The notes under the pieces: generated by a model
What the model was told of the DNA's origin: nothing
Seen by the model: the letters and a program-made list of their open reading frames with translations, nothing else
Databases searched by the model: none
Translations under genes and position numbers: made by a program
Shown: in pieces, positions 1-64,000 of the stretch
How the letters are laid out: every line of letters starts with the position of its first letter
Position numbering within the stretch: the stretch's first letter is position 1
Assembly: GCA_016187025.1 (NCBI GenBank)
Contig: JACPKM010000001.1
Location: 171,188-235,187, forward strand
DNA: 64,000 nt
Source of the DNA: Candidatus Daviesbacteria bacterium
GTDB taxonomy: Bacteria; Patescibacteriota; Microgenomatia; Daviesbacterales; UBA10151
Direction of reading: 5' to 3'

Positions 1-30
1 TATTTCACTGCATGCATACTATGATTAAGT

Positions 31-438
31 ATGAGAAGAATAGCTTCTTTTGTAACCACACTTTTATCTTACCTTTCCTTTCCTACAATCATCTTGGCGC
101 AACGGACCCCTACCCGTATAGAAATTAATCCTCCTCCGGTAGGATATTCCGACTTAGGAGTCTTTATAAGAAATGTATTATTTTTGATATTTGGCGTAGC
201 TGCATTAGCTGTTTTGGTAATGCTTATTTGGGGGGCATTTGAGTGGATAACATCAGGCGGAGACAAAGATGCAGTTGGTAAGGCAAGGGGTAAAATCCTC
301 AATGCCTTAATTGGACTGGCAGTGCTGGCGGTTGCCTTTGCTATTGCTTCTTTGGCAGCTCAATTTACAGGCATAAATCTGTTTGAAATTATTATCCCAA
401 CCCCTCAGAATCCTGCACCAATTGCGCCCCGGCCATAG
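31..438 (+). CDS. VirB2/TrbC-like T4SS pilin candidate (signal peptide plus two hydrophobic helices)
   Basis: N-terminal signal-like segment. Two long hydrophobic helices separated by a short charged loop (WGAFEWITSGGDKDAVGKARGK). It is the first gene of the T4SS-like locus. Topology matches T4SS pilins; I have no motif-level proof. Confidence 0.35.
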   Translation: MRRIASFVTTLLSYLSFPTIILAQRTPTRIEINPPPVGYSDLGVFIRNVLFLIFGVAALAVLVMLIWGAFEWITSGGDKDAVGKARGKILNALIGLAVLAVAFAIASLAAQFTGINLFEIIIPTPQNPAPIAPRP

Positions 439-447
439 TATTGTTAT

Positions 448-741
448 ATGGAACCACCTGCTGGTTTAAACCAACTTGAGCTTATTTTTGGAAGAATTGT
501 CTCTTTTTCCGTTGCTTTAACATTTATTGCATTATTTGTCATGCTGGTGTGGGGAGGATTAAAATATATTACCTCAGGGGGTGAACAGAAAGCAGTGCAA
601 GCTGCCCACCAAACTATAACCTGGGCTCTTTTGGGTGTATTATTTGTAATAATAGCCTGGTTGGTTTTGCTTACAATTGCTTCCCTGACTGGGATTAGTG
701 CATTAAAAGTATTTGACCCTAAAGTGCTTTTAAACCCTTAA
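448..741 (+). CDS. Second VirB2/TrbC-like pilin paralog
   Basis: Tandem paralog of 31..438 with the same two-helix topology. It conserves the loop motif W-G-x-x-x-x-I-T-S-G-G-(D/E)-x-K-A-V. Confidence 0.35.
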   Translation: MEPPAGLNQLELIFGRIVSFSVALTFIALFVMLVWGGLKYITSGGEQKAVQAAHQTITWALLGVLFVIIAWLVLLTIASLTGISALKVFDPKVLLNP

Positions 742-782
742 GCCTGTTGCAAAAAGCAGTTGAATTGTTTTACCCTTAATAT

Positions 783-2498
783 ATGTCTGCCCTATTTCAA
801 AATAGTATTAAGGTTCTAATTAGTCTGATACTTATAGCATTATTCACGCCATCTGCTTTTGCCCAAACAAACTCAGTGGAGGCAACAACAAGCGCGGCTA
901 CCGCGCAAACCGCCTATATTCATCCTCTATCTCCGCAATATGCCAATCTAACAGTTATCAACTTAATTCATACCTTAAGCTGCTTTGCAGAAGGAGCTTC
1001 TATTATCGGTCAGCCATGTTTAGAAGTAATTCCCTCCTATAATCTATACGGGTTACAACCATCTTCCACATCCAGAGGAACCGTGGGTGCAATTGCCAGT
1101 TTTTTAACCGCCCTTTATTCAACTCCGCCTACACAGACAAGCGTATACTTGGCAGAGCTGGGAAAAGAGCTTTCTATAATCCCCGAGGCAAAAGCACAGG
1201 TATCCGGAAGCGGCGATGCAATACTCACTCCAGTTAAACAAATTTGGTCAGTTGCGAGAAATTTGGCCTATATAGTTATGATTTTTGTATTTATTGTAAT
1301 TGGCTTTATGATTATGTTCAGGCAAAAAATTAACCCACAAACTGTTATATCTGCTCAGGCAGCCTTACCCTCTTTAGTTGTTGGATTGATACTAATTACA
1401 TTTAGCTACTTCATATCTTCTCTTCTTCTTGATGCAACTTTTTTAACTACCCGTATCTCAGCAAACTTAGTTGAAGGGTCAATACTCAAACCAGGCTCAA
1501 GTGAAAATATGCTCAAAAATGGCAGTCTTTTTGAAATCTTTAATGAGTTTATGCAAATAAAATGGCCATCTGAGGTTATAGACACAACCATACAAACCCT
1601 GAGCTCTCTTCAAAGCGACAAGGGAGGGATAGGTGAGATAATCGAAAATGCTTCGGGTCTGGGAGGGTGTTTAGTAGGAATTCAACTTGCCCCCAAGTGG
1701 GATATGGATATAAAACCTTTTGGTATAGGATTCAAAATACCAATCGGAGATCTTTTAGCCAAAGGCGGAAGCTGTCTTGCAGGAGGTGGTTTAGCAAAAC
1801 TCCTTTATAATGTACCGGGGCTCACAGGTACTTTAACAGGGTTGATTTTGTATGTTGTTTTAATTATCGCTTTACTGATTGCTTTATTCAGGTTGCTTTT
1901 TGCCTTAATTACCTCTTATATAACAATCATGATCTTTACTATTTTGTCCCCTTTTTATTTTCTTTTTGCCAGTATTCCCGGAAGGCAGGGGGCCAGCAGC
2001 ACTTGGTTTAAGACCATGGTTGCCAATTTACTGGCTTTTCCTGCCGTATTGGCTGCTTTAATTTTTGCCTCTTATATTTTGGGTATTAACACAGGGGTAA
2101 TTCAAACAATAAATGGTCCGATAGATTTTTCCACCGGCACTGTACCTTTGCTGGGAGGTTTAAATACTTCCTTTTTGCGTATTGTGCTAGCATATGGAGT
2201 CTTATTACTTACTCCAGCTATCCCAGATCTGGTCAAAGAATCCCTGGGAGTAAAGGGGTTTGCAGGATTCCAAACAACTATAGCCGGGTTTACAGCTGGA
2301 TTTGGGGTTGCCAGAGGGGGAGTCAACAAGACAATAGCTCCAATCCAACAAGAGCGGCAGACCTTTAGGGAACAACTCTGGAGAGCAAGGTATGGAGCCA
2401 CAACAGAAGAGGCATTGAGAGGTAAGGCTCCTTGGTATATTACAATGGGCAATATCCCGGGGAGAGCAGCTGAGAAGAAGGAATCATCTAAGCCATAA
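783..2498 (+). CDS. VirB6/TrbL-like polytopic membrane protein
   Basis: Signal peptide, then a ~170-aa extracytoplasmic region and 5-6 TM helices (LILYVVLIIALLIALFRLLFALITSYITIMIFTILSPFYFLF). Position and architecture resemble VirB6/TcpH/ConG family channel proteins. Confidence 0.45.
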   Translation: MSALFQNSIKVLISLILIALFTPSAFAQTNSVEATTSAATAQTAYIHPLSPQYANLTVINLIHTLSCFAEGASIIGQPCLEVIPSYNLYGLQPSSTSRGTVGAIASFLTALYSTPPTQTSVYLAELGKELSIIPEAKAQVSGSGDAILTPVKQIWSVARNLAYIVMIFVFIVIGFMIMFRQKINPQTVISAQAALPSLVVGLILITFSYFISSLLLDATFLTTRISANLVEGSILKPGSSENMLKNGSLFEIFNEFMQIKWPSEVIDTTIQTLSSLQSDKGGIGEIIENASGLGGCLVGIQLAPKWDMDIKPFGIGFKIPIGDLLAKGGSCLAGGGLAKLLYNVPGLTGTLTGLILYVVLIIALLIALFRLLFALITSYITIMIFTILSPFYFLFASIPGRQGASSTWFKTMVANLLAFPAVLAALIFASYILGINTGVIQTINGPIDFSTGTVPLLGGLNTSFLRIVLAYGVLLLTPAIPDLVKESLGVKGFAGFQTTIAGFTAGFGVARGGVNKTIAPIQQERQTFREQLWRARYGATTEEALRGKAPWYITMGNIPGRAAEKKESSKP

Positions 2499-2510
2499 AT
2501 AAATCAGGAG

Positions 2511-5150
2511 TTATTTTGCAAAAATACCCTTAAAAATATTTTTAAGGATATCCCATAAGCCTTCGTGGGGTTTTAACTTATTCAAGAAAATTTTGAACTC
2601 AGCCCACCAAATTGGTACCCCTATAATATTCCTTTCTAACTCGTTATACTTACCCTCCGACATCCCATTTTTGCGGAGTTTGTTAAGCATTTTTTTGATA
2701 TCCTGGTCATCAGGCGGATAGTCAAAACCTATCCCCTCTTTATCTTTATGATAATCATAAACTCTTATTTTCATTACTGCTTCTGCTAAATTATCCATAA
2801 AATTTTTCATCTCCCCTTCACCCCAGTTTGGCTCAGCCATAAACTGCCTTGCTTTTTCTCCGGTTTCACTAAAATTTTTACCGATATTTTCTGCATCCTC
2901 ATATGTGCTTGCACTATTTAGCCATCTGGGCCCTGTTTTAGTAAAAAGCGGTAACAGCTCATCCGCCCCTGCCCATTTTTTGGACATGGCCTTAATCTTG
3001 ACAAAACTACTTGACCAATTTCTGACTGTTTCAGATGCAGAAACATAACCCAAGCCCGTGGTGATGGCTAAAGTCTTAAAATATGTCAGCGGTCTCATCC
3101 TGTGCGCATATTTACCTGGATTGGCCTCACCTGTTTTAGCTAAATCCATTGGCTTATTATGCACTTTGCCCAGCTCTCTTGCCCTCCTGCCGCTGATTGA
3201 AGCCTCGGGACTTAAATAAGGAAATAGCTGGATATAAACATGGCTAAGCTCATTACCCCAGGTTTCTGATACACGATAAGCCTGATTGCTTTGTACATCT
3301 TCTAATACTCTTTTAACCATCTTTCCATATTCACCATATTTATCTGGGTCACCAGCCATCTCATTAACCATCTTTGCCGCAATCCTTAAGTTAATCCTTA
3401 CCTTTACTCCTGTACCCAACTCACCATCAGGATAATCTTTAAATCCCTTGCGATATTTAGGCCTGGTAACCGGATCGTCCCACTCCAAAATAGGATTAAG
3501 CACTACTGGTCCCCCCCTGACATTTCTGGCGCGAAAGGCCGGATCATCAGCCATTCCGGCTAAATTATTATTGAAGTTTTCAACCTCCTGATACCAATCC
3601 ACACCTCTCTCTTCCTCCCTCGTTGGTTTATAATCCTGCTTCTTTCCAGTTATTTCTATAGCAGGAGGGGGTTTCTGCGTGTATCTTTCAGGAAGCGGTG
3701 CCTTTTTCCATACATCAGGGTCATCAACCCACCTAATTCCATCATATTCCACAGAAACACCAAAGGCATGATGAAACGATTCTGCTAAGTGAAACGCCCT
3801 GGCAATATCATCAACCAGTTTGGCAAAGCGTTCTTGTTGCTCAGGAGAAAATGGCAGTGCGGCTCCCGCAGAATCTTTTAACCTGCCCCCGTATTTTTCG
3901 ATTACTTCCTTAACTATATCCTCCCCTGTTTTTTGTCTTTCGTATTTGTCATTTTGTTCCAGATGATTAATAGCTATTTTCAATAATTCATCATAATCCT
4001 TCTTTCTAAATTCGCTATCTGATTTAAAATTAGCCAGACCTAAACCATCCTCAACTTTCCGGGCTTCATCAATCAGTTTAAATTTATGCCTGATGACCCA
4101 GCCTCTTTCTGCCTTATCATCCCCGCTTTTTAAATCTTTATCTACATCAAGATCCTCTTTTAAAAGGGGCGAGTAAAATTCTGCGTCAGATGGATATTTT
4201 CTGTCTTTAGGCTTTCTATAATAAGCTCCGTCTTCCCGGTCTTCAGACCCCAGATCGGCTTGTTCTAATATACCGGCAGCTTTTTCAACCCCTGCTAGTT
4301 CCAGTATTGACAACAAGTGTCTTTGATAAAAATTGGTGATATTTTTTGTATATTCGGCTCCGCTTATAAACTTGGCAATGAAATTGATAATATGCAGATT
4401 CAACCTACCTTCTATCACGGTAGTCATTTCAGCGCGGAAGTGCTCATTTTCAGCAAAAAGTGAATTCATTATTCCATATAACTCTTTGACAGCATCGGCG
4501 CCCTGAGGAGAAGCAGTATCCCTTTCCATTACCCGGACCACTTGCTCAACATAAATACGCACCCTCGTATAATCAGGATCAAGATCCTTCTCGTCTGCTG
4601 CTTTTAAATCATCTACCTTGCTGTATGTACCTAAGTGGCTTCTTCTTTCTAAAACCTGGGCTATCTCTTCGGGGGATAAACCCAAAAGTTGCAGCCTTAA
4701 CTGCTGAACCGCAGAATCTCTCTCTATAGCTTCCGGGTCTATACCTCTGGCAGCATAAGCGTCATAAATAGCTTGCAAACTCTTCGCTGCCCCCTCTCTG
4801 GTAAGACGCTGCTTCTCTGTAAGCCCCATGACCCGCCGGTACTTCTCCCACCATTCTGTTTCTTGTTCAGGTTTAGCCCGGTCTAACGCTGCCATTTCTT
4901 CTCTTTCTCTTTTAAGCTCCTCATATTTCCTTCTTCTTTCCTCATCATCACCTGCCCCCCCGCCTGCTTTGGGATAAAATTTACCATCGGGGGTTCTATA
5001 CCCGGGTATGCCATTTACCGTCGCTTCTTCAAATTCAATATCTTCTTTAACAGGTTTTTGGCGGCTAAAGACTTCTGAGGACATTAAAGGTTCTGCCTGT
5101 TTAGGTTCAGGCTGAGGAGGCGGGCCTCCTCTTTCTGCTGCTTCTGCCAT
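2511..5150 (-). CDS. Large (879 aa) hydrophilic, highly charged hypothetical protein with no TM or recognisable domain
   Basis: Long uninterrupted ORF. GC is higher and Arg/Glu/Asp/Pro content greater than in flanking genes. It is the last gene of a minus-strand trio embedded in the T4SS-like locus. Confidence 0.5.
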   Translation of the reverse strand: MAEAAERGGPPPQPEPKQAEPLMSSEVFSRQKPVKEDIEFEEATVNGIPGYRTPDGKFYPKAGGGAGDDEERRRKYEELKREREEMAALDRAKPEQETEWWEKYRRVMGLTEKQRLTREGAAKSLQAIYDAYAARGIDPEAIERDSAVQQLRLQLLGLSPEEIAQVLERRSHLGTYSKVDDLKAADEKDLDPDYTRVRIYVEQVVRVMERDTASPQGADAVKELYGIMNSLFAENEHFRAEMTTVIEGRLNLHIINFIAKFISGAEYTKNITNFYQRHLLSILELAGVEKAAGILEQADLGSEDREDGAYYRKPKDRKYPSDAEFYSPLLKEDLDVDKDLKSGDDKAERGWVIRHKFKLIDEARKVEDGLGLANFKSDSEFRKKDYDELLKIAINHLEQNDKYERQKTGEDIVKEVIEKYGGRLKDSAGAALPFSPEQQERFAKLVDDIARAFHLAESFHHAFGVSVEYDGIRWVDDPDVWKKAPLPERYTQKPPPAIEITGKKQDYKPTREEERGVDWYQEVENFNNNLAGMADDPAFRARNVRGGPVVLNPILEWDDPVTRPKYRKGFKDYPDGELGTGVKVRINLRIAAKMVNEMAGDPDKYGEYGKMVKRVLEDVQSNQAYRVSETWGNELSHVYIQLFPYLSPEASISGRRARELGKVHNKPMDLAKTGEANPGKYAHRMRPLTYFKTLAITTGLGYVSASETVRNWSSSFVKIKAMSKKWAGADELLPLFTKTGPRWLNSASTYEDAENIGKNFSETGEKARQFMAEPNWGEGEMKNFMDNLAEAVMKIRVYDYHKDKEGIGFDYPPDDQDIKKMLNKLRKNGMSEGKYNELERNIIGVPIWWAEFKIFLNKLKPHEGLWDILKNIFKGIFAK

Positions 5151-5194
5151 ATGAGTTATATTTTACTCTTTTGAAGAGTTACTAAGCAAATTTT

Positions 5195-6424
5195 TTAGGC
5201 AGGTTGCGCTTCCCCGCATGCCTTACAAAAGTTACACAAAACATAAGTTAGCTGTCCGCAACCCACACACCTACCTGTTTCCCATCCTTCTGAATTTCCT
5301 GTCATCCCCATTCTTAATCCTCCAATGGTGGTTACTGAGGTAATTCCCACACCTTTGCCAACTCCAAAACAACCCCTAAATGTTTGCATATATCCTAAAG
5401 CTTTATCCCTGTCCAGGTTTGTTAAACGCCCATCTGCTGATCCAAAGCTTTCCCCTTTTGAATAAAGAATTATTTTTATCAAAGCTTCCTTCATCTGTTT
5501 TTCCAGCCATTTTTGGCCAACAATAGTTTGCAAAGCATCGGGGAATTTGGCAAAGAAATTAGTTAAATCACTTATATATTGATGAAGAAGAGCATTTTGC
5601 TCTTCTTGATCTTCCTTTTCCAAAGCTGCACAAACTTGAGCGTTTGTGCTGTTTTCCCCTTCAAACGGATCTTTTTTCATAGCAACAATTTCATCAACAA
5701 GCTCCCCAAACCCATAAGATTGGTCTTCAGTTGCTTCCAAATACAGACCGTTTCTAACTAAGTTGCTGGTAACAGTCTTTTTATCAACGCCTAAAAACGG
5801 AATTGGCTCGTACGGCTTATATTTATTTCTTAGTTTATAGAAAAGTTTCTGGCACTCAATAACTGATAAATTAGTCCTGACAACCACAGATTTTAAACCT
5901 GTGGCATCTTTTTTGAAAAAGTAAAAGTAAGAATCCGGGTAGTCGATCTCTTTGTCTTGCGGATCTTTGATGTTTGAACACCCCTCTGGACTCCACAGCA
6001 TTGAAACAGAGCCAACAGGCGCTTTGTCCAAAAACCTCTCATTTTCCTCCCACACATCACAGACTGCCCCTTCGCGCTCATTAGGATCAATTTGTTCCAA
6101 AACCCTTCTGCCTGATTTATCAACTATATGCCCCTTTTCATTGATTCTGTAATTAATTGGTATCACTGCCTCACATCTGACATACTCCTTGATCCAAGAC
6201 TCAATATTTTCCCTATGCCCAATTACGGCATTTTCTTGGCCAACTATCTCAAGTTGTTTTGCCAGTGCGCCAACTTCATGTGCGGCATTAAAACCGACAA
6301 TAGGAATATTTAACACATTTAAGGAGAGCTCTTGATATGTCCTTAAAGGGGCTCTAGGTAGCCTATTCCGACCAATATCAAGGGGGGTGATAGCTTTTCC
6401 TGCTAATGCTTCTTTTGTTGACAT
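5195..6424 (-). CDS. Hypothetical protein with C-terminal CxxC...CxxC zinc ribbon
   Basis: 409-aa ORF ending in GRCVGCGQLTYVLCNFCKACG. It sits upstream of, and on the same strand as, the 879-aa ORF with a 44-nt gap. No known catalytic motifs recognised. Confidence 0.5.
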   Translation of the reverse strand: MSTKEALAGKAITPLDIGRNRLPRAPLRTYQELSLNVLNIPIVGFNAAHEVGALAKQLEIVGQENAVIGHRENIESWIKEYVRCEAVIPINYRINEKGHIVDKSGRRVLEQIDPNEREGAVCDVWEENERFLDKAPVGSVSMLWSPEGCSNIKDPQDKEIDYPDSYFYFFKKDATGLKSVVVRTNLSVIECQKLFYKLRNKYKPYEPIPFLGVDKKTVTSNLVRNGLYLEATEDQSYGFGELVDEIVAMKKDPFEGENSTNAQVCAALEKEDQEEQNALLHQYISDLTNFFAKFPDALQTIVGQKWLEKQMKEALIKIILYSKGESFGSADGRLTNLDRDKALGYMQTFRGCFGVGKGVGITSVTTIGGLRMGMTGNSEGWETGRCVGCGQLTYVLCNFCKACGEAQPA

Positions 6425-6509
6425 ATATCCTCTTTGCCCGAAGAGCTTTATCCAGAATCCAGGCAGTCCGGCTTTCGGAGCTTTAATTTATAACTTAAAC
6501 TTTCATTTG

Positions 6510-7355
6510 TCAATTGCGGTATGTAAAAGTATTTCGAATTGTTTCTGTAGGATGTTCATTCAGATTGGGCATTACATAACCAAAACCTGGAGAAGTTACT
6601 ATATAATGATATGGGGAGGTTGTATCTCCCAAGGCTACACGAACCCTATGCGCCGTCACTGGTAAAATATGTTCATTTTGGTAGCCTTCATGTGAGTAAG
6701 TATCACCCCATACTTTAGCCAATAAATCTTTTTTACTTACCGGCTCTCCTAAATTAGTTGCTAAAACAACTAATAATCTATATTCTGTAGGTGTCAAACG
6801 AACATGGCTTCCTCTTACATGAACACTCTGCTCTCTCAAGCTAATTGCCAACCCATCATTGTGTATAAACCTTGGTAACTGAGTGGTATCAGCACCTTTT
6901 AAATCAGGTAAGTGATCAAGCCAGCGAAACGCCCGGGTTAAGTTTATTAATAAATCCCCCCTATCCCTATAAGCTACCTCGTGATAATAAGGGTAATCTG
7001 CTCTGGTAAATGGTAAATCAGTATCACTACCCGCAAGCCTTGAGGCGATAACAGGACAACCCCTATCAAGCATCATCCCCATACTCACCCAAACATTACT
7101 ATCGGCAAACGAAATATCTCCTAAGGCAATATCCGCACCTTTGATGGCTTCCCTGTCAACCCTTCTACTGTCCCAATCGGTAACAGCTTGAGGATTTATT
7201 ATTTCAATATTTTCTCTTGAACCGGAAGCAGTTAATAAGGTTCTGCCAATCCTTTTGATTGCGGCATCATCCGTATGAGGAAGAAATAGATACGCAAATC
7301 TCTCCATAGCTTTAGTCAGGTGAGTAAATTTAACCAAAGCTGTAGTTTTTTTCAA
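6510..7355 (-). CDS. Atypical OmpR/PhoB-family winged-helix transcriptional regulator (no receiver domain; N-terminal glycosyltransferase-like fragment)
   Basis: C-terminus LTPTEYRLLVVLATNLGEPVSKKDLLAKVWG...VTAHRVRVALGD...IVTSPGFGYVM matches the trans_reg_C wHTH consensus. The N-terminal ~180 aa lacks the receiver D-D-K motifs. It contains GCPVIASRLAGSDTDLP, which resembles the GT1/GT4 C-terminal sugar-donor region. Confidence 0.6.
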   Translation of the reverse strand: MKKTTALVKFTHLTKAMERFAYLFLPHTDDAAIKRIGRTLLTASGSRENIEIINPQAVTDWDSRRVDREAIKGADIALGDISFADSNVWVSMGMMLDRGCPVIASRLAGSDTDLPFTRADYPYYHEVAYRDRGDLLINLTRAFRWLDHLPDLKGADTTQLPRFIHNDGLAISLREQSVHVRGSHVRLTPTEYRLLVVLATNLGEPVSKKDLLAKVWGDTYSHEGYQNEHILPVTAHRVRVALGDTTSPYHYIVTSPGFGYVMPNLNEHPTETIRNTFTYRN

Positions 7356-7494
7356 GAAGGAGTTTAAGGCGAAATGTATATACTAAACTATCTAATTTGT
7401 TACTAAAATGGTTTAATTTGCCCTTAAATGACCTACTTTGTATATCTAGACACTAAAATTTTCACGTTATAGGATCTAAAGGATAAACCTGCCG

Positions 7495-8553
7495 ATGGAA
7501 CCGCATCCAATACCACAAAATATTACCTCCTTTCAATTTAAGTTGATTGGGGATATGACTTTAAAGCAATTTATCTACCTTGCTACTGGGGTGGGAATAG
7601 CTTATTTAACATTTATTTTTTTAGGAGCAAGTATACCCATAATTGCCTGGCCGGTTATTATTTCCAGTTCTCTACTTGGAGTTGCATTTGCTTTTTTACC
7701 TGTTGGTTATAGGTCTTTGGACCACTGGATGATTGCTTTTATGAAAGCAGTTTATTCTCCAACTAAAAGAGGTTGGAAGAAAAGCGGAAAAGATTATAAA
7801 AACGAGCCTCTTTTTAATAGCAGACTGTCTATGTTTTTGCAGGTCACCTCTACTGCTGCTGTCAGTCAGACAACCACTCAGGTACCGCTTGCTCAACCAA
7901 GTATTAACCAGGAAGAAAAACCTGCAAAACCACAACAAGATGTTTTACCTTCTTCAGAAGAGTTACAAAAAACAGTTGAACTGGCCAAACAAGCACAGGA
8001 TCTGCAAAATCAGATTGTAGAAAATGAAAGGAAACTTACCCAAATTAAAGTAGCAGCCAGCAAACCTAGCCCAATTCCGGTTGACTATTCACAAGAAATC
8101 AAAACCATCCTCGAAAACCTTAATAAACTGTTAGAAAAAGCATCGGCAATAAAGAACCAGTTATCCCAGTTGGAACATCAAGAACAGCACAATATGAAAA
8201 ATATTCTGGTTGGGACAACTCCAGTAAGGATTGTCGCTCCATCAAAACCAAAACAAACTCCACTCACTCTGACAAGTTCAGCAAATGTTATTAATGGAAT
8301 TGTTAAAGATGCGGAAAACAACTACCTAGAGGGAGTGGTGGTGGTTGTCTACGATAAAGAGGGCTTGCCGGTAAGAGCCTTAAAAACAAATAAACTGGGG
8401 CAGTTTTCCAGCGCTACTCCCCTACCAAATGGAACTTATACAGTTGAGCTGGAAAAAGAAAACCTTTTCTTTGACGCCTTACAAATGGAGCTTGCTGGAG
8501 AAATACTTCCACCGCTTATGATAGCAGCAAAAAGAGGTGTAATTAACAGTTAA
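7495..8553 (+). CDS. PrgI/VirB3-like 2-TM protein extended by coiled-coil and C-terminal carboxypeptidase-regulatory-like beta-sandwich
   Basis: N-terminus FKLIGDMTLKQFIYLATGVGIAYL plus a second TM resembles the PrgI/TcpD/Orf17 (VirB3-like) family, which precedes VirB4 in Gram-positive T4SS. The middle is a Q/E/K-rich coiled coil. The C-terminus VINGIVKDAENNYLEGVVVVVYDKEGLPV...NGTYTVELEKENLFF is CarboxypepD_reg-like. Confidence 0.45.
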   Translation: MEPHPIPQNITSFQFKLIGDMTLKQFIYLATGVGIAYLTFIFLGASIPIIAWPVIISSSLLGVAFAFLPVGYRSLDHWMIAFMKAVYSPTKRGWKKSGKDYKNEPLFNSRLSMFLQVTSTAAVSQTTTQVPLAQPSINQEEKPAKPQQDVLPSSEELQKTVELAKQAQDLQNQIVENERKLTQIKVAASKPSPIPVDYSQEIKTILENLNKLLEKASAIKNQLSQLEHQEQHNMKNILVGTTPVRIVAPSKPKQTPLTLTSSANVINGIVKDAENNYLEGVVVVVYDKEGLPVRALKTNKLGQFSSATPLPNGTYTVELEKENLFFDALQMELAGEILPPLMIAAKRGVINS

Positions 8554-8554
8554 T

Positions 8555-9304
8555 ATGAATACAACACAGCAACACTTACCAATAAGAGATATTAAAGATG
8601 ATTTAGTGCTGCTAAAAGACGGAGGCTCGGCGCTGGTACTGCAAGTAGGCGCAGTTAATTTTGGATTACTCTCAGAAAGAGAGCAGATTGCAATTATTTC
8701 CTCTTTTGCCCAGATGCTAAACTCGCTGTCTTTTAGTATACAAATTCTTATTCATTCTGAAAGATTAAATCTTTCCTCTTATACCCAAAAATTAGAACAG
8801 GCACAGAAAATGCAAACTAATCCGTTACTGTCTAGTATGATAGGCCGGTATAAAACTTTTATACAAAAAATAGTAAAAGAAAATGATGTCCTGGATAAAA
8901 AATTTTATTTGGTAATACCAGCCTACAGCATAGAGTTGGGGATAGGGTTGTCAACTGAGGATATGTTTACAAAAGCCAAAACACTGCTTCTCCCCAGAAA
9001 AGATCAGATTATAAGACAACTTAGCAGGATTAGTCTGAGGTCAAACCAACTAAGCACCAGGGAGCTGGTTTTACTGTTTTATAACATCTATAACTATTCA
9101 CCAAATCAGCTAACTCTAACAAAACCAACCCAATCCCAAATTCAGGTAGACCAGGTACAGCTCAAAAACCCCCAACCTGCTCAGCCACCTGTACCTTCAC
9201 AAGTTGAACAAACGGTGTCAGTTATTACTCAACCAATCAGAGATACCTACACCAGCCCCAGCAAACGGGTGCCCTTTGTAGTTGAAGAGCTGACAGACAA
9301 TTGA
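8555..9304 (+). CDS. VirB4 N-terminal domain encoded as a separate ORF (split VirB4, N-part)
   Basis: IKDDLVLLKDGGSALVLQVGAVNFGLLSEREQIAIISSFAQMLNSLSFSIQILIHS resembles the extreme N-terminus of Gram-positive VirB4 proteins (PrgJ/TcpF/ConE-like). The ORF ends in TGA 4 nt before the ATPase ORF. The two lengths together give about 848 aa, typical for VirB4. Confidence 0.4.
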   Translation: MNTTQQHLPIRDIKDDLVLLKDGGSALVLQVGAVNFGLLSEREQIAIISSFAQMLNSLSFSIQILIHSERLNLSSYTQKLEQAQKMQTNPLLSSMIGRYKTFIQKIVKENDVLDKKFYLVIPAYSIELGIGLSTEDMFTKAKTLLLPRKDQIIRQLSRISLRSNQLSTRELVLLFYNIYNYSPNQLTLTKPTQSQIQVDQVQLKNPQPAQPPVPSQVEQTVSVITQPIRDTYTSPSKRVPFVVEELTDN

Positions 9305-9308
9305 GAGG

Positions 9309-11108
9309 TTGATTATGAATTTTGCAAATATATTTAAAAAAGGAGCTGCACAAAAAAACGCTGCCGCACCAAATTTTGATTTAAAGGATGTGCTAGCTCC
9401 TGCAGAAATTGAGGTAGATTTTAACGACATAAGAATCAATAACCGCTTTTATAGAACATATTTTGCATCAAATTATCCCCGTTTTGTTGAACCGAACTGG
9501 CTAGAACCCCTGATCTCTTTTGAGCATTCCCTTTTTATATCTATGTTTATCTACCCTTCTGAGTCAAAAGGTATACTTGATGATTTAAAAAGAAAGATCG
9601 GAGAAATGGAGGCTACCATTCAAACCGATCTGGAAAGAGGGCATGTAATTGATCCTGCTGTTGAGGTGGCGCTTGGGGATGCAAGAATTCTCCAGGAGCA
9701 ACTTGTCAAAGGTGTGGAGAGATTTTTCCAATTTGGACTTTACGTTACTGTACCCGCCAGTAGTAAAGATGAGTTAAGAAACACTTCAAAGCTTATTGAA
9801 TCAACCCTTGGTTCTATTTCAATTTCCTCAAACCCCACAACCTTACAAATGGAAGATGGTTTTAAAACTACCCTACCTATTGGGCAAGACTTACTAAATC
9901 TTTCCCATAATATGGACACTACCTCTGTTGCGACCACTTTTCCTTTTGCATCGTCTGAACTAACAGCAAATGAAGGCATTATGTATGGAATAAACCAGCA
10001 CAACGAATCTTTAATTCTTTTTGACAGGTTTTCTCTGGAAAATGCGAATTCAGTAGTGTTCGCCAAGTCTGGCGCGGGCAAGAGCTTTTTTGTAAAACTA
10101 GAGGCCTTACGTTCCTTAATGTTTGGCACAGAAATCTTAATTATCGATCCTGAGCAAGAATACTATCCTTTATGCCAAGCAGTTGGTGGAGAATATTTAA
10201 ACTTTTCAGCCAATTCGCCAATCAAAATCAACCCTTTTGACCTTGCTGGTGAGGTATCGGGAGAAAATAGACAAAGAAGTATATTTTCTGGCGAAAATGA
10301 GCTGGGAAGAAAAATTCTTTCCCTAACAGCCTTTTTAAAACTTGTTATGGGTAGTCTTGATCCTATTGAATCAGCAATTTTGGACAGAGCCCTAAAGCAA
10401 ACTTATGCTTTAAAAGGCATCACAGATGACCCTAAAACCCAAAACAGACAGCCGCCTTTAATGGAGGATTTATATAAAGTTTTAACCGGTATGGAAGAAA
10501 GACCTGCCTTATCGCTGGCTGCAAGACTGGAAAGATTTATTAAGGGATCTTTGGCAGGAATCTTTTCTTCTCACTCTAATTTACAAATTACTAACTCCTT
10601 TACGGTTTTTTCAGTCAGAGATTTAGCAGATCAGCTAAGGCCTTTAGCAATGCATTTGATACTGGAATTCATCTGGACAAAAATTAGGACTAGGTTAAAA
10701 AAAAGGATTCTAATTGTAGATGAGGCCTGGTATATGATGCAGTTTGAAGATTCAGCAAACTTCCTTGTAGACCTTGCAAAGAGAGCGCGCAAGTATTATC
10801 TAGGTGTTACCACCATCACCCAAGATGTTGAAGATTTCTTGGCCGGTGAAAGGGGTAAAGAGATTATCTCAAACTCATCTATACAAGTACTGCTAAAACA
10901 AGCCCCTGCTTCAATGGATCTGCTCTCAAGAGTCTTTCACCTATCAGAAGGCGAACAAAGACTACTATTGTCTGCTGGTATTGGCCAGGGATTGTTTTTT
11001 GCCGGCAATACCCATGTTGCCATGCAGGTGGTTGCGTCACCTGAAGAACACAGACTGGTTACTTCTAATCCTGCTGAGCTGATAATTACAGGGCCACCGC
11101 CTATATAA
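9309..11108 (+). CDS. virB4: VirB4/TraC-like T4SS ATPase (C-terminal part including ATPase core)
   Basis: CagE/TrbE/VirB-type region (FYRTYFASNYPRFVEPNWLEPLI), Walker A FAKSGAGKSFFV, Walker B ILIVDEAWYM. A GAGG ribosome-binding site lies upstream of the ATG. The Walker A sits unusually early, consistent with the N-terminal domain being in the preceding ORF. Confidence 0.85.
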   Translation: MIMNFANIFKKGAAQKNAAAPNFDLKDVLAPAEIEVDFNDIRINNRFYRTYFASNYPRFVEPNWLEPLISFEHSLFISMFIYPSESKGILDDLKRKIGEMEATIQTDLERGHVIDPAVEVALGDARILQEQLVKGVERFFQFGLYVTVPASSKDELRNTSKLIESTLGSISISSNPTTLQMEDGFKTTLPIGQDLLNLSHNMDTTSVATTFPFASSELTANEGIMYGINQHNESLILFDRFSLENANSVVFAKSGAGKSFFVKLEALRSLMFGTEILIIDPEQEYYPLCQAVGGEYLNFSANSPIKINPFDLAGEVSGENRQRSIFSGENELGRKILSLTAFLKLVMGSLDPIESAILDRALKQTYALKGITDDPKTQNRQPPLMEDLYKVLTGMEERPALSLAARLERFIKGSLAGIFSSHSNLQITNSFTVFSVRDLADQLRPLAMHLILEFIWTKIRTRLKKRILIVDEAWYMMQFEDSANFLVDLAKRARKYYLGVTTITQDVEDFLAGERGKEIISNSSIQVLLKQAPASMDLLSRVFHLSEGEQRLLLSAGIGQGLFFAGNTHVAMQVVASPEEHRLVTSNPAELIITGPPPI

Positions 11109-11116
11109 ATTGTAAA

Positions 11117-12952
11117 ATGGACAAAGCGTTTTTAATTGCAGCATTACAGGCAAAGATCAAAAGGCCCTTTAGACAAAGTTACGGAGGAAAACCATATAAT
11201 GAAATCTTTGAGCAGCTCAGAGCTGATAAGACATTTGCCGGTGTTAGCAGAAACAATCCCGATGATATCAGCCTAGCAGAAAATATTCTCGGCATATTAC
11301 TCACTTCTGAGACAAAAAGGTCTGCTCAGCCCCAAGACGAACCTGCGGAGGAAAAACAGAAAAAAGAGAAAAAAGCAGAATGGAGACCTAAGCTAGACTC
11401 ACCCAGTCAAACCAAAAACACCACCCCAGAACCTGAAGCATTTAGTATACCCTTGCCTATTTCAAGCTTTACAAAAACAGTTTTAAGTAAAACTTTAATA
11501 TTTATCAGAAAATCAGTGGGTAAATACATCAGTCTTTCCGGATTTGTTTCCTCAATAGAAAAACTTGTTTATCCAAACACCTCCGGTTTATCAGAACATA
11601 GAGACTATAGTTTGGGACCTGGGTCAAATATACCTAACAGAAATGGTTTTTCGCTTTTTTCAACAGGTGGTTTTAATTTTTTCAAAGGACGGGCATTGAT
11701 AATTTTTTTTATCATTCTTTTTATCATTTTACTAATCGGCATGCTCTCCGGACCAATTACTACACCCAGTAACACTCCGTCTGATATAACCTCAGGAAAT
11801 ATAAATACCTGTCAATTTACCAGAAGTGATCAAAATCCAAAGGAAGCATCTTTTAAAAGTCCCCTGCTTTTGGGCTATATCGAGGAAGCATCTAGGCTTA
11901 CCGGGATACCCCTGGTTGTTTTAGCAGGTTTTATACGAGTAGAATCACCTTCCTCAGTTAATTTTACTGATGAGCAAACAAGAAGCTACAAATGCGCTAT
12001 CAGTCCCACAGGAGCCTTAGGAATAATGCAAATACAACCTGCAGGCACAAGAGGCCATGATGCACCGGCAGTAACAAATGGTGCGGATTTTTTAGGATTG
12101 GATTATCAAACCTTAACGCAAGAAGATTATTGTGACGTAAGGAAAAATATTATTTTAGGAGCTGGGTTTATTTTAAAAAAGATGAGTTATTTAAAATTTG
12201 GAGACGGTACCAAATGGGATCCAAGCTGGACCAGAAACCAAAATGCCATCTATGCACTGGCAGAAAGCTATTATGGGTGTTTAAACTATGGGGGGTCTAA
12301 TCCTTTAAAATGCGATGGGCCATATAACTACGGACAAGATGTCTGGTCCAGTGTTTTAAGTTGTCAGCAAGGAGCTCCTCCTTCCTCAGCAGGTTTTACT
12401 AACCCTGAAGGGTTTGTCTATTATTGCCAGGGTGATCCAAGATGGGATAATAAATCTGGTTGCGGAATAGGTCAGATTGGATGCGGACCAACCTCGCTTG
12501 CAATGGTATTTAGTAGCCTAGGAAAGGCTGTAACCCCAGACCAGATGTATCAAACATTCTCGTCACAAAACAGGATTAACTGCGCTGTAGGTAGCTATAT
12601 GGAAACTATCCTCCAAGACAGGGCCTGGATGAGGGATCAAGGGTTTGAAGTAGGCCCAAGGGTGGTTGCAAATGGAAATCTTGATTTACCCAGAGCCAAG
12701 CAATACTTGGCAGAAGGCTATTTAATTGTTGGTTCTTCCCAAACTTTTCCCAGTTATATATCCAACAGGACTTTCCCTCATATATTTGTGGTTAATGGGG
12801 TAAATATAGAAGATAAAACCTTTAGTATCCGAGACCCGGCAAACTGCGACTACTCAACAGGAGTAGAGGTTGTTAGCAGGCAAATTAAACCGGCAAATGG
12901 TATAGGAGGGTTAAATTGGGCCTATGCTTACCCAATTAAAAGGATAAGATAA
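11117..12952 (+). CDS. VirB1-like bifunctional cell-wall hydrolase: lytic transglycosylase (SLT) plus C39-like cysteine peptidase, membrane anchored
   Basis: Cytoplasmic N-terminus, then one TM (ALIIFFIILFIILLIGML). SLT motifs E-S...AISPTGALGIMQIQP and YNYG. C-terminal CQGDPRWDN...GCGPTSLAMVFSSLG matches Peptidase_C39_2. The architecture parallels TcpG/CwlT/PrgK. Confidence 0.7.
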   Translation: MDKAFLIAALQAKIKRPFRQSYGGKPYNEIFEQLRADKTFAGVSRNNPDDISLAENILGILLTSETKRSAQPQDEPAEEKQKKEKKAEWRPKLDSPSQTKNTTPEPEAFSIPLPISSFTKTVLSKTLIFIRKSVGKYISLSGFVSSIEKLVYPNTSGLSEHRDYSLGPGSNIPNRNGFSLFSTGGFNFFKGRALIIFFIILFIILLIGMLSGPITTPSNTPSDITSGNINTCQFTRSDQNPKEASFKSPLLLGYIEEASRLTGIPLVVLAGFIRVESPSSVNFTDEQTRSYKCAISPTGALGIMQIQPAGTRGHDAPAVTNGADFLGLDYQTLTQEDYCDVRKNIILGAGFILKKMSYLKFGDGTKWDPSWTRNQNAIYALAESYYGCLNYGGSNPLKCDGPYNYGQDVWSSVLSCQQGAPPSSAGFTNPEGFVYYCQGDPRWDNKSGCGIGQIGCGPTSLAMVFSSLGKAVTPDQMYQTFSSQNRINCAVGSYMETILQDRAWMRDQGFEVGPRVVANGNLDLPRAKQYLAEGYLIVGSSQTFPSYISNRTFPHIFVVNGVNIEDKTFSIRDPANCDYSTGVEVVSRQIKPANGIGGLNWAYAYPIKRIR

Positions 12953-12956
12953 AAAT

Positions 12957-13412
12957 ATGAGCTTTATTAAAAACAATCTGGGTTTAATTTTTTTTGCTAT
13001 AGCAATACTTACTGTCATCATTGTTGCTTCTGTATATTTGATACTAAAACCCTCCTCGCAACCCACACCCTCTCCTGTTGTAATATTTTCCCCTTCTCCC
13101 AAGCCTAACCTGGAGCAAAAAGTATTCGCCGGAGAACCTGATCCAAACAGAAGCTATCAGGTAATCACCGAGCAAAATAAACAGCAAGGAGAACAGGATT
13201 ATTTGGTGGGGGTTCTTGCTGATAAACTGCCCTTTCAAGGAGTCAACTTCAGCCTGCTTTACAATATTTCTAACAATCAGTTTGTGGTAGTCTTTAACAG
13301 CAGCAATAAAAGCGTGGCTGAGCAAGAGTTTAACCGGTTTTTAGAACAAAACGGCATTAAAGACCAGGGATGGCTGTATAATTTATATATAACAGAACAA
13401 CCGTATGAGTAA
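12957..13412 (+). CDS. Small membrane-anchored extracytoplasmic protein (possible VirB8-like/T4SS accessory)
   Basis: N-terminal TM (LGLIFFAIAILTVIIVASVYLIL) followed by a ~120-aa soluble domain. It is co-directional and tightly spaced with the T4SS genes. Confidence 0.35.
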   Translation: MSFIKNNLGLIFFAIAILTVIIVASVYLILKPSSQPTPSPVVIFSPSPKPNLEQKVFAGEPDPNRSYQVITEQNKQQGEQDYLVGVLADKLPFQGVNFSLLYNISNNQFVVVFNSSNKSVAEQEFNRFLEQNGIKDQGWLYNLYITEQPYE

Positions 13413-13860
13413 GGGCAAAATAATTTTTCTGAGCACTATTATTTTAATTCTTCTTTTTTTAGCTGGATTTTTCCTTTCTAATAATAAAGATGGCGATGGC
13501 GATGGTAACATAGACACATCATCACAGGCAGTAGTTGACGATTCAAAACCAAGAGTAGTCTCAGTTCAACCTACCCAACAAGAGGCTCCTTTTATCACCC
13601 AAAACCAGGTGATTACGGTTACTTTTAATATGCCGGTCGAAAATACAGGTGAGTTTAAACATAAAATAGAGCCAGAGCTAAAATACCGGCTGGAGCCTTC
13701 TGCAGACAGAAAAGTAATAAAAATTACACCTGAGGAGCCTTATTTACTAGGAACCGAATATACCTTATTTATCAAGCCGGAAACCAAGTTTGATGGCAAG
13801 AAAACATTAAACGAAGAAAAAATATACCATTTTAAAACTATCCAATACCGCGGGGTCTAA
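13405..13860 (+). CDS. Small membrane-anchored protein with Ig-like (SbsA/Big-like) domain
   Basis: N-terminal TM (IIFLSTIILILLFLAGFFL), then SVQPTQ...VITVTFNMPVEN...KVIKITPEEPYLLGTEYTLFIKP, typical of bacterial Ig-like domains. It overlaps the previous ORF by 8 nt. Confidence 0.35.
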   Translation: MSKGKIIFLSTIILILLFLAGFFLSNNKDGDGDGNIDTSSQAVVDDSKPRVVSVQPTQQEAPFITQNQVITVTFNMPVENTGEFKHKIEPELKYRLEPSADRKVIKITPEEPYLLGTEYTLFIKPETKFDGKKTLNEEKIYHFKTIQYRGV

Positions 13861-13877
13861 TCCTCCATCTGCTGCGT

Positions 13878-14978
13878 TCAACTTAATCTTACAGGCATAA
13901 TTATATATTGCAATCCCTGCTCTCCAATGGGCTTTATCAAAGCCGCCGACAGCTGTCCTGATAGCTCAATCATTACTTGACTTGTAGGCGAGGCAGCAAC
14001 TGCATCTTGTAAAAACTTGGCATTAAAAGCAACTTGTAAATCTTCTCCCTCGATTTGCCCTTCTACCTCATTTTGCTGGCTACCTAACTCTTTTGCGGAA
14101 GACTCTAAAACAAGCTTACCTTCTGACACCTTAAACACAATAATATTTGCCTCACTTCTGGCAAACACTGAAGCCAGCTTTACCGCTTTTAAAATCTGGT
14201 CTTTATCAACTACTGCCCGGGTTATCAGCTGTGTGGGAATAATTTTTTCCCAAGAAGGAAATTGTCCTTCTATTAAACGGGAGGAAACTATTGTCTGGCC
14301 AATAGAAAATATAATCTGGTTTTGATTTACAGAGGTTGCAATACTTATTTGCTCTGCAGCTTCTTCTGAAATCACCCTTAAAACCTCTTCAAAGGTTTTT
14401 TTGGGAATTAAACTTTTAAACTCTTTGGTATTTTCTGGCAGACTCACTTGTCTGTGCGCCAACCTGAACCCATCGGTTGCCACAAGGTCAAGCTTATCTT
14501 TAGATGCATGAGTTAAGATTCCCGTTAAAACAGGCCGTCCTTCATCAACCGCTGCTGAAAAAAGAATTTGCGAGCAAGACACTAAGACGTCTTTTTTAAA
14601 CACTATCCCTTCACTGCCTGGCAGGGGAATCGCAGGAAACTCAGAAGCTGAAATGCCATTTACCGTAGCTTTAAACTTACCGCTAGTTATTTCTAAAACA
14701 TCACCCCTTGATTCAAGCTCAACTTTAGAAGAACCTATTCCCGAGATAAGCTCAACGATTGTTTTTGCTGGAACAGTTATTTCTCCTTCTTCTAAAATAT
14801 CTGCAGGGATTTGTTTTATTACTCCAATTTCTAGATTTGTCCCTGCAATTTTAATTTTCTTATCTTGAGCTGATAAGAAAATATTATCTAAAACAGGCAG
14901 CGTTGATTTGACTCCTACAGATCTTGAGACTGCTGATAATGGAGGCAGTAAGTCTTGTTGTAATACTGATAGCTTCAC
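13878..14978 (-). CDS. dnaN: DNA polymerase III beta sliding clamp
   Basis: MKLSVLQQDLL...LPVLDNIFLSAQDKKIKIAGTNLEIGV is the beta-clamp N-terminus. Size and domain organisation are typical. It lies downstream of dnaA. Confidence 0.9.
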   Translation of the reverse strand: MKLSVLQQDLLPPLSAVSRSVGVKSTLPVLDNIFLSAQDKKIKIAGTNLEIGVIKQIPADILEEGEITVPAKTIVELISGIGSSKVELESRGDVLEITSGKFKATVNGISASEFPAIPLPGSEGIVFKKDVLVSCSQILFSAAVDEGRPVLTGILTHASKDKLDLVATDGFRLAHRQVSLPENTKEFKSLIPKKTFEEVLRVISEEAAEQISIATSVNQNQIIFSIGQTIVSSRLIEGQFPSWEKIIPTQLITRAVVDKDQILKAVKLASVFARSEANIIVFKVSEGKLVLESSAKELGSQQNEVEGQIEGEDLQVAFNAKFLQDAVAASPTSQVMIELSGQLSAALIKPIGEQGLQYIIMPVRLS

Positions 14979-14983
14979 TAAAA

Positions 14984-15433
14984 TTACTCCTTCCGGGCAG
15001 ATACAAAGCGGTTGATCTCCTCTTCGGTCACCTTAATCAACCGGAAATGAATCTTTCCTTGTGTAATGAGGTTTTTAATATGTTTTTCCTCATCAGTCAA
15101 GATGTAATTAATCCCAGACTTCACTTCAATAAAGTCGATACGCTCATTATTTTTAATACCAATAAAATCAATTGGCCACCCTAAGGGCACTATCCTGTCA
15201 TAATCATACCTTAGCTCAGCATATGTCAAAAGCTCTGCCATTTTTCCTTTTTGTGGGTTTATAGAGCCTTGAATGGTTTGTAAAACCCTAGCAGGCAAGT
15301 CCTGAACTCCCTTGTATAAATCTATTAAATCTGTAGGGATATCTTGGGCTTTTTTTGAATGAAGTCTTCCTAATAAATAAGCTACTGCTAAAAAAAGTAT
15401 AAATAATCCTGCCAGAACCAAATTCTTTTCCAT
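14984..15433 (-). CDS. Membrane-anchored PD-(D/E)xK (Hjc/restriction-endonuclease-like) fold protein
   Basis: N-terminal TM. Motif IDFIGIKNNERIDFIEVKSG (D...E-V-K) resembles the Hjc/VRR-NUC catalytic core. It is inserted between dnaA and dnaN. Confidence 0.35.
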   Translation of the reverse strand: MEKNLVLAGLFILFLAVAYLLGRLHSKKAQDIPTDLIDLYKGVQDLPARVLQTIQGSINPQKGKMAELLTYAELRYDYDRIVPLGWPIDFIGIKNNERIDFIEVKSGINYILTDEEKHIKNLITQGKIHFRLIKVTEEEINRFVSARKE

Positions 15434-15616
15434 AAGTTTTCAACTTATAAATTAGATTATACCTTACTTTTTAATACAGTAGTGTTATTAATATAGTCTG
15501 TGGATATGTTAATAACAACTTTTTTCAGGTTCACCTTTCACCTTTTTTTCGTGTTAACGGCTTGTTGAGAAATTGTGGATAACTGGTGGAAAAAGTGGAT
15601 AACTGGTGGAAAAGTC
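15434..15616. promoter_or_regulatory. DnaA-box cluster / candidate oriC element downstream of dnaA
   Basis: TGTGGATAT at 15499-15507, TGTGGATAA at 15574-15582, and GTGGATAA again at 15595-15602. These sit within a direct repeat, gtggataactggtggaaaa, present twice (15576-15594 and 15596-15614). An AT-rich stretch at 15440-15540 is a possible unwinding element. Confidence 0.6.
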
Positions 15617-16930
15617 TTAAATCAACCTTTGCTTGATCTCGCCAATAACCCTTTGTATCTCCTTGTCACGAGAAAGCAGGGTTTTAATTTTGTCCCGGCC
15701 ATGCATAATAGTGGTGTGGTCCCTGCCTCCCAGCATCTGTCCCACTCTTTCTACAGTTATATTTAGTTCTTCGCAAAGAAGGTACATAGTAAGATGCCTT
15801 GGTAACACAAGCCCCTTTTGTCTTTTTGGACCAGTCAGATCTTTTTGGGAGATATCAAAATACTCGCAGATGGTTGTAAAAACCCTTTTTTGGTCGAAGC
15901 GGGTAATTCTTTGAGTTGAATCCTGTAAAAACGGACTAACATTTTGGATAGTTGGTGCCAGGTTTTGAGCGTGTAGCGCCTGAAGGATTTGAACCAATTT
16001 TCCCTCCAGCTCCCTGATATTAACATCTAAAGAAGAAGCCAGTTGCTTTAATACTTCCTCGGGTAACTCTTCATCTTTCTCTGCGCATTTAGCGCGCAAA
16101 ATCGCCACTCTGGTATCAAAATCCGGAGGTTGGATATCCAGCATCAACCCGCCGGCAAACCTGGATTTTAGACGATCTTCCAGTTTAACTATCTCGTGGG
16201 GAGTCCGGTCTGATGTTAAAACCATTTGAGCGTTTTTCCCCTGCAGCTCATTAAATGTATGGAAAAATTCTTCCTGAGTCCCTTCTCTGCCGGAAAAAAA
16301 TTGAATATCATCGATCAGCAAAAGGTCAATTGAACGGTATTTGTTCCTTAGCTCCCCCATTTTGTGTTGCTGGATTGCAGAGACGTAGTCATTCATAAAT
16401 TTTTCTGAGGAACAATAAATAACCTTTAAACGAGGCTTATTTTTTAAAAGAGCATGACCTATCCCAAGCATTAAATGTGTTTTCCCGACACCTGTTCCCC
16501 CATAAAGAAACAGGGGGTTATATGAGATGCCGGGGTTTTGTACCACTGCCTGGGCTGCAGCAAAAGCGACATTGTTTGATGGTCCAACCACAAAGTTTTC
16601 TAAAGTATATTTAGGATTTAATTGAAAAGCTGGGGCGGCAGGGGGCTGAAAAAAAACCTCTTCTGTAACTTCGGGCTTAGCTAAGTTTTCTTTGACCACA
16701 AATTCTACAACAACCTTTTTATTCAACATTCCTTCAAAGGTGGATTCAATTAAGGGTTTATGCCTTTGATTTAAAGTTTCTTTAATAAAGGCATTAGGGG
16801 TGGAAAGGATCACTTTATCTTCAGTGACCTCTTTTAAGCTGGTTTTTAAAAACCATGCCTTTAAATTGGCGCTGCTAACTTGAGGCTTAATAGTTTCCAG
16901 AAATCTATGCCAGAGCTTTAAATTATCCAT
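15617..16930 (-). CDS. dnaA: Chromosomal replication initiator protein DnaA
   Basis: AAA+ Walker A GGTGVGKTHLM, Walker B LLLIDDIQF, and the C-terminal DnaA-box-binding HTH (LTMYLLCEELNITVERVGQMLGGRDHTTIMHG). Confidence 0.95.
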   Translation of the reverse strand: MDNLKLWHRFLETIKPQVSSANLKAWFLKTSLKEVTEDKVILSTPNAFIKETLNQRHKPLIESTFEGMLNKKVVVEFVVKENLAKPEVTEEVFFQPPAAPAFQLNPKYTLENFVVGPSNNVAFAAAQAVVQNPGISYNPLFLYGGTGVGKTHLMLGIGHALLKNKPRLKVIYCSSEKFMNDYVSAIQQHKMGELRNKYRSIDLLLIDDIQFFSGREGTQEEFFHTFNELQGKNAQMVLTSDRTPHEIVKLEDRLKSRFAGGLMLDIQPPDFDTRVAILRAKCAEKDEELPEEVLKQLASSLDVNIRELEGKLVQILQALHAQNLAPTIQNVSPFLQDSTQRITRFDQKRVFTTICEYFDISQKDLTGPKRQKGLVLPRHLTMYLLCEELNITVERVGQMLGGRDHTTIMHGRDKIKTLLSRDKEIQRVIGEIKQRLI

Positions 16931-17086
16931 ATAGTAAATTTATTGTGGATAAGTCCACAAGAGTTATCCACAAAATAGTCTACACCTCCTTTTTTAGCAA
17001 GGTAGAGAAACTATTAAAAACTAGATCAATTTCTTAAACCAGGACCTTGCTATACAAAGATAGAATTTTCTGTTAATATTTATCTT
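16931..17086. promoter_or_regulatory. dnaA upstream region with convergent DnaA boxes / candidate oriC part; divergent rpmH promoter
   Basis: TGTGGATAA at 16944-16952 and TTATCCACA at 16964-16972 in inverted orientation. TTATCCATA overlaps the dnaA start. An AT-rich tract runs 17041-17086. Confidence 0.6.
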
Positions 17087-17224
17087 ATGCCAAAAAGGAC
17101 ATATCAACCCAAAGCAATTAAAAGAGTCAGAAAACATGGTTTTAGAGCCCGGATGCAAACCAAGGATGGTGCTAAAGTACTAAAACGCAGAAGAGCTGTG
17201 GGACGAAAGAGTTTAACTGTTTAA
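17087..17224 (+). CDS. rpmH: 50S ribosomal protein L34 (absent from ORF track, under 60 aa)
   Basis: Translates to [45 protein letters not shown]. Its stop overlaps the rnpA start (TAATG). Confidence 0.9.
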
Positions 17225-17586
17225 TGCTTCCTAAACAAAAAAGATTAAACCTCAAAAAAGATTTTAAATGGGTGGCAGAAGGAAAATCTGCTAGCAGTAA
17301 GAGCTTTAAATTATTTTACAGAGCTGGTGAGAATAGATTACCAAGGATTGGCATTGCCCTTTCTACTAAATATTTTAAAAAAGCCCATGATAGAAACAGG
17401 GCAAAAAGGTTGATGTCCCAAGCGTTTTGTGATACAAATCACAAACTACAAAATAATCTAAATATTGTAGCCCTTCCCAACTGGAGGGTGTTTGAGGTAA
17501 AATCTGATAGTTTAAAAAAAGAGTTAGAAGGTTTACTTGGAAAAGAAGGGTTGATAAATGAAAAAGATAACGCTGGTGCTAATTGA
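17224..17586 (+). CDS. rnpA: Ribonuclease P protein component
   Basis: Basic 120-aa protein immediately after rpmH. KRLNLKKDFKWV...RIGIALSTKYFKKAHDRNRAKRL is typical of RnpA. Confidence 0.9.
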   Translation: MLPKQKRLNLKKDFKWVAEGKSASSKSFKLFYRAGENRLPRIGIALSTKYFKKAHDRNRAKRLMSQAFCDTNHKLQNNLNIVALPNWRVFEVKSDSLKKELEGLLGKEGLINEKDNAGAN

Positions 17587-17758
17587 TTTTTATAGAATCT
17601 TTTTGTCTTTTGACAGGGGTATTTTGTCTTTACTTGCTCCAGGCGGCGCGTGCAAATATGCCCCGACCTGCTCACTTTATACAAAACAAATGATTGAAAA
17701 ATATGGTGTGTTGAATGGAGTAATAAAGGGGCTAAAAAGAATATTAAGCTGCAGATGA
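17558..17758 (+). CDS. yidD: Membrane protein insertion efficiency factor YidD
   Basis: GGACKYAPTCSLYTKQMIEKYGV is a YidD hallmark. It lies between rnpA and yidC. Confidence 0.8.
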   Translation: MKKITLVLIDFYRIFLSFDRGILSLLAPGGACKYAPTCSLYTKQMIEKYGVLNGVIKGLKRILSCR

Positions 17759-18621
17759 ATATAGGAGATTTATTTAACTTAATATTTATGGGGCCAATCA
17801 TAAACGTGTTGGCTTTTGTCCTTAACGCCCTTAACTCAATAGGTCTACCAGGGGCTTTGGGATTTTCCTTGATTTTACTGACTGTTTTGATCAGGTTGCT
17901 GGCCTGGCCTTTAATGACTACCCAGTTAAAATCCGCCAAAAAAATGGCTGATTTGAAACCTCATTTAGATGAGCTTAAGAAAAAACATTCTGATAAACAG
18001 GAGTTGGCCAGGGCACAGATGGTTTTGTACAAGGAACATGGAGTAAATCCGGCAGCCGGATGTTTACCTGCCCTTCTTCAGGTTCCGGTATTTTTGGCCC
18101 TTTATCAGGTAATTATTAATGTGTTACCAGGCAAAGAAGGAAGCATCGATTTTCTAAATTCTTTACTCTATCTTCCAACACTAAAATTTCCAGCAAATAT
18201 TGATGTGAACTTTTTTGGTTTAAACTTAGGCGCTAAACCAGCAGAATTTGCAAGTTACGGGTGGTATTTACTGGCCGTACCTGCAGTTACAGCCTTGCTT
18301 ACTTTTATTCAGTCAAAAATGACGTTGGTAAAACCTGTTAAACATTATCCTTCTGACTCGCCAAAAGAAGCAAAAGAAAAGGAAGGTTTAGAAGAAAGCA
18401 TGGCTCAAATGCAGTCACAGATGGTGTTTTTAATGCCAATTATGATCGGTTATTTCGCCTTTACTTTTCCCATAGGACTTGCAATTTATTGGAATACGTA
18501 TACAATACTTGGAATATTGCAGCAATATTTGGTGTCTGGTTGGGGTGGAATGAGCGATATTATGAAAAGACTAGGAGTACCAGAAGTCCAGCTTGCAAAA
18601 AGTAAGAAAAATAAAAAATGA
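17755..18621 (+). CDS. yidC: Membrane protein insertase YidC (short form)
   Basis: 288 aa with 5 TM. Conserved YidC/Oxa1 core (LIRLLAWPLMTTQLKSAKKMADLKPHLDELKKK..., PIGLAIYWNTYTILGILQQY). Operon context is canonical. Confidence 0.85.
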   Translation: MNIGDLFNLIFMGPIINVLAFVLNALNSIGLPGALGFSLILLTVLIRLLAWPLMTTQLKSAKKMADLKPHLDELKKKHSDKQELARAQMVLYKEHGVNPAAGCLPALLQVPVFLALYQVIINVLPGKEGSIDFLNSLLYLPTLKFPANIDVNFFGLNLGAKPAEFASYGWYLLAVPAVTALLTFIQSKMTLVKPVKHYPSDSPKEAKEKEGLEESMAQMQSQMVFLMPIMIGYFAFTFPIGLAIYWNTYTILGILQQYLVSGWGGMSDIMKRLGVPEVQLAKSKKNKK

Positions 18622-19070
18622 CACAAGAACAATTAAGCGAAATACTGGATAATATATTAGGACTTCTTCTGCTGGAGGGAAGTTATGAGTTAGAAGAGTC
18701 TGAAGAGGGTTTTCATGTGTTTATTCAAACAAAAGATGCAGGAAGGATTATTGGCTATAGAGGAGAAGCTTTGCAATCCCTTCAGCTGATAGTTAGCCAG
18801 ATTGCTACGCAAAAATCAAAAGAATTTAAAAGGGTCATTGTTGATGTAGAAGGATGGAGAAAAAACAAAGAAGGAGACTTGGCAAAAAGAGCTGAGGAAT
18901 GGGCAAGCCAGGTTAAGGAGTCCCAGAAACCGATGGAGCTTGAGCCGATGCCTTCTTGGCAAAGAAGAGCAGTTCATTTAAAGATTCAAGAAATGCAAGG
19001 TGTAGAATCAGAGAGTGTAGGTGAGGGCTCAGAAAGACACTTAGTTATTAAACCTGCCAAAAGCGATTAA
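18618..19070 (+). CDS. jag: Jag/KhpB RNA-binding protein (KH + R3H)
   Basis: KH-like VFIQTKDAGRIIGYRGEALQSLQLIV and R3H-like region. Follows yidC as in the canonical operon. Confidence 0.8.
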   Translation: MTQEQLSEILDNILGLLLLEGSYELEESEEGFHVFIQTKDAGRIIGYRGEALQSLQLIVSQIATQKSKEFKRVIVDVEGWRKNKEGDLAKRAEEWASQVKESQKPMELEPMPSWQRRAVHLKIQEMQGVESESVGEGSERHLVIKPAKSD

Positions 19071-20335
19071 TGCTCAGGCGTTTTGAAAAGATTCTACTTT
19101 TTCTGATCACACTATTTCTTCCTACACAACTGGGTAAGCACTTTTGGCCTGAGTTTAGTCAAATCCACTCACTGCATATAGATTATCTATCCCCTACTAT
19201 TTATTTTTGGGATCTTTTGGTAATAGCATTAATATTTATTTTTCTTCTCCAAAGGAAAAAAATTAATAAATGGGCTTTAAACCTCTTCTTGCTTTTTATT
19301 CTGGCTCAAGTAATGTCTTTGGTTCAAATAATTTGGAACAAAGAGGTTAACTTAGGAGCTGGGTTGGCAAGGCTTGAGCAATATTTGATTGCTGGTTTTT
19401 TTGGCGTTTATATTGCATCCAAAAATATACAAAAGATAAGCGGGTTGCTATTTTGGTCCCTTAGCTTTTCGCTGATTTTACAATCGCTTTTGGCACTGGG
19501 ACAGTTTTACTTCAAAGCAGATTTAGGGATGTGGTTTTTGGGTGAAAGGGGGTTTAATATTACTACTCCTGCAATTGCAAAATTTGATTTTTATGGGCAG
19601 GAATTTTTACGTCCCTACGCAACATTTCCCCACCCAAATGTTTTGGCAGGCTTTATGGTGGTGATACTGCCTATATTGTTGCTAGTTAATGGGTTGGCAA
19701 ATAAACATAGTTTTTATCTAAAAAAATTAAGCGTCTATACCTTAGCTTCTTTGGCAATGATGCTGTCTGGTCTTGTAATCTTTCTGACTGTTTCTAGGGT
19801 GGCCTTAGTTTGTTTTCTAATTATGGGACTTGTAGTGCTGAGAAAAGCAGGACTAATTTTACTGGGTTTATCATCACTTTTTTTCCTACCTGTTTTCATT
19901 GAAAGGTTTACAACAATTTTTACATTTGACAATTTATCGCTGCTCCGCCGGGAGGAGCTGGCAAATATTTCCTTAGAGCTTTTTAAAAAGAGTGTGCTTT
20001 GGGGGGTTGGGCTAAACAATTTTATTCCTATGGCAGCTGATAGTTTACTGGTTGGGCCAAGTAGATTTTTACAACCTGCCCACAACATTTATTTATTGAC
20101 CCTTGCTGAGACTGGTTTGATTGGATTTCTTGGGCTGTTTTGCTTAATTGTTTTGCCTATCTTTAAACTTACTAGGCCCTTTTTCAAGCCTAAATCTTTT
20201 CTAATTGCCTCCTGGGTAATTTTGCTTTTTTTGGGGTTATTTGACCATTACTTTTTAACTCTTCAGCAAGGCTATCGTCTAATGTTTTTGTTATGGGGAA
20301 TCTCTTTTGCCGTGTTAGAATACCAGAGTGTATAA
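19070..20335 (+). CDS. O-antigen ligase/polymerase (Wzy_C)-like polytopic membrane protein
   Basis: About 10-12 TM plus a large extracytoplasmic loop containing WGVGLNNF, resembling the Wzy_C/WaaL family. Confidence 0.55.
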   Translation: MLRRFEKILLFLITLFLPTQLGKHFWPEFSQIHSLHIDYLSPTIYFWDLLVIALIFIFLLQRKKINKWALNLFLLFILAQVMSLVQIIWNKEVNLGAGLARLEQYLIAGFFGVYIASKNIQKISGLLFWSLSFSLILQSLLALGQFYFKADLGMWFLGERGFNITTPAIAKFDFYGQEFLRPYATFPHPNVLAGFMVVILPILLLVNGLANKHSFYLKKLSVYTLASLAMMLSGLVIFLTVSRVALVCFLIMGLVVLRKAGLILLGLSSLFFLPVFIERFTTIFTFDNLSLLRREELANISLELFKKSVLWGVGLNNFIPMAADSLLVGPSRFLQPAHNIYLLTLAETGLIGFLGLFCLIVLPIFKLTRPFFKPKSFLIASWVILLFLGLFDHYFLTLQQGYRLMFLLWGISFAVLEYQSV

Positions 20336-21590
20336 GTTAGTTAAAATCACTCAGCAAACGCTTTGGCAACTAGTTGGTAAAGCGGTTACATCCTTCTCTA
20401 CTCTGCTTATTTTAAGTTTTATTACAAGATTTTACGGTGAAGTTGGCACAGGAGTATTAACCCTTGTTCTTGCTTATCTTGGTTTTTTTACTATAGCAGT
20501 TGATTTGGGTTTTAATGCCTATCTAATGCCTCAACTGCTGGAAAATTATCAGCTTGTTTGGAGAAAGCTATTTGGCTTGAGAATTTTAGTTGCAGTATTT
20601 TTAGCAGTTATTGCCATCTTTGGTATTTTTTTCTTTCCCAATTATGACCCATTGGTTTACCAGCTGGTTTTAATCGGAGCAGCAGGTGCACTAGCTCAAC
20701 CGGCTTTTTTTATAACCGCCAATGCCATCTTTCAATCTAAACTAAGGTATGACCTGTCTATTATTTCGTCTTCTCTTGGATCACTGGTAACTTTAATTTT
20801 AGTTATCTTAGTAGTTTATAACAGGTTACCTTTGCAATTTGTAATGGCGGGTTATTTGCTTGGCTGGATTATAACAGCTTTTATTGCCTTAATACTTGCT
20901 GGTAAATTTATCCACCAGCTATCTCCTGTTTTTGACCCAAATTTTATTAAAAGGGTTTTTAAGGGTGCATGGCCAATTGCTTTAACCTTACTTTTGAATG
21001 TATTCTATTTTAGAGCGGATATATTTTTACTTTCTTTTTTAAAGCCAATTGGTGATGTAGGTATATATAATCTTTCTTATTCAATATTTCAATCAGCTTT
21101 AGTTTTGCCCACCTTTATTATGAATGGATACTATCCGTTGATGATTCAAAGTTTTAAAATGGGCAAAACCGCCTTTTTCGGGCAGTTAAAACAAGCAAGC
21201 TTAGGTATGCTGGGACTGGGTGTGTTGGGAATACTTGCCACTTTTGTATTGGGAAGTTTTATTATATTTGCTATTACGGGCGGAACGGGTTTTCTGGGAG
21301 CAGCTGAATCCTTAAAAATATTATCTTTGGGCTATCCGGCTTATTTTATGTCAGCTTTACTGATGTGGACTCTGGTGGTAATAAAAAAGTATAAGGCAAT
21401 GGTATTTATTTACCTAATTGGTTTGGTTTTTAATGTTTGCATAAACATTATTTTTATCCCTCTCTACTCATTTATTGCTACTTCCTGGATTACCGGGCTT
21501 TCTGAATACCTTGTACTTGCGCTGCAAATAATAGCTTTAGCATTGGTTTCTAAACGATCCTGGATTGTGGACAAAAAGGCTGTGATTTAG
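20328..21590 (+). CDS. Polysaccharide/oligosaccharide flippase (MOP/Wzx family)
   Basis: 420 aa with about 12-14 TM and no soluble domains. It overlaps the preceding ligase gene by 8 nt. Confidence 0.55.
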   Translation: MYKLVKITQQTLWQLVGKAVTSFSTLLILSFITRFYGEVGTGVLTLVLAYLGFFTIAVDLGFNAYLMPQLLENYQLVWRKLFGLRILVAVFLAVIAIFGIFFFPNYDPLVYQLVLIGAAGALAQPAFFITANAIFQSKLRYDLSIISSSLGSLVTLILVILVVYNRLPLQFVMAGYLLGWIITAFIALILAGKFIHQLSPVFDPNFIKRVFKGAWPIALTLLLNVFYFRADIFLLSFLKPIGDVGIYNLSYSIFQSALVLPTFIMNGYYPLMIQSFKMGKTAFFGQLKQASLGMLGLGVLGILATFVLGSFIIFAITGGTGFLGAAESLKILSLGYPAYFMSALLMWTLVVIKKYKAMVFIYLIGLVFNVCINIIFIPLYSFIATSWITGLSEYLVLALQIIALALVSKRSWIVDKKAVI

Positions 21591-21603
21591 GTATACTGCC
21601 CAC

Positions 21604-22020
21604 ATGGAACTTAGGCTCTTTACAGACGGTGCCTCACGAGGTAATCCTGGTCAGGCCTCCTACGGTTATTTGATATTAGATGAAAAAAACCAAGTAATTC
21701 ACCAGGAGGGAAAAAGCTTGGGAATTGCTACTAACAATTTTGCCGAGTATTCAGGAGTGCTGTCTGCCCTATCTTTTGTAAAAGAAAAGATTTTCAGTGG
21801 CGAAAGCCTAGATATATTAATAAGCGCTGATTCAAAGCTAGTGGTAGAACAGCTATCGGGAAGATTTAAAATAAAGTCAGAGAGCTTAAAGCCCCTAATA
21901 CGAGAAATTAAGTTACTAGAACAGCTTCTGGGAAGGATTAAATATATACATATTCCAAGGGAAAAAAACAAGCAAGCAGATGCTTTGGCAAATAAAGCCC
22001 TCGACTCACTTTACCCATAG
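21604..22020 (+). CDS. rnhA: Ribonuclease HI
   Basis: FTDGASRGNPG (Asp), AEYSGVLSAL (Glu), ISADSKLVV (Asp), NKQADALAN (Asp) form the RNase H catalytic tetrad. Confidence 0.8.
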   Translation: MELRLFTDGASRGNPGQASYGYLILDEKNQVIHQEGKSLGIATNNFAEYSGVLSALSFVKEKIFSGESLDILISADSKLVVEQLSGRFKIKSESLKPLIREIKLLEQLLGRIKYIHIPREKNKQADALANKALDSLYP

Positions 22021-22096
22021 AATGATTTACCGAAAGGCATATTAAGATATCTTTGCTCTCTCTTGAATTTGATTTCTTTTCTGGTACGATTTACCC

Positions 22097-24988
22097 GTGG
22101 GGGAAATTAACGATTCGCGTATTAAACTAGATAGCAATACCTTTTCGCGCAACACTCCTATTGCCTTAGTCGTGGGCGCGGCAGGTTTTTTGGGTTCTTT
22201 TTTGGTTGAGGAACTACTGAAAAAAAATATTCAGGTGCTGGGAGTAGATAATTTATCAACAGGCAAAAGAGCTAATTTAGAAAAGGCTTCAAAAAATAGA
22301 AACTTTCATTTAGTAATTTCATCAGCTGAAGGATTTAATCCTGATTTACCCCGACTTGATTATCTATTTATAGTGGCAGAAAAAGACTGGGATATTACAA
22401 ATATATTAGATATTTTTAGGCAGTTTTCTTGTAAGCTTGTTTTTGTTTCTTCAATAGATTTATATGACAGAAGCCTATCCGAGTCTGATAACTGGTTTGT
22501 CCAGGCAGAGAAAAGAATTGCAAAATTTGCAGCAGAGCATAATTTAAATGCAAGAATTGTCAGATTGTCTGCTGTCTATGGGCCAAGAATGCATTTTAGA
22601 ACTTCAGATCCTGTTGCAAGGCTAATACAGGCCGCTTTAAAAGGTGGTCTGCAAAAAGAGTCAACAGCCTTGGAGTTTTCCGCTAGAGCATTATATGTCA
22701 ATGATGCCATAGATTTAGTAATTAAAAGTATGCTGGTTGGAGCAACAGCCCAGAAGATCTTTGACGGTGCGCTTTTAAGCCCCGTTAAGGTTACTGAACT
22801 AAAGCAGGTATTACTTGATCCGGTTTGGTATGAGAGCAAGGGTTTTACTCCCTCTGATCTGCCTCCTTGGCCAACTCCAAATTTGGAAAAAACCGTTAAG
22901 CATCTATCATGGAAACCAACTCAAGATCTATTAGAGGGATTCAAGGAAACAATCAGTTATTTTAAAGACAATGAAATAGAAATCCCGGCCTTGGAAGATG
23001 ATGAGAAAAAATACATGCAAAAGTATAATATATTGCCCCAAAAGCAGGCAGAGGAGCGGGGGAATGAGCAGGAACAAAAAGTAGAGGTAGAAAAAGGCGG
23101 AGGTTTAGACCAGGGCAGGGAAAAAAGGAGGAGGTTTAAGAGAAGGTTAAGGTCGGCAAGTGCGTTTTTGATAATTTTTAGTCTAATCTTTTATTCGCTT
23201 ATCTGGCCGGTAGCAAGTCTTGGCTGGGGTGTACTAACATTCAGAGTCCAGCTTGGAAAAGCAGCAGATAATCTAAAAAAGGGTAGTTTTGACAAAAGTA
23301 TAAAAGATATAGATGTGGCAAAAGAGGGGGTTGAGCAAGTAGAGTTGTTTATAAGATTACTTGAACCTATTGAAAAAGGCGGATTTTTCAAAAGTGAATT
23401 TTCAACAGCCAGCCAAACTCTGGATTTGGCCAAACTGTCAGTGGATGCTTCAAAACACACAGTGAATGGTATCTCCAGCCTTTATCAGGGATTAAAAGAG
23501 GTAACAGGGGAGTCGGTTAATTCTCCTAAGGGATCTTTTGAAAACGCCCAGTTAGAGCTAGCTGCAGCAGATGAGCAGTTTTCAATGGTTGAGGCGTTGA
23601 TTGACTCAAAGGATTATAAAAATAGCCTGCCGCCCTTTTTTCAAGATAGAGTTGAAAGTTTGAAAACAAGGATAGACAACTACTCAGAGCTAGTAAGAAA
23701 AGCAAGGGCAGCTGCATTTATACTGCCACAACTCATAGCCTTAGAGGGTAAAAAAGACTACTTGGTGATTTTGCAAAACAACAATGAACTGCGTGCAACA
23801 GGAGGATTTATTGGTTCGTTTGCCAAAGTTGCCTTTGAGAGAGGTAAGCTCAAAAAGTTTGAGGTGCAGGATGTCTATGCGATTGACGGTCAGCTAAAGA
23901 TACATGTTGAACCACCAAAAGAGATAAAAGAAGACCTGTCATTAAAAGATTGGTTTTTAAGGGATGCCAATTGGGAGCCGGATTTTCCCACCTCTGCAAG
24001 ACAGATTGCCTGGTTTTATAACAGAGAAACGGGGGAAAGGGTAGAAGGCGTGATAGCATTGGATATATCGGCGGTTGAAAATCTATTAACCGTGGTGGGG
24101 GAGCTTGATTTACCAGATTATAAAGAAAAGATCACCTCAGAAAATCTTTTCTCAAAATCAATCACTTACTCGGAAGCCAATTTCTTCCCAGGATCTCAAG
24201 CCAAAAAGAGTTTTTTAGGAAGTTTGGCAAATCAGCTGTTTAATAAGCTTTTTTTCTTGCCAAACCAAAACTGGCCAGGGATTGTTAGTGCTCTTGGAAA
24301 ATCCATGGAAGAAAAACACCTGATGGTATATTTGGAATCACCCCAACTTTTTTCCTATCTTGCTTCACAAAGCTGGGCTGGGATATTACCTAGAGCAACA
24401 GATGATATAGAGGGTGTGTATAGTGATCTCATTTTTCCCATAGAATCAAACTTTGGAGTAAATAAAGCAAACTACTATTTAGAAAGAAGCTACTTGTTGG
24501 ATACAACAATAGGTAAAGATGGACAAATCAGCCACCGGTTAAGAATTAAATATGTAAACCGCAGCCCCTCAGATACCTTTCCGGCAGGAGTTTATAAAAA
24601 TAGGTTTAGAATATATTTACCATTGGGTACAAAGTTAAACAGAGGCTTATGGGGAGAAGAAGATATAACAGATACCTTTAATGCTTTTGTTGACTATGGT
24701 AGAACAGGCTATTCTGTTTTGTTGCAGCTTGATCCAAAGCAGGAAAAAACCTTGGTTTTAGATTACGGGGTTCCCAGAAACCTGAGTTTTAAAAACGGAA
24801 AAGGGGAGTACATGCTAAATGTAATCAAGCAGCCAGGTACTTTAAATGATCCTTTTGAATGGAAAATGGCCTATCCGATTAATTACAATTTAACCTCTCA
24901 AAAAACCGGAGCAGTAAACCCGCAGGAGTTAATAATCTCTACTGATCTATCTACTGATAAGCTTTTCCAAGCTGAGTTTTCAAAATGA
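22097..24988 (+). CDS. Fusion protein: N-terminal NAD-dependent epimerase/dehydratase (SDR Rossmann) + TM + C-terminal DUF4012-like domain
   Basis: Rossmann motif VVGAAGFLGSFLVEEL. A TM near residue 360. The C-terminal region has ILQNNNELRATGGFIGSFAKVAF, which I associate with the DUF4012 signature. Confidence 0.55.
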   Translation: MGEINDSRIKLDSNTFSRNTPIALVVGAAGFLGSFLVEELLKKNIQVLGVDNLSTGKRANLEKASKNRNFHLVISSAEGFNPDLPRLDYLFIVAEKDWDITNILDIFRQFSCKLVFVSSIDLYDRSLSESDNWFVQAEKRIAKFAAEHNLNARIVRLSAVYGPRMHFRTSDPVARLIQAALKGGLQKESTALEFSARALYVNDAIDLVIKSMLVGATAQKIFDGALLSPVKVTELKQVLLDPVWYESKGFTPSDLPPWPTPNLEKTVKHLSWKPTQDLLEGFKETISYFKDNEIEIPALEDDEKKYMQKYNILPQKQAEERGNEQEQKVEVEKGGGLDQGREKRRRFKRRLRSASAFLIIFSLIFYSLIWPVASLGWGVLTFRVQLGKAADNLKKGSFDKSIKDIDVAKEGVEQVELFIRLLEPIEKGGFFKSEFSTASQTLDLAKLSVDASKHTVNGISSLYQGLKEVTGESVNSPKGSFENAQLELAAADEQFSMVEALIDSKDYKNSLPPFFQDRVESLKTRIDNYSELVRKARAAAFILPQLIALEGKKDYLVILQNNNELRATGGFIGSFAKVAFERGKLKKFEVQDVYAIDGQLKIHVEPPKEIKEDLSLKDWFLRDANWEPDFPTSARQIAWFYNRETGERVEGVIALDISAVENLLTVVGELDLPDYKEKITSENLFSKSITYSEANFFPGSQAKKSFLGSLANQLFNKLFFLPNQNWPGIVSALGKSMEEKHLMVYLESPQLFSYLASQSWAGILPRATDDIEGVYSDLIFPIESNFGVNKANYYLERSYLLDTTIGKDGQISHRLRIKYVNRSPSDTFPAGVYKNRFRIYLPLGTKLNRGLWGEEDITDTFNAFVDYGRTGYSVLLQLDPKQEKTLVLDYGVPRNLSFKNGKGEYMLNVIKQPGTLNDPFEWKMAYPINYNLTSQKTGAVNPQELIISTDLSTDKLFQAEFSK

Positions 24989-25074
24989 TTCTAGAATAAT
25001 TTAAAGCCACTTTGCTTGCCAACTGGTCCTAACTGTGTTAAATTACTAGAGTTAAAATTTAAAAAGCAGCAATT

Positions 25075-25836
25075 ATGACAAATGATAGAGTGGCTTTAAA
25101 AGCTGAAGAGCGGACAATTTTAGGGAAAAAAGTAAAAGCTTTAAGAAAAAATGGTAAGCTTCCAGGCCATGTATATGGCAAGGGAGTAGAAACCGAACAC
25201 GTAACAGTGGATACAAAAGAGTTTTTAAAAATTGCTTATCAAGCAGGGGAAACGGGATTGGTAGATTTAAGGATTGGCCAAGAAAAAATCCGTCCTGTGC
25301 TGATCAGAGAAATACAGACAGACCCAATATCAGGTAGTCCTGTTCATATTGATTTTTACCAGGTCAATTTAAAAGAAAAAGTGGTAGTGCCTGTTCCCTT
25401 GGTGCTAATTGGGCAAGAGCCGGAGAAAGTTCATTTAGGGGAGGCGATAGTACTGCAAACTCTTAATGAGGTTCAGGTGGAGGCATTACCTGCGGATTTA
25501 ATAGAGAAAATTGAAGTAAACATTGCAACGCTCAAAGAAATTGATGATGCTATATCAGTTGAGAACCTAAGCTACGATAGAAGCAAGTTGACCATACTGG
25601 CTGAACCTGAGTCAATTGTTGTAAAACTTGCGCCAGCAGTATCAGCCGCAATGGAACAGTTACTTGAAGAGCAGGCAGCTGAGGCTGCAGCAGCAACAGC
25701 AGTTGAAGGTGAGACCCCGGTAGAAGGTGAGGCAGCAGAGGGCGAGACTCCAGCTGAAGGGGAAGAACAGGCTCAAGCACGTGCGGAAGGTGAAGAAATC
25801 AAATCCGAAGAATCGCCTGAGGCATCCCAGGAGTAA
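25075..25836 (+). CDS. rplY: Ribosomal protein L25/general stress protein Ctc with long acidic low-complexity tail
   Basis: L25 N-terminus (AEERTILGKKVKALRKNGKLPGHVYGKG...). The C-terminus is a GE/AE repeat tail (VEGETPVEGEAAEGETPAEGEE). Confidence 0.8.
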   Translation: MTNDRVALKAEERTILGKKVKALRKNGKLPGHVYGKGVETEHVTVDTKEFLKIAYQAGETGLVDLRIGQEKIRPVLIREIQTDPISGSPVHIDFYQVNLKEKVVVPVPLVLIGQEPEKVHLGEAIVLQTLNEVQVEALPADLIEKIEVNIATLKEIDDAISVENLSYDRSKLTILAEPESIVVKLAPAVSAAMEQLLEEQAAEAAAATAVEGETPVEGEAAEGETPAEGEEQAQARAEGEEIKSEESPEASQE

Positions 25837-25943
25837 AATTTGACCCATTTTTTGGTAAAAATCAGTACGTTAAATCTGCGGAAAAAGTGCGGTAATTCGT
25901 GCGTAACGCCCTATATTGTGCGACGTAAAATTGGAATTTAGCC

Positions 25944-27710
25944 TCAAGTATCAATCCTATCCTTTTGTTCAAGAAAGTTTTTAAAAAGACCTGTTTTGCC
26001 GGCCAGTTCATGATATGCTCCCTCTTGCACGATTCTGCCTTTATCAAAAACTAAAATCCTGTCCATGTTTTTTAAAGTGGTTAGCCTATGGGCAATAGTT
26101 ATGATAGTTTTGTCTTTGAAGGCTCTTTCTATATTTTTCTGCACGATTGCCTCATTTGTGTTATCTAAGGCTGAGGTTGCTTCATCAAAGATTAAAAGCT
26201 TCGGGGATTTTAGAATAAGTCTTGCTAAGGCAACCCGCTGTCTCTGACCGCCTGACAGGTTATTACCTCCCTCCTGGATTATCCCGTCCAAGCCGCCTAG
26301 CCTTTTGGTTATTTCCTGATAGATATGGGCCATCCTACAAGCTTTAATAATCTGCTCTGAACTGACCTTTCTGTCTACCCCATATAAGATATTTTCCCTA
26401 AAAGTTCCTGCAAAGATATATGCTTTTTGAGGTATATAAGCCACCTTCTGAGCAATAACCTTACGGGAGATTTTCTTTAGATCATCGCCTAAGAACTCAA
26501 CCTCTCCTTGGTAGCTGTGTATAAGCCTTAGGATTACTCTTATTAAGGTGGTTTTGCCTCCACCTGAGGATGAAACGATCCCAATTTTTTCTCCCCTTTG
26601 TATACTAAGATTGATCTGATCAAGAACCTTGCGAGGGTTTGAAGGGTAAGCAAAGCTTAGGTTTTTTATCTTGAGTACGATGTTTTTTGTAGTGATATGT
26701 AAATTATCTGTTTTAAATGATTGGTCAGTAGGGGTTGTTACAAGCTCATGTAAATCATTTACATTAATAGAGCTTTCATGAGCCTGGTCCAATATCCGGT
26801 GGATCTCTCTTAAGGGATTCACTATACTTAAAAATAAAATTGAGTAAACTAAGATATCTCCTTGGCTGATTGCTCCAATCGAGGCATAGTAGATTGCCAG
26901 GGACACCACCAGGATATAAAAGATGCTTTCATTCAAAATTTTTCCTGCATCAAAAAGGGCCATAAAGAGATGGTGGCGGATCCCTTTAACCCTTAATTTT
27001 TCAGCAAACTGCTCTATTTTTGATACCTCTTCTTTATAGGTGTTAGCAACTCTAATTGTTTCTATTCCGGAGAGCATCTCTACCACTTTGCCGTCTATCT
27101 CTTCTTTACCGCGAAGAAGAAAAACTCGGACTCCTTTTTGAGAGGATATTTGCTTGGAAATAATAAACAATCCTGCTGGGATGACCAAAACCATCATTGA
27201 AGCAAGAAGGGGTTTTTGGCTCAAAGCTATAAACAAAGCTGCTACAGCAGAAAAAAATACCGGTAAAAACTCCATAAAGGTGAGTCTGATGAGTCGGATA
27301 AGCCCTTGAATGGAGCGGAAGATCCGCCCATGTAAGGATCCGATTTGATAAGAAGATAAAAACTCTATGTCAGTTTTTAAAAGCTGGTCAATAACCTTAA
27401 CAGTCTGTTTTTTATCAGTTTGGGTAATAACAGAATGAACTAGCTGTTTTCTAATAACTGTTAAAGCCTCTCTTGTGAGGATAATTACACTTACCAGGAT
27501 AATAAATGGCAGAGCAGACTCAAAATTGAAGCTGGTCTGTTTGGCGATTTGGTCTATAAACCTTCCCAGTATTACCGCCGGCAGGTTTGTTAAAATACCG
27601 GTAATAAGCATTAAAGAAGAGGCAATAACAAGATATAGCTTCTCGCCTTTGTCGAGCATATTCCAGCTTCTTTTGATGCCTACTAAAATGTCAGATGTCT
27701 CTTTTTCCAT
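25944..27710 (-). CDS. ABC transporter, fused permease/ATP-binding exporter (MsbA-like)
   Basis: Six N-terminal TM. Walker A GIVSSSGGGKTT, signature LSGGQRQRVALARL, Walker B LLIFDEATSALD. Confidence 0.85.
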   Translation of the reverse strand: MEKETSDILVGIKRSWNMLDKGEKLYLVIASSLMLITGILTNLPAVILGRFIDQIAKQTSFNFESALPFIILVSVIILTREALTVIRKQLVHSVITQTDKKQTVKVIDQLLKTDIEFLSSYQIGSLHGRIFRSIQGLIRLIRLTFMEFLPVFFSAVAALFIALSQKPLLASMMVLVIPAGLFIISKQISSQKGVRVFLLRGKEEIDGKVVEMLSGIETIRVANTYKEEVSKIEQFAEKLRVKGIRHHLFMALFDAGKILNESIFYILVVSLAIYYASIGAISQGDILVYSILFLSIVNPLREIHRILDQAHESSINVNDLHELVTTPTDQSFKTDNLHITTKNIVLKIKNLSFAYPSNPRKVLDQINLSIQRGEKIGIVSSSGGGKTTLIRVILRLIHSYQGEVEFLGDDLKKISRKVIAQKVAYIPQKAYIFAGTFRENILYGVDRKVSSEQIIKACRMAHIYQEITKRLGGLDGIIQEGGNNLSGGQRQRVALARLILKSPKLLIFDEATSALDNTNEAIVQKNIERAFKDKTIITIAHRLTTLKNMDRILVFDKGRIVQEGAYHELAGKTGLFKNFLEQKDRIDT

Positions 27711-27763
27711 CCAATAAATTCTACCAGATTTGCATTTAAATTATTAAAAGTTACAATTAAGGT

Positions 27764-28257
27764 ATGAAATACAAAGATTTTATAACAAGCTTTGTCAGAC
27801 AGTGGAATTTTACCAGAGGTGAGAGTGTGGAGATTTTAGAATTTTGGATGATAAGCAACTATTATTTAAGCCAGAGGGTAGTAAGTGGCAGGATCTGGCT
27901 TTCCAATTTGGATGTATGGCTCAAACCCAGATGGTTTATGCAAAAGCTATAGAGCAGGGGAAGATGGATTATTCCTGGTTTAGGAATGAGGAGTTTATTG
28001 ACCGCTCCCAGCTCAAAACAATAAAAGAGCTAATGGATTATCTAATGAAAGCTAATAAGAAATGGGTGGACGTTATAAGAAAAAGAAGGGAAGATGAAGA
28101 TTTTAAAATCAAATGGCCGGGTGCAAATTTAAATTTACCAAACCACATCACAGCTTTAATCTCCCATGAGAGATTACACCATGGGCAAATTATTTCATAT
28201 TCAACGCTGGCTGGGTTTATACTTCCTAAGGGATTTAAATCCAACTGGGCTCTATAA
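27764..28257 (+). pseudogene. DinB/YfiT-like (DinB_2) gene apparently split by a frameshift (27764..27952 and 27844..28257 in different frames)
   Basis: C-terminal LISHERLHHGQIISYSTLAGFILP matches DinB_2. The likely N-terminus (MKYKDFITSFVRQWNFTRGESVEILE) is in another frame that overlaps. Confidence 0.3.
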
Positions 28258-28784
28258 CTTCATATTTTACCTACTCCTTGCGCATTTTTAGTGATCTTTT
28301 AACTAAAAAAGAGTAATCCCCTCTTTAAACGATAGAAATGCTATCTACATCTAGTGGGCAATGTAACCAGAATTCTTGCCTAAGAAATTAAACTGTATCC
28401 GGAAACAAGTACGGACTAAACTGCCTTAAATATATCTAGGTAAGGGGTACTTGACGGTGGTATCTTTTAAGAGTTTAATTTCTTTATATGGTTGAATTAA
28501 TACATAAGTCTCCAATTCAGGAATTTTTATGCGACCCTTCTTTTAAGGTAGGGGAAGACCCCTTAGATAATGATCCACTTGCCGCAATAGCAAATGATAG
28601 GGTTACGTCTTTTCTAGACAGGGAAATAGAATGGTTTAGAGAGGGGCTAAAACAAAGGCCACAGGAGTCATTTGGTGTAGACGGAATTAGTAGCTTTAAC
28701 TTGGCATGTATTGCCAGAGCAGTAGATTTGTATACGGAAACCTTAGAAGAACTTTATGACATATTTATTTAAACTGCCTGCTAT

Positions 28785-29018
28785 TTGGCAAGCATAACAC
28801 TTTCTAAAGATGAAATTTGTAATTTTTTGGAAGATTTACTGGCTGAGGAAGGGATAGTATTTGAGGATAAACCGCAGATGCAGCAGGCTTTAAATATTTT
28901 CAAGCAAGTTGGTATTAAGTTTACCGATTCAATAATTTTAACCCAGGTAGAAAAATTTAATCCGGATGAATTTTTAACTTTTGATGAGGATTTAGAGAAA
29001 TTATATAAAAGTATTTAG
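28785..29018 (+). pseudogene. PIN-domain C-terminal fragment (possible degraded VapC)
   Basis: FTDSIILTQVEKFNPDEFLTFDEDL resembles the PIN C-terminal acidic motifs. There is no N-terminal Asp motif. The upstream ORF 28488..28772 has no recognisable partner domain. Confidence 0.25.
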
Positions 29019-29098
29019 GATAAATATCAGTTAGGTCCTTGCACTAACCCTACAAATCTCTTATCCGTATTTTATTAATTACTGTTATATTTTTATAT

Positions 29099-29707
29099 AT
29101 GGCTGGTGTCCCAATAGAAGTTATAACGGGCGAATGGTTTAGTCCTTTTACGCAGGCCAGAAAATTAGAGCCAATTGATAATAAAGCCCTACTTACTAAG
29201 CCTGATGCTCTGCCGTTTCTTAACTCTGCCATAATTTTTAATGGAATTACAGGTAGGGTTGATATTAGCGTTGAAGCAGGTAGTTTAATAAATGATGGCG
29301 GAGATACCTTGCTGGGAAATTCAACGCCAATGGGGCCCGTGGATTTAAGAATTAGGATGGAAGACGGAGATGCTATGGTGGTAGAGGCGCCTGCTACACT
29401 TAGCACTAGGTTTGAGATTGGTTCTTTGGCTGAGTTTAGATTATTAAAAGGTCACCAAGCTGAAGTAGATTTTGGTGGAAAAGTTTATGGATTAAATATA
29501 ACCGACAGAGAAGAAGACGATCAGGATGCTAAAAGATCTTTACGACAAAGAGAAAGGATAACTGTTTATAGTGAATACGAATTCACTGACGAAGAGGGTG
29601 ATGAATCAATCGTTTGGTTACCTGCTGGTTTAGACAATCCTGCTCAAACATTGGCTGTGTTTCAAAGGATTAGAATGAGGCTTGTTGAACAAGAGATTTT
29701 ATCTTAA
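29099..29707 (+). CDS. Hypothetical protein (GC-richer, Arg/Asp/Glu-rich; no recognisable domain)
   Basis: 202-aa ORF, preferred over the overlapping antisense 118-aa ORF because it is longer and in genic context. Confidence 0.35.
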   Translation: MAGVPIEVITGEWFSPFTQARKLEPIDNKALLTKPDALPFLNSAIIFNGITGRVDISVEAGSLINDGGDTLLGNSTPMGPVDLRIRMEDGDAMVVEAPATLSTRFEIGSLAEFRLLKGHQAEVDFGGKVYGLNITDREEDDQDAKRSLRQRERITVYSEYEFTDEEGDESIVWLPAGLDNPAQTLAVFQRIRMRLVEQEILS

Positions 29708-30883
29708 AAACCCAAAAAGATATAATGGACGTATGTTTAAGGAACCATACAAAATATCATCTTGTACCTGGATACCAGACTTATTAGGTCCTCCTATTTC
29801 AAGAGTATGTCCATCAGTTAAGATATCACCCTTTTTTGAATAAAAGACTTTGTATCCTGAGTCCTCCAAGCTGGAAACAGCAAACAATTCCCTTACCGTA
29901 CCAATATGCACCTCTTTTCCTATAGTTTCATTTACTGCATAGAGTAAATTAGTATTATCAAGATATACTTTTTCTGCATTTCTTATAAGAGCATGCCCTG
30001 ACTTATCAATAAGCAAAAATCTCAAAATTCCTGTATCTCTTAAAATTTGCACGTATTCAGTTACTGTTGCATGGTCTTTCCCTAAACTGTGCGCTAGTTT
30101 ATTTATACTGATGCTTCCCGGTTCTGATGTAGCAAAAAAATAGACAATCTTTTTTAGTGCATCCAGATTTTCAGTTTTTAAGGCATAAAATGAGGTTATA
30201 TCTTCATAAATTGTTTTATCAATAACTCCAATAAGAGTATCTTTAAATGCCTCATAACTTGTAATAATATTTGAGGTGGGATAATAACCCCTTTTCCAGT
30301 ATTCATGAAGGTATCCAAGCAATTTTTCAGTAGCCCCGATTTTTTTGTCTATATGAGAGGTAGCCTCGAAAATTTCTTTAAGAGTTATAACCGGATATTT
30401 ATTTCCTGTTTTAAATTCTAGGTATTCCCTAAAAGAGAAACCATACATTTGTCTTAAGATTACCCGTCTTGAGAGGTCATACTTTCCTTTAATGAGATCT
30501 ATGCTTGAACTTCCGGAAAATAGTACTTTTAGGTTTGGATAGGAGTCAAATATGTTTTTTAACTCCTGATTCCAGTTTTTATATTTATGAACCTCATCAA
30601 TACAAAGTAATTCTCCCGCGTATAATTTCACAAACTGGTCAGCTGTCTCAAGGAGGGTGTGGTCAGTAAAATATAAATTATCCCCGGATATATATAACCC
30701 TTTCTCACTATCCCCGAAATGTTCCTTTAAATATTGAAGTAAAAAAGTAGTTTTTCCTACTCCCCGTGCACCAACAACGCCAATAAATCTGTTATTCATC
30801 TGGAAATCACTATAAAATTTCCGGTAATAAGCAGGTTTTACCTCTTCAAGCAGTCTTCTATAGATTTGTATTAAATTATCCAT
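29699..30883 (-). CDS. AAA+ ATPase of the AAA_14/DUF4143 family
   Basis: Walker A GARGVGKTTFLLQYL, Walker B LLCIDEVHK, and a C-terminal DUF4143-like region (YFFATSEPGSISINKLAHSLG...). Confidence 0.8.
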   Translation of the reverse strand: MDNLIQIYRRLLEEVKPAYYRKFYSDFQMNNRFIGVVGARGVGKTTFLLQYLKEHFGDSEKGLYISGDNLYFTDHTLLETADQFVKLYAGELLCIDEVHKYKNWNQELKNIFDSYPNLKVLFSGSSSIDLIKGKYDLSRRVILRQMYGFSFREYLEFKTGNKYPVITLKEIFEATSHIDKKIGATEKLLGYLHEYWKRGYYPTSNIITSYEAFKDTLIGVIDKTIYEDITSFYALKTENLDALKKIVYFFATSEPGSISINKLAHSLGKDHATVTEYVQILRDTGILRFLLIDKSGHALIRNAEKVYLDNTNLLYAVNETIGKEVHIGTVRELFAVSSLEDSGYKVFYSKKGDILTDGHTLEIGGPNKSGIQVQDDILYGSLNIRPLYLFGFLR

Positions 30884-31024
30884 ATTTTGGGTATGATCTA
30901 GTTTTATAGTAGATTATTTAGAGTATACCCTAAATTATTAAGCATGTCAAATGAAAGATATTAAGGTAATGTCACCTTCCAGCCATACTTAGATTTCTGC
31001 TAAAATAAGGGGAGTAAAATGTTT

Positions 31025-32260
31025 TCACGCTTTGTAATACCATTCACCAGGTCTTGCAAAAGGAAAGTCAATATTACCAGCTGTATATTTTATGAATCTT
31101 TCAGTTTCCATTGATGCTGCATTATCAGCATATACAAAAGTCGGGCTCTTTACAGTTTGTAAATCATAAGTTAATTCTTCTAGCTTAAAAGCCAATGGTC
31201 TTTCATATCCAAGTACAGCCGTGGTTACTTCCATAAAATTCTCACCTCTACGAAGGTGGGCAACATCTTGAGGAGCAGCGCCATCTTGTATGGCAAGAGG
31301 AGTATAAGGTGTCAAATTGTATCTTTCGTTTACATCAACTCCTCTAAGCAGAATTTCTTGAGGAGTAAGCATAAAATCCCAACAACCCGTATCGAAAGCA
31401 ATTCTTCTTGCCTCTCTTACAGCTTCCCTCACATTAAAACCTCTGTCTTCTGTTAATCTTGCACTAGCAACAGCAAGTCCGATATTAAACTGTGGAGTTG
31501 TCATTTCTCCAAACATACATTTTTCCAAATCTTCTAGAAGTGATAATGAACTTTGCTGTTCTAAGATAGCAATCGGAACAATTTGTTCTATGGCTTCTTG
31601 AAGAGCAGCTTCCCTGGCTTGGATTTGTACAACTTGACCTTGAGGCAAAAAATGATAGGAATTTGAGGTTGCCTCAGGGTCTAATTCAGTAGTAACTCTT
31701 CCAGTCGCCGGGTCTAATTTGGTATGTCCACTAAGTCTCCTTCCTTTATCAGCTTCTTCAAAAGTGTAGGAATCTTTCTCAAGAATTAATCTGTCATTTA
31801 ATAAACCAACAGGAATATCAGGATCTAAGCGCCAAAAACCCTCATAAACAGTACTTCCTATAGCTTTATGTTCACGAGCAGACAATAGGTTGCCATTATG
31901 ACGAAAACCCTTACTATAAGCAACTGTTACGGCTTCTTCTATATATTGTCGGACTAATTGTCTTTGTGATGGGGGAAAGTAATTTAAAGCTACGAGTTCA
32001 CCAAAGTCTCTCCCTTTTAAATAGATTCCTCGGTAGGTTTGAGGGAATTTTCTTAAGGTGGCAGTTGTGTGATCAAGAACAGGTACCATTGCCTGGGAGG
32101 CGTAGTCTAACCAAAAGAGCCGCCGTCTATTATAGTCAGCATTATATTGATCATCCTCACCAATCTTCATTGTCCCCAGTTGTTCTAAGAGCCTAGGCCT
32201 TGGTTGATTTCCTTCTTGCAAAAATGACATTCTAACTTGTGATACTAGCATATAAAGCAT
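31025..32260 (-). CDS. Hypothetical 411-aa protein, possibly a phage major-capsid-like protein (very uncertain)
   Basis: Length and composition are compatible with HK97/P22-type capsid proteins. GC is higher than neighbours. No confident motif. Confidence 0.3.
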   Translation of the reverse strand: MLYMLVSQVRMSFLQEGNQPRPRLLEQLGTMKIGEDDQYNADYNRRRLFWLDYASQAMVPVLDHTTATLRKFPQTYRGIYLKGRDFGELVALNYFPPSQRQLVRQYIEEAVTVAYSKGFRHNGNLLSAREHKAIGSTVYEGFWRLDPDIPVGLLNDRLILEKDSYTFEEADKGRRLSGHTKLDPATGRVTTELDPEATSNSYHFLPQGQVVQIQAREAALQEAIEQIVPIAILEQQSSLSLLEDLEKCMFGEMTTPQFNIGLAVASARLTEDRGFNVREAVREARRIAFDTGCWDFMLTPQEILLRGVDVNERYNLTPYTPLAIQDGAAPQDVAHLRRGENFMEVTTAVLGYERPLAFKLEELTYDLQTVKSPTFVYADNAASMETERFIKYTAGNIDFPFARPGEWYYKA

Positions 32261-32383
32261 GGATAGTAAAGCTATAAGCCTTAACGGCTCCTGAAACTAC
32301 TACACGGGAAAGTGCTTTCTGAGTCGTACATATTGCCAGACAATAATATTGACAAATTTTGACCCACGCTGTATGATAAGTAC

Positions 32384-32665
32384 ATGTTAACAGTAAATAT
32401 AAGGGATTTATCCAGAAGCCCTAAGAGAATTCTTGAAGAGATTAAAAGAACTAAACAACCCAGACAGGTAGTCAGCCAAAGGAAACCTCAGGCAGTGATT
32501 GTGAGTCTAGAGGCTTTTAAGGATTTTGAAGAACTAAAAAGTAAGCAAAAACAGCAAGGGTCTGCTTTGGCACTACTAAAAATAGCCAAGATGGCAGATA
32601 AGCTAAAGGCTAAGGGCCCCAAAGATTTATCTGCTAACTTGGATAAATATACATGGGATGAGTAA
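32384..32665 (+). CDS. Phd/YefM-family type II antitoxin
   Basis: MLTVNIRDLSRSPKRILEEIKRTKQPRQVVSQRKPQAVIVSLEAFKDFEE matches the Phd/YefM N-terminal consensus. It overlaps the downstream PIN gene by 8 nt. Confidence 0.7.
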   Translation: MLTVNIRDLSRSPKRILEEIKRTKQPRQVVSQRKPQAVIVSLEAFKDFEELKSKQKQQGSALALLKIAKMADKLKAKGPKDLSANLDKYTWDE

Positions 32666-33098
32666 ATCACCAATAGTTGTTGTTGATAGTGATGGAATAG
32701 TTGCTCAGGGTAATTTGGCTGATTCCAACCACGAGACGGCTGTAAAAATAGCTGAAAAACTAATAGAGATTCAAGCAAAAGTTATCTATCCTTCCTGTAT
32801 AATTTTTGAATCTACTACAACAATGTCCAGAAAATTAAATAATCCTCAAATGGCAGCTGGAACTTTATCAGTGTTTGCTGATCCGAACATGATAATTGAA
32901 CCAATTGGCCAGGATATTATCGCTGGAGCCGCCAAATACTTTGATCCTAATGCCACTAAAAAGAATACGCCATTTGACTGTGTTGTGGTAGCAGTAGCCG
33001 ATAAATACAAAGCAGACTATATTTTTAGTTTTGATGCTTTCTATGTTAAAAAATATGGGTTTAAATTAGCAAAGGACCTGTTGTCTGGTAAACGTTAG
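32658..33098 (+). CDS. PIN-domain (VapC-like) toxin
   Basis: Acidic PIN residues: VVVDSDGIVA at the N-terminus and FDCVVVAVADKYKADYIFSFDAFY at the C-terminus. Confidence 0.7.
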   Translation: MSKSPIVVVDSDGIVAQGNLADSNHETAVKIAEKLIEIQAKVIYPSCIIFESTTTMSRKLNNPQMAAGTLSVFADPNMIIEPIGQDIIAGAAKYFDPNATKKNTPFDCVVVAVADKYKADYIFSFDAFYVKKYGFKLAKDLLSGKR

Positions 33099-33128
33099 CG
33101 GATATTAAGGTAATGTCACCTTATAACA

Positions 33129-33485
33129 CTACCCAATCCTGAATAAATTACGGACTCTTTGTAAAATCACCTTTTTAGTCTTGGTATTTAACTGCCCGGC
33201 AGTATCTTTAATAATAGATTCATCAGCTGTAAATAATTTATCCGGTCTGACATAACTTTCCACCGGTAAACCCCCGGTGGTAAAATCAGCTGTCTTAATC
33301 TGAATTGCTGTTTTGCTGGAATAAGGCTTTGAGGTAATTTGACACAAAATCAAATTCTCAAACTCTGCTTTTGCCAGAACCAAAGCTGGGCGGATTTTTT
33401 TACCCTTTAAATTTGAAAAGGGGAAGGTTACAAGAGCCACACTACCTACTCGTAGAGGAGCTTCGCTCACTGTAAACTTTTCCAT
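33129..33485 (-). CDS. mazF: MazF/PemK-family endoribonuclease toxin
   Basis: GSVALVTFPFSNLKGKKIRPALVLAK...CQITSK matches the MazF/Kid consensus. Confidence 0.8.
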   Translation of the reverse strand: MEKFTVSEAPLRVGSVALVTFPFSNLKGKKIRPALVLAKAEFENLILCQITSKPYSSKTAIQIKTADFTTGGLPVESYVRPDKLFTADESIIKDTAGQLNTKTKKVILQRVRNLFRIG

Positions 33486-33706
33486 GCCTCATCTTCTTCC
33501 GGTTTATTCCAATCATCCCCCAGTATTTTCTCTGATAGTAGCAAAGTGTCTTTTGCAGAAACTTTTTTTACAGGGGCTGCCACAATTCTGATCTCTCCTT
33601 TTTTAACCTGTAATTCAACCTCACTGCCTAACCCGCTCTCATTAAGAAGTGGTTTGGGAATCCTAACTCCCCGTGAATTTCCAATAGAAATTAGTGTCGT
33701 GATCAT
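33467..33706 (-). CDS. mazE: MazE/AbrB-type antitoxin
   Basis: SIGNSRGVRIPKPLLNESGLGSEVELQVKKGEIRIVAAP is a SpoVT/AbrB swapped-hairpin domain. It overlaps the mazF start. Confidence 0.75.
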   Translation of the reverse strand: MITTLISIGNSRGVRIPKPLLNESGLGSEVELQVKKGEIRIVAAPVKKVSAKDTLLLSEKILGDDWNKPEEDEAWKSLQ

Positions 33707-33759
33707 ACGTAATTACATTGTACCTACAGATAAAGATTATGTCAAGTCTTACAGGCATG

Positions 33760-35877
33760 TTAAAAAGGATTCTTCCCAGGCCAGTTTGCTAGCATTATAC
33801 TTTTACCTTCATGGGGTAGTTTTTGCCAGAGTTCCTCGGTTATAAAAGGCATGAAGGGATGCAAAAGCTCTAAAGAAGTTCTGAAAATATATTCCAAAAC
33901 AGGTTGGGTTTCAGTCCTTCTATCTTTGCTTTGCTCAATATATTTATCTGCAAACTCATGCCAGATAAATTCATACAAAGCATCTGCACCGTCATGGAAC
34001 CTATACTGATCGATAGCTTTACCAACTGCCTCACCCGTCTTATTAAGCTTTGCCAAAATTTCCTGATCATTTGAATTAGATAAACTTTGTATAGCCGTAG
34101 CATTTTTGTCCAGGTGTTTAGCATCCTCAGGAGCAAATTCAATGATGAATCTGCCAATATTCCAAAGCTTATTAGTAAAATTTCTCATAGCTTGTAGTTT
34201 AGGATGAGAAAGAGCCTGGTCATGCCCAAAAGCTGTCCCATAAACCAAAGCCATCCTGGCAGCATCAGCCCCATATTGTTCCACAATCTCTATCGGGTTA
34301 ACCACATTCCCCTTAGATTTGCTCATCTTTTTACCCAAAGGATCCAAAACTTTTCCGTGCAGCACTATGTCTTTAAATGGTATTTTCCCTGTAGAATAAA
34401 TCCCAAGCATTACCATCCTGGCTACCCAAAAAAGCAAAATATCATACATAGTTTCTATTACAGAGGTTGGGTAAAATTTCTCAAAACCCCCTGGACGGCT
34501 TGCTTTGAGTGTTGCGAAGGGCCACTGGCCGGAGGAAAACCAGGTGTCAAACACATCCGGATCTCTTTCTAAGCTGACATTTTCGCAACTGGGGCACTTG
34601 TTAGGAGTTTCCCCCTCAGTCACGATCCACTTATCACAATTTTTACAAAACCAAGCCGGAATCTGCATTCCCCAAACAATCTGACGGGAGATATTCCAAT
34701 CTTTAATATTTTCCAGCCATCTAAAGTAAGTTGTTTCCCAGTTTTTGGGATAAATTTTAATCTTTTCCTCTTTAACAACCTCAATTGCCTTCTTTGCCAA
34801 ATCACCCACCTTAATAAACCACTGCTCTAAGGGTAAGGGTTCAATCTCAGTGCCGCATTTATAGCATACACCTACCCTGTTTTTATAACTTTCATCTATC
34901 TTCTCAATTAATCCCTTTTCCTGCATCTCTTTGGCGATTGCAGCACGGGCTTCTTTGACTCTCATACCGGCAAACTTACCAGCCTTTTCATTTAGCCTGC
35001 CGTCAAACCCAATTACCTGGCGTACTTCTAAGTTATGCCTTTTACCAATTTCAGAGTCCACCATGCTATGGGCAGGAGTTACCTTAACTACACCTGTTCC
35101 AAACTCCGGATCCACTGCTTCATCAGAAATAACCTTTATTTTAGCTGGGCCAAGTACTGTCTCTATATCTAACTCTTTGCCAATATATTGCTGGTAGCGG
35201 GTATCTCTAGGATGCACTGCTACGGCAGTATCCCCAAATTTAGTTTCAAGCCTAACTGTTGCCAAAATTAAGGGTCCGTATTTGATGTAATATAGCGGGG
35301 TAGTCCTATCTTCATATAAAACCTCCAAATCAGAAAAACTGGTGCCGTGTTTGGTGCAATAGTTTACAATCCTGGTGCCCCGGTAGATTAAACCGTCATC
35401 AAACATCTTTTTAAATGTTTTATAAACAATTTTTATAATGTCCGGATCTAAAGTAAATTTCATTCTTGACCAGTCAACAGAAAAGCCCATCTTGCGGAGC
35501 TGGCCTTCCATGGTGCCTTTATTATCCTGGACAAAATCCCAGATCATCTGGTATAGGGTTTCCCTATCATAGTCAAAACGGGATTTACCCTCCTTTTCTA
35601 ACTGTTTTTCAAAAACTACCTGGGTTTCAAAGCCGGCATGGTCAGAGCCAGGCAGCCAGAGGGTAGAATCGCCTAGCATTCTATGGTATCTGATTAAGAT
35701 ATCTTCCACTACATACATGGCATGGCCAAAATGGAGGGGAGCATTAGCATTAGGTGGAGGTAAAATTATGGTGTAGGGTTTGCCATCTGGATTCACCTCA
35801 GGTTTAAAAAATCCTGATTCCTCCCAGAATTTGTACCATTTCTCTTCAGTTTTTGTTTGATCGTATACTTTATCCAT
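33760..35877 (-). CDS. valS: Valyl-tRNA synthetase (short form, 705 aa)
   Basis: Class I HIGH variant PPPNANAPLHFGHA, LPGSDHAGFETQ (ValRS GxDHAGIATQ-like), and KMSKS. A CP1 editing region is present. The C-terminal coiled-coil is apparently absent. Confidence 0.75.
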   Translation of the reverse strand: MDKVYDQTKTEEKWYKFWEESGFFKPEVNPDGKPYTIILPPPNANAPLHFGHAMYVVEDILIRYHRMLGDSTLWLPGSDHAGFETQVVFEKQLEKEGKSRFDYDRETLYQMIWDFVQDNKGTMEGQLRKMGFSVDWSRMKFTLDPDIIKIVYKTFKKMFDDGLIYRGTRIVNYCTKHGTSFSDLEVLYEDRTTPLYYIKYGPLILATVRLETKFGDTAVAVHPRDTRYQQYIGKELDIETVLGPAKIKVISDEAVDPEFGTGVVKVTPAHSMVDSEIGKRHNLEVRQVIGFDGRLNEKAGKFAGMRVKEARAAIAKEMQEKGLIEKIDESYKNRVGVCYKCGTEIEPLPLEQWFIKVGDLAKKAIEVVKEEKIKIYPKNWETTYFRWLENIKDWNISRQIVWGMQIPAWFCKNCDKWIVTEGETPNKCPSCENVSLERDPDVFDTWFSSGQWPFATLKASRPGGFEKFYPTSVIETMYDILLFWVARMVMLGIYSTGKIPFKDIVLHGKVLDPLGKKMSKSKGNVVNPIEIVEQYGADAARMALVYGTAFGHDQALSHPKLQAMRNFTNKLWNIGRFIIEFAPEDAKHLDKNATAIQSLSNSNDQEILAKLNKTGEAVGKAIDQYRFHDGADALYEFIWHEFADKYIEQSKDRRTETQPVLEYIFRTSLELLHPFMPFITEELWQKLPHEGKSIMLANWPGKNPF

Positions 35878-36451
35878 ACAATACTGCTTCCCTTTTAAGT
35901 CGCCTTTTCATAGCAGCTGTTGCTCTGGCAAACCTTTTTTTGCTTGAGTTGACAGTAATTTTTAGCGCCTGCGCAATTTCCGGGTGACTAAAACCATAAA
36001 AACGTCCTGCAACTACTGCTTGTTGCTCGGGTGTTAAATTACCAACCAAACCTGCTACCTCTTCATTATATAAAAAAATATTTTCAGGATTACCCCTTGG
36101 ATCACTGGGAAGAATTGGGATTTCATCACCCCCATAGGTTATATAAACAGTTTTGGCATCACGTCTAGCTGCTCTTTGAGAGCGAAAGAAGTCAATTATG
36201 TCATTACCCACGATTCTATTAATCCAACCATTAACACTTGCAGCTGTGACTGTTCCACTTCTTGTTAAAGCGTGCATATAAGCATCTTGAACTATATCTT
36301 CAGCTGCCTCCGGACTAAGTAAAGATCTTCGGGTAACACCTTTTACTATTACCTCAAAGCGGGTTTGATAGTGCCCAGCAATAATATCATTACGATCTGA
36401 GGCACGCAGAGGTGTTCTTATATCTGTACCATTTAATGTTTCTATAGTCAT
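35870..36451 (-). CDS. ECF-type RNA polymerase sigma-70 family factor
   Basis: Region 2 EAAEDIVQDAYMHAL and region 4 HTH LTPEQQAVVAGRFYGFSHPEIAQALKITVNSSKKRFARATAAMKRRL. GC and Arg content are higher than the genome background. It overlaps the valS start by 8 nt. Confidence 0.7.
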   Translation of the reverse strand: MTIETLNGTDIRTPLRASDRNDIIAGHYQTRFEVIVKGVTRRSLLSPEAAEDIVQDAYMHALTRSGTVTAASVNGWINRIVGNDIIDFFRSQRAARRDAKTVYITYGGDEIPILPSDPRGNPENIFLYNEEVAGLVGNLTPEQQAVVAGRFYGFSHPEIAQALKITVNSSKKRFARATAAMKRRLKREAVLYG

Positions 36452-36466
36452 AGAATTATTTTACCA

Positions 36467-36520
36467 AAAAAAACACGCCAATCCCTTCTGTTGGGACGAG
36501 CGTGTCCTTCGATTTCACTC
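36467..36520 (-). terminator. Rho-independent terminator downstream of the 219-aa ORF
   Basis: The minus strand reads ACACGCTCGTCCCAACAGAAGGGATTGGCGTGTTTTTTTT: a GC-containing hairpin followed by a T8 tract. Confidence 0.5.
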
Positions 36521-36687
36521 AGGATTATAACCCATGGTACCACCCAAATTACTTCTTGATTACTGCTGTTACGGGCTTACCCGGAGGGTTCTAAGTTTTT
36601 CTTCCCTCAGCTTCTTGAGTGACGTTAATCTCAAGTCAAACGCTTTGTAAAAAGTATAAGCTGAAGATAGTAAAAAATCAAGTTAAA

Positions 36688-37347
36688 CTAGGGGGTAATC
36701 ATTAACATCGGGTTTATAAGTTTTCTACTCATAGGAAATTTTCGATCACGGGCACCTGCAACCATGCTATAAACATCTACTTCAGATTCTCTTACTGCTG
36801 TAATTACCGGTTGTGTAAATAAGCTCCATGCTATAAGCAACCTTTGATTTTCTTTATCTCCTATAATACAGCGAACCATTCTTCTGGGAAATGCTAAGGT
36901 GGCAAGGTTCATAGTAATCCTGTAGGTTTCTGCCTGTAGCTGTGGCCCAGAAACTAATCTTAATTCATCACTGCAAGCAACGGGTTTAAACTCATTTCCA
37001 AGTTGAGTTCCCCATAACTCTACATATGATAATCCTTTGAACTGTTCAGTTAAGGTGGGAGGGGTTACCAACTTCCGTGTTGGTAATAAAGTATTTCCCA
37101 GCGGCCTATCAACTTTAATACAATCCGGGGTGCATTTATATTCGATAGCTACTGTGGTTACACCCGGGTTGAAAACCTCATTATATATAAAGCCCTCGCC
37201 CCTCCTCTGTAGGGATATTAAAACAATCCGGTCATTACGGTCAGATAGTCGGACGAGATGGTCAAAAGACTGCGGAGCAACCTTATGGCCGTTTACCCAA
37301 ACTCTAGTTTCAGGTTGAAGATAGATACTACGCTTTAAAAGCTCCAT
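36688..37347 (-). CDS. Hypothetical soluble protein (GC-richer, Arg-rich), upstream of the ECF sigma gene
   Basis: 219-aa ORF with no TM and no recognised motif. Confidence 0.35.
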   Translation of the reverse strand: MELLKRSIYLQPETRVWVNGHKVAPQSFDHLVRLSDRNDRIVLISLQRRGEGFIYNEVFNPGVTTVAIEYKCTPDCIKVDRPLGNTLLPTRKLVTPPTLTEQFKGLSYVELWGTQLGNEFKPVACSDELRLVSGPQLQAETYRITMNLATLAFPRRMVRCIIGDKENQRLLIAWSLFTQPVITAVRESEVDVYSMVAGARDRKFPMSRKLINPMLMITP

Positions 37348-37401
37348 AAAAGAAAGCCCACTTGAGGGTAGGCTATTGTGGCGATTGTATTGCGGCTACT
37401 T

Positions 37402-38493
37402 TTATCTGTCAATAGCCAAGGATAGGTTTGGATTGGCTTGAAGGGTTAATATATCTGGTGTAGGTTTTTGGTAATATGCTGCAGCGGCAATCATGGCTGC
37501 ATTGTCTGTACATAAATAGGGTGGTGGAACGTGTAGTTTCACTTTTAACTTTTCACTTTTAACTTTTAACTTGCGAACCAGTTCCTGGTTCGCCGCTACC
37601 CCTCCTGCAACAATAATTTGTTCAACTTCATACTTTTGGGCTGCTTTGACAGTCTTTATAACTAGGGAATCTATGATAGCAGCTTCCAAAGAAGCAGCCA
37701 GATCTTCTTTTTTGGCCCTAAGATCTTCTTTTAAGATGTTTGCAAAAGCGGTTTTGAGTCCTGAAAAAGAAAAGTCCAGATTTTTAGAATTCAGCATTGG
37801 CCGTGGAAAATTGAAAGCTTTAGGATCTCCTTTTTGGGCAAGTTTAGCAATTTGCGGGCCTCCGGGATAAGGGTATCCCAAAAGTCTGGCGCATTTATCA
37901 AAACACTCTCCTGCGGCATCATCCCTGGTTCCTCCTAAATACTCATATTTGCCATGCGAAGTAAACAAAACTAAATCAGTATGCCCTCCTGAGACCAGCA
38001 GGCCAAGGCAGGGAAATTTTGGCGAACTATTCCCAATCCAATTTGCATAAAAATGTCCTATTAAATGGTTTACAGGAATTAAAGGTTTGTTCCAAATATA
38101 AGCTAGAGTTTTGGCAGTTTCTACTCCAACAAGCAGAGAACCAATCAGTCCTGGTCCATATGTGACTGCTATTGCGTTGATATCCTGTCCCCTGTAACCT
38201 GAAACCTGTAAACTTTCCTGTATCACTGGAATAATAGATTTTAGCTGTTCCCTGGCTGCTTGCTCGGGAATCACACCACCATATTTTGCCTGTAAATCAG
38301 CTGATGAAGCCACTACATTGGATAAAATAGTTATCCGGTTATTTTCCTGTCTCAGGACCGCCGCGGCAGTCTCATCACAGGAAGTCTCTATCCCTAAAAT
38401 TGTTTTGTACATAAGCTGAATTTTAACAGATTTAGGGGGGAGAGTTACATTGTTCCCCAGGTGACGGTAGATAACCCTAAACTTTCCCCCCAC
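37402..38493 (-). CDS. tsaD: tRNA N6-adenosine threonylcarbamoyltransferase TsaD (Kae1/Gcp)
   Basis: N-terminal ILGIETSCDETAAAV, ASKH-fold motifs, and conserved His pair (HLIGHFY). The true start is MYKTILGIETS at about 38412; the ORF track extends further upstream in frame. Confidence 0.9.
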   Translation of the reverse strand: MGGKFRVIYRHLGNNVTLPPKSVKIQLMYKTILGIETSCDETAAAVLRQENNRITILSNVVASSADLQAKYGGVIPEQAAREQLKSIIPVIQESLQVSGYRGQDINAIAVTYGPGLIGSLLVGVETAKTLAYIWNKPLIPVNHLIGHFYANWIGNSSPKFPCLGLLVSGGHTDLVLFTSHGKYEYLGGTRDDAAGECFDKCARLLGYPYPGGPQIAKLAQKGDPKAFNFPRPMLNSKNLDFSFSGLKTAFANILKEDLRAKKEDLAASLEAAIIDSLVIKTVKAAQKYEVEQIIVAGGVAANQELVRKLKVKSEKLKVKLHVPPPYLCTDNAAMIAAAAYYQKPTPDILTLQANPNLSLAIDR

Positions 38494-38520
38494 CCGGGAG
38501 GTGAATTAGCTTGGCATCAC
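38478..38520. repeat. Copy 1 of a ~40-nt repeat (small hairpin + TTGACA/TTGGCA-like hexamer) upstream of tsaD
   Basis: cacccgggaggtgaattagcttggcatcac. Related copies at 41583-41625 and 42708-42760. Confidence 0.5.
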
Positions 38521-38539
38521 AAATACTGTAATGAATTGA

Positions 38540-39151
38540 CTAAAAACCCCGTCTAGGAAATTGTAGGTGCTTATCTAAATAAATCATTTTAGCGAGTGCT
38601 GCATAATCTTTGACCGATGAGTGATTTGATTGGCGGCTCCTTACCTGTAACTCCTCGGCTACTAGTAGATAATAATCAAGTCTAATGGGTGCTGTTTTCG
38701 GATTTCTTGTTTCCAAATCTGCAAAGATTTTATTAATCATCATGTAAACATTTCTATCACTTACCCATGGAACTAGTGAAGGGACTAATATTAATCTTGA
38801 TTGTTCAAAGGTATCCATTGCTCTCTGAGCCTGCTCTAAACCCTCAGTATCAATTCTGTGAAAAAAGACAAACAAATCAGCTCTTCCTGATTCCAAAGGC
38901 CCATCTGTTAGAAGAATATTCAATCTGGAATCAGCAGCTGATAGATCGGGAAGAAGCTGTACTGAGGTTTTATGATAATCTTCTAATAAGCGTTGCAATT
39001 TTGGGAAATTATGTCTGGATAAATCAACAACACCTGTTCTTACGTCTAGATTTGATAAGAGGCATGCAACATTTGCTAAAGTGGTTGTTCACCCTAAACC
39101 ACCACGCTCACTAATAAAAGACACCGTTTGAGGGGTACGTTCTATATACAT
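38540..39151 (-). pseudogene. ParA/MinD-like P-loop ATPase gene interrupted by an in-frame TGA at the Walker A lysine position
   Basis: ATG at 39151 gives MYIERTPQTVSFISERGGLG, then TGA at 39089-39091, then TTLANVACLLSNLDVRTGVVDLSRH...LNILLTDGPLESG. This aligns to the deviant Walker A xKGGxGK[ST]T with K replaced by a stop codon and the signature Lys replaced by Arg. The downstream ParA-like Walker B (DGP) is present. Confidence 0.5.
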
Positions 39152-39260
39152 AAGAGGGATTATATCAACAAATCAGATTAATATCAACTATAGGTTATTG
39201 TGAGCATTAGCAATTTTTTTGAAATTTCTTGCTTAGATAATCTCTGATACAATCTTATTT

Positions 39261-40004
39261 ATGGAATCAATCTGGATATTCATTGCAGCTTTTATTGCCA
39301 CAACTATAAGTGCCATGTCAGGAGGAGGTTCTTCAATAATTGCTGTTCCAATCTTTCTATCTATGGGAATTGTGTTGCCAATGGCCGTGGCGATACAATC
39401 CATAAGTGGTGTTTTTTGGGTGTTGCCGTCTGCATTTAATTATTTAAAGGGAAGAAAAATTGAGTGGATGTTTTTACTCCTTTTTGCAGGGATTGGAACA
39501 ATTGGTTCTTACTTCGGCGCACTTGCTATCACAAGTTTTGACCAAAAGCCCCTCGCGGCAATAGTCGGGCTGCTTATTTTATTTCTCATTGGATTCATGA
39601 ACTACCAAAAAAACCTTGGGTTACAAGAGCAACATGTTAGGTCAAAGTTTAAGGAAAGGCTTGCATACGTTTTCTCCTTCCCAATGGGATTTTATGAAGG
39701 ATTTTTTGGGTCAGGAAACGGCATTTTCTTTACGCTTGTTACAGCGTATACCAAGGGCTTTGATTTTATTGACGCGCTTGGCTATTACTATGCGGTTGCT
39801 TTTCCATGGGTTGTTGTTGGAGCACTTGTGTTGATCTCGAAGGGGTATTTTGATCTCTCGTTAATGGTGCCAGCAGTCTTAGGTTCTCTTGTTGGTGGTT
39901 ATATTGGATCTAAATATGCAAGATTGAAAGGAAATAAGTTTGTTAAAATAACTTTTACAATAATCGGTATTATTCTTGGTCTTAAACTATTATTAGGAAT
40001 ATAA
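39261..40004 (+). CDS. TSUP/TauE-SafE family (DUF81) membrane exporter-like protein
   Basis: 247 aa with about 8 TM. The N-terminus IAAFIATTISAMSGGGSSIIAVPIFLSMGI is typical of TauE/SafE. It has an internal duplication architecture. Confidence 0.75.
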   Translation: MESIWIFIAAFIATTISAMSGGGSSIIAVPIFLSMGIVLPMAVAIQSISGVFWVLPSAFNYLKGRKIEWMFLLLFAGIGTIGSYFGALAITSFDQKPLAAIVGLLILFLIGFMNYQKNLGLQEQHVRSKFKERLAYVFSFPMGFYEGFFGSGNGIFFTLVTAYTKGFDFIDALGYYYAVAFPWVVVGALVLISKGYFDLSLMVPAVLGSLVGGYIGSKYARLKGNKFVKITFTIIGIILGLKLLLGI

Positions 40005-40135
40005 TTTAAGAGTAAACCCAATTTACACCTTTTCTCTAACCCCTTAATTTCTCTTATCATCTTTAATCTCACTGCAAGATTACAGGAAGCGTAAGCAACT
40101 ATCCTACAACCCAACTTTTTGCTAAAATATTTTAG

Positions 40136-40573
40136 ATGAATACTCCAATATGTGGTTTGTGCGGGAAGAAAAGTAAACTTGTAAAAACCGACTGCTGTAA
40201 TAACTGGATCTGTAACGATGAAGGTAAATATGTGATTTTTTCGTATGCCAGAAATAGTTGCTCACGTAATCATCGGCGATTCACACTTTGTGGATATCAT
40301 AACACCGAGGATCACAAAAGCAACTGGAAAACATGTAAAAAGTGTGCTAATAGTTTTGATGCTGAAGATTATGCTTGGTACGGAACAAATGAATATAACT
40401 TCGAAAAGCTTCCTGACCCGCCTAAATTTGATCCGACCTATTGCTCTTTGTGCGGGGTTATAATCAACCGTGGAGAAGACGGATATACGCGACTACCCGA
40501 TGGGAAATTTCTGTGCGAATCGTGCGGATGGAAACATATGAATGAGCAAATAAAAGATGTTGAGAAGATATGA
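40136..40573 (+). CDS. Cys-rich multi-zinc-ribbon protein (hypothetical)
   Basis: Six CxxC-type pairs: C6/C9, C67/C70, C104/C107, C124/C127 and others. It overlaps the downstream RhuM gene by 4 nt. Confidence 0.45.
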   Translation: MNTPICGLCGKKSKLVKTDCCNNWICNDEGKYVIFSYARNSCSRNHRRFTLCGYHNTEDHKSNWKTCKKCANSFDAEDYAWYGTNEYNFEKLPDPPKFDPTYCSLCGVIINRGEDGYTRLPDGKFLCESCGWKHMNEQIKDVEKI

Positions 40574-41565
40574 AAAAAGAAATTAAAAAATCGCAAATTG
40601 CCATTTACCAGGTAATTGGCGATAAGCAAAAAATCCGAGTCAGAATTGAAGACGAGAATGTGTGGCTGACGCAAAAATTAATAGCTGAGCTTTTTGATGT
40701 TGATGTGCGTACGGTGAACGAACATTTAAAAAATATATTTTCGGAGGTAGAACTGGATGAAAGTTCAGTTATCCGGAAATTCCGGATAACTGCCGATGAT
40801 GGTAAGACATATGACACAAAACATTATAATTTAGATACGATTTTGGCAGTTGGTTATCGTGTGCGATCTGAGCAGGGAACGCAGTTTCGCAAATGGGCAA
40901 CAGAAAGACTGCGGGAATATCTTATCAAAGGGTTTACACTGGATGACGAACGACTTAAGCAAGGTGGTGGCAGGGCTCGTTACTTTCAGGAATTACTGCA
41001 GCGGGTACGTGATATCCGTAGCAGTGAGCGGATGTTTTATCAGAAAGTAACAGATATTTACGCAACGAGCATTGATTATAAACAAGAGGCACAGCTTACT
41101 CAGAAGTTTTTTGCTACAGTGCAGAATAAAATGCACTTTGCAGTACACGGACATACGGCAGCCGAGATTATAAATAAGCGAGTGGATAGTAAAAAACCAT
41201 TGATGGGTCTGATGAGTTTTAAAAGCGATTATATAACCGCTGACGATATAGTAGTGGCTAAAAATTATTTAAGTGAAAATGAACTCAATCAATTAAATAT
41301 GATCGTTTCGCTATATATTGATTTTGCGGAGTTGCAAGCAAGCAGCGGCCGTCTTATGAAAATGCAGGATTGGATCAACAAACTGGACGAGTTTTTAGCT
41401 ATTAGTGAAAAGAAATTACTTCACAGTTCCGGCAGGGTGAGCGCAAAACAGGCAGAAAAGAAAGCATTGGTGGAATATGAGAAGTATCGCAGAGAACGGG
41501 ATGGAAAATATATTTCAGATTTCGACCGCGAAGTGAAAAAACTTTTGAAGAGAGCAAGGAAATAA
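40570..41565 (+). CDS. rhuM: RhuM-family (virulence-associated, Fic-neighbourhood) DNA-binding protein
   Basis: Strong match to the RhuM family as I recall it: GTQFRKWATERLREYLIKGFTLDDERLK, IRSSERMFYQKVTDIYATSIDY, FFATVQNKMHFAVHGHTAAEII, AKNYLSENELNQLNMIVSLYIDFAE. Confidence 0.8.
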   Translation: MKKEIKKSQIAIYQVIGDKQKIRVRIEDENVWLTQKLIAELFDVDVRTVNEHLKNIFSEVELDESSVIRKFRITADDGKTYDTKHYNLDTILAVGYRVRSEQGTQFRKWATERLREYLIKGFTLDDERLKQGGGRARYFQELLQRVRDIRSSERMFYQKVTDIYATSIDYKQEAQLTQKFFATVQNKMHFAVHGHTAAEIINKRVDSKKPLMGLMSFKSDYITADDIVVAKNYLSENELNQLNMIVSLYIDFAELQASSGRLMKMQDWINKLDEFLAISEKKLLHSSGRVSAKQAEKKALVEYEKYRRERDGKYISDFDREVKKLLKRARK

Positions 41566-41582
41566 ATGATTAAATTATCGGT

Positions 41583-41625
41583 GAAATCCCACCCGGAGGG
41601 TGTATTAGCTTGACACCTGTCATCT
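41583..41625. repeat. Copy 2 of the ~40-nt repeat, followed by a duplicated tsaD 5' fragment (41640-41697)
   Basis: gaaatcccacccggagggtgtattagcttgacacctg. Then ctaaaattattttgtacataagctgaatttta (41660-41697) is near-identical to the tsaD start region at 38395-38432. It would encode MYKIILGVETSCDETAAIR* on the minus strand. Confidence 0.5.
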
Positions 41626-41904
41626 TATCGCTGCAGTTTCATCACAACTGGTTTCAACCCCTAAAATTATTTTGTACATAAGCTGAATTTTATTAGATAG
41701 CTGCAAGTTACTGACGGACAACTTTACTTATTGGTGATTCTTTTTCTGTCATGGTCATGTTGCAGATTATATCAGAGAGCAATAGTCTTACCAAATGCAA
41801 TCATCAGGGGAGGCCTTTTGTGCAACGATTATAGGGCAAAATCTGGGAGTTCTCAAGCAAGCACTATGAAATAGGATTAAAGCTAAATTTAATCGCTAAT
41901 TCAG

Positions 41905-42381
41905 GTGGAAGTTGTGGGTATGTTTATCAATGTCTGGACGAAGAGCAAAAATCCTGATAAATTACCTTTCATGTCGCAATTAGAACAATTAGGACTATAT
42001 ACTTTTGATTTTGAAGAAGTACATGGAGATACTCCTCCTGGTCAAGAAATTTTGCCTCAAGAGTATCTACTCGGTACCCCAAATCCTAAAACTCTAATCA
42101 AACAAGCCGGAATGAGACTTTACCGCCATCTTTGGCATACAGATGAAGTAGATTTATTAACAGATGCTCAAAAAAGAGGTAAAGATGTGGTAGCTTATGT
42201 GGCCTCACATGGTAATGTGTTGATGATTGCAGTTGGTGCAGCAGCTTTGGCTGTAGTAATCTACAATGGTTTTGTTTTTTATAAACATCATAGAGAAGAA
42301 AAGGAGCAAAAAGCATTACCTTCTCCAAAACCCCTTGCGCCTACACCACTGCCCTTAGCAAGAAGAATCAGAGAGCGTTAA
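41905..42381 (+). CDS. Hypothetical protein with C-terminal TM
   Basis: 158-aa ORF. Hydrophobic segment LMIAVGAAALAVVIYNGFVFY. No motif recognised. Confidence 0.3.
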   Translation: MEVVGMFINVWTKSKNPDKLPFMSQLEQLGLYTFDFEEVHGDTPPGQEILPQEYLLGTPNPKTLIKQAGMRLYRHLWHTDEVDLLTDAQKRGKDVVAYVASHGNVLMIAVGAAALAVVIYNGFVFYKHHREEKEQKALPSPKPLAPTPLPLARRIRER

Positions 42382-42707
42382 TTTCTCCTGAGTAATTCAG
42401 GTTATCAGTCTACTGAAGTAAATTTATACAGGTTTAGGAACTAATTTACCAAATGAAACAGCTGGCTTAACAACTGGTTGAGCTTTCCTTATACCTTTAC
42501 CCATCTCCCATAACTCTAACCATAGAATTCTTTCTACTTGATCATCCCTACCTATCCCTTTCAAAGCGGATAATAGTACCAACGGGATATCTTGTAGCAA
42601 CAAACAACTCTCCTTCTGCCAATATTCTGGTGCGAGTCTATAATCACCTGCCTCTAATCTAGCCACGGACATATTTATACACATTTTATAGATTTTAAAC
42701 AAATTAG

Positions 42708-42760
42708 AATGAAATCCCACCTGGTGAAATCCCACCTGGGAGGTGGATAGCCTGGCACCT
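42708..42760. repeat. Copy 3 of the ~40-nt repeat with internal tandem duplication
   Basis: gaatgaaatcccacctggtgaaatcccacctgggaggtggatagcctggcacct. Confidence 0.5.
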
Positions 42761-42818
42761 AGGGATTTTGGGAATTGTTTGTATTTAAATCTTTGTAGCT
42801 TTACCTTATACTTCCTTT

Positions 42819-43679
42819 ATGATCAAAAACAGCAATAATCATTCAATTGAGCTAAAAGATGGCAGAAGATTAGGGTATGCAGAGTTTGGAGATAGAGACG
42901 GAAAACCGTTGTTTTTCTTTCACGGCTGGCCAAGCTCAAGGTTACACGGCCAAAGGTTTGAAGAAGCTGCAAGGAAGCTTAAAGTAAGGATCATATCTTT
43001 AGATAGACCCGGGTTTGGATTATCTGATTATAAAAAAGACCGCACACTTTTGGATTTTCCAAAAGATGTTTTAGAGCTTGCAGATTATTTAAAGATTACA
43101 AAGTTTGCCATTTTAGGTGTTTCTGGCGGCGGACCATATGCAGCCAGTTGTGCATATAGTATCCCGCAAAGAATTGCCAAAGCAGGTATTATGGTGGGAC
43201 TTGGGCCAACAAATATTAAAGGAAATTTAGATGGAATAGGTTTAGTAAATAAATTTGGCTGGGCAAATTATCACAAATTTCCTCTATTAAGATATATATC
43301 CTCATTTTTAGGATGGTTTGAAACAAAGTTTTTGAAAACTAACCTTTACTCACTATTTATCTCTAGATCCGATAAATTGTTAACAACAGACTCTTTTAAG
43401 GAGTTAACCTACATGTCTAGACTGGAAGCTTTTAAACAGGGTTTTAAAGCAGCAGCCTTAGATCTAAAGCTTTATACAGACAACTGGGGCTTTGATTTGA
43501 AAAAGATTAAGGTACCGGTATTGTTATGGTTTGGGGATTCAGATAAAAGTGTTTCTGTTAATATGGGAAAATACTTTGCATCCCAAATCCCCAATAGTAA
43601 ACTTACCATTTACCATAAAGAAGGCCACTATCTTCATGTCAATCATGCAGAGCAAATATTAAAACAGTTGACCCAGTAG
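42819..43679 (+). CDS. Alpha/beta-hydrolase fold enzyme (proline iminopeptidase/epoxide-hydrolase-like)
   Basis: LFFFHGWPSS oxyanion region, nucleophile elbow GVSGGG, C-terminal His (HYLHVNHAE). Confidence 0.75.
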   Translation: MIKNSNNHSIELKDGRRLGYAEFGDRDGKPLFFFHGWPSSRLHGQRFEEAARKLKVRIISLDRPGFGLSDYKKDRTLLDFPKDVLELADYLKITKFAILGVSGGGPYAASCAYSIPQRIAKAGIMVGLGPTNIKGNLDGIGLVNKFGWANYHKFPLLRYISSFLGWFETKFLKTNLYSLFISRSDKLLTTDSFKELTYMSRLEAFKQGFKAAALDLKLYTDNWGFDLKKIKVPVLLWFGDSDKSVSVNMGKYFASQIPNSKLTIYHKEGHYLHVNHAEQILKQLTQ

Positions 43680-43703
43680 GAAACAGATCTCCCAAAATAA
43701 TAT

Positions 43704-43988
43704 TTGACAAATTCTTTGTATTGTTATAAACTTATCCTTGTTATGCAAACAACAATATCAATTACCAGTAAATGGCAGATTCATATTCCCAAGGCTGCAA
43801 GAGAGGCTTTGGGGCTTAAAAAACCCGGTATGGTAGAGTTAAAGTCCAAAAAAGGAGAAATCATTATCACCCCCCGCAAAAAAGGTATTTTACATTACGC
43901 CGGTAAATATCATTATTTGATTAATAAGAAAACAAAGAAGATTAATATAGATAAGATCAGGGACTATATTGATTATTCTGATCTATGA
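43704..43988 (+). CDS. AbrB/SpoVT-type antitoxin (VapB-like)
   Basis: ISITSKWQIHIPKAAREALGLKKPGMVELKSKKGEIIITP is a swapped-hairpin antitoxin domain. The likely true start is at the internal Met (about 43743). It overlaps the PIN gene by 4 nt. Confidence 0.6.
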   Translation: MTNSLYCYKLILVMQTTISITSKWQIHIPKAAREALGLKKPGMVELKSKKGEIIITPRKKGILHYAGKYHYLINKKTKKINIDKIRDYIDYSDL

Positions 43989-44401
43989 AGAAAGTTTTTA
44001 TAGACACCAATTTATGGGTCAGATTTTTTATTTGTGATATTAAAGATCAATTTGAGGTAACAAAAAAACTTTTGGAGAATATAGAAGAAGGGAGTTTTAA
44101 AGCCTACACCTCAACCATTGTTCTTCTGGAACTGCAGTTTGTTCTGCAAAGACTCTATCATCTTTCTTTTGAGGGTATACTTGATGTTTTTGATATAGTA
44201 CGGAAAACACGTAATATCACCATAATTGAAAAAACTAATTTTGATTTGGCATTAAAATTCTATCAGCAACATAAAATCAAGTTTCCTGACTGTTTGATCG
44301 CCTCGCAACTACCCAAAGATGCTACTCTAATCAGTTTTGATGAAGAGTTAGGTAAAATTTCAGAAGTTATCACAAAAAAACCGCAGGATTTACTAAATTA
44401 G
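43985..44401 (+). CDS. vapC: PIN-domain toxin VapC
   Basis: MKKVFIDTNLWVRFF (first Asp), LELQFV (Glu), FPDCLIASQLPKDATLISFDEEL (C-terminal Asp). Confidence 0.75.
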   Translation: MKKVFIDTNLWVRFFICDIKDQFEVTKKLLENIEEGSFKAYTSTIVLLELQFVLQRLYHLSFEGILDVFDIVRKTRNITIIEKTNFDLALKFYQQHKIKFPDCLIASQLPKDATLISFDEELGKISEVITKKPQDLLN

Positions 44402-44596
44402 CTTCTTTTCCATTGATCAGAGTGGGGGTTTGGTTGTAGGAAAAACTTTATCTCCTAATGAGGTTATTGTACTACGAACCTCTGTTCCCACTCAAAACTT
44501 AGCTGAGATACAAAGAAGATCTAACTCGTTATAAAAACCCTAGCCGCAGCTTAAGTTACCTATTGTGGTATACTCCAGCAATAAAATTAAAGTACT

Positions 44597-45178
44597 ATGG
44601 ATGAACGCTTAAGATCGGCTCCTCCTAAAGGATCAATACCCGAGAGTACATCACTTGATCAGCTCAGACAGCAGGAAAGAGCAGGCCGAGTGTCAGGATT
44701 TACACCCAGGAGGCCAATTAGATCAGGAACATCAGAGCCTGAATTTCGCTTCGATCCTGGACAACATAGATTTCCAACTGATTTAGCAATAAGATCAACT
44801 TTTCAGGATAGACCTGCAATAGAAAAATTAAATTTTTGGGCGGATGTAGTTGCTTGCGGTGATCGTCTATCTGTAGTTTTAGGGTTTAATGGGGTTAGTT
44901 TAGGGCAGGGCCCTTTTTGGAGAGGACGGGTTAATGATCCATTAATTAGCGCTGCTTGTTTTACGCCAGTAGAGCTTGAGGGAAGGAGGGCTACATTATG
45001 GTTGGTCGTAACAGGAGATATTATTGAAGCAACAGTCATACCAACCCGCAGACGCGATGGTCCTCCTCGTGGAGGAGAGTTGTATGTAGATGTATTAACA
45101 GCCGAATACGATCCAGCCAAAATGGCTGTTTCCAAACGAGATGGTCGGGTATACGCCGGCTTCGAACGCTGTAGCTAG
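44597..45178 (+). CDS. Hypothetical protein (GC-richer, Arg/Pro-rich)
   Basis: 193-aa ORF with no recognised domain and compositionally atypical. Confidence 0.3.
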   Translation: MDERLRSAPPKGSIPESTSLDQLRQQERAGRVSGFTPRRPIRSGTSEPEFRFDPGQHRFPTDLAIRSTFQDRPAIEKLNFWADVVACGDRLSVVLGFNGVSLGQGPFWRGRVNDPLISAACFTPVELEGRRATLWLVVTGDIIEATVIPTRRRDGPPRGGELYVDVLTAEYDPAKMAVSKRDGRVYAGFERCS

Positions 45179-45247
45179 TATAATTCTCTTAAGTAATTTT
45201 TACCAAGTTTTATCTAATTCCTAATACTTAAAGCATATATAGTCTTC

Positions 45248-46084
45248 ATGGATCTTAAAAATTATGGTTATTTTGGGCCGGATAGCATGGCTTGGAGGGT
45301 TTGGCGGGAAAGGATTCAGCTTTTAGGCGGGAGCAGAGCGATTATTCTGCAGCTTTCCCACCCTTTAGTAGCAGCAGGGGTGGCAAAATATTCAAGCTTT
45401 CAAAAAGACCCTTTAGGCAGGCTTAACAGGACTTTAGATATTATGCAAACTATAGTATTTGGCAGCAAATCAGAAGCTGATGCAGCTTTAGAAAAACTAG
45501 ACCATGTCCACAAACATGTTAAAGGGGTACTCCCGCATAAGATGGGCAAGTTTGATAAAGGGACCTATTATAAGGCAAATGATCCGTATTTAAAGTTGTG
45601 GGTGCACGCTACCTTAATAGATACCAGCCTATTAGTCCATGAGCTTTTTGTTAAATATTTATCTAAAAGCGAAAAAGAGCAGTTTTATACAGAGAGCAAG
45701 TTACTGGCAGAGCTTTTAGGGGTTTCTAAAAATATTATCCCCCAAAAATTAGAAGATCTCCTAGGCTATATGTATGATATGTATAAAAAAAAGGTGATAG
45801 TACCAACTCTAGAGTCCAAACAAGAGGTAGAGGATATATTGGACCCCAAGATACCCTTAGGGCTCAAACCAGCCTTACCCTTTGTAAAGTTTATTACCTC
45901 CGGGTTGTTGCCAAGTTTTTTGCGTGAGGGCTACGGATTAAAATGGGAAAAATCTGATGAGTTAAAACTAAAAGGTGTGGCAAAAGCGGTGCGTACGCTC
46001 CTGCCTTTTGTTCCGGAGCAGATCAGGTTTACTCCATATTACAGATCAGCTTTCAGCTCTCGCTCATTGCCCCATATAATTTAG
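45248..46084 (+). CDS. MpaB/DUF2236-family (ER-bound-oxygenase-like) protein
   Basis: FGPDSMAWRVWRERIQLLGGSRAIILQLSHPLVAAGVAKYS matches the DUF2236 N-terminal consensus. A His-rich region follows (HVHKHVKG). Confidence 0.6.
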   Translation: MDLKNYGYFGPDSMAWRVWRERIQLLGGSRAIILQLSHPLVAAGVAKYSSFQKDPLGRLNRTLDIMQTIVFGSKSEADAALEKLDHVHKHVKGVLPHKMGKFDKGTYYKANDPYLKLWVHATLIDTSLLVHELFVKYLSKSEKEQFYTESKLLAELLGVSKNIIPQKLEDLLGYMYDMYKKKVIVPTLESKQEVEDILDPKIPLGLKPALPFVKFITSGLLPSFLREGYGLKWEKSDELKLKGVAKAVRTLLPFVPEQIRFTPYYRSAFSSRSLPHII

Positions 46085-46133
46085 TGAAGTTTATTACTGA
46101 TATATTTGCAGAAATCATTTTACTATTAAATTA

Positions 46134-46850
46134 GTGAGAAGGTTTCATCTTATACTGACAGGACTTTCTTTAAATATTATCCTTTTATCTTTAAATAGGT
46201 TAACTGAGTTTACTCAAGGTTATCTTCAGCCCTTTGAGTTTTTAAGGTGGTTGGATTTTAATGCCATGCTACCTATACCACTTTTGTCTGTTTTACTCTA
46301 CTATCTTTTAAGAAAAGAGGTGCTTTATGACAGCCCTTTTTCTAAATCCACTCTTTATATAATTTTAGCTTTAATTTTTATTGCCGGGGTGTACTTTTTT
46401 GGAGCAGGATCAGGTGACCATGAGGTGACAAACTATCTAAACAGTAGGTTTTGTCAGGCTGGCAGGGTAGATAGCCCGATCTGCAATATCATCTCTTTTA
46501 ATGATGACCAGTTTAGCCACTATGTTTATTATTTAGGTTTTGTACTTTTAAATATCTCCTTGATGTTTTTAGAGCACTTTTATCCAAGAAAAGATAGTGT
46601 TTTTAAAATAGATTTAATACTGATTGTTGCAAATAGTCTTTTTATAGCTGCTGGGATTTTTGCCAACCTGGCTTTCGAGGAGGCAGTTATTGATCTGGTT
46701 GTTTTCTCATCGGTCATGATTCTGGCTCTTTACCTGCTTATTTTTACCCAAAGAAAGCTTACCTGGCTGCCGGTGACGTTTTATTTTGCCTTATCTTATA
46801 CACTAGGGGTGTTAGCAACATTATTATATAAACTTAGCAACCTTTTTTAA
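46134..46850 (+). CDS. Polytopic membrane protein (hypothetical)
   Basis: 238 aa, about 6-7 TM, no motif recognised. Confidence 0.4.
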   Translation: MRRFHLILTGLSLNIILLSLNRLTEFTQGYLQPFEFLRWLDFNAMLPIPLLSVLLYYLLRKEVLYDSPFSKSTLYIILALIFIAGVYFFGAGSGDHEVTNYLNSRFCQAGRVDSPICNIISFNDDQFSHYVYYLGFVLLNISLMFLEHFYPRKDSVFKIDLILIVANSLFIAAGIFANLAFEEAVIDLVVFSSVMILALYLLIFTQRKLTWLPVTFYFALSYTLGVLATLLYKLSNLF

Positions 46851-46919
46851 GATCAATTTTTAAATCTTGGCTATTGCTTTAATGTAATCTCAGTCTTACA
46901 ATCTTTTCTAACTTAAACT

Positions 46920-47621
46920 ATGGCTGAAACAGTATTGAGCAGAACAGATACCCTTTCCTATTTATTTAAAGCTTCCTACGGCATATTTAATAGAGCAATG
47001 GACATTCTTAATGGTCCTCAAAGAGGGGAAATGTCTGCAGAAAGAGGTTTAGCAGATCCAGCTTGGGGCCAATATGGAAGGCTGGCTATGGATGGGTTTA
47101 GGTTTACCTATCAACAAGGACGCGACGGCGCTGACCCCTTAAGGTTTTTGAGAGCTACTACCAGACCAGGCGAGATGCCCCAAGTGCATAAACAAGAAAG
47201 AGGTAACACAGGTACTTTTCCTGCTGATGTTGCTCCCCCAAACCTTCACAGAGTTAGCAGGGCGTTAGAGATTTTTTACCACTCTTTGGCAACACTTTCC
47301 GTATTAAGTAGCAGGGGAAGGGTGCGTTTGGGTGATTTTCATACGGCCGGAGTTTTTGATGATGAGAGAGGTGATGTTTTTAGAGTCTTTACTGACTGGC
47401 AGAGAAACTACACCGGTGAAGGGCTATGGGGTACATTAAAAGCCCTTGATCATACGGTCAGGTTAGTTTTGCTTTCCCCTGAGCTTGTAACTACCCCAGC
47501 AGATCATTACCGGGTTTATGAAGCTGCTTGCTTTTTTGCAGCAGGAAGGCAACTCCTTACTAATCCCAGGATAGAGGAAAGTGAACGGGAGATGGTAAAA
47601 AGAATGTTGGGGAAAAGATAA
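46920..47621 (+). CDS. Hypothetical soluble protein (GC-richer, Arg-rich)
   Basis: 233-aa ORF. No domain recognised. It lies immediately upstream of a Cas4/RecB-like nuclease gene. Confidence 0.3.
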   Translation: MAETVLSRTDTLSYLFKASYGIFNRAMDILNGPQRGEMSAERGLADPAWGQYGRLAMDGFRFTYQQGRDGADPLRFLRATTRPGEMPQVHKQERGNTGTFPADVAPPNLHRVSRALEIFYHSLATLSVLSSRGRVRLGDFHTAGVFDDERGDVFRVFTDWQRNYTGEGLWGTLKALDHTVRLVLLSPELVTTPADHYRVYEAACFFAAGRQLLTNPRIEESEREMVKRMLGKR

Positions 47622-47672
47622 TAGTAGGAAAATAATCTTTCCTATTGAACTAAAGCTGCTAATAGTTGTACT

Positions 47673-48530
47673 TTGGAGTATGTGGTTCCCTCGTCTAAGA
47701 ATGAGTATATTAAAAATGCCCTGTTTATCTCTTATACTTCCTTGTCTGATTTTATCAAATGCCCGCGCTCCTTTTATCTAAAACACGTTTATAGAGATCC
47801 CCAAAAAGGTTATAAACTGCAAATAATCTCGCCCTTTCTTACCTTAGGAAGTACTGTACATGACACTATCAAATGGTATTTAGAGGCTCCTACCAAGCCT
47901 ACCAGAGAGCAAACCCTGGCAAAATTCAGAAACTTTTGGAGAAAATACCGTTTGCAAAAAGGGGGTTTTAACTCTTTGGAAGAAGAGGTAAGTTATGGTC
48001 AGAGAGGACTTAAAATGTTGGAAAATTTCTTAGAAAACGCCGAAATTTTGGAGCCCTGCGCCCCTTTTGTAAGTTTTCCCAAATTCAGACTGGTAGACAA
48101 TATTATTTTAATGGGGAATTTTGATTTTGTAGGGCAGTGCAGTGACGGCAGTTTGCATATAGTTGATTTTAAAACAGGTGCAAAAGATGAAAATGACAGT
48201 TTACAGCTGCATATTTATGCAATTTTGGCAGAGGCCAATTTCCAAAAACCGGTTTCCAAAATCTCTTTTTGGTATTTAGACAGGGAATCCGGTCCTAGAG
48301 AAGTAGTACTGGATTCTTTAGAACCGAAAATAGATTGGTTAAAGCAAAAGGGATTAGAGATGAAAAAGGCTCTACAAGAAGACAGCTGGGTTTGCAAGGA
48401 TAGCTCTAAAGGCACTCTCTGCAGGGATTGTAGCAGTTATCAGATGATCTTAGACGGCAAAGCCCAGTTTTTGTTTCAAGACTACCGTTATAAAAAATTG
48501 ATATATTTTTTGCGAATTGATGACTCTTAA
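47673..48530 (+). CDS. PD-(D/E)xK nuclease of the Cas4/RecB-like family (stand-alone) with a Cys cluster
   Basis: N-terminal Cys (FIKCPRSFYLKH). Core HIVDFKTG (D-x-K), QLHIYAIL. C-terminal C-x8-C-x2-C (CKDSSKGTLCRDC) is compatible with a Cas4/AddB-type FeS cluster. No cas genes are nearby. Confidence 0.5.
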   Translation: MEYVVPSSKNEYIKNALFISYTSLSDFIKCPRSFYLKHVYRDPQKGYKLQIISPFLTLGSTVHDTIKWYLEAPTKPTREQTLAKFRNFWRKYRLQKGGFNSLEEEVSYGQRGLKMLENFLENAEILEPCAPFVSFPKFRLVDNIILMGNFDFVGQCSDGSLHIVDFKTGAKDENDSLQLHIYAILAEANFQKPVSKISFWYLDRESGPREVVLDSLEPKIDWLKQKGLEMKKALQEDSWVCKDSSKGTLCRDCSSYQMILDGKAQFLFQDYRYKKLIYFLRIDDS

Positions 48531-48592
48531 AAAGTTGATATATTTGACACTCTTGACTACTTAAGGTAACTTACCCTTGTATATTAAATGTT

Positions 48593-49771
48593 ATGAAAAA
48601 GAGCAGGCCTTCCTATAAAGAAGCACCAATTCCGCCAAATGAGAAAGTTAGGTTAAAATCACTTAAGTCTCTTAACATACTGGATAGTCCTAAAGAAGAG
48701 CGTTTTGATCGTATAACCAGACTGGCTCTTGAATTGTTTAATATACCAATTGCCACTGTAACTTTAGTAGATGAGCACCGGGAATGGTTTAAGTCATCCC
48801 AGGGTTTGACAAAAAGGGAAGGAGCAAGAAGTATTTCTTTTTGTGGACATGCCATCTTGCAAGAAGATATTTTGGTAATTGCTGATACTAAAAAAGATCC
48901 AAGATTTGCAAATAATCCTATGGTAACCGGCAGTCCTTTTATCGGGTTTTACGCTGGAGTACCTATTCGCTCAGCAGATGGGCAGCATATAGGAGTATTT
49001 TGTATCAAAGATCACCGGCCCAGGAATTTGGATAAGAAAAAAAGGGCGTGGTTGAAAACCTTGGCAAGTTGGGTAGAATTAGAAATTAATGCAACTGAGC
49101 TCAGCAGAGCATTAGAAGCCAGAAAACAAGCAGAGCAAAAAATCTCAAACCTAAATGATGCATTAAAAGTATTAAATAAAATCTTGAGGCATGATGTTTT
49201 AAATGAGTTGACCATGGTTAGGATGGCACTGGAGTTATGTTTCAAAAATGTGGTGTCTAAAAAAGAAACATTACAAGATGCTTTGGATGCAGTTGACCGT
49301 AGTGCTGAGCTGATAAAACAGATTGGGCAGCTGGAGGCAGCTATTTCAAATGGAGTATCTTTTAAGCCCTACCGCGTAGCAAGTGTAGTAAAAAAAGTTT
49401 CCGGGCAATTCCCTTCGATAAAAATTAAACTTAAGGGTGATGGAGTAGTTTTAGCAGATGATGCTTTTGTTTCTGTTGTGCAAAACCTGTTAAGAAACGC
49501 TGCTGTACATGCAAAGACAGATAGGGTGGATATAACCATCGAAGAAAAAAAGGGTTTTACGCTGATTTCAATTGCTGATTATGGTAGAGGGATACCTGCT
49601 CATATCAAAGGTAAAATATTTACAGAGGGTGTAAAGTTTGGAGTATCTGGTCATATGGGATTGGGGCTTTTTATAGTCAAAAAAACTATAGAAAGATATG
49701 GGGGAACAATTCTAACTGAGGATAATAAACCCAATGGAACTAAGTTTTTGATCCGCTTGCCCAAACTTTAA
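48593..49771 (+). CDS. Cytoplasmic GAF-domain sensor histidine kinase
   Basis: GAF region (ITRLALELFNIPIATVTLVDEHREWF...GVFCIKDHRPR). Dimerisation/phosphoacceptor region with ILRHDVLNEL. HATPase_c N-box VQNLLRNAAVHA and G-boxes (DYGRGIP, GLGLFIVKKTIERYGG). Confidence 0.8.
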   Translation: MKKSRPSYKEAPIPPNEKVRLKSLKSLNILDSPKEERFDRITRLALELFNIPIATVTLVDEHREWFKSSQGLTKREGARSISFCGHAILQEDILVIADTKKDPRFANNPMVTGSPFIGFYAGVPIRSADGQHIGVFCIKDHRPRNLDKKKRAWLKTLASWVELEINATELSRALEARKQAEQKISNLNDALKVLNKILRHDVLNELTMVRMALELCFKNVVSKKETLQDALDAVDRSAELIKQIGQLEAAISNGVSFKPYRVASVVKKVSGQFPSIKIKLKGDGVVLADDAFVSVVQNLLRNAAVHAKTDRVDITIEEKKGFTLISIADYGRGIPAHIKGKIFTEGVKFGVSGHMGLGLFIVKKTIERYGGTILTEDNKPNGTKFLIRLPKL

Positions 49772-49786
49772 TCCGGAATTTTTAGT

Positions 49787-50410
49787 TTATGCTGACAATT
49801 TAATTTCTGCCAAGGTGTTATGTGTATGTAACCCGCCTTCTGGAATAGATTCAAATAATTTAATAGATTTAATTTCTATTGGGTCAAATAAACCGTGGGA
49901 CTGTCCCGCTTCGCGGGAAAAACCGTGGGACTGTTTTCCTTCGGAAAAGAAAGAAGAAGTTGTATTTTGCAAAAGCTTTTCTTTCAGGCTGGTTAACTCA
50001 AAATATTTATCAGCTTTGGCAACAGCAATATGAGGAATGTAGCGCCTCTCGTCTACGGGAAGCTGTAGTTCTTTTAACCCATCTTTTACTCTTTCTTCCA
50101 TAAGAAGTAATTTATCAATTTCTCCTTTTACTCCTACCCAAATAGTGTGAGGATGATGAATATTAGGAAAACCGTCAATGTATGCCGGAATAACAACAAA
50201 ATTGGATATCCCAGCAACTGCATTACTAATTACTTTTATTAAGTCGTTTTTTATCTCTTCTGGTTGCTCTCCTACAAAAGCGATAGTTAAATGAAGTTTA
50301 TCGTTATCAGTAAGTCTAATATCAGGTAAGATCTGTTTTATCTTTTCTTGAACCAGTTTTAACTCTTGTTTATTTTCATCAGGAATTTCAAGGGCGATGA
50401 AAAATCTCAT
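49787..50410 (-). CDS. thpR: RNA 2',3'-cyclic phosphodiesterase / 2'-5' RNA ligase (2H family, ThpR/LigT)
   Basis: Two H-x-[TA]-x motifs (LHLTIAFVG and PHIAVAKA). Contains a short in-frame tandem repeat (GKQSHGFS / AGQSHGLF). Confidence 0.8.
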   Translation of the reverse strand: MRFFIALEIPDENKQELKLVQEKIKQILPDIRLTDNDKLHLTIAFVGEQPEEIKNDLIKVISNAVAGISNFVVIPAYIDGFPNIHHPHTIWVGVKGEIDKLLLMEERVKDGLKELQLPVDERRYIPHIAVAKADKYFELTSLKEKLLQNTTSSFFSEGKQSHGFSREAGQSHGLFDPIEIKSIKLFESIPEGGLHTHNTLAEIKLSA

Positions 50411-50452
50411 TAAGATAAATTATACCGGATTTGACAACCTATGAGAGGTAGC

Positions 50453-52255
50453 TTAATTTTCTTTTGTGCCAACAAGATATACAGCTTGCCAGGGGCGGTA
50501 ATTTGAACGCCAGGCCTCATCTATTAAAGTTTCTTCCTCCCTTGTCACTATTCTTTTAAAAGAGACATTTGCTCCCCAAGCTGCCCAGTCAACTTGTTTT
50601 ATCTGTCCTTTTGGCAGTGTTGGGTCGTCTTGTCTGATCTCTGGGGGTGGAGGAGTTTGGGATGAGATGACAGGATTGGTTAGGCTTACAACCCGACCGT
50701 CATGGGTTCCGTATAAGTCCATATAAAGAGTAGTGCCTTGTGTATATGCCTGAACCAGGATATGAGCTTGGGTGTCATTTTTAAATTGAAAATCAACAGA
50801 AGGATAGTAAACTGTCGCATCAAGTCCAGGAGCAAAACCTTGCTCATAATATGAAACTCTATAAGCATGGGCTGTTCTTTTGACAACCGGTAGCCCGGCG
50901 TTCAGAACTGCCCTAAAAAGCGTAGTGGAATCCTGGCAAACTCCGCCTCCGTCATCCAAAACCGTCCGTCCCTCTTTAATAACATAGGCTTGTTTGAAGC
51001 CGGTAGCAGCAGAGATATCTCCCACAGTTTTATTAAAAGAGAATACCTCACCAGGTGGTACAAGAGTGCCGTTTAGTTTGGCAGCAGTCAGCGAGATATT
51101 ATAGATTCTGTTTTGGATAGATCCGGCAAAGTTGGAAATGCCTCTGCCGATTAACTCTTTTATCCCTAAATTATTAATTTCTGCAGCGTTTACTTTTGGT
51201 TTTACTACCTCAACTGGCAGTTTAATCTCTTTTGTCCCAGATTCCTCTAATGCCTTAAAAATAATTTCAAATCCTTTATCAATATCTGTTTTTTTACCTT
51301 CTTCTGAAGGTTGAAAAGTGGTGACTCTTTGGGTTTGTTGGTTGAATTCAAACCTCCCTTCTCTAACCTCCCTGTCTATTTCCTGGGCAATTTTTCCTAA
51401 ATAAATTTTAGTTTTGCCTTCATCTAGTAATCCTGTCCCTTCTGTTAAATCAAGAAGAGGTAGTAGCTGCTTGCTGTCTAAAATCCAGATATTTCCTTCA
51501 TAAATTATCTTAATTGGATCTTTTTGGGTGTTTTCCAAAGCAAGCTTGGCTTTTTGTAAGTATGAAGTGGTGATTTTAGGCTGAGAGACTTTTAAAGGTA
51601 AAAGTTTATGATAACTTCCGTATATTAGATAGTTTCTAATTTCCTCTTGAAACTGTTTCTTATCAAGCTCAATTCCTGGTAGCGATTCTTTTATTTGGAC
51701 ATCTGCCGCAGGTGATCCTTCGGCTGTGACAGTTTCGTTAAAGGTCAGCTGCGCTTCAAGTGGAGGTTGTAAAACAGCTTTGGCAATCTCGTCAGTTTGC
51801 TTCTCAATATTAAACTCGATACGGGGTTCAAACTGTTTAGAAAAAAACAAGATTTTCACCTGATCGGATAATTTTTCAAAAAAACTGTTTTGGTGACCGG
51901 GGAAAAATGCTTGATCCACAATCGAGTAATCAATTGTAGGGTTAATTTTTATCAAATCAATTCCATATACTTTGTCTTGTGAGAGAAATTGCAGCTTATT
52001 TAAGCTCCTCTCTGTAAACTTATTTTGTATGTTTTGTAGGACCTGCGGTTTTGTCAAAAAAGTGAGGTTGGCATCACCTATATAGGTACGGGGAAAAAAC
52101 TTGTTTTCAAATATTGCTTGAAAGGTTATAAACGAAAGGATAACAAGGGTTAAAAAAAGAAGAGCCGGAAGGTAGTTCTTTTTAAACCATAACAATATAT
52201 TGCCTAGCTTAATTGGCTTAAATAAAAGATTGTTTAAATAAGATTTTTGGGACAT
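50453..52255 (-). CDS. VanW-family protein with N-terminal TM anchor
   Basis: DDGGGVCQDSTTLFRAVLNAGLPVVKRTAHAY matches the VanW core motif (GGGvCQvSTTLynA). One N-terminal TM helix. Total 600 aa. Confidence 0.7.
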   Translation of the reverse strand: MSQKSYLNNLLFKPIKLGNILLWFKKNYLPALLFLTLVILSFITFQAIFENKFFPRTYIGDANLTFLTKPQVLQNIQNKFTERSLNKLQFLSQDKVYGIDLIKINPTIDYSIVDQAFFPGHQNSFFEKLSDQVKILFFSKQFEPRIEFNIEKQTDEIAKAVLQPPLEAQLTFNETVTAEGSPAADVQIKESLPGIELDKKQFQEEIRNYLIYGSYHKLLPLKVSQPKITTSYLQKAKLALENTQKDPIKIIYEGNIWILDSKQLLPLLDLTEGTGLLDEGKTKIYLGKIAQEIDREVREGRFEFNQQTQRVTTFQPSEEGKKTDIDKGFEIIFKALEESGTKEIKLPVEVVKPKVNAAEINNLGIKELIGRGISNFAGSIQNRIYNISLTAAKLNGTLVPPGEVFSFNKTVGDISAATGFKQAYVIKEGRTVLDDGGGVCQDSTTLFRAVLNAGLPVVKRTAHAYRVSYYEQGFAPGLDATVYYPSVDFQFKNDTQAHILVQAYTQGTTLYMDLYGTHDGRVVSLTNPVISSQTPPPPEIRQDDPTLPKGQIKQVDWAAWGANVSFKRIVTREEETLIDEAWRSNYRPWQAVYLVGTKEN

Positions 52256-52326
52256 ATGGGTATTCTAAACTAGATTAAAATAAAGTAAAAGCATTTAGGA
52301 TATAATTAGAAAGAAAGATTATCAAT

Positions 52327-53637
52327 GTGAGACGGACTATTATTATTGTTTTAGCACTGGCAGTAGTTTTGGGGTTTGTTTTTTGGCGGTTTGGGCCAAA
52401 TTTATTCAATAGGGCAAATATCCAAAAAGGACCGGTAAATATTACTTATTGGGGTTTATGGGAAGATGAAAATCTGATAAAACAAGTTATTGCTGAATTT
52501 GAGAGCAAAAACCCAAACATTAAAGTAAACTATCTTAGGCAGTCTTCCACCAACTATCGTACCCGTGTCCAAACTCAAGTCAGAGAGGGCGTTGGTCCGG
52601 ATGTATTTACACTACACAATTCCTGGTTAATTATGTTTGATGGGGATTTGGCTCCTGCCCCAAATGACATCCTGGGACTAAATGAATACAAATCTTTCTA
52701 CTATCCTGTGGCCGAAGAGAGCTTTGTTAAAAATAGTCAAATCTTTGCTGTGCCCATTGAGATAGATGGACTGGCTCTTTATTATAATGAAGAGCTGTTG
52801 CAAGCTGTTGGAGTAACTGTTCCTAAAAATTGGCAGGAATTTATTGATAGTGCGGTCAAAATGACAGTGAGAGATTCGTCTGGGCAGATTCAAAGAGCTG
52901 GGGCAGCCCTGGGAGCAACCGGAAACATTGATCATTTCTCAGATATCCTGGGGTTACTTTTACTGCAGCAACCAAATGTTTCTCTAGAAGCCCCAAATTC
53001 TCCACAGGTTGCAGAAATTCTTAGGTTTTATACAAGTTTTGTAACTGATCCGAAGAAAAAAACTTGGGATTTGAACTTGCCAAATTCCACCCAAATGTTT
53101 GCACAGGGAAGGCTGGCTTATTATTTTGCTCCTTCCTGGAGAGCTCATGAGTTAAGACAGATCAATCAAAATTTAAAGTTTAAAACTGCCCCCGTTCCTC
53201 AACTGTCTGGGAAAAAAACAGGCTGGGCCTCATTTTGGGGAGTAGCTGTATCAGCAAAGTCGCAAAATGCAAAAGAGGCTTGGAAATTTGGCAAATTTCT
53301 AGGCTCTGAAGATGCACAAAAAATGATTTACTCACAAGCCTCACAAGTAAGGCTGTTTGGTATGCCATATGCTACTGTGCAAGCAGGACAGCAGCTGCAA
53401 AATGACCCTTTGGTTGGCAGCTTTGTAACTCAGGGACCTATTTATAAGTTTTGGTATTTATCCTCCAATACTTTTGATAATGGGATAAATGATGAGGTGA
53501 TCAAATACTATGAAGATGGGATAAATGCTACATTGCAAGGCACAGATCCTCAGGTAGCGCTGCAAACTGTTGAAAAAGGTGTTCAGCAGGTACTGCAAAA
53601 ATACACCCAACCTGCTCCTGCTCCAACAGGACAATGA
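52327..53637 (+). CDS. Extracellular solute-binding protein (ABC transporter family 1, sugar-type), orphan
   Basis: Signal anchor, then ITYWGLWEDENLIKQVIAEFESKNPNIKVNY, typical of SBP_bac_1. No permease or ATPase genes are adjacent. Confidence 0.7.
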   Translation: MRRTIIIVLALAVVLGFVFWRFGPNLFNRANIQKGPVNITYWGLWEDENLIKQVIAEFESKNPNIKVNYLRQSSTNYRTRVQTQVREGVGPDVFTLHNSWLIMFDGDLAPAPNDILGLNEYKSFYYPVAEESFVKNSQIFAVPIEIDGLALYYNEELLQAVGVTVPKNWQEFIDSAVKMTVRDSSGQIQRAGAALGATGNIDHFSDILGLLLLQQPNVSLEAPNSPQVAEILRFYTSFVTDPKKKTWDLNLPNSTQMFAQGRLAYYFAPSWRAHELRQINQNLKFKTAPVPQLSGKKTGWASFWGVAVSAKSQNAKEAWKFGKFLGSEDAQKMIYSQASQVRLFGMPYATVQAGQQLQNDPLVGSFVTQGPIYKFWYLSSNTFDNGINDEVIKYYEDGINATLQGTDPQVALQTVEKGVQQVLQKYTQPAPAPTGQ

Positions 53638-54519
53638 TTAAGTTTAATGTGCCATTTTCCCAAATACCCCAGATGATATGAGTCTAAATAAAGACAGGTG
53701 GGATTTTACTTAGGTTGACAATCCCAATCATGGTTTGAGTTTAGGTAGGAATTGGCAGACATGGGAAAGAAAAGATCTGGAGTACGATCTAGTAGATATT
53801 AATGAGATTAAGTAAGAAGTAGCTATTCAGTTGTACTTCAAAGTCAAAAGATGACTTTTTCCAGATTAGATGTATAATATTTAACTATGGGAAAAGAAGG
53901 ATTAGTACGTACATATGTATTGCCAGCAGACGCTATGACGCTTTCTCCTGATCAAAGGAAACAAGTTCTCATTAAGGCTGCAAGAGAAGCTGTTATGCCT
54001 TTTGAGCCGGTTTTAACAGCTAGATATGGGTCGAGAGTTCCTGTCTCAGGACGTTGTAGATTTTGGCAAATACCGTCTTGCCCTGTAAAATTAAATGAAT
54101 CCACACCATCAGCAACTTCTGGATAAAATTAAAATTGACATAGAGTATTGGGCTTTCTCTTTAAATTATTATGACCGTGTAATATTTCGTTTTATTGTAC
54201 CTTCGAAATACCACGAGTTTACACTCGTGGATGAAGGAAGTTCCAACAAAGTCGGACTCACCGAAGGTGAGAACAAGAAGATACCACATGTGTAAGCTTG
54301 TGGTAGATTCATTAGTAACAGTGAGGTATTATTTCATAGGATTGGCAGTCATGATATATATAAATAATGAGATTCAAAATTGATTCAAAAATTTTTGAGG
54401 AGTTTGATGGACTAAAAATTTGAAAACTTAATTGTGAATCCAACTGAGAAAGTCGAAGATCTTTGTGGTGGGGAGGTAAAGTGGCATATTCTAAATGAAC
54501 AAAACCAAGATGTCGAAAT

Positions 54520-55080
54520 ATGAATAAAAGGGTGATTTTTATACATCGGTGGGATGGGATTCCTGATTCTGATTGGTACCCTTTCTTAAAAAAGGAGCTT
54601 AGTAAAAGAGGCTATGAAGCGCTGATTCTTAGGATGCCGGAAACAGATTATCCCAAGATAGAAAACTGGGTTCCAAAATTGAAAGAAGCAACTGGTGAGA
54701 TTAATGAAAATACCATCTTAATAGGACACAGTATGGGAAGTCAAACCATTATGAGATTTTTGGAAACCTTGCCAGAAGGACAAAAGGTGGGAAGAGTGAT
54801 ATTTGTGGCAGGTTTTATAACTTTGATGGGGTTAACTGAAGAAGAAAAAGTAGTGGCAAAACCATGGCTTGAAACCCCGATTGACCTTAAAAAGGTAAAA
54901 TCCAAAGCTGACTCTTTTGTGGCAATATTTTCTGATAATGATCCCTTTGTCCCTTTAGAAGAAAATAAAAGGGTGTTTGAAGAAAACTTGGGAGCCAAAG
55001 TTATGGTGCAACATAGCATGGGCCATTTTACCCAAAATGATGGGGTAACAGAATTGCCAGTGCTACTAGGCCTGGTATAA
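54520..55080 (+). CDS. RBBP9/YdeN-family serine hydrolase (alpha/beta fold)
   Basis: VIFIHRWDGIPDSDWYPFLKKEL N-terminus, nucleophile GHSMGS, C-terminal MGHF. Size of 186 aa is typical of the family. Confidence 0.65.
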   Translation: MNKRVIFIHRWDGIPDSDWYPFLKKELSKRGYEALILRMPETDYPKIENWVPKLKEATGEINENTILIGHSMGSQTIMRFLETLPEGQKVGRVIFVAGFITLMGLTEEEKVVAKPWLETPIDLKKVKSKADSFVAIFSDNDPFVPLEENKRVFEENLGAKVMVQHSMGHFTQNDGVTELPVLLGLV

Positions 55081-55087
55081 TCTAAAG

Positions 55088-55831
55088 ATGAATTCACTGA
55101 AAGATAAGGTTTCTATAGTTACTGGTGGTTCCTCTGGTATAGGGTTGGCTATTGCCAAAAGGTTTTCCACAGAAGGAGCTAAAGTAGTAATTGCCAGTAG
55201 AGATGAAAACAGAGGTAAAACAGCAGAATCTACGGTATCAAGCTCTCTATTTATCCAAACAGATGTTAGGGATGAGCAATCTGTTAAGGGTTTAATTGAA
55301 AAAACTATTCAAAAGTTTGGCAAAGTTGATATTGTAGTAAATAATGCTGGTATCAGTTTTGATCACACGGATATTACCAGGTTGAGCGTGGAGGATTATG
55401 ATAAGCTAGTAGACACTCTTTTAAAAGGTGTGTTTTTGGTGAGCAAATGCTTTATTCCTGAATTGATTAAAACCAAAGGTAGTTTGGTTAATATTGCTTC
55501 TACTTTAGCTTTTAAACCAGATACAGATTCCATCATCTATGGTGCAGCTAAAGCAGGTGTGGTTAACTTGACCAGAGGGATGGCTAAGGCTTACTCTCCT
55601 CTAGGAGTTAGGATAAATTGTGTCTGTCCAGGGCCTACGCAGACACCTCTCTTGCAGAATTACTTTAAAGACGAACGAGAGATGTTAGATTGGTATAAAA
55701 AATCTTTACCGATTGGAAGGATTGGGCAACCAGATGAAATAGCAAATGTGGTAAATTTTTTAGTTTCTGCCGAAGCCTCTTTTGTCACAGGTGATGTATG
55801 GTCAGTTGACGGAGGTCAATCTTCTAGCTAA
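55088..55831 (+). CDS. Short-chain dehydrogenase/reductase (SDR) family oxidoreductase
   Basis: TGGSSGIGLAIAKRF cofactor motif, NNAG, catalytic Y-x3-K (YGAAKAGV). Confidence 0.85.
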   Translation: MNSLKDKVSIVTGGSSGIGLAIAKRFSTEGAKVVIASRDENRGKTAESTVSSSLFIQTDVRDEQSVKGLIEKTIQKFGKVDIVVNNAGISFDHTDITRLSVEDYDKLVDTLLKGVFLVSKCFIPELIKTKGSLVNIASTLAFKPDTDSIIYGAAKAGVVNLTRGMAKAYSPLGVRINCVCPGPTQTPLLQNYFKDEREMLDWYKKSLPIGRIGQPDEIANVVNFLVSAEASFVTGDVWSVDGGQSSS

Positions 55832-55833
55832 TT

Positions 55834-56493
55834 ATGACTAGAGTTATAAACATCTTTGTCTTTGGGGCGTCCACTACTTATGGATGTTGGGATCCTGAAG
55901 GTGGTTGGGTGGCTAGGTTAAGGAGGTTTTTAGATGAAAAGAGTGTAGAGCAGTTAAAGCAAAATCCTGAACCCAATCCGATGTATTTAGTCTATAACCA
56001 AGGAATACCTGCCGATGATCTATCAGGAATCTTAAAGAGGTTTGATTCGGAAGTTAGCGAAAGGATAGATCCAGGAGAGGAGAATATAATTTTGATCCAT
56101 ACTGGGACGAACGATTCCCTCTACAACAACCAAACAAAATCATTAAAGTTTTCTCCTGATCAGTATAAACAAGAGCTTATAGAGGTTGCCGGTTTAACTA
56201 GAAGATATTCAGCAAAAATAGTTTTAGTGGGAACTATGCCGGTAGACCAAAGGGTTGACCCTATTCCCTGGTTACCAAACCATTCTTATAAAAATGAATA
56301 TGTAGCTAAATTTAATGAAATTATGGAAGAGGTATCCCAGGAAGAAAAGATTCATTTTATAGAAATATACAACCATTTTTCAGGTGGAGAATATCAACAT
56401 CTTTTAGTAGATGGAGTACACCCTAACTCCCGGGGGCACCAGCAAGTTTTTGAAATTGTCAGGGATTATTTGCTAGATAAAAAGATTATTTAG
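55834..56493 (+). CDS. SGNH/GDSL-like hydrolase
   Basis: Block I FGASTTYG, block III GTNDS, block V DGVHPN. Confidence 0.7.
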   Translation: MTRVINIFVFGASTTYGCWDPEGGWVARLRRFLDEKSVEQLKQNPEPNPMYLVYNQGIPADDLSGILKRFDSEVSERIDPGEENIILIHTGTNDSLYNNQTKSLKFSPDQYKQELIEVAGLTRRYSAKIVLVGTMPVDQRVDPIPWLPNHSYKNEYVAKFNEIMEEVSQEEKIHFIEIYNHFSGGEYQHLLVDGVHPNSRGHQQVFEIVRDYLLDKKII

Positions 56494-57449
56494 GCTATGG
56501 GAGGAAGGTTTATCAGCTGGACTTCGGGTTCAAGGGTGATTCCAAACTTTTGTTTGACCTTTTCAGCATACTTTTTTGCTAAGTTGTAGAAATCTTTAGC
56601 AGTACCGGTACCATTATTAATAAATAGGTTGGCATGATAAGAGGCAATCTCTATCCCATCTATCCTATCTCCCTTTGCTCCGACCATCTCAAGTAATGCT
56701 CCAGCCGGGACTTTTCCATAAACTATTTTTTCTTTTGGAATATTTACTAAGACATCTGTTGAAAGTTCTGATGCAACGAAGTTTTTATAAAAAGAACCAG
56801 GGCATTTTATTCCTGGAGGGTATTTTCCATCGCGTTTTCTTTTTATCTCTTCAGATTCTTTTTTTAGTTCTTCTAAATTTCCAGGAGTCAAATCAAAATT
56901 TGCTTCTAAAATAATTAGATTATTTCGCTTAAAGTTACTATCTCTATAACCAAATCCGCACTCTTCCGTTTTTAAAACTACCTTTTCTTCGCTTGTAGGA
57001 TCAAAGCAGATAAGCTCTACTAGCTTATCTGAAATACCACTTCCATATGCTCCGGCATTTCCATAGATTGCTCCACCTACAGTTCCTGGAACTCCTGTTA
57101 ACTTGTTTATTCCAGTCAGACCTTTTTCAATTGTAAAATTAACCAGATCTTGCAAAATTGTACCTGATTTAACTATTAAATTATTGCCCTTTTGAAAAAT
57201 TCCAGTAATTCTATTTTGGATTACCAATTTTTCTACACCTTCATCAGCAACCAACAGATTGCTACCCCCACCAATAACTAAAAATGGTAGGTTTTTTTGT
57301 CTGGCATACGTTATTGCCTCTATGAGTTCTTTTTCGGTTTGGACGCTGACAAATTCTTTAGCCGGGCCACCAATTTTCAGAGTAGTTACCTGGCTAAGCA
57401 AATAGTTATTTTGAAAATTCATGGAGTAATTATACATTTTATTTATCAA
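56490..57449 (-). CDS. murB: UDP-N-acetylenolpyruvoylglucosamine reductase
   Basis: FAD-binding TLKIGGPAKEFVSVQTEKELIEAITYARQKNLPFLVIGGGSNLL and the MurB C-terminal domain. Confidence 0.85.
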   Translation of the reverse strand: MINKMYNYSMNFQNNYLLSQVTTLKIGGPAKEFVSVQTEKELIEAITYARQKNLPFLVIGGGSNLLVADEGVEKLVIQNRITGIFQKGNNLIVKSGTILQDLVNFTIEKGLTGINKLTGVPGTVGGAIYGNAGAYGSGISDKLVELICFDPTSEEKVVLKTEECGFGYRDSNFKRNNLIILEANFDLTPGNLEELKKESEEIKRKRDGKYPPGIKCPGSFYKNFVASELSTDVLVNIPKEKIVYGKVPAGALLEMVGAKGDRIDGIEIASYHANLFINNGTGTAKDFYNLAKKYAEKVKQKFGITLEPEVQLINLPPIA

Positions 57450-57468
57450 CTTGTGGTAAATTACCCAT

Positions 57469-58335
57469 ATGGAAAAAGCGATTTTAAAAACCTCAGCTTA
57501 TGCTGATATTTTTGACTACCCTCTTAAGCCATATGAAATTCACAAATGGTTAATTTCAAAAAAAGCTACAACCCATCAAGTTGAAAAAGCAATTAAAAGG
57601 CTTGAGGGTAGATTAAAAGTGAAGAGTAAGGATGGATATATCTTTTTGCCTGGCAGGCAAAGTATTGTTAAAAAAAGAATAAACAGAGAAAAACAATCTC
57701 AAAAATATTTATTTAGAGCAAAGATTATTGCTTTTGTTTTTAAAATTATCCCCTGGATAAAATTAGTAGGTGTATCCGGGAGCTTGGCAGTGGAAAATGC
57801 CCAAAAGGATTCTGATATAGATTTATTTATTATTACTTCATACAAGAGAATGTGGTTATCAAGGATGTTGACTATTTGGATAACCGATTTTCTAGGTATT
57901 AGACGCGAAAGGGAAAATAAACAAGATGAGGTTTTAGGAAAAGTTTGTCTGAATTTATATATAGATCAAAATAATTTAGAGCAAGAAAACAAAGATCTGT
58001 ATACAGCCCATGAGGTTTTACAGATGCGGGTATTGTGGCAAAGGGAAAATACCTATAAAAAGTTTTTAGATGTAAATTCCTGGGTGTTTGAGTTTTTACC
58101 CAACTGGGCAACAGGACAAATAAGGAGTGAGAAGTTGGTAGTTAAACCTAAGCCCCATATTCTAACTTCAACATTGGATTTTTTAGAAAGAATAGCCGGA
58201 AGGATACAGAGAAAGTATATGGGTAAACCAACAGGCGCAGAAAGAATTTCAGATAAAGCTTTGTTTTTTCATCCAGAGGACTGCCGCTTAGAAACCTTAG
58301 AAAAGTTTAAACGGAAAACAAGGCTAATTTTTTAG
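57469..58335 (+). CDS. Nucleotidyltransferase-domain (Pol-beta superfamily) protein
   Basis: VGVSGSLAVENAQKDSDIDLFII matches GS-x9-13-DxD of minimal nucleotidyltransferases. Confidence 0.5.
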   Translation: MEKAILKTSAYADIFDYPLKPYEIHKWLISKKATTHQVEKAIKRLEGRLKVKSKDGYIFLPGRQSIVKKRINREKQSQKYLFRAKIIAFVFKIIPWIKLVGVSGSLAVENAQKDSDIDLFIITSYKRMWLSRMLTIWITDFLGIRRERENKQDEVLGKVCLNLYIDQNNLEQENKDLYTAHEVLQMRVLWQRENTYKKFLDVNSWVFEFLPNWATGQIRSEKLVVKPKPHILTSTLDFLERIAGRIQRKYMGKPTGAERISDKALFFHPEDCRLETLEKFKRKTRLIF

Positions 58336-58425
58336 CAGTACTTGACAAAGTTTGCTAGAGTCTGGTATATATTTATTTCGATAACTGCTCTGCTGATATT
58401 TAAGCTTCAGTAAATTTTTAAAAAT

Positions 58426-58755
58426 ATGGCAAAAACAAAGATTGATAGTAGTAGTACCTCTGCTCTAAGGGTTAAGCCTTTAATGGGTTATGTGCTGGTA
58501 TCCCCTCAAGAAGCAGAGAGTAAGTTGCCTTCCGGAATAATTCTGCCAGAATCTGCTCAAGAAAAACCAGCTCAAGGTAGTGTAATTGCTTGTGGTGATG
58601 ATATGGTTTTAGAAAATGGAAAAGTATTAAAATGTCCTGTGAAAGTTGGGGATGTTGTGGTATATAAGAAATGGGGTGGAGATGAGATAAAAATTTCCGG
58701 AAAAGAATATAAATTAGTAAAATTTGATGATTTGATGGCAATATTGGAAGGGTAA
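58426..58755 (+). CDS. groS: Co-chaperonin GroES (with ~15-aa N-terminal extension)
   Basis: [42 protein letters not shown] matches GroES. It is directly upstream of groEL. Confidence 0.9.
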
Positions 58756-58760
58756 AAAAT

Positions 58761-60383
58761 ATGGCAAAGATACTTTTATTTGATAGTAATGCTAGAGAAA
58801 AACTTTTAAAGGGTATTAATACCTTAACTGAGGCTGTGGCTTCCACTTTGGGTCCAAAGGGGAGAAATGTTGCTTTAGATAAAAAATGGGGTGCTCCCCA
58901 GGTTGTCCATGATGGGGTGACTGTTGCCAAAGAAATAGATTTGGAAGATCCATTTGAGAATATGGGTGCCCAACTTGTTAAAGAAGCAGCCTCAAAAACA
59001 AATGATGTTGCAGGAGATGGAACCACTACTGCTACCATTTTAACTCAAGCTATAGTTTCTGAAGGGTTGAAAAACATCCAGGCCGGAGCAAACCCAATGG
59101 TTCTAAGAAAAGGGATTGAAAAAGCGGTTGATACTTTGGTGGTAGAGCTGCGGAAGATGAGTAAAAAAGTAACTACTCCAGAAGAAACTACCCAGGTTGC
59201 AACAATTTCTGCCCAAGATGAAGAAATTGGGAGGTTAATCTCTGAAGCTATTGCAAAGGTTGGCAAAGATGGAGTTATAACTGTGGAAGAAGGCAAGGGG
59301 TTAGAGATGAATGTTGAGTATAAGGAAGGAATGGAATTTGATAAGGGGTTTGTTTCCCCATATTTTGTAACTGATACAGACAGGATGGAATCATCTGTAG
59401 AAGATGCTCTGGTATTAATTACTGATAAGAAAATCTCTGCTGCACAAGACTTGGTTCCATTTTTGGAAAAATTTGTCCAGGTTTCAAAGAATTTGGTCAT
59501 CATTGCAGACGAAGTTGAAGGTGAAGCTTTAGCATTATTGGTAGTTAATAAACTAAGAGGAACCATCAACGTGTTGGCAGTAAATGCTCCTGGATTTGGC
59601 GATCGAAGAAAAGAAATGTTACAAGATATTGCTATTTTAACCGGTGGAACAGTTATTTCTGAAGATACTGGAAGAAAAATTGACTCAGTAGAACTGGAAG
59701 ATCTGGGAAGGGTTGGTAGGGTAACTTCCACTAAAGACGAAACTTTAATTGTTGATGGAAAAGGGCAAAAATCAAAAATTGATGCCCGGATTTCTCAAAT
59801 AAGAAGAGAGCTTGATGCAACTGATTCTGAATTTGACAAAGAAAAACTGCAGGAAAGACTGGCAAAGCTAACTGGTGGAGTAGCAGTCATTAATGTTGGT
59901 GCAGCAACAGAGATTGAGATGAAGGAGAAAAAAGAAAGAGTGATTGATGCTGTGGCTGCAACAAAGGCTGCAATCGAGGAGGGAATTGTTCCGGGTGGAG
60001 AAGTGGCTTTGCTCCGTGCTGCTAAAGCTTTAGACTCTCTTAAATTAGAAGGTGAGGAAAAAACCGGAGTTGAAATTGTTAAGAAAGCAATTGAGGGTCC
60101 ATTTAATAAGTTAATGGAAAATGCCGGATTTAATGCCGGTATGATGATGAAGGTTGTAATGGATGTAACAGATTCATTTGGAGTTGATGTTTCAGACGGA
60201 GCTGTAAAAGATTTAGTAAAAGCCGGGGTGATTGATCCGGTAAAAGTTACCCGTTCTGCTTTACAGAACGCTGCATCGGTTGCCATAATGGTGATGGTTA
60301 CAAATGTTTTAATAACAGATGCACCGGAAAAATCCGGCCCCGCCGGACCTCAAGTGCCAGCAGGCGGCATGGGTGAATATTAG
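58761..60383 (+). CDS. groL: Chaperonin GroEL
   Basis: Canonical GroEL throughout ([19 protein letters not shown]-binding GDGTTTAT). The C-terminus ends GGMGEY without extended GGM repeats. Confidence 0.95.
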
Positions 60384-60413
60384 CCCCAGAAGGCTTATGG
60401 TAAACTTAAGTTA

Positions 60414-61010
60414 ATGTCTAAGTTTCATTATAAGGAATCTCCTAGTCTAAAGCAGATAAAAGCTTTTAAGCCTTTTCTTTCTGAGGATGAAGAGTTAGTT
60501 TTAGTTACAGGACTAAGTCCTGCCTTTTTGCGTTCTAAATTTGCTATCTATTTTTTATTCCCTGGAATAATTTTTGGAGCAATTGGTTTTGCTATCGGTT
60601 GGATTTTAAACTTAAACCCCGGGTATTCCCTTTTAATAGCGCTAACACTGATGAGTATTATAGGGGGAATGAAAACTATGCACGAAAACCATGCTAATAG
60701 ATACTTGTTTACTACCAGAAGAATTATAATAAAGCATGGGGTTTTTTCTACTAAACTCACAGCTGCGCTTTATGACAAGATTACGCATCTTGAGGTAGAC
60801 CAGACCTTTGTTGACAGGATGCTTTTTCATCACGGTGATGTTATTGTTAACACTGCCGGGTTAAACAAAGGAGAAATTATTTTGAAATACGTTGATTATC
60901 CAATGGAGTTAAAAAACCTACTAGAGCGGTTAATTAACCGGGAAAGAGAATTGTATGGTAGACAGACAACAACTCTTACAGCAGTAGAGGGTGAAGTTTT
61001 AGACAACTGA
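60414..61010 (+). CDS. Membrane protein with bacterial PH (YdbS/YdbT-like, bPH_2) domain
   Basis: Two TM, then LFTTRRIIIKHGVFSTKLTAALYDKITHLEVDQTFVDRMLFHHGDVIVNTAG, typical of bPH_2. Confidence 0.55.
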   Translation: MSKFHYKESPSLKQIKAFKPFLSEDEELVLVTGLSPAFLRSKFAIYFLFPGIIFGAIGFAIGWILNLNPGYSLLIALTLMSIIGGMKTMHENHANRYLFTTRRIIIKHGVFSTKLTAALYDKITHLEVDQTFVDRMLFHHGDVIVNTAGLNKGEIILKYVDYPMELKNLLERLINRERELYGRQTTTLTAVEGEVLDN

Positions 61011-61013
61011 GGA

Positions 61014-61739
61014 TTATTTTAAGTCAGGTTTTAGTGTCCTGCTATATTCAGGTGAATCATTGAGACTACCTTCTTTTGCCAGCCTTTGAGTATCTGGTGT
61101 AGGAAAGTTTGGTAGGTTTGGCAATAAAGCCATAGGATCAATATGTTTTCCATCCTTTGTAATTTCTAGGTGAGTATGTGGTCCAGAAGTCCAGCCTGTC
61201 AATCCTACTTCTCCTAAAATTGTCTCACTGGTTACATTTTGGTCTTTTGCTACGTATACTCTTCCCATATGAGCATACATTGATTTATACCCATCCTGGT
61301 GAGAAATTAATACATAATTGCCATACCCCCAAAAACCAAATGCTATCTCTTCTACCACTCCAGGATTAATAGGATGTATTGGCATGCCCAACCCTGTTGC
61401 AATATCTACTCCCGGGTGATAGTTGGAATAGACTGTTGAAAGATATCCTGGATGAGGTAAGATGATGGGGGTAGGAAAAGAGGTGGAGATTACCTCCCCT
61501 GATTGTTGTGGTTCCCCGGCTATAGCTACTTTTGTCCTAATGGGAGGAATGGCAAAGGTTGGATAGTATCCAAGCAGCGAAAATACTATTAAAATTGCAA
61601 TGCCAGATTTAGATAGAATCCTGATAAGTCTTAAAACCCCTTTGGTAACTTCAGACTTAATGTTCAAAACTTTCCAATTTAGGGCGACCCTTTTGGATAG
61701 CTTTTTAGCCAAAAAGTTTTTTATATATTTGTTTAACAC
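61014..61739 (-). CDS. M23-family (LytM-like) peptidoglycan metallo-endopeptidase, membrane anchored
   Basis: HxxxD (HPGVDIA), and H-x-H in GLTGWTSGPHTHLEI. N-terminal TM. Confidence 0.8.
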   Translation of the reverse strand: MLNKYIKNFLAKKLSKRVALNWKVLNIKSEVTKGVLRLIRILSKSGIAILIVFSLLGYYPTFAIPPIRTKVAIAGEPQQSGEVISTSFPTPIILPHPGYLSTVYSNYHPGVDIATGLGMPIHPINPGVVEEIAFGFWGYGNYVLISHQDGYKSMYAHMGRVYVAKDQNVTSETILGEVGLTGWTSGPHTHLEITKDGKHIDPMALLPNLPNFPTPDTQRLAKEGSLNDSPEYSRTLKPDLK

Positions 61740-61844
61740 AAAAAACCAAGCCCATGGACAGCTTGGAATACCTGCAATTGTATCAGGTCTGAGCCTAAAA
61801 GTAAAGTTTAGTGAGAAAGAGAAAGTTAGGGTATAATTTAAATT

Positions 61845-62648
61845 ATGAAGAAAACAATTGTTGCAATACTGGTTTTAGTTAGTGTGATTTTTCTCTTACT
61901 CAGGTTTTTGAGTCTGAGCCCTGCCTTCTTGGGTTTTGAGCAAAAAAGCGGAGTAAGGGTTCTATCTCTTCCTGAAAAGGCTAAAGTTTTTATTAATGGA
62001 CAAAAGGTGGGAGTAACCCCATATGAAGACCAAGGCTTATCTGCCAAAGAATATCACATCAAGCTAGAATTTGATCAAAGCAGATGGGAAGGTAAAGTAA
62101 AACTTATCTCCGGTACCCTAACAGTTGTTAACAGAGAGTTGACCAAAGATGCTAACCTTTCAGCAGGTGAAACATTAACTTTAGAAAAAGGAAAAGGATT
62201 AATTGTAGTGTCTAACCCATCTGATGCCGAAGTTGAGATAGATGGTAAATATTTTGGGAAAACTCCCTTAAACATAGATTTAAAGCCTAGTGAGCATACA
62301 GTGGCTCTTTCTCATCCCAGTTATTTAAAAAGAAGTATCAGGGCAAATATTCCTGATGGATTCAGGTTAACCTTGTCAGTTGATTTAGGTTTGTCTGAAG
62401 TTGATTTAACGGCCAGCAACACTCCAGTTACAACAAATACCCAACTGGTTATTGTTAAATCAACTCCAACGGGTTTTTTAAGAGTTAGAGATAGAGGGTC
62501 AATTGCCGGAAATGAAGTGGCAAGAGTCAGTCCAGGAGATGAGTTAGTTTTATTGGAAGAAGGGGCGCAGTGGGATAGGGTAAGGTTACCTGATGGGAAA
62601 GAGGGTTTTGTATCTAAAAGTTATATAGAGAAAAAACAAACACCTTAA
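61845..62648 (+). CDS. Membrane-anchored protein with two PEGA domains and C-terminal SH3b domain
   Basis: PEKAKVFINGQKVGVTPYE and PSDAEVEIDGKYFGKTPLNI are PEGA-like. The C-terminus GDELVLLEEGAQWDRVRLPDGKEGFVSKSYI is SH3_3-like. Confidence 0.6.
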   Translation: MKKTIVAILVLVSVIFLLLRFLSLSPAFLGFEQKSGVRVLSLPEKAKVFINGQKVGVTPYEDQGLSAKEYHIKLEFDQSRWEGKVKLISGTLTVVNRELTKDANLSAGETLTLEKGKGLIVVSNPSDAEVEIDGKYFGKTPLNIDLKPSEHTVALSHPSYLKRSIRANIPDGFRLTLSVDLGLSEVDLTASNTPVTTNTQLVIVKSTPTGFLRVRDRGSIAGNEVARVSPGDELVLLEEGAQWDRVRLPDGKEGFVSKSYIEKKQTP

Positions 62649-63577
62649 CCCCTGAGATAATAGATAATTCCTACTACCAAAATCAGCCAAAGTAAAACAG
62701 TAGATAAAAGTGGTGTGTCTGTTAAAATAACTCTTTCTGGAGATTCTCCTTCCTTCTTCTCATAAATAATGTATAGGTATCTCATCACCGCATATATTAC
62801 TATTGGGACAGTTGCCATCAAATATTTTGCTTCTGAAAAAGGCAGTTCTAAATCAAACAAGAAATTAGATAAAGATTGTCTGGCAACAATCGGCGGTTGT
62901 AAAAAAGCAAAAAAAGCATAAGTTAGCCAAGTGGAATTGGCAAACATGGCGGTTAAAATATCCAGTAAGTTTTCAGGATAATGCAGCAGTGTTTCCCGAT
63001 GCTTTGCTGCCTGAGTTGTCATTAAAGTTAATTCTGAGCGCCTTTTTCCTATTGCCAGAAAAAGAGCAAAAGAGGTAACAGATAGTAGAAACCACACATT
63101 AAGATGTGCATCTATTGCCCACACTCCGGCATAAACCCTTAAAACAAATCCGGCAGCAATTACCATCACATCCAGCAATATTACTTGTTTTAAGTAAGCT
63201 GAATAAAATATCTGCATAATTGAATAAGTTAAGACTGCCAGAAAAAATGCAGTGGAAAGCGTAAAAGATAAGGGGATTAAAACAATAAATAATATTAAAG
63301 AGATGGTAATAGCCAGAGGAATCGGTACAACTCCTGATGCGATAGGACGTTTTCTCTTAAATGGATGGAGCCTGTCTCTTTCAACATCAAAAACATCATT
63401 TAGAAAATAGACTGCAGAAGATATCCCACAAAAAATCAAAAAAGCAAAAAGAGTTTTTAATTGGTTGCTTTGATCAAAAAGAGTACCGGAGAAAATTAAA
63501 GCAGCAAAAACAGCGAAGTTTTTTATCCACTGTCTTGGCCTTGACGTTTTGATAATCCCCCAAAGAAGTTGAGCCAT
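62645..63577 (-). CDS. UbiA-family prenyltransferase (decaprenyl-phosphate phosphoribosyltransferase-like)
   Basis: YFLNDVFDVERDRLHPFKRKRPIASG matches the NDxxDxxxDRxHPxKxxRP motif of DPPR-synthase-type UbiA enzymes. About 8 TM. Confidence 0.7.
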   Translation of the reverse strand: MAQLLWGIIKTSRPRQWIKNFAVFAALIFSGTLFDQSNQLKTLFAFLIFCGISSAVYFLNDVFDVERDRLHPFKRKRPIASGVVPIPLAITISLILFIVLIPLSFTLSTAFFLAVLTYSIMQIFYSAYLKQVILLDVMVIAAGFVLRVYAGVWAIDAHLNVWFLLSVTSFALFLAIGKRRSELTLMTTQAAKHRETLLHYPENLLDILTAMFANSTWLTYAFFAFLQPPIVARQSLSNFLFDLELPFSEAKYLMATVPIVIYAVMRYLYIIYEKKEGESPERVILTDTPLLSTVLLWLILVVGIIYYLRG

Positions 63578-64000
63578 AATATGGTTCCTAAAACTACAGC
63601 TCCTACCAGGATAGCTGCAAAAAGCTTGCCTTTGCTATTTAAAGTAATGGCAGCTACCCCCAGAATAGCACTTCCAATTATGTAAAACAAGCTAATCTGT
63701 TGATGATTTAATCCTAAATCCAGGAGTTTATGATGCAGGTGTCCCCGGTCACCCCAAACAGGAGATTTGCCTTGTAAAATTCTTCTCCAAAAGGTGTAGA
63801 TAAAATCTGTAGCTGGAACAAGTAGCACCAGTCCTGCTGTTGCGAGTTTTGCTCCTGATAAAATAGCAAGAACAGCAATTAAAAACCCCAGAATTGTTGA
63901 TCCGGAAAATGCAGGTAAGATTTTAGACGGATACCAATTAAAAATTAGTAAACCCGCTGAAGCGCCAGCTGTTATAAAAGCCAGTTTTGCGCTAGTAAGC
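63523..64000 (-). CDS. Glycosyltransferase family 4 (MraY/WecA-like) polyprenyl-phosphate sugar-phosphate transferase, 3' part; gene continues beyond the window
   Basis: C-terminal DRGHLHHKLLDLGL motif. The reading frame stays open to position 64000 (…LLIFNWYPSKILPAFSGSTILGF…). It overlaps the UbiA gene by about 55 nt. Confidence 0.65.
   Translation of the reverse strand, partial: LTSAKLAFITAGASAGLLIFNWYPSKILPAFSGSTILGFLIAVLAILSGAKLATAGLVLLVPATDFIYTFWRRILQGKSPVWGDRGHLHHKLLDLGLNHQQISLFYIIGSAILGVAAITLNSKGKLFAAILVGAVVLGTILWLNFFGGLSKRQGQDSG

Follow-up and report, generated by a model that had tools for sequence, protein, structure and literature searches.

The T4SSs closest to the locus described here are those of the CPR, or Patescibacteria, nearly all of whose ultra-small members carry such a system beside the replication origin. 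A survey by Quinonero-Coronel et al. (2025, Microb Genom; PMC12102498) placed the VirB4 proteins of Patescibacteria in a monophyletic clade within MPF_FATA and described systems in which TrsD is the most frequent partner, pilins form arrays, a relaxase is absent, and dnaA, dnaN, rnpA and rpmH are nearby. In Microgenomatia the same survey found pilin arrays to be especially common, VirB6 to be scarce, VirB3 to be mostly unlinked to virB4 and VirB1 to be poorly linked (PMC12102498). The T4SS of Southlakia epibionticum ML1 (SEML1_0006-0019) is essential for epibiotic growth, and neither a relaxase nor a coupling protein was recognised in it (Wang et al. 2023, Cell; PMC10633639).

We analysed a 64-kb stretch of DNA (the window) from Candidatus Daviesbacteria, a member of the Microgenomatia within the CPR. 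Positions 31-13860 very probably encode a chromosomal T4SS of the CPR/Patescibacteria type beside the replication origin, one derived from monoderm MPF_FATA conjugation machinery in which an array of VirB2-like pilins has been gained and a relaxase and linked coupling protein (T4CP) were lost or never present. The initial annotation had likewise proposed a monoderm-type T4SS at the origin, resembling those of episymbionts and lacking relaxase and T4CP, and the gene content is indeed that of the systems in PMC12102498 and PMC10633639. Since the system, its missing conjugation genes and its origin-side position were all published in 2023-2025, the finding is real but not new; what novelty the locus holds may lie in a fast-evolving pair of proteins without transmembrane (TM) segments (879 and 409 aa) encoded at a conserved position. 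The features of the locus and its origin-side flank are:

31-438, plus strand: VirB2-like T4SS pilin, 135 aa; signal peptide, two TM helices; PF18895 (T4SS_pilin), E 1.5e-8
448-741, plus strand: VirB2-like T4SS pilin, 97 aa; PF18895, E 7.5e-7
783-2498, plus strand: VirB6-like polytopic membrane protein, 571 aa; signal/TM segment and about five more TM segments
2511-5150, minus strand: large TM-less, fast-evolving protein, 879 aa; disordered N-terminus, conserved N-terminal 'M..ERG' motif
5195-6424, minus strand: TM-less protein, 409 aa; C-terminal CxxC...CxxC zinc ribbon, invariant 'WSPPG'-type serine
6510-7355, minus strand: OmpR-type winged-helix DNA-binding protein, 281 aa; Trans_reg_C, E 1.7e-15
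7495-8553, plus strand: PrgI/VirB3-like protein, 352 aa; two TM helices; PF12666, E 7.3e-9, above cut-off
8555-9304, plus strand: TrsD-like protein, 249 aa; NCBIfam VirB4_plasma positions 103-292, E 3.2e-10; TrsD, E 9.3e-6
9309-11108, plus strand: VirB4 ATPase, 599 aa; Walker A (GAGKS) and Walker B (ILIVDEAW) intact
11117-12952, plus strand: membrane-anchored cell-wall hydrolase at the VirB1 position, 611 aa; Peptidase_C39_2 (papain-like), E 2.1e-10
12957-13412, plus strand: small anchored protein, 151 aa; N-terminal TM helix, Pro-rich linker, ~80-residue domain
13405-13860, plus strand: small anchored Ig-like protein, 151 aa; one N-terminal TM segment; Big_5, E 1.2e-7
13878-14978, minus strand: dnaN (DNA polymerase III beta clamp); three DNA_pol3_beta domains, E 1e-31 to 4e-23
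14984-15433, minus strand: TM-anchored protein, 149 aa; Endonuc_Holl, E 5.1e-8
15499-15602: DnaA-box cluster downstream of dnaA; one perfect box and two one-mismatch boxes
15617-16930, minus strand: dnaA; Bac_DnaA, E 1.8e-66
16923-16972: DnaA-box cluster upstream of dnaA; two perfect boxes and one one-mismatch box
17087-17224, plus strand: rpmH (L34), read from the sequence; then rnpA, yidC and jag

The two pilin genes, pilins 5 and 6, close a tandem array of six that begins ~2.3 kb before the window, as read from the upstream DNA of an identical contig (L081). All six match PF18895, with pairwise identities of 19-36% (31% between pilins 5 and 6), and the first carries a ~340-residue ectodomain. 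The initial annotation, in which the array was cut by the window edge, had the identity of these VirB2/TrbC-like proteins right and their number, two, wrong. It had also named the product of 783-2498 a VirB6-like channel protein, and here the fold agrees and the sequence profiles do not: no VirB6 family was matched among sequence-family profiles, while the top structural match is TrwI, at ~5% sequence identity, so that it is at the level of fold that the protein is a candidate VirB6.

The motor genes were compared across 80 related loci, 66 of which have enough flank to place dnaN and dnaA. The 352-aa protein is the predicted PrgI/VirB3-like two-TM protein with unusual extensions, namely a coiled coil and a C-terminal beta-sandwich; a CarboxypepD_reg-like match in the extension (E 2.1e-6, 28.4 bits) falls below the Pfam cut-off, and full-length homologues occur in 76-77 of the 80 loci. 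The adjoining TrsD gene, found in 78 of 80, had been overlooked in a gene list whose named parts mostly hold. Its product, recorded as PF26593 TraC-like, covers positions 103-292 of the VirB4_plasma profile, and the match of the ATPase begins at about position 285 of that profile: VirB4 is split, its N-domain being the separate TrsD-like gene and its ATPase the next one. The ATPase passes the equivalog model conju_CD1110 of NCBIfam (377 bits, cut-off 325; profile positions 179-734 of 752), matches the TraG P-loop (E 1.5e-27) and has 4AG5 as its nearest solved structure (E 4.6e-49); it is a VirB4, as annotated, and the refutation by an FtsK/HerA-type ATPase that the annotation had allowed for does not apply. 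Its best VirB4 models are of the MPF_FATA type. It is 100% identical to a Daviesbacteria protein and shares 74-87% identity with the best 120 clusters listed, the named ones among which are Daviesbacteria, Woesebacteria or Microgenomates, all CPR.

Downstream of VirB4, the hydrolase comprises a cytoplasmic N-terminus, one TM helix (184-218), an SLT-like domain and the C39_2 domain, in keeping with its annotation as a VirB1-like SLT + C39 enzyme. Its C39_2 match is significant; its SLT match is sub-threshold (E 0.0027, 17.7 bits vs a cut-off of 21.3), with the SLT motifs 'VES' (E-S) and 'GIMQ' (G-x-M-Q) readable in the sequence. The positional counterparts of the hydrolase in related loci are built from M23, SLT, C39_2, amidase or CHAP modules, and their SLT matches reach E 1.2e-6. 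The two small proteins that follow are each anchored by one N-terminal TM segment, as had been noted, and are not related to each other by HMM comparison. The accompanying idea that they could substitute for VirB8 is not supported. A VirB8/TcpC protein has an N-terminal TM helix and an NTF2-like domain of ~130 residues; one of the two is a Big_5 Ig-like protein and the other, with relatives in a nine-member alignment (A5), has only its ~80-residue domain, to which no family profile matched. Family profiles detected no VirB8-like protein in the locus. The Big_5 gene closes the cluster next to dnaN, as do its homologues in 50-52 of the 80 related loci, and its Southlakia counterpart encodes an exported PEGA/Ig-like protein.

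The genes are not, as had been thought, all co-directional, since 2511-5150, 5195-6424 and 6510-7355 interrupt the cluster on the minus strand. A large minus-strand ORF stands at the position of the 879-aa gene in nearly all related loci. Relatives of the protein itself number only 19 among 1.84 billion representatives. Its AF2 model (pLDDT 76), to which no fold match was found, suggests a novel helical core, and an amphipathic helix at its extreme C-terminus is conserved (GLWDILKNIFKGIFAK). The 409-aa gene is its conserved partner, divergent from the PrgI operon in relatives. The 409-aa protein belongs to a 41-member family at the same position (single-linkage), the alignment of which (A3) has a mean column identity of 15% with S145, C352, C386 and C389 invariant; family searches gave matches at the level of the zinc ribbon only. 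It is possible, though we put it forward tentatively, that the pair is an undescribed, fast-evolving part of the Microgenomatia T4SS. The 879-aa protein would then be a substrate translocated by way of a C-terminal signal, or else an adaptor at the membrane periphery that replaces the missing coupling protein, with the 409-aa protein as its partner. The 281-aa OmpR-type protein, in which no receiver domain was detected, has no homologue in the 80 related loci; its gene is an insertion specific to this lineage, placed between prgI and the 409-aa gene.

Set against the survey systems (PMC12102498), the Daviesbacteria locus shares VirB4 with an adjoining TrsD, PrgI/VirB3, a VirB2-like pilin array, the lack of a relaxase or T4CP near virB4, and the proximity of dnaA, dnaN, rnpA and rpmH. 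Unlike in the survey, PrgI lies directly upstream of TrsD-VirB4 (77/80 loci), a fold-level candidate VirB6 follows the pilins in this locus and its relatives, and a modular peptidoglycan hydrolase always follows VirB4 in the window and the 80 relatives; these differences are refinements of the same system. The resemblance to Southlakia SEML1_0006-0019 extends to a position adjoining dnaA...recF and convergent with those genes, and to VirB4, a TrsD-like protein, PrgI, a VirB6-like protein and six PF18895 pilins; both also have a hydrolase downstream of VirB4 and, at the end facing the origin, an exported Ig-like protein. Three Southlakia proteins, one NTF2-like (VirB8-like) and two polytopic with ~1000 residues each, were not seen in the Daviesbacteria locus, which has instead the TM-less pair encoded on the opposite strand. 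The hydrolases also differ in their modules, SLT and C39_2 in Daviesbacteria and lysozyme-like in Southlakia. With the MPF_FATA systems of monoderms (pGO1/pSK41 Trs, pCF10 Prg and the C. difficile CTn) the locus shares the VirB4 ATPase family, PrgI, the absence of an outer-membrane core, a separate TrsD as in pGO1, and a two-domain membrane-anchored wall hydrolase (glycosylase and cysteine peptidase) like PrgK or TraG. It differs from these conjugative systems in that no relaxase or coupling protein was found in it, in its VirB2-like pilins, which the monoderm systems lack, and in its vertical inheritance and fixed chromosomal place at the origin. Two-helix VirB2-type pilins, a VirB6-like fold (TrwI) and a VirB3/VirB4 module recall the MPF_T systems R388 Trw and Agrobacterium VirB, but VirB5, VirB7-VirB11 and VirD4 were not recognised among the locus proteins scanned.

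The location at the replication origin, claimed from the outset, is borne out by the adjoining dnaN and dnaA, the DnaA boxes and the G-C skew. Only three perfect DnaA boxes occur in the 64 kb, all flanking dnaA, and the cumulative G-C minimum falls at 16,501, inside dnaA. The segment 16923-16972, between dnaA and rpmH, is likely the oriC core, and rpmH-rnpA-yidC-jag is the usual origin-side gene set. The T4SS cluster lies 1.6-3.1 kb from the DnaA-box clusters and does abut dnaN, at a gap of 17 nt rather than the 18 nt first given. A synteny comparison that had been proposed as a check shows the locus fixed in place: PrgI-TrsD-VirB4 is present in 77-78 of the 80 related loci, and in all 66 with enough flank, which span Daviesbacteria, Gottesmanbacteria and Shapirobacteria, minus-strand dnaN and dnaA lie 3-10 kb downstream and the order PrgI-TrsD-VirB4 ... 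dnaN-dnaA is kept. This place beside dnaN/dnaA is an ancient, conserved feature of CPR genome architecture.

Such constancy bears on whether the locus is instead a conjugative element, integrated (ICE) or degenerate, with its relaxase, coupling protein and oriT beyond the sequence examined, as might be supposed from its nearest sequence families, which are conjugative (conju_CD1110, TrsD, PrgI and a Mycoplasma ICE pilin-like family). We regard this as highly improbable and largely refuted already. The same position and orientation recur in 66 of 66 loci from several Microgenomatia candidate phyla, and median identity across related loci is 71% for VirB4, 60% for YidC, 56% for DnaN and 53% for DnaA; VirB4 thus appears, from these comparisons, to be under purifying selection, and its being more conserved than DnaA, DnaN and YidC is evidence against a mobile element. 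The scanned ORFs showed no integrase and no tRNA or Rfam match occurs anywhere in the 64-kb window, leaving no integrase or tRNA boundary there, and G+C is 0.39-0.42 over 1-14 kb vs 0.34-0.41 in the rest of the window. The search for conjugation genes covered the locus proteins, the 20 largest of the remaining ORFs in the window and 7.7 kb upstream. Between -7.7 kb and +64 kb, no relaxase family was matched among the Pfam-scanned ORFs and no VirD4/TcpA-type coupling ATPase was found, VirB4 being the sole T4SS-type P-loop protein in this part of the ~0.5-1 Mb genome. The initial report that neither gene occurs within 13 kb therefore holds over a longer span, including the left side just outside the window (7.7 kb upstream). 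Relaxases are scarce in the CPR (103 of 3,035 genomes), and VirD4-like matches lie far from virB4 in most CPR genomes (PMC12102498).

What the relaxase-less T4SS does is inferred here from its genes. By homology, PrgI/VirB3, the VirB6-like protein and the split VirB4 (TrsD and ATPase) would form a cytoplasmic-membrane translocon and its motor, the six pilins would be pulled from the membrane and polymerised into a pilus, and the anchored SLT + C39-like hydrolase would open peptidoglycan, the cell's own or the host's. Such a machine would serve host-cell contact and the transfer of macromolecules to or from the host, not conjugation.

Two other readings concern what, if anything, the machine moves and in which direction. 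CPR epibionts are unable to make nucleotides, and the T4SS might serve to import DNA, RNA or other macromolecules from the host, like H. pylori ComB or archaeal Ced, which work without a relaxase or coupling protein, neither of which was found nearby here. VirB4 weakly matches CedB, the ATPase of Ced DNA import (E 5.9e-14, well short of the cut-off), and according to a 2026 preprint feeding on host RNA is linked to a monophyletic CPR VirB4 and T4SS-like pili. We nevertheless consider import unlikely, no direct evidence being known of which way a CPR T4SS transports and no DNA- or RNA-binding translocon component recognised in the locus; it is in any case a variant of the main explanation, the same machine run in the opposite direction, and not a true alternative. 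Distinctly less likely is an organelle in which the VirB4 motor and the pilins build an adhesive or sensory host-attachment filament and translocate nothing. Six pilin paralogues, one with a large ectodomain, and the missing coupling protein would suit such a filament, and the pilins, VirB6 and hydrolase evolve fast while the motor is conserved, the pattern expected of surface structures under host-driven selection. Yet CPR bacteria already possess adhesive type IV pili (PMC10633639), and the conserved VirB6-like/VirB3 translocon and cytoplasmic protein pair hint that some cargo is moved.

The initial annotation remarked that a T4SS at the origin would have the highest gene dosage in growing cells, a suggestion also made in PMC12102498. 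The T4SS core operon is convergent with dnaN and dnaA and hence head-on to the fork leaving oriC, an orientation awkward for a simple argument that it was placed there for high expression. The 149-aa protein encoded between dnaN and dnaA is kin to an archaeal Holliday-junction-resolvase-like nuclease, with a median identity of 77% (49 loci).

We mapped the T4SS locus and its flank from an ORF listing and profile searches of the window, with the following result.

Genes of the T4SS locus and the adjoining origin region (coordinates, strand, product)
31-438 (+) and 448-741 (+): two T4SS pilins (PF18895), by profile match
783-2498 (+): polytopic membrane protein, 571 aa
2511-5150 (-): 879-aa protein without family
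5195-6424 (-): 409-aa protein without family
6510-7355 (-): OmpR-type winged-helix protein
7495-8553 (+): PrgI/VirB3 with a coiled-coil and beta-sandwich extension
8555-9304 (+): TrsD-like protein
9309-11108 (+): VirB4
11117-12952 (+): anchored hydrolase, SLT-like and Peptidase_C39_2
12957-13412 (+): small single-TM protein
13405-13860 (+): small single-TM protein with an Ig-like Big_5 domain
13878-14978 (-): dnaN
14984-15433 (-): TM-anchored Endonuc_Holl-like protein, 149 aa
15617-16930 (-): dnaA
beyond dnaA (+): rpmH, rnpA, yidC, jag

The component list of the initial annotation agrees in its essentials with the ORF map and profile searches, apart from the TrsD gene at 8555-9304, which it missed. 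Its description of all the genes as co-directional has to be abandoned, as 4.8 kb of the locus lie on the opposite strand. Promoter and terminator scans gave counts at chance level and were therefore set aside; just 12 nt (2499-2510) separate the convergent VirB6-like and 879-aa genes, which leaves no room for a terminator. No receiver domain was detected in the winged-helix protein, and phage family phrog_731 matches its DNA-binding part (E 2.2e-12). Its gene is an insertion separating the 409-aa gene from prgI, with a homologue in none of the 80 related loci.

The T4SS locus is core and vertically inherited, not a mobile element, because its synteny is fixed and VirB4 is conserved above DnaA. 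When the window proteins were mapped onto 80 fetched related genomic loci, PrgI-TrsD-VirB4 proved to be kept in 77-78 of them. In every one of the 66 loci whose flank is long enough, a set that takes in Gottesmanbacteria and Shapirobacteria, dnaN(-) and dnaA(-) are found 3-10 kb downstream in unchanged orientation; where the sequence extends far enough, the pilin-pilin-VirB6-like module occurs 5-10 kb upstream. Relative to the window proteins, VirB4 has a median identity of 71%, as against 53% for DnaA, 56% for DnaN and 60% for YidC. No tRNA gene was detected in the window, an Rfam scan found no Rfam family there, and no integrase, relaxase or VirD4 occurs among the ORFs scanned. Readings of the locus as an integrated conjugative element or a prophage are rejected on the grounds of the synteny, the conservation and the lack of a tRNA in the window. 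The proposed absence of a relaxase and a coupling protein is confirmed for the scanned window ORFs and extends to the left side, where a public contig (L081), matching the window at 100% identity over 10,438 bp, adds 7,747 bp upstream and carries neither gene just outside the window.

The locus lies beside the replication origin. Only three perfect TTATCCACA boxes occur in the 64 kb, flanking dnaA, and when boxes with one mismatch are added, two clusters result, at 15499-15602 and 16923-16972; the minimum of the cumulative G-C curve falls at 16,501 and rpmH-rnpA-yidC-jag is transcribed divergently from dnaA. Between the end of the T4SS cluster and dnaN lie 17 nt, and the DnaA-box clusters are 1.6-3.1 kb away from that end. 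The core operon (7495-13860, +) is convergent with dnaA-dnaN (13878-16930, -) in the window and in 66 of 66 informative loci, as it is in Southlakia epibionticum ML1 (SEML1_0003-0013), and its transcription would thus be head-on to the fork leaving oriC. Head-on placement is not usual for essential or highly expressed genes. We regard a gene-dosage advantage of the origin-side T4SS as a hypothesis, and the orientation is unexpected for genes that are highly expressed. The 149-aa gene between dnaN and dnaA, of the Endonuc_Holl type (archaeal Holliday-junction-resolvase-like), is the most conserved of the neighbourhood (median 77% identity over 49 loci) and among the 80 related loci is missing from those outside Daviesbacteria.

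The TrsD-like protein and the ATPase cover successive parts of the Mycoplasma VirB4 model (positions 103-292 and 285-891, respectively), and in the CD1110 model the ATPase match begins at position 179; VirB4 is therefore split over two genes, an arrangement shared with plasmid pGO1. The window VirB4 matches a Candidatus Daviesbacteria protein from a 512-kb contig at 100% identity and each of the best 120 clusters listed at 74-87%; the named ones among these clusters are Daviesbacteria, Woesebacteria, Microgenomates or Patescibacteria. The pilin genes extend beyond what the window contains: four further PF18895 genes directly precede position 31 (L081 5411-7727, 2.3 kb), giving a full array of six paralogues with 19-36% pairwise identity. 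The first of these encodes 453 aa, with a signal/TM segment, a Cys-containing ectodomain of ~340 residues and a C-terminal pilin domain; it is a candidate tip or adhesin pilin. Upstream of the array are genes for SpoIID, a bPH-like protein, DUF5657, a 635-aa protein without assignment, and SmpB.

The assignment of the 571-aa protein (783-2498) as VirB6-like is made with moderate confidence, from a fold match and its position after the pilins. Searches with Pfam and NCBIfam, and of PDB sequences with a 50-sequence profile, gave no match, and the 278 homologues are all unannotated, so that the VirB6 claim of the initial annotation draws no support from sequence profiles. Fold comparison does favor it: with an AF2 model built from 50 homologues (pLDDT 73.9), the top four Foldseek matches are TrwI/VirB6 chains of the R388 T4SS (probability <=0.97, though E is no better than 0.07). 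The gene directly follows the pilins, the same placing as in Southlakia. At the other end of the operon, the gene 3' of VirB4 encodes in the relatives always a single-TM protein (416-1579 aa) whose recognisable modules are M23 (n=9), SLT (n=7), C39_2 (n=6), amidases (Amidase_2/3, n=4) or CHAP (n=1); DUF11 repeats also occur. The place of the hydrolase is thus kept while its catalytic modules are exchanged between relatives, a swapping that may reflect differences in the cell wall. For the two small anchored proteins that follow, put forward as possible VirB8 substitutes, such a role is not borne out so far: one is Ig-like, a feature shared with the exported PEGA protein at the corresponding end of the Southlakia locus, and the other has only a ~80-residue domain. 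A reading of the two as paralogues is rejected: single-linkage clustering grouped them, but a direct HMM comparison showed no relationship.

Nearly all the related loci carry, between the VirB6-like gene and prgI, a large minus-strand ORF followed by one of 290-580 aa. The smaller ORFs belong to a single highly divergent family (41 members, the window's 409-aa protein among them) with a mean column identity of 15%; its invariant features are a zinc ribbon and a serine of the WSPPG type. A word-index homologue search with the 409-aa protein gave one relative, and a 42-member locus-derived profile of the family matched only zinc ribbons (PDB, Pfam). The large ORFs (570-1760 aa) have no signal peptide, usually lack a predicted TM segment and fall into six or more BLAST clusters. 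For the window's 879-aa protein, a search of 1.84 billion representatives gave only 19 relatives. Common to 16 of 18 of its relatives are an N-terminal 'M..ERG' with a Pro/Glu/Gly-rich disordered stretch and an amphipathic helix at the extreme C-terminus, e.g. GLWDILKNIFKGIFAK; the pattern of this tail can be written G-[LAF]-[WF]-x-[FIL]-[ILV]-x-x-[FIL]-[FIL]-K. When a tail profile built from the representatives was run against the 1,205 protein tails of the 80 loci, the top 11 matches were all large ORFs at the pair position, some of them from other BLAST clusters. A second group of large proteins (1200-1760 aa) has a different common tail, 'EFVGEWPARLL'. The AF2 model of the 879-aa protein (pLDDT 76, pTM 0.75) is a helical fold to which the tail helix is flexibly attached, and this fold has no relative in the PDB. 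The tail could serve as a membrane-targeting helix like those of MinD and FtsA; just as well, it could act as a C-terminal signal for secretion. VirB4 identity reaches 87% in the nearest relative genome, whereas the VirB6-like, 409-aa and 879-aa proteins are only 54%, 64% and 59% identical there. Conserved in position, rapidly diverging and cytoplasmic, the pair is the one lead worth following.

By homology, VirB3, VirB6 and TrsD/VirB4 would form a translocon in the membrane and build a VirB2-type pilus, the wall hydrolase would aid pilus assembly, and the assembled machine would mediate host-cell contact and transfer. If the 879-aa and 409-aa pair were cargo or a coupling-protein substitute, it would offer a concrete handle on what the T4SS moves. 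The CPR T4SS may export proteins; it may instead import host nucleic acid, as proposed in a 2026 preprint, or it may be purely adhesive.

The observation is genuine and stands well above chance, and the reading of the locus as a non-conjugative CPR T4SS at the origin is essentially correct and matches published work (PMC12102498, PMC10633639). The system, the absence of conjugation genes, the origin-side position and the interpretation are already known, since finding and interpretation were both described in a 2025 survey and in 2023 work on Southlakia. Quinonero-Coronel et al. 2025, surveying 3,035 CPR genomes, described a monophyletic Patescibacteria VirB4 clade nested within MPF_FATA, the monoderm conjugative T4SS class, with TrsD the commonest virB4 neighbour and PrgI/VirB3 present, VirB2-like pilin arrays abundant in Microgenomatia, relaxases nearly absent and T4CP homologues distant from virB4; dnaA, dnaN, rnpA and rpmH were enriched near virB4 in Paceibacteria and Microgenomatia, and the gene-dosage suggestion was already explicit (PMC12102498). 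Wang et al. 2023 found Southlakia SEML1_0006-0019, to which the window locus is homologous, to be essential for epibiotic growth; it adjoins dnaA...recF and is without recognisable relaxase or coupling proteins (PMC10633639). The CPR T4SS is among the few machines that these ultra-small bacteria are known to require for their epibiotic life, and a 2025 review treats it as an established newcomer in the T4SS superfamily (PMC12857230). In Microgenomatia the survey found VirB6 scarce, VirB3 mostly unlinked to virB4 and VirB1 poorly linked (PMC12102498), whereas fold-level or positional evidence puts all three at fixed positions in the window's clade. This placing, together with the pair, goes slightly beyond the literature compared here and makes the locus a clean Microgenomatia example, with the main picture unchanged.

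Elsewhere in the window, a RhuM-family protein (E 2.5e-109; 40570-41565, +) and an AAA_14 ATPase (29699-30883, -) lie amid housekeeping genes and are unrelated to the T4SS. The 963-aa product of 22097-24988 (+) joins an NAD-dependent epimerase/dehydratase domain to DUF4012; its gene belongs to a cell-envelope cluster that also encodes a Wzy_C ligase and a polysaccharide-synthesis flippase-like protein.

Follow-up and report, generated by a model that had tools for sequence, protein, structure and literature searches.

A lineage-restricted gene pair in the chromosomal T4SS locus of Candidatus Daviesbacteria, with a putative tie to cobalamin and a regulator probably inserted later

The window analysed here, a 64,000-nt stretch of a Candidatus Daviesbacteria bacterium genome (assembly GCA_016187025.1, contig JACPKM010000001.1, positions 171,188-235,187), carries a T4SS locus in which three adjacent minus-strand genes encode an 879-aa protein, a 409-aa protein and a winged-helix regulator. 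Comparison with related loci makes it very probable that the 409-aa and 879-aa genes form an ancestral operon, accessory to the chromosomal T4SS locus and restricted to this lineage, and that the regulator gene is a recent, lineage-specific insertion in the lineage of the window. The best explanation of the data as a whole, which we favour with modest confidence, is that the two large genes form an ancestral T4SS accessory pair tied to B12 and that the regulator was inserted later.

The ORF list contains the three minus-strand ORFs as the earlier note had described them (2511-5150, 5195-6424 and 6510-7355), and its placing of them in a T4SS locus proved correct: Pfam, NCBIfam and topology identify pilins, a VirB6-like protein, PrgI, a TrsD/TraC-like protein, VirB4 and an SLT+C39 hydrolase, whose gene is part of the locus. 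The gene of the 879-aa protein (2511..5150, minus strand) is convergent with that of the VirB6-like polytopic membrane protein (783..2498, plus strand), with 12 nt between the stop codons; the VirB6-like gene belongs to an operon with pilin genes. The VirB6-like protein has six TM-like segments and no significant Pfam match, its assignment resting on position and topology. The gene of the 409-aa protein (5195..6424, minus strand) precedes the 879-aa gene on that strand, 44 nt away, and is itself preceded by the regulator gene. Divergent from this module is a plus-strand operon (7495..11108) of PrgI (VirB3-like; 7495-8553, 36.5 bits), the TrsD/TraC-like gene (8555-9304) and the VirB4 ATPase (9309-11108, identified by both NCBIfam and Pfam). 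VirB4 is of the monoderm type, scoring 377 bits with NCBIfam NF045971 (CD1110 family; cut-off 325) and 96.7 bits with Pfam P-loop_TraG. Two genes of the window score above the T4SS_pilin cut-off; the TrsD and Mbov_0397 N-terminal matches are below their cut-offs, yet their position is conserved. A coupling protein and a VirB8-like gene were not recognised in the locus with Pfam and NCBIfam, nor was a B12-dependent enzyme or transporter seen within the window. A conserved non-coding block, CGTGAAAA..GTCTAGATATACAAAGTAGGTCATTTAAGGGCAAATTAAACCATTTT (7404..7466), lies between the divergent operons; its sequence hardly differs in L001 and L008 and can still be recognised in L013.

With dnaN (13878-14978) and dnaA (15617-16930) nearby, this context is that of a Patescibacteria, MPF-FATA-like T4SS locus. 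According to a survey of Patescibacteria T4SS loci, which covers dnaA/dnaN proximity and pilin arrays (Quinonero-Coronel et al. 2025, PMC12102498), the chromosomal T4SS of this group, whose VirB4 clade is related to MPF-FATA, shares with the window the VirB2-like pilin array, PrgI/VirB3, TrsD, VirB4, the peptidoglycan hydrolase, the position next to dnaN/dnaA and the absence of a relaxase; VirB6 homologues are described there as scarce in Microgenomatia. The survey text that we examined describes neither an opposite-strand pair in the interval from PrgI to the VirB6-like gene nor a riboswitch in the locus. Patescibacteria T4SS are believed to deliver effectors or to import nutrients (PMC11665869); they are widespread in the group, and in S. 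epibionticum, the only species in which this was tested, the system is essential (PMC11665869, PMC12102498).

The trio had been described as compositionally foreign, with visibly higher GC and a higher usage of Arg, Asp and Glu, and neither difference was borne out. The GC contents of the 879-aa, 409-aa and regulator genes are 0.424, 0.406 and 0.401, corresponding to z-scores of 1.3, 0.7 and 0.5 against the 55 other ORFs of the window (mean 0.387, sd 0.028); the GC3 z-scores, in the same order, are 1.0, 0.5 and -0.6 and hence within range, and the fractions of Arg, Asp+Glu, Lys and Ile+Asn all fall inside the range of the window. The contrast noticed earlier is that of soluble proteins beside membrane proteins, not of foreign DNA.

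The large gene has the same place in 12 of 12 distinct loci, with identities to the query down to 21-35%. In nine of these (the window, L001, L008, L011, L013, L015, L032, L033 and L034) it is flanked by the PrgI operon on one side and on the other by the VirB6-like gene, with which it converges, and on the short contigs L010, L014 and L016 it adjoins a convergent gene. A same-strand upstream partner gene with the 5-Cys end described below accompanies it in 11 of the 12; in L010 a toxin-antitoxin pair occupies the place where the partner gene would be. In some relatives the locus has received further genes, and the position of the large gene is nonetheless unbroken. In L011 and L015 opposite-strand genes separate the partner from the large gene, so that the riboswitch of these loci can directly control the partner only. 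We looked for relatives whose T4SS genes are contiguous and lack the insert; for the large genes there is none among the 12 loci. The suggestion of a later insertion thus holds for the regulator gene, which is absent from all related loci, and fails for the syntenic 879-aa and 409-aa genes; the trio is not one foreign module, the two large genes being ancestral and the regulator alone lineage-specific. Wherever the source gives an organism name, the pair-bearing loci are from Daviesbacteria, ultra-small bacteria that depend on a host.

The family of the 879-aa protein comprises 19 representatives among 1.84 billion proteins, and both named members are Candidatus Daviesbacteria. The protein has no TM segment (maximum 19-residue hydropathy 0.97; pI 5.8), and its N-terminus is rich in Pro, Glu and Arg, both as had been stated; a signal peptide is likewise absent, and the 409-aa protein has neither of the two. 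AlphaFold gave a confident model (AF2; pLDDT 76.8, pTM 0.75) in which residues 1-170 (4641-5150) are disordered and variable and residues ~171-845 (2616-4640) form a confident, mostly alpha-helical core, followed by a basic amphipathic C-terminal tail (residues 846-879; 2514-2615). Across the family the N-terminus is hypervariable, disordered and 155-790 aa long, and a net-positive amphipathic tail is found in 16 of 17 full-length members. Conserved positions are E209, D211, R249, H278, G308, R312, R451, HH460-461 and D470; the invariant Asp, Arg and His of the core would fit the pattern of an enzyme or ligand pocket.

The earlier statement that the two large proteins belong to no recognisable family agrees with our searches, which gave no match for either in Pfam, NCBIfam, PADLOC or PHROGs. 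Foldseek comparison of the 879-aa model with PDB and BFVD returned no match (best PDB E 0.07, TM 0.1), and the two proteins and their family profiles matched no PDB sequence. The word-indexed homology search with the 879-aa protein, alone or as a family profile, recovered the query itself only; scans of genome contigs gave no homologue of the pair, and none was found on plasmids or phages. No P-loop or other ATPase signature is present in the 879-aa family, and Pfam and NCBIfam detect neither an FtsK/VirD4 P-loop ATPase nor a relaxase His-triad/Tyr domain in either large protein or the 19 family members. Similarly, neither protein nor the family profiles matched BtuB/F/C/D, CobW, MetE, NrdA/D/J or adenosyltransferases in Pfam, NCBIfam or PDB. 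A defence-system, phage or plasmid origin of the two large proteins was rejected, as there are no PADLOC, PHROG, plasmid or phage matches.

The partner protein varies in length from 322 to 482 aa across loci. The zinc ribbon proposed for the 409-aa protein corresponds to a C-terminal, zinc-ribbon-like 5-Cys motif, CxxC-x7-CxxCxxC (C386-C403; 5216-5269, minus strand), and CxxC-x(6-12)-CxxCxxC terminates all 11 positional partners. Seven of the 11 form one BLAST family. The word-indexed search returned a single homologue of the 409-aa protein, that of L001 (64% identical). Comparison of partner-subfamily profiles gave weak, C-terminal similarity only (hhalign probability 41%), and homology between the subfamilies beyond the 5-Cys motif is therefore unproven. 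For the 409-aa protein AF2 gave no usable model (pLDDT 39).

A link to B12 comes from the leaders of the relatives. In nine of 11 loci, Rfam covariance models place a cobalamin riboswitch immediately ahead of the partner gene and in its orientation. RF01689 (AdoCbl-II; gathering score 36.5 bits) is matched at or above this score in L034 (43.5 bits), L001 (42.4) and L033 (36.5) and below it in L008 (35.5), L016 (34.3), L014 (32.4), L015 (27.7) and L032 (26.4), and L011 matches RF00174 (Cobalamin; 28.7 bits, E 2e-5). Five of the nine matches are thus under the Rfam gathering score, and the six loci other than the first three lie at 26-35.5 bits with E-values of 2e-5 to 0.06; no riboswitch was found in L013. 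The leaders share with known cobalamin riboswitches (Rfam clan CL00101) the GGGAA...GTG...TC hairpin, GCCGYAACCGT, the B12 box AGCCGGACTGCC and covarying stems: among six loci P2 has four and P3 six different stem sequences, with 58 of 60 positions paired. A terminator-type expression platform follows, intrinsic terminators preceding the ATG in L008, L014 and L016; constrained folding of the leaders singled out neither an ON nor an OFF sense. The downstream genes differ from the known systems in belonging to no known B12 transport, synthesis or isozyme family and in lying inside a secretion locus. Scanning metagenomes with the riboswitch core yielded 15 loci, one of which (L018, identical to L016) carries the pair; another has a classical riboswitch before a TonB-dependent receptor, and most of the rest look like chance matches. 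The earlier note had overlooked both the riboswitch and its remnant in the window.

The window itself gives no cobalamin-clan match at gathering score over its whole length, nor does 6300-7600 give one at E<=10. When the complete aptamers of the relatives are aligned with it, a remnant emerges (6430..6475, minus strand): the 3' ~45 nt are kept and the 5' two thirds are gone. Two elements make up the remnant: AAAGCCGGACTGCCTGG (6475-6459), which holds the B12-box region and the P2 3' strand, and CTCTT-CGGGCA-AAGAG (6445-6430), a conserved hairpin. The 3' arm of this hairpin overlaps the Shine-Dalgarno AAAGAGGA (6435-6428). Judged by its sequence, such a truncated aptamer cannot act as a sensor. 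The regulator gene (6510..7307, minus strand; 265 aa from the ATG at 7307 assigned by the gene caller) sits exactly where the missing two thirds should be, downstream of a promoter-like TTGAAA-17-TAAATT (7327..7355, minus strand) that aligns with TTGACA promoters before the riboswitch in L001 and L008. This candidate promoter is, on that alignment, the ancestral one, here predicted to drive the regulator gene. The alternative regulator ORF (6510-7355, 281 aa) begins with a TTG that is the first base of the TTGAAA -35 hexamer. A second, sigma-70-like site, TTGACA-17-TAAATT (6485..6513, minus strand), overlaps the regulator stop codon just upstream of the remnant and the 409-aa gene; with 10 of 12 consensus matches it is the best of the region, these promoter calls being consensus matches whose number is not above that in shuffled sequences. 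The regulator in the place of the aptamer, the remnant and the new promoter-like site together suggest that a protein regulator has displaced an RNA sensor.

The regulator had been called a receiver-less OmpR-type wHTH protein, and the domain searches agree: Trans_reg_C matches at 6570-6809 with 57.2 bits (cut-off 26.2), and PF00072 is not detectable by Pfam in residues 1-160 at E<=10. As in OmpR/PhoB response regulators, the winged helix is C-terminal, the best PDB matches being the DNA-binding domains of VicR, KdpE and SaeR; NCBIfam and PDB matches span this domain only, full-length response-regulator structures included. The protein differs from that family in that its N-terminal ~150 residues match no receiver, nor anything else in Pfam at E<=10, and the ORF list contains no adjoining histidine kinase gene. 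Pfam and PDB give no support for a B12-binding or receiver identity of the N-terminal domain. The gene occurs in assemblies of this genome only (the window, L005 and L006), in the same arrangement in all three; tblastn finds it in none of the related loci, and no repeats flank it.

What the pair does is a more tentative matter. Lacking a signal peptide and TM segment, both proteins would be cytoplasmic when made; intracellular B12 status would set their production, and the pair would act together with the T4SS or by way of it, in a role connected with the cell's supply of cobalamin from a host. The large protein would be a client of the system, either as a substrate or as a docked factor, and the Zn-ribbon protein would serve the large one as partner or adaptor. 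We hold this functional proposal as doubtful in its entirety, while it is plausible that the two large proteins are substrates or accessory factors. VirE2 and VirE1 of Agrobacterium are a T4SS substrate and its small partner, a small acidic chaperone. By analogy, the present pair also has a large soluble protein with a positive C-terminal tail and a smaller partner gene adjoining it, in or beside a T4SS cluster; it differs in having no sequence or fold similarity and in its partner, which at 322-482 aa is unlike the small acidic VirE1. A fixed place and a single copy are atypical of effectors and count against a client role. Genes behind cobalamin riboswitches nearly always serve B12 transport, synthesis or salvage or encode B12-independent isozymes. 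This usual cargo, together with the riboswitch in nine of 11 loci, would suit a module of cobalamin metabolism that shares its location with the T4SS genes and has no mechanistic tie to secretion, either for B12 salvage or processing (for example as a corrinoid chaperone, a reductase or an adenosyltransferase analogue) or as a B12-independent substitute for a B12-dependent enzyme. The solubility of both proteins, a 5-Cys motif that could bind a metal or an Fe-S cluster, and the pocket that the invariant Asp, Arg and His may form point the same way. Such a module would be hard to reconcile with a place between two T4SS operons that is unbroken in 12 of 12 loci despite other insertions, with the lack of similarity to known B12 families, RNR or MetE in Pfam, NCBIfam and PDB, and with a long, hypervariable, disordered N-terminus, unusual in a housekeeping enzyme; we consider it rather unlikely. 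A little less likely still is a T4SS-linked device for cobalamin acquisition, in which low B12 would let the riboswitch permit synthesis and the exported or docked large protein, assisted by its Zn-ribbon partner, would help obtain from the host cell either B12 or a resource that depends on it.

The pair could also be a structural or cytoplasmic part of the machine that replaces missing monoderm T4SS components, as a substrate receptor, a coupling platform instead of a locus-encoded VirD4, or an assembly factor. The large gene is always present, single-copy and fixed in position, the locus yielded no recognisable coupling protein or VirB8-like gene, and according to the survey such components are scarce or divergent in Microgenomatia (PMC12102498). 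The family is limited to one small clade, whereas VirB4, TrsD, PrgI and pilins span Patescibacteria (PMC12102498); moreover, separate transcription under a metabolite riboswitch is odd for a core component, no P-loop or other ATPase signature is present and the partner diverges beyond recognition between sub-clades, and we rate this reading as improbable. Far less credible is the recent insertion of all three genes as one cassette of foreign composition. All three genes are opposite in strand to their neighbours, their GC is slightly above the window mean and the regulator is truly lineage-specific, whereas GC and GC3 lie within the spread of the window, both large genes are syntenic in all related loci, and there are no flanking repeats and no plasmid, phage or PADLOC similarity.

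The preferred reading, an ancestral T4SS accessory pair tied to B12 and later joined by a regulator, makes the two proteins candidate T4SS clients. A family-less, clade-specific pair fixed in a T4SS locus behind a cobalamin riboswitch comes with a defined ligand expected to switch its genes, and for one of the new families there is a confident model, to which neither PDB nor BFVD holds a matching fold. The window would itself be a natural experiment in which an RNA sensor was replaced by a protein regulator; were the pair an acquisition device, the riboswitch would also sense successful feeding on the host, and in the strain of the window a protein regulator would have taken over this input. 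Should the link prove false, the analysis still contributes two novel protein families and a novel class of genes under riboswitch control; should it prove true, the T4SS of these host-dependent bacteria would be tied to cofactor acquisition.

All three minus-strand genes described in the earlier note are present as ORFs: a gene for an 879-aa protein (2511-5150), a gene for a 409-aa protein (5195-6424) and a regulator gene (6510-7355), which reads 281 aa from a TTG codon. The T4SS-like surroundings were likewise borne out. The flanks carry two T4SS_pilin genes (31-438 and 448-741), a VirB6-like gene with 6 TM assigned by position and topology only (783-2498), a PrgI/VirB3-like gene (7495-8553), a TrsD/TraC-like gene (8555-9304), VirB4 (9309-11108; NCBIfam CD1110 family, scoring 377 bits where the cut-off is 325) and an SLT+C39 hydrolase gene (11117-12952). 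Beyond these lies dnaN (13878-14978), followed by dnaA (15617-16930). By their annotation the genes flanking the trio make up a Patescibacteria-type T4SS locus, and together with dnaN and dnaA they agree with Patescibacteria T4SS loci as published (PMC12102498). As in all related loci, two adjoining genes (8555-11108) encode separately the VirB4-like N-terminal part (TrsD/TraC-like; 249 aa) and the VirB4 ATPase, which has 599 aa. In one relative, L008, the VirB4 gene (2898-6518) encodes 1206 aa with Intein_splicing and LAGLIDADG_3 domains, and the T4SS ATPase there contains a predicted intein. The convergent VirB6-like and 879-aa genes end with stop codons just 12 nt apart (2499-2510), so that their transcripts must overlap or end within the opposing gene; a terminator-like hairpin lies on the plus strand at 2550-2571.

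The trio had been proposed to be a compositionally foreign module. Set against the window's 55 remaining ORFs (mean GC 0.387, sd 0.028), it showed no such departure. GC is 0.424, 0.406 and 0.401 for the 879-aa, 409-aa and regulator genes (z = 1.3, 0.7 and 0.5), the corresponding GC3 z values are 1.0, 0.5 and -0.6, and the fractions of Arg, Asp+Glu, Lys and Ile+Asn all fall within the window's spread. The contrast that meets the eye is that of soluble proteins lying beside membrane proteins.

Besides the window, the surroundings of 11 more members of the 879-aa family were examined. Both T4SS operons are covered in the window, L001, L008, L011, L013, L015, L032, L033 and L034; L010, L014 and L016 are shorter. 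Orthologous loci were checked for absence of the insert, and in every one the large gene stands at the same place and converges on whichever gene holds the VirB6-like position. All 9 longer loci have it flanked by the PrgI-TrsD-VirB4 operon on one side and the VirB6-like gene on the other, with the pilin genes next wherever the contig reaches that far. This order is kept from the closest relative, L001 (64% and 52% identity in the 409-aa and 879-aa proteins), down to 21-35% identity. In some lineages further genes have entered, yet the pair persists: a BrnT/CopG toxin-antitoxin pair occupies the usual site of the Zn-ribbon partner gene in L010 (57-612), and on the opposite strand between partner and large gene stand three genes of unknown family in L011 and, in L015, a gene whose 323-aa product weakly matches a DnaJ domain (8983-9954, minus strand). 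L034 carries a MazE/PIN toxin-antitoxin pair within or next to its T4SS locus (17347-17605). A search for plasmid and phage homologues of the two large proteins found none. Kept synteny, persistence of the pair and the lack of such homologues together indicate that the two large genes are ancestral to the T4SS locus in this clade, where they form a conserved two-gene accessory operon. With their synteny and the ordinary composition of the trio, its reading as a foreign cassette is effectively refuted.

As the earlier note had it, neither large protein belongs to a recognisable family. The 879-aa protein, named by NCBI a hypothetical protein of Candidatus Daviesbacteria, matched nothing in Pfam, NCBIfam, PADLOC, PHROGs or PDB sequences, either singly or as a family profile, and when 1.84 billion representatives were searched exhaustively with HMMER, the family came to only 19 proteins at E<=1e-3, of which the two named members are both Daviesbacteria. 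Two scans of GTDB species-representative genomes with patterns drawn from the 409-aa and 879-aa families found no relative, although NCBI assemblies supplied three of the related loci (L002, L008, L011); the degenerate patterns may have been too narrow, or the family may be under-represented among GTDB species representatives. In the family alignment the N-terminus is variable and of low complexity, spanning 155-790 residues, and is followed by a conserved core in which D211, R249, G308, R312, R451 and P487 are nearly invariant and E209, H253, H278, E296, D299, HH460-461, D470 and W474 mostly conserved. The invariant charged residues among them form a pattern resembling that of a pocket. The C-terminal tail is amphipathic and conserved, with a net positive charge in 16/17 full-length members. 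An AlphaFold model built with the family alignment (pLDDT 76.8, pTM 0.75) gives a mostly alpha-helical core (residues ~170-845, pLDDT near 90) and a disordered N-terminus.

The 409-aa protein, which has no Pfam, NCBIfam or PDB match, ends in CxxC-x7-CxxCxxC. A same-strand partner gene of 322-482 aa lies upstream of the large gene in 11 loci. By BLAST, 7/11 partners group with the 409-aa protein in one family (E 1e-42 to 1e-53), two make up a second family and two are singletons; profile comparison links the subfamilies weakly (41% probability over the C-terminal 110 columns), and CxxC-x(6-12)-CxxCxxC terminates 11/11 proteins.

At the site of the regulator, L001 has a 410-nt non-coding stretch, which proved to be a cobalamin riboswitch. 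The Rfam AdoCbl-II model (RF01689, gathering score 36.5) matched L034 (3224-3304, 43.5 bits), L001 (9833-9911, 42.4 bits), L033 (6469-6543, 36.5 bits), L008 (8640-8715, 35.5 bits), L016 (1183-1261, 34.3 bits), L014 (1070-1137, 32.4 bits), L015 (7575-7667, 27.7 bits) and L032 (8494-8559, 26.4 bits). The L011 copy (4487-4680), whose aptamer holds an inserted hairpin of ~80 nt, fits the classical Cobalamin model RF00174 (28.7 bits, E 2e-5) better than AdoCbl-II, so that both aptamer architectures occur at one syntenic site. L013 has no riboswitch. Each of the 9 matches immediately precedes the partner gene and shares its strand. Across six loci the P2 and P3 stems are kept by compensatory changes (4 and 6 different stem sequences, 58/60 positions paired). 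The aptamer is followed by a conserved hairpin, TCTCTTCGAGnCAAAGAG, and an evident intrinsic terminator stands just ahead of the start codon in L008, L014 and L016; in the canonical case, ligand binding to a cobalamin riboswitch turns expression off. Judged by these features, ancestral control of the pair was exerted by a cobalamin riboswitch. A further conserved hairpin with a covarying stem, (Y)TGG-ATCAGA-CCA(R), is not covered by the Rfam model; it stands 20-30 nt before the match and ahead of every aptamer in L001, L008, L011, L014, L015 and L016, and perhaps belongs to this riboswitch subtype as an additional element. Among the papers listed in the literature collection searched, none joined a cobalamin riboswitch with Patescibacteria.

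The window retains only the 3' end of the riboswitch, and cobalamin-clan models found no match in it, even at E<=10 over 6300-7600. On the minus strand remain the B12 box with the P2 3' strand, AAAGCCGGACTGCCTGG (6475-6459), and a hairpin, CTCTT-CGGGCA-AAGAG (6445-6430), with its 3' arm overlapping the 409-aa gene's Shine-Dalgarno sequence; the 3' end of the regulator gene occupies the place of the aptamer's missing 5' part. Two promoter-like sites on the same strand are consensus matches only: TTGAAA-17-TAAATT before the regulator (7355-7327), which aligns with the TTGACA promoters preceding the riboswitch in L001 and L008, and TTGACA-17-TAAATT (6513-6485), the best of the region, which overlaps the regulator stop codon. 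The TTG opening the 281-aa ORF (7355) is the first base of the -35-like hexamer TTGAAA that aligns with the relatives' promoters. Gene calls in independent assemblies of the same genome start at ATG 7307 (265 aa), which is the more likely start. Between the divergent operons, a non-coding block, CGTGAAAA..GTCTAGATATACAAAGTAGGTCAATTAAGGGCAAATTAAACC (7404-7466), is strongly conserved; it recurs in L001 (~9640-9705), L008 (~8465-8530) and L013 (~8140-8190), is kept in loci whose proteins share just ~39% identity, and could serve as an operator or as the PrgI-VirB4 operon's 5' leader.

The regulator appears to be a receiver-less OmpR-type wHTH protein, as claimed: a Trans_reg_C winged helix is plainly recognised (57 bits), whereas the ~150 residues at the N-terminus gave no Pfam match up to E<=10, and solved response regulators align with it over the DNA-binding domain only. 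A Trans_reg_C gene is absent from every related locus, and tblastn matches to the regulator are confined to assemblies of the window's own genome. The arrangement is present in three assemblies and is hence not an assembly artefact; no repeats were found flanking the gene. Since 9 diverse loci have an intact aptamer and lack the regulator, parsimony argues that the regulator gene was inserted behind the ancestral promoter at the cost of some two thirds of the aptamer. It is, then, the insertion, and appears to have displaced the RNA sensor in the window's lineage. Thus the later insertion suggested for the whole trio holds for the regulator and fails for the two large genes; overall, the earlier observation is confirmed in part and its interpretation partly supported.

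Both large proteins would be made in the cytoplasm; in the 879-aa protein the pocket-like core stands between an N-terminus that is disordered and evolves fast and a C-terminal tail that is basic and amphipathic. A perspective article describes the role of Patescibacteria T4SS as unknown and proposes effector delivery or nutrient uptake (PMC11665869); in the sections consulted and by term searches of the text, the Patescibacteria T4SS survey was found to describe neither the 409/879-aa pair nor any riboswitch (PMC12102498). The pair could act in B12 salvage or as an isozyme module, purely within the cytoplasm and only housed in the T4SS locus, or it could be a lineage-specific part of the T4SS machine. 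Strict T4SS synteny taken together with the B12 sensor is, however, most simply explained if the pair is a T4SS-associated client or adaptor whose production would be tied to cobalamin status. The locus is more interesting than a simple insertion: two new protein families are locked into the Daviesbacteria T4SS locus, preceded in relatives by a cobalamin riboswitch, and the window's genome shows a natural swap of an RNA sensor for a protein regulator.

Follow-up and report, generated by a model that had tools for sequence, protein, structure and literature searches.

Classical REP elements are present in hundreds of copies per genome. For comparison with the repeat described here, we used the TnpA-REP system of E. 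coli and the REPIN-RAYT systems of Pseudomonas (PMC3479197; PMC3116915; PMC5581495). [quoted passage not shown] Members of IS200/IS605 (such as IS608 and ISDra2) have subterminal hairpins, end ~10 nt 3' of the hairpin foot, and carry the transposase promoter in the left end of the element. Rickettsia palindromic elements (RPEs) of 30–50 codons are found in frame in protein genes, to which they add a short peptide without destroying the protein. At phage and ICE attL/attR sites located at gene ends, direct repeats of the gene end flank accessory DNA and a displaced gene fragment is retained; in integrons, the attC repeats directly follow the cassette genes.

Within the window, by which we mean the whole 64,000-nt stretch of Candidatus Daviesbacteria DNA analyzed here, the original prediction placed an island-like region of 4.3 kb at the 5' end of tsaD, bounded by three copies of a hairpin-bearing repeat and by a duplicated tsaD start, and likened these to attL/attR junctions. 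The reading we prefer, with a probability of roughly 0.7, is that the ~42-nt motif is a REP element, that a hotspot island adjoins tsaD, and that the second tsaD start (tsaD') is a recombined second allele (Table 1). Loci from other genomes are referred to by L-numbers.

Table 1. Features of the tsaD locus, with positions counted from the first nucleotide of the window.
Feature	Position	Strand	Remarks
tsaD, intact	37402-38412	-	336 aa; Pfam TsaD, 316 bits; 100% identical to NCBI-named TsaD
Live tsaD 5' end (repeat copy 1)	38362-38431	-	-10 box TGTTAAAAT, 7 nt, ATG, codons 1-17
Whole accessory island	38413-47672		Between tsaD and PDDEXK_1; ~9.2 kb
Mosaic segment between tsaD-start copies	38432-41628		3.2 kb; REP A to REP B; Pfam
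REP A, degenerate	38487-38528	+	Profile/pattern match 38489-38518; 32 bits, E = 2e-8
ParA-like pseudogene	38540-39151	-	Weak ParA/AAA_31 match
TauE	39261-40004	+	Pfam
Zn-ribbon protein	40136-40573	+	Weak Pfam match
RhuM	40570-41565	+	Pfam
REP B, best-preserved copy	41585-41628	+	CCCACCCGGAGGGTGTATTAGCTTGACACCTGTCATCTTAT; profile match 41585-41627; 43 bits, E = 1e-11
tsaD' fragment (repeat copy 2)	41629-41698	-	-10 box, ATG, 17 codons MYKIILGVETSCDETAA; truncated at REP B
Segment from tsaD' to REP C	41699-42709		Two hypothetical ORFs; no Pfam family
Hypothetical ORF 1	41905-42381	+	
Hypothetical ORF 2	42424-42735	-	Listed start runs into REP C
REP C	42710-42769	+	Profile match 42728-42769; 31 bits; between divergent genes
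Alpha/beta hydrolase	42819-43679		Pfam
MazE-like/PIN toxin-antitoxin pair	43704-44401		
MpaB/Lcp-like oxygenase	45248-46084		
PDDEXK_1 nuclease gene	47673-48530	+	Conserved far boundary; Pfam PDDEXK_1, 74 bits

Sequence and dispersal of the repeat

All three predicted copies of the motif were recovered on the plus strand by pattern and profile matches; a profile built from 39 motif copies detected them at E = 1e-11, 2e-8, and 6e-8, and found no fourth copy in the 64-kb window. A 28-nt pattern of the motif gave no matches in the dinucleotide-shuffled window, and the 14-nt hairpin gave a mean of 0.02 matches per shuffled window. The consensus is WT-CCCACC-Y-NNN-R-GGTGG-A-N-TAGCTTG-R-CACCT-NNN-CTTTT, with conservation reaching beyond the search pattern to CCT at +28 to +30 and CTTTT at +34 to +38. 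The hairpin noted at the outset is a conserved palindrome with a 6-bp stem (CCACCY/RGGTGG; 96% of cells paired across 45 copies), beside which lies an invariant 12-nt arm, TAGCTTGRCACC. Because the stem is almost invariant, the 45 copies provide no covariation support for an RNA structure; the window contains no Rfam match at the gathering score and no tRNA. REP A consists of the hairpin CCCACC-CGGGA-GGTG and the arm ATTAGCTTGGCA, with a diverged tail; it is situated 24 nt past the stop codon of the ParA-like pseudogene, antisense to that gene, and 77 nt upstream of the tsaD ATG. REP C contains the internal tandem duplication that had been predicted, with the 15-nt TGAAATCCCACCTGG present twice in its 5' half (42710–42739), as well as a 1-nt deletion in its arm. 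Together with the hydrolase start, REP C is 96% conserved in the independent contig L008.

When 185,579 genomes (596 Gb) were scanned for exact matches to a strict 21-position pattern, 39 matches in 38 DNA stretches were obtained, compared with ~2 expected by chance in 596 Gb by our own estimate. Every match belongs either to a Ca. Daviesbacteria/Patescibacteria MAG or to a MAG titled ‘uncultured Gammaproteobacteria’. At least some of the latter titles look mislabelled; one such contig is 96–100% identical to the window, and other MAGs of this title encode the same transposase family (see below) adjoining the repeat. Several copies per genome were identified with the strict pattern (e.g., four loci in assembly CAZKCV), and the profile revealed extra copies within the fetched 8-kb loci. 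The 64-kb window holds three, all of them inside the island. Across the loci, 13 copies are 2–42 nt past a same-strand stop codon, 13 are ≤40 nt from an opposite-strand stop codon, 5 are between convergent genes, 1 is 17 nt past a tRNA-Gln, 8 are 30–90 nt upstream of a same-strand start codon, and 4 are in frame inside genes, with Pfam domains running on both sides. Overall, about two-thirds of copies are within ~40 nt of a stop codon in either orientation. Most copies are singlets rather than inverted doublets (REPINs), and an inverted partial arm (GGTGTCAA) was found 5' of the motif in 5 of 45 copies.

The original prediction had reasoned that a motif found genome-wide upstream of many unrelated genes would be a generic promoter or operator. 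The motif does occur beside many unrelated genes, but its distribution is read here as that of a mobile REP element. The copies behind stop codons, between convergent genes, past the tRNA, and in frame inside genes exclude an operator or att reading, and a role as an attL/attR arm was rejected in favor of a lineage-wide dispersed REP-type repeat that brackets a RAYT-like gene in other genomes. In the window itself, all three copies are solo REPs. It is very improbable that the TTGACA-containing motif combines a -35 box and a hairpin bound by a regulator so as to control the downstream genes. The arrangement TTGACA, 17 nt, TAnnnT, 6 nt, ATG recurs in L001, L019, L024, and L029; because this spacing recurs at the transposase loci and eight copies precede start codons, the transposase gene probably takes its own -35 box from the REP arm. 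It was only there, upstream of the transposase genes of other genomes, that a -10 hexamer was found 16–18 nt downstream of the -35 hexamer. In the window, none of the three TTGACA-like hexamers pairs with a -10 box or falls within any predicted promoter, and there is no excess of promoter-like sites (10 observed vs. 13.9 expected). Furthermore, REP A points into the 3' end of the convergent pseudogene, and many copies elsewhere are between convergent genes, past a tRNA, or inside ORFs.

A primary function as a lineage-specific transcription terminator or mRNA-stabilizing hairpin would be in keeping with the proximity of many copies to stop codons and with the CTTTT tail after a second possible stem, yet is also very improbable: the stems are just 5–6 bp, extension into the second stem is no better than in shuffled controls, and covariation is absent. 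The twelve conserved unpaired bases would be superfluous for termination, in-frame copies occur within essential genes, and REP C is located between divergent genes.

The RAYT-like transposase

In six loci (L001, L019, L024, L027, L029, and L036) the motif adjoins a gene for an HUH/Y1 transposase of ~224 aa. Motif copies bracket this gene in five of the six; L027, where the gene is cut by the contig end, has a copy on one flank. In L001, L024, and L036 the upstream copy reads hairpin to arm and the downstream copy arm to hairpin, such that the copies are inverted and the conserved arms face the gene; in L019 and L029 the copy upstream of the transposase has arms on both sides of one hairpin. 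The transposase matches Pfam Y1_Tnp at 32–36 bits (cutoff 23), and its HUH motif (NHFHF) and Tyr motif (SRYIHLNP) both fall in invariant columns, with H90-F-H92 and Y150 invariant in 33 sequences. The sole NCBIfam match is REP_Tyr_transpos (NF047646; E = 7e-11 to 2e-14), with scores of 42–54 bits that are below the equivalog cutoff of 80; judged from its sequence, the protein is a distant RAYT branch and not the curated equivalog. When a structural model of moderate quality (pLDDT 67) was searched against the PDB, the top 30 matches were all Y1 transposases, the longest alignment being to 4er8, a REP-bound RAYT structure. L019, L029, and L036 have a common neighborhood (large upstream gene, small ORF, transposase, and 91-aa ORF), which resembles vertical inheritance of the transposase gene; the neighborhood in L024 differs. 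RAYT homologues are often on very short contigs, and none was identified in the 64-kb window.

The repeat and the transposase constitute a REP/RAYT-type system, and we found no description of such a system in this phylum in the literature. Features in common with the E. coli and Pseudomonas systems are a short, imperfect palindrome whose flanking bases are conserved and whose dispersal appears mostly intergenic; an HUH/Y1-class transposase with an HUH motif and catalytic Tyr; and inverted repeat copies that bracket the transposase gene (in other genomes, not in the window). The gene neighborhood shared by three genomes may be a further one. In place of GTAG, the motif strand carries WT 5' of the hairpin and the antisense strand has GCTAn before it, and we therefore conclude that this is a different REP class. 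Other differences are the 12-nt invariant arm 3' of the hairpin, the predominance of singlets over REPIN doublets, a host lineage within the Patescibacteria (CPR), a longer transposase (224 aa) that scores below the NCBIfam RAYT cutoff, and a copy number that appears low, with some copies translated inside genes. IS200/IS605 transposases have the same fold (they are the top PDB matches), and the REP B/tsaD' junction is 10 nt from CACCT, a distance that recalls the ends of those elements. However, the gene here appears to be fixed in position rather than multi-copy, the flanking repeats in L001, L024, and L036 are inverted rather than direct, and solo repeats far outnumber the gene. The in-frame copies resemble RPEs, but span 14–15 codons and have an identifiable partner transposase. 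Repeats placed directly behind genes are also known from integron attC, but the consensus is without inverse core/core sites (RYYYAAC ... GTTRRRY), and no integrase was found in the ORFs scanned from 27.8 to 53.6 kb.

The island beside tsaD and the second tsaD start

As predicted, the region beside the tsaD 5' end is accessory DNA; it occupies a recombination hotspot and extends over ~9.2 kb rather than 4.3 kb. In L039–L041, tsaD adjoins genes with 51–57% amino-acid identity to the PDDEXK_1 gene, the genes on either side are collinear orthologues, and homologues of the island genes are absent. An empty site had been anticipated in relatives, with tsaD next to the hydrolase gene; such a site was found in L041, but the tsaD neighbor there is PDDEXK_1, divergent and 20 nt away. 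At this tsaD-adjoining point, insertions of different DNA are found in other relatives, a near-identical relative has a different gene adjoining tsaD, and in L008 different DNA meets tsaD at the same point, at approximately -22 from the ATG.

Pfam matches agree with the predicted identities of TsaD, TauE, RhuM, and the alpha/beta hydrolase, and are weak for ParA/AAA_31 and the Zn-ribbon protein. The pseudogene has an in-frame TGA in its Walker A box (39089–39091). The predicted lack of an integrase was confirmed, with no integrase or recombinase domain in the ORFs scanned from 27.8 to 53.6 kb. The enclosed 3.27 kb was rejected as a single conserved element; it is a mosaic, in which close homologues elsewhere (80–89% identity) exist only for RhuM, and occur without its neighbors or the repeat. 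DNA homology to the RhuM genes of other organisms stops at 41576–41580, just before REP B. Neither hypothetical ORF between tsaD' and REP C has homologues in any fetched locus, and the listed start of ORF 2 is probably too far upstream. In addition to the hydrolase, the toxin–antitoxin pair, and the oxygenase, the island holds three hypotheticals.

The repetition of the tsaD start is real, and extends beyond the 38 nt originally described to a 70-nt direct repeat with 83% identity and an exact run of 23 nt (TTTTGTACATAAGCTGAATTTTA); it comprises an extended -10 box, the ATG, and 17 codons. A truncated TsaD N-terminus is indeed encoded by the second copy, which reads MYKIILGVETSCDETAAIR* on the minus strand and abuts the 3' edge of REP B exactly, the tsaD repeat beginning at 41629. 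The order of core and repeat is swapped between the two junctions, as had been described. From the live copy, tsaD' differs at 10 of 51 coding nt but in just 2 amino acids (pS 0.56, pN 0.10), a bias matched in 0.03% of random-substitution trials. Because the differences are mostly synonymous, tsaD' represents a second allele, imported or displaced by recombination, and not a local duplication. On this substitution pattern, the two starts are alleles that diverged under purifying selection, and the suspected recombination junction is best described as a recombination scar. No second tsaD start was seen in L039–L041. Positions 38379–38433 match the final 55 nt of L008 with 100% identity, the live start thus being identical to that of L008; any assignment of the native allele would be tentative.

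The same topology would result if a circular element had integrated site-specifically, with the tsaD 5' end as attachment site, by a tyrosine-recombinase event and the integrase had later been lost; attL would then be core plus REP A, and attR would be REP B plus core'. We consider such a decayed integrative element unlikely. As at phage and ICE att sites, the tsaD core is directly repeated at both ends, here flanking 3.2 kb of accessory genes that include the dead ParA-like gene. An element-borne core' would restore the essential tsaD, because core' and the tsaD body join in frame; divergence between the cores is expected of host and element copies, and the junction in L008 is at the same point. 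However, no integrase or recombinase is encoded in the segment or the ORFs scanned, and the supposed arm sites belong to a dispersed REP family that also occurs in unrelated contexts far from such junctions. The mosaic composition of the segment and the single tsaD start of L039–L041 also argue against integration.

That the locus is an assembly artefact at a repeat is hardly credible. The source is a MAG, and the short contigs carrying RAYT homologues are as expected where repeats break assemblies. Yet the repeats are unlikely to mis-join reads because they are short (40–70 nt) and only 68–86% identical. Both outer junctions (REP C/hydrolase and tsaD promoter) are reproduced in the independent co-assembly L008, and the bias toward synonymous differences between the two tsaD starts is of biological origin.

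Proposed origin of the locus

In the REP-and-hotspot reading that we prefer, the accessory island has accumulated between tsaD and PDDEXK_1. The duplicated tsaD start most likely arose when DNA from a relative's lineage recombined here, with homology in or beside tsaD as the anchor. One 5' end would have been retained or acquired by the intact tsaD; of the other allele, the -10 box and the first 17 codons would have remained as a dead fragment, broken at the REP B 3' edge, and this junction was probably made by recombination rather than by a site-specific integrase. The motif itself would be a short non-autonomous palindromic repeat, of a family that has spread among Ca. Daviesbacteria and other, related Microgenomates. 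If it acts as E. coli TnpA-REP and IS608 TnpA do, the RAYT-type enzyme would bind the hairpin in single-stranded DNA and cut and rejoin nearby, and may thereby mobilize these REPs.

A probable REP motif and its partner gene

The DNA around the tsaD start is best explained in three parts: copies of a REP, the ~42-nt hairpin repeat of a RAYT-type system (REP-associated tyrosine transposase); an old insertion hotspot at the tsaD promoter; and a truncated second tsaD start (tsaD') that is a scar of inter-lineage recombination. The three motif copies of the original prediction, here REP A, B, and C, are recovered by both pattern and profile, including the internal tandem duplication of the third (its 5' half, 15 nt). 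Essentially no pattern matches occur in shuffled window sequence, and the profile finds these three copies and no others over the 64 kb. A possible decayed remnant (TGTCAAC...AAAATCCCACCTGTCTTTATTT, minus strand, 53680-53720), below the profile threshold, is intergenic, after a solute-binding protein gene.

A motif search in one genome per species (185,579 species; strict pattern CCCACC-N5-GGTG-N-A-N(0,1)-TAGCYTGRCA) gave 39 matches in 38 DNA stretches, with a chance expectation estimated at ~2 in 596 Gb; the motif is a dispersed, lineage-wide repeat. The matches fall exclusively in MAGs of Ca. Daviesbacteria/Patescibacteria and in MAGs bearing the title "uncultured Gammaproteobacteria". At least some of the latter titles appear mistaken (L008, L019, L025, L032, and others): L008 has 96-100% identity to the window; in L019, L001, L027, and L024 the repeat adjoins a gene of the same RAYT-like family; and the gene neighborhood of L019 is common to the Daviesbacteria loci L029 and L036.

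The aligned copies give a consensus of ~42 nt (WT-CCCACC-Y-NNN-R-GGTGG-A-N-TAGCTTG-R-CACCT-NNN-CTTTT), in which conservation reaches past the positions fixed by the search pattern, and the profile detects extra copies in the fetched loci, often paired ~750 nt apart. In the 6-bp stem, 96% of cells pair, yet there is almost no variation; covariation gives no support for an RNA structure, a test that the nearly invariant stem makes uninformative, and single-sequence folding of REP A and B gives Z-scores near zero. The stem behaves like a conserved palindrome recognized as sequence. A longer second hairpin, considered as an intrinsic terminator, pairs no better than shuffled controls. A viral origin was rejected because the motif has no matches in viral contigs, and a known RNA family because Rfam has no match in the window. 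A tRNA-fragment origin was likewise rejected (ARAGORN calls no tRNA in the window), as was, on inspection by eye, a sigma-54 reading of TGGCAC (half of the copies carry TTGACA). Adjacent double copies or partial tandem duplications of the 5' half occur at L025:74-135, L007:1406-1484, and window 42710-42739; their recurrence in different genomes points to slippage at the hairpin, or to its abortive processing.

In other genomes the repeat is accompanied by a gene of ~224 aa, which is bracketed by two nearby REP copies in four loci (L019, L029, L036, and L024) and adjoins a copy in two more (L001 and L027). The protein has an above-threshold Pfam match to Y1_Tnp, and its HUH motif (NHFHF) and tyrosine motif (SRYIHLNP) both fall in invariant columns. 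Its sole NCBIfam match is the REP-associated tyrosine transposase model, under the strict cutoff of that model. The top PDB matches of a structure model of moderate quality (pLDDT 67) are exclusively Y1 transposases, and the longest alignment is to 4er8, the REP-bound RAYT of E. coli. The REPs around the gene are inverted, with their conserved arms facing inward, and this layout of gene and flanking repeats agrees with that described for REP/RAYT systems (PMC5581495, PMC3479197). RAYT-like homologues number >7,900; the named ones, all with the bare annotation "transposase", belong to Daviesbacteria, Levybacteria, and other Microgenomates. In the papers searched, no description of REP/RAYT in this phylum was found.

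In four of these loci the TTGACA of the REP arm precedes a TAnnnT box by exactly 17 nt and the ATG of the RAYT-like gene by 29 nt. From this spacing, the repeat appears to supply the -35 box of a leaderless promoter for its own transposase, which probably accounts for the perfect -35 hexamer in the motif. A repeat that carries the promoter of its own transposase would permit self-regulation.

Coordinates of REP copies, tsaD features, and promoter-like arrangements in the window and in loci from other genomes
Feature	Location	Coordinates	Strand	Remark
REP A	window	38489-38518	+	pattern and profile matches
REP B	window	41585-41627	+	pattern and profile matches
REP C	window	42728-42769	+	pattern and profile matches
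tsaD	window	37402-38412	-	Pfam TsaD, 316 bits
tsaD start, live copy	window	38362-38431		70-nt repeat
tsaD'	window	41629-41698		70-nt repeat
Accessory island	window	38413-47672		between tsaD and PDDEXK_1
In-frame REP	L013	5005-5046		tRNA-guanine transglycosylase (TGT)
In-frame REP	L014	6192-6235		M1 aminopeptidase (pepN)
In-frame REP	L033	4039-4081		RibD_C protein
In-frame REP	L012	6271-6312		GT2-GT2 fusion
TTGACA-17 nt-TAnnnT	L019	4400-4500
TTGACA-17 nt-TAnnnT	L029	2500-2600
TTGACA-17 nt-TAnnnT	L024	5315-5385
TTGACA-17 nt-TAnnnT	L001	3199-3260

Genomic contexts of the repeat

The copies occupy varied positions relative to genes: 13 are 2-42 nt past a same-strand stop codon, 13 have an opposite-strand stop codon no more than 40 nt away, five are enclosed by convergent gene pairs, and one is 17 nt past tRNA-Gln. 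A tRNA beside a REP is confirmed in L038 only; in L017 and L025, tRNA-like sequences adjoin REPs, but contig ends truncate them and ARAGORN does not call them. In four cases the stop codon of an opposite-strand gene falls within the motif, and on our reading this stop would be the TAA of AGCTAATCC.

Four copies are in frame within genes whose domains continue on either side. The gene is always antisense to the motif and the reading frame is always identical; the encoded peptide is (K/R)xxG(V/A)KL(I/V)H(P/L)PGG, an added loop such as GVKLIHPPGG; among TGT orthologues, some have this loop and others lack it. Such in-frame insertion is similar to that of the Rickettsia palindromic elements. The TGTs of L013 and P0243 also have a second variable insert, PGVELKLHPRGV (alignment A4, columns 128-150), which resembles the REP-encoded peptide and could be the decayed remains of an older in-frame REP.

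Because of these varied contexts, three readings of the motif are ruled out: att arm, operator, and simple promoter. The proposal that it forms attL/attR arms is contradicted by the copies at stop codons, at a tRNA, and in frame, as well as by the lineage-wide dispersal. None of the TTGACA/TTGGCA hexamers of the window REPs is followed by a -10 box, and promoter-like sites are not enriched in the window. REP orientation has a weak bias relative to GC skew (22 vs. 9 loci, p = 0.03), with the window copies in the minority orientation. Cumulative GC skew is lowest at 16-17 kb (window 13878-17600), beside dnaN- and dnaA-like ORFs (judged from N-termini alone); this is probably the replication origin, in which case the three REPs would share replichore and orientation.

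The tsaD island and the second tsaD start

The window and the relative L041 have collinear orthologues of genes for a solute-binding protein, VanW, LigT, PDDEXK_1, TsaD, and a class I aminoacyl-tRNA synthetase. L041 lacks the insert, and its divergent PDDEXK_1 and tsaD are separated by just 20 nt, vs. 9.2 kb in the window; in the relatives L039 and L040, other genes occupy the same insertion point. The predicted island is real, although its size is 9.2 kb rather than ~4.3 kb, and Pfam bears out the enclosed genes as listed originally (ParA-like pseudogene, TauE/SafE, Zn-ribbon protein, RhuM, and two hypotheticals). Island ORFs have no homologues in L039-L041, and GC content does not differ between island and flanks. 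The near-identical organism of L008 has the hydrolase start and REP C in common with the window (96%) and a 100% identical tsaD start, with a single unrelated 402-aa gene between REP C and the tsaD start, vs. 4.3 kb in the window. The three tsaD upstream versions part at roughly one position, ~22 nt ahead of the ATG. In L008 (1440-1472) the stop codon of the 402-aa ORF falls inside the tsaD -10 box.

The ParA-like gene has a TGA (39089-39091) at the lysine position of its Walker A box (GGLG*TTT); its promoter-like site (39187-39159) is intact. Of three pairs of type II toxin and antitoxin genes (Phd/PIN, MazE/PemK, MazE-like/PIN; window 32384-33706, 43704-44401), one is within the island. The segment between the tsaD copies is a mosaic in which only RhuM has DNA homologues in other organisms (up to 84% identity), and this homology ends at 41576-41580, a few bases short of REP B. 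The 3.27-kb segment was rejected as a conserved mobile module, since 80 loci with RhuM relatives have neither REP nor neighbor homologues. RhuM (40564-41580) has 84% DNA identity to L092:5995-7004 from another organism, where another palindrome, CCCGATTTTATCGGG, flanks it; the homology stops at the gene borders, and on these alignments RhuM acts as a transfer unit of one gene.

The duplicated tsaD start also stands, and extends to 70 nt, beyond the 38 nt reported (83% identity, 23-nt exact run), spanning an extended -10 box (TGTTAAAAT), the ATG, and codons 1-17. In the live copy (38404-38428) TGTTAAAAT is 7 nt ahead of the ATG, and tsaD appears leaderless. The second start translates as MYKIILGVETSCDETAAIR followed by a stop. 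At 10 of 51 coding positions the two starts differ, including a TCC-to-AGT serine switch, with just two residue changes, both conservative (pS 0.56 vs. pN 0.10); random substitution matches this outcome in 0.03% of trials. Both starts have an unusual MYK extension that is absent from more distant relatives. On this synonymous bias and the common MYK, tsaD' is a second allele that evolved within a working tsaD of a related lineage; in-situ duplication followed by decay is rejected on the bias. A metagenome scan for the 23-nt core gave no matches.

tsaD' ends at 41629, where it immediately abuts REP B at its 3' edge, and fusion of tsaD' to the tsaD body would keep the reading frame. One break of the recombination that left tsaD' would thus have been at a REP; that the transposase itself made this junction is speculation. 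An attL/attR pair made by an integrase at the tsaD start would give the same topology, but we consider it unlikely, as neither an integrase nor a recurring element goes with it and it gives the repeats no specific role.

Significance of a probable REP/RAYT-type system

Reading the motifs as REPs of a RAYT-type system gives a concrete explanation of a puzzling local pattern at tsaD and identifies such a repeat system in Candidate Phyla Radiation (CPR) bacteria. The repeat appears to give its own transposase a -35 box, sometimes provides stop codons, and is in frame in, for example, tgt and pepN. It also accounts for the breaking of contigs in this group's MAGs, and could be used as a lineage marker. 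A bolder proposal, to which we assign a distinctly low probability, is that in streamlined CPR genomes REP/RAYT is a gene-shuffling device, beyond selfish DNA: the REP B/tsaD' joint would stem from a RAYT that cut and transferred strands ~10 nt 3' of the REP arm, REPs would be seams where single-gene units such as RhuM join hotspots, and the same REP would be tolerated as a 14-15-residue loop within essential proteins. In the small, densely packed genomes of CPR bacteria, the persistence of a mobile repeat sheds light on their tolerance and exchange of DNA. The tsaD/PDDEXK_1 hotspot, together with the two tsaD alleles, is direct evidence that diverged lineages of uncultivated bacteria have recombined.

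Follow-up and report, generated by a model that had tools for sequence, protein, structure and literature searches.

A probable recent pseudogene of a very rare ParA/MinD-related family, interrupted by TGA at the P-loop position, in a Candidatus Daviesbacteria genome

The stretch of Candidatus Daviesbacteria DNA analyzed here, a window of 64,000 nucleotides (64 kb), carries a ParA/MinD-related gene in which a single TGA interrupts an otherwise continuous reading frame (Table 1). Re-translation of 38540-39151 on the minus strand, i.e., from 39151 to 38540, yielded MYIERTPQTVSFISERGGLG, a stop, and then TTTLANVACLLSNLDVRTGVVDLS and the remainder of the protein, with the TGA at 39091..39089 as the one internal stop. 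This is an exact match to the translation given in an earlier interpretation made from the letters of the DNA alone (the sequence-only reading).

Table 1. Positions of the interrupted gene, its parts, and the surrounding islet in the 64-kb window.
Feature	Position	Strand	Description
ParA/MinD-related gene	39151..38540	-	ATG 39151..39149, TAG 38542..38540; 203 codons, 612 nt
Codons 1-20: MYIERTPQTVSFISERGGLG	39092..39151	-	First beta strand and glycine-rich loop, degenerate Walker A
In-frame TGA, codon 21	39089..39091	-	Arg (CGC) in relatives, Lys in canonical ParA/MinD
Codons 22-203, same frame	38543..39088	-	TTTLANVA helix; KLQRLL, ILLTD, FFHRIDTEG, RLILVPS, YLLVAEELQVR
152-aa ORF from TTG (codon 52)	38540..38998	-	GenBank hypothetical protein HYW42_01315, MBI2600565.1, Candidatus Daviesbacteria bacterium
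Promoter-like site TTGATA-17 nt-TG-TATAAT	39159..39187	-	11/12 consensus, extended -10; ends 7 nt before ATG
tsaD real 5' end with -10 box	38362..38431	-	Direct-repeat arm of islet
Duplicated tsaD 5' fragment	41629..41698	-	17 codons and -10 box, 83% identical; other arm
TauE/SafE-type membrane protein	39261-40004	+	TauE 123 bits
Cys-rich 145-aa protein	40136-40573	+	Several CxxC pairs
RhuM-family protein	40570-41565	+	RhuM 365 bits; PADLOC candidate defence family PDC-S05, 456 bits
Local repeat copy A	38489..38516	+	Core CCCACCCGGGAGGTG; 23 nt past the gene's stop
Local repeat copies B, C	41588-41615, 42731-42758	+	Core CCCACCCGGGAGGTG

The gene lies in an accessory islet of 3.1-3.3 kb adjoining tsaD. 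The sequence-only reading had described an island-like region with flanking repeats, and the islet is indeed bracketed by a duplication of the tsaD 5' end and by copies of the CCCACCCGGGAGGTG repeat. This repeat of ~28-40 nt, with alternating GGTG/CACC arms, has three copies, all on the plus strand, against none expected by chance; it is confined to a 4.3-kb stretch of the 64-kb window and its copies sit at gene-cassette junctions, where they may mark serial insertion sites or represent a REP-like element. The tsaD duplication around the islet looks like a 5'-end insertion that brings or leaves a surrogate gene start. No integrase was found between the tsaD repeats, and a search for an empty site using the neighboring 158-aa ORF returned short contigs only. 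Among the other islet genes, the Cys-rich 145-aa ORF had no match in Pfam, NCBIfam, or PADLOC; its stop codon and the start codon of the RhuM-family gene overlap in an ATGA, and the pair may therefore constitute a unit.

Elsewhere, dnaA and dnaN are located together (13878-16930, minus strand), which places the origin region of the chromosome within the window. The ~30 annotated of roughly 55 window ORFs include no canonical parA/parB (soj/spo0J) pair. A type IV secretion-like cluster on the plus strand comprises genes for a PrgI-like protein (7495-8553), a TrsD/TraD-like protein (8555-9304), a VirB4-like ATPase (9309/9316-11108; NF045971, 377 bits), and a peptidase C39/SLT protein (11117-12952). 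What had been read as the N-terminal fragment of a VirB4 gene does end in TGA, but it is the separate TrsD/TraD-like gene rather than part of a TGA-interrupted VirB4: the VirB4-like gene starts 4-11 nt later with its own GAGAGG ribosome-binding site, and the pair is a natural two-gene arrangement. Opposite the GroEL gene (58472-60379 on the minus strand vs 58761-60383 on the plus strand) there are three long antisense ORFs of 188, 228, and 163 aa, which almost certainly do not encode proteins and only mirror the chaperonin sequence.

Several comparisons place the two sides of the TGA in one gene. The frame stays open for 182 codons past the stop (P ~5e-6 by base composition), compared with 19-20 stops in the other two frames. 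A tblastn search with an intact relative (P0002) as query returned a single HSP across the TGA (residues 5-197, E 2.7e-23), and BLASTP of the window protein against P0002 gave 33% identity over 200 residues (E 1e-27) in an alignment that likewise spans the stop. Searches of PDB sequences with phmmer aligned residues 9-46 with Thermus Soj. In the HMMER alignment to T. thermophilus Soj, codon 21 occupies the P-loop lysine column of KGGxGK[ST]T, and in that between the family profile and ParF it again falls on the P-loop lysine; the signature-lysine column of the same alignments holds an arginine in the window gene. The sequence-only reading was hence right to place the TGA at the Walker A P-loop position and to note an arginine in place of the signature lysine. 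It had also called this placement unusually precise, a view that does not survive statistical scrutiny: 72 other codons of the gene are also one substitution away from a stop, and the chance of a random nonsense mutation falling on codon 21 is ~1-2%, as assessed post hoc. The precision also means much less given that the family has an arginine at this site.

The promoter of the gene appears intact. Its promoter-like site has counterparts in two relatives, which share the layout: TTGATT-17-TATAAT-6-ATG in contig L007 and TTGACT-17-TATAAT-6-GTG in contig L009. Such short spacing is common in the window. Shine-Dalgarno motifs were detected in 8 of 55 window genes, and -10-like hexamers peak 6-7 nt before starts (13 of the 33 found); in 16 of 56 genes such a hexamer lies 5-9 nt ahead of the start. 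Leaderless initiation is therefore locally normal. Boxes resembling TAnAAT occur near starts at, for example, 39261, 40136, 49787-50410 (minus strand), 55088, and 61845. The pattern implies that leaderless mRNAs would be widespread in this Candidatus Daviesbacteria genome, and the ATG at 39151 would thus be the ancestral start of the gene. The apparent leaderless state of many genes matters for gene calling in such genomes.

Relatives of the gene are extremely scarce. Searches of ~15 billion proteins in total recovered three lineages besides that of the window, i.e., four overall. A word-indexed phmmer search of 5.8 billion clusters matched the window locus itself alone. When 1.84 billion representatives were searched exhaustively with phmmer, two genuine relatives emerged: P0002 (326 aa) and P0004 (125 aa). 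Three further matches (P0003, P0005, and P0006) were discarded as repeat-protein false positives. Follow-up searches added P0007, which is 86% identical to P0002, and P0008, a longer form of P0004. A profile search of the family contributed nothing new. No relatives were detected in GTDB genome contigs, viral contigs, or plasmids, JGI metagenomes supplied one protein of the KGGVGR family (the L010 ORF) and no relative of the family itself, and a literature search on the KGGVGR and GGVGRTT motifs returned nothing relevant.

The intact relatives read FTSERGG[VI]G-R-TTALANIA. Their P-loop residue is arginine, encoded by CGC, in all three other lineages (L007, L009, and L008/L021). The window gene retains the glycine-rich loop and the TT of this motif, reading ERGGLG-stop-TTT where the relatives read ERGG[VI]GRTT. 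As the family aligns, both Walker A lysines are already arginines. The TGA had been interpreted as replacing the essential P-loop lysine; given the CGC codon in three of three other lineages, it replaced an arginine instead. Beyond the loop, the motifs KLxRLL, LLT[DE], FFHRIDxEG, RLILVPS, and YLxLxEELxxR are invariant in the family, and the contigs of the relatives are low in GC (36.7-37.2%), like the window (38.6%). A C-terminal domain of ~125 aa is common to P0002, P0007, and P0008 and is absent from the window copy, with no trace elsewhere in the 64-kb window. The window lineage may be an outgroup to the other three, so the absence of this domain could be the ancestral state.

We compared the family with the ParA/MinD superfamily by profile and structure searches. 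All of the models matched by the window protein are of ParA/MinD type (AAA_31, CbiA, ParA/NUBPL, BcsQ, and MinD), and the Pfam, NCBIfam, and PDB profile matches are limited to residues ~8-60, with Pfam and NCBIfam scores under the curated cut-offs. For Pfam CbiA, AAA_31, and ParA, the window sequence scores 15.5-17.4 bits (23.7 when a lysine is modeled in) against cut-offs of 25.4-27.1. Neither the window protein nor its relatives carry xKGGxGK[ST]T with both the signature and the P-loop lysine. Against the PDB, the family profile matched ParF best (E 2.3e-4 over 63 residues), and all lower-ranking matches were ParA/MinD/ArsA/Mrp-type proteins. Of the earlier proposal that the region aligns with ParA/MinD, the relationship to ParF thus stood once the family profile was used, and recognition by curated Pfam and NCBIfam models did not.

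The remainder of the protein carries the family-specific motifs LLT[DE], FFHRIDxEG, RLILVPS, and YLxLxEELxxR. It had been proposed that this downstream part retains ParA-like Walker B and switch regions, but no profile alignment extends that far. Behind a hydrophobic strand, the family conserves an acidic residue (LLT[DE]), and the switch I aspartate position, also beyond the reach of the profile alignments, is not conserved (VVDLS, TAME, and TTPP). An AlphaFold model of intact P0002, built on a shallow alignment of 4 sequences, has a pLDDT of ~50-80 in the N-domain and 49.6 overall. Foldseek returned 142 matches to it at E <= 1e-3, and all 50 of these that were listed are ParF, Soj, MinD, FleN, FlhG, BcsQ, HypB, Cfd1, or NifH, with ~215-255 aligned columns and TM scores of 0.55-0.62 on smaller targets. 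A ParA/MinD fold over the whole domain is therefore predicted by a model of modest confidence of the intact relative, and by that model only. For the window protein itself, the corresponding model had a pLDDT of 58.9, and its matches were confined to generic P-loop GTPase folds, with the CENP-M pseudo-GTPase at the top; this model is of low confidence and was not relied on.

The other lineages indicate that the gene is mobile and that it has been disrupted more than once. In both L007 and L009, the gene sits between sucC and sucD, accompanied by different toxin-antitoxin modules. The two intact copies (L007 204-1184 vs L009 329-1309) differ little (dS 0.055, dN/dS 1.4), compared with flanking sucD (dS 1.18, dN/dS 0.09) and the sucC tail (dS 0.92). 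Such a low dS in the gene between highly diverged flanks indicates recent movement between diverged genomes, and suggests that the gene was recently replaced by horizontal transfer at one and the same sucC-sucD location, with different toxin-antitoxin modules. Short-term purifying selection on the gene is not detectable from these two copies. Both are stop-free, where 3.1 stops would be expected (P 0.045), and their sole internal indel is in-frame. In the third lineage (L021 1-135, L008 1-60), nothing of the gene remains upstream of the arginine codon; its place is taken by the end of an IS30-family transposase gene and ~34 nt. This junction falls within ~2 codons of the window TGA site and is followed by 307 open codons. 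The 35-aa transposase tail was assigned to the IS30 family by tblastn against plasmids; it had no NCBIfam match, being too short.

Before the fate of the window gene is considered, the nature of both the protein and the stop has to be settled. That the region is unrelated to ParA/MinD and its Walker-A-like string a chance resemblance is very improbable. The sub-threshold Pfam and NCBIfam scores, which cover ~40 residues, would suit this explanation, as would the generic P-loop GTPase folds matched by the window-protein model. They are outweighed by the exclusive ranking of ParA/MinD/ArsA/Mrp proteins behind ParF in the profile search, by the hhalign match to the KGGVGR-family alignment (probability 97.4%, E 1e-11), and by the uniform identity of the listed structural matches to the intact-relative model (50 of 50). 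We give almost no credence to a sequencing or assembly error that masks a true CGA, AGA, or AAA codon. TGA is one base away from CGA or AGA, and we found no other support for an error. The 152-aa ORF is present in six Logan contigs from different sequencing runs, five of which extend to the 5' part of the gene; in these five (SRR12113383, -424, -430, -431, and -384), which were assembled independently, all 612 nt including the TGA are 100% identical, making assembly error very unlikely. The TGA is also in the GenBank record, where the annotation places the ORF start downstream of it, and there is no homopolymer at the site.

Decoding of this TGA as an amino acid, which would give the full length of 203 aa through near-cognate read-through, a suppressor tRNA, selenocysteine insertion, or reading of TGA as Gly or Trp, is also improbable, and no positive evidence for it was found. 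It would be consistent with a frame that continues exactly past the stop and with the intact promoter; in addition, an A follows the stop codon, a context that would be compatible with low-level leaky termination. Against it, TGA terminates 12 of the 57 long stop-to-stop ORFs in the 64-kb window, including complete conserved genes, and interrupts no other gene there. The sequence-only reading took TGA to be a genuine stop in this genome, and this view holds well: TGA ends dnaN (13878-14978, with all three domains complete), yidC, and an ABC transporter gene. When TGA was read as sense across the window, genes gained few codons and ORF pieces were fused at the ParA-like locus only. The TGA-terminated conserved genes and the lack of other internal TGA codons indicate that this Daviesbacteria genome uses the standard code, and the same observations rule out genetic codes 4 and 25. 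Code 25 had been raised as a possibility for relatives; for the window genome it is excluded, and glycine (or tryptophan) would not give back the arginine of the family. At the TGA site, the relatives have always Arg and never TGA, Cys, Trp, or Gly, including the Cys or Sec that would be expected in homologs of a selenoprotein, and we know of no UGA reassignment that supplies arginine. A SECIS element had been judged unlikely from the outset, and none was found: there is no SECIS-like hairpin or other Rfam match around the TGA, and the 91 nt around and after it fold no better than shuffled sequences (z -1.05). The 64-kb window contains no tRNA genes. Two further routes around the stop were rejected. 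For a programmed frameshift (prfB-like), the ribosome would meet a stop after 5 codons in the +1 frame or 22 codons in the -1 frame, and homology stays in frame 0; the alternative frames being so soon closed, a frameshift would yield no product. A GTG that overlaps the stop (G-GTG-A) opens a frame that ends within 22 codons and shows no homology. Hence the in-frame TGA gives no reason to propose that this Candidatus Daviesbacteria genome reassigns a stop codon or uses selenocysteine.

We consider the locus to be a recently inactivated copy, i.e., a pseudogene, of a very rare, mobile, fast-evolving, ParA/MinD-derived gene family (probability roughly 0.7). The sequence-only reading posed the right choice, between a fresh pseudogene and a two-part product, and the former is the more likely outcome. 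Also in its favor are the absence of the ~125-aa C-terminal domain, the IS30 disruption in L021/L008, the weak short-term constraint on the family, and the position in an islet beside a RhuM-type candidate defence gene. The P-loop arginine codon CGC may have changed to CGA, a synonymous step, and then to TGA by a C-to-T transition. Transcripts are probably still made from the leaderless promoter, which is intact, and translation from the 5' ATG would end after 20 residues, so that no P-loop protein would be made. The 152-aa hypothetical protein annotated in GenBank probably represents its tail end. Apart from the stop, the 203-codon frame is intact, all family-invariant motifs are kept, and the promoter is near consensus, which suggests either that the mutation is recent or that the locus is still used in some form.

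The latter possibility would take the shape of a truncated product without the P-loop, made and used from the 152-aa ORF starting at TTG 38998, which would be reached by re-initiation after the 20-codon leader peptide, with loss of the nucleotide-binding loop tolerated or even favored. We judge it unlikely. The 182 codons past the TGA are open with every family motif in place, the 152-aa ORF is annotated in GenBank, and the L021/L008 lineage has independently lost everything upstream of the same arginine codon to IS30, with 307 codons still open; a P-loop-less remainder could thus have been retained by selection. However, the TTG at codon 52, which is the first in-frame start and lies 31 codons past the TGA, is preceded by no Shine-Dalgarno motif, nor does a -10 box lie at the distance usual in this genome, where ATG starts behind such a box predominate; a restart there was rejected for want of such a motif or a convincing promoter. 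The called starts also differ between the disrupted lineages (codon 52 in the window vs ~codon 66, a GTG), and a protein begun at the TTG would be missing the P-loop together with strand 1, helix 1, and strand 2 of the predicted fold. Without the first two strands and the first helix of the Rossmann-like core, such a product would be unlikely to fold. Open downstream frames are, moreover, equally expected from recent inactivation. A related proposal holds that loss of the P-loop is not random decay and that the family is a ParA-derived module of a selfish or conflict type, in which the loop is inactivated again and again. It draws on the two independent disruptions within ~2 codons of one Walker A arginine, each with a long open frame downstream (182 and 307 codons), on a dN/dS of 1 or more between the intact copies, and on their movement between genomes, but it is unlikely; if it were true, the nucleotide-binding loop would be costly, or the P-loop-less derivative would be the useful form.

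With the window copy taken as a recent pseudogene, the locus most likely amounts to a small novelty in its family and an ordinary event in its TGA. The family, which is found in low-GC contigs and is horizontally mobile, most likely encodes a ParA/MinD-fold P-loop protein with ERGGxGRTT. It is extremely rare and was previously unannotated, and what it adds is a set of putative ParA/MinD-fold proteins with arginine in place of both Walker A lysines.

As for the TGA, the window copy resembles ordinary CGA-to-TGA pseudogenes in having a single early in-frame stop, an arginine codon at this position in relatives, and a location in an accessory islet. No essential difference from ordinary nonsense pseudogenes is apparent, the one curiosity being the second lineage broken by IS30 near the same codon.

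Among named systems, the ParF/ParA type Ib partition ATPases (TP228 ParF, 206 aa) are similar to the window protein in size and have the same strand-loop-helix N-terminus. ParF is the best match in the PDB both by sequence profile (E 2.3e-4) and for the P0002 model in Foldseek (4dzz, E 2.2e-6, TM 0.59 on target). Unlike in ParF, both Walker A lysines are replaced in the family, and conservation of the switch and Walker B motifs is not apparent. The family gene also occurs solo in chromosomal islets, without an adjacent parB/parG-like partner or centromere repeats.

A closer likeness is to the KGGVGR-motif variant AAA ATPases of the ParA/MinD branch (NF047398), which are the best NCBIfam match of the intact relatives. 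Both have arginine for the P-loop lysine; the GG[VI]GRTT of the relatives fits the GGVGR[ST]T of the variant, and the window has TGA there. The string GGVGRTTALANIA is identical in P0002 and in a true member, the L010 ORF (483-2405, from a JGI metagenome), which carries C-terminal TPR repeats and scored 144.6 bits as a positive control. The window protein (19.6 bits), P0002 (28.8), and P0007 (27.2) do not reach the cut-off of 90, and the match of the intact relatives covers the N-terminal 32 residues only. We aligned L010 with eight plasmid proteins (9 sequences); these KGGVGR proteins are large and multidomain, one of them with a TIR annotation, and several are encoded behind an MqsA-type or HTH gene. 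The hhalign match of the family to this alignment extends over 67 N-terminal columns, and that of the C-terminal halves is colinear but weak (probability 10%). Later segments correspond in order with weak similarity, xFFHRIDxEG to xFxPNxQxxxG and RLILVPS to xxxxPSxV. Unlike NF047398, the family has arginine at the signature lysine too (ERGG rather than KGG), is without the DFDLEAPG and IDSRTG motifs, and is small (203-326 aa), with another C-terminal domain in place of TPR, TIR, or large extensions. By score, then, the family would not count as a member of the KGGVGR variant, and the profile and model comparisons together point to a divergent offshoot of the ParA/MinD superfamily that is closest to this variant. 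Both are found in accessory, conflict-type settings beside toxin-antitoxin or MqsA-like genes.
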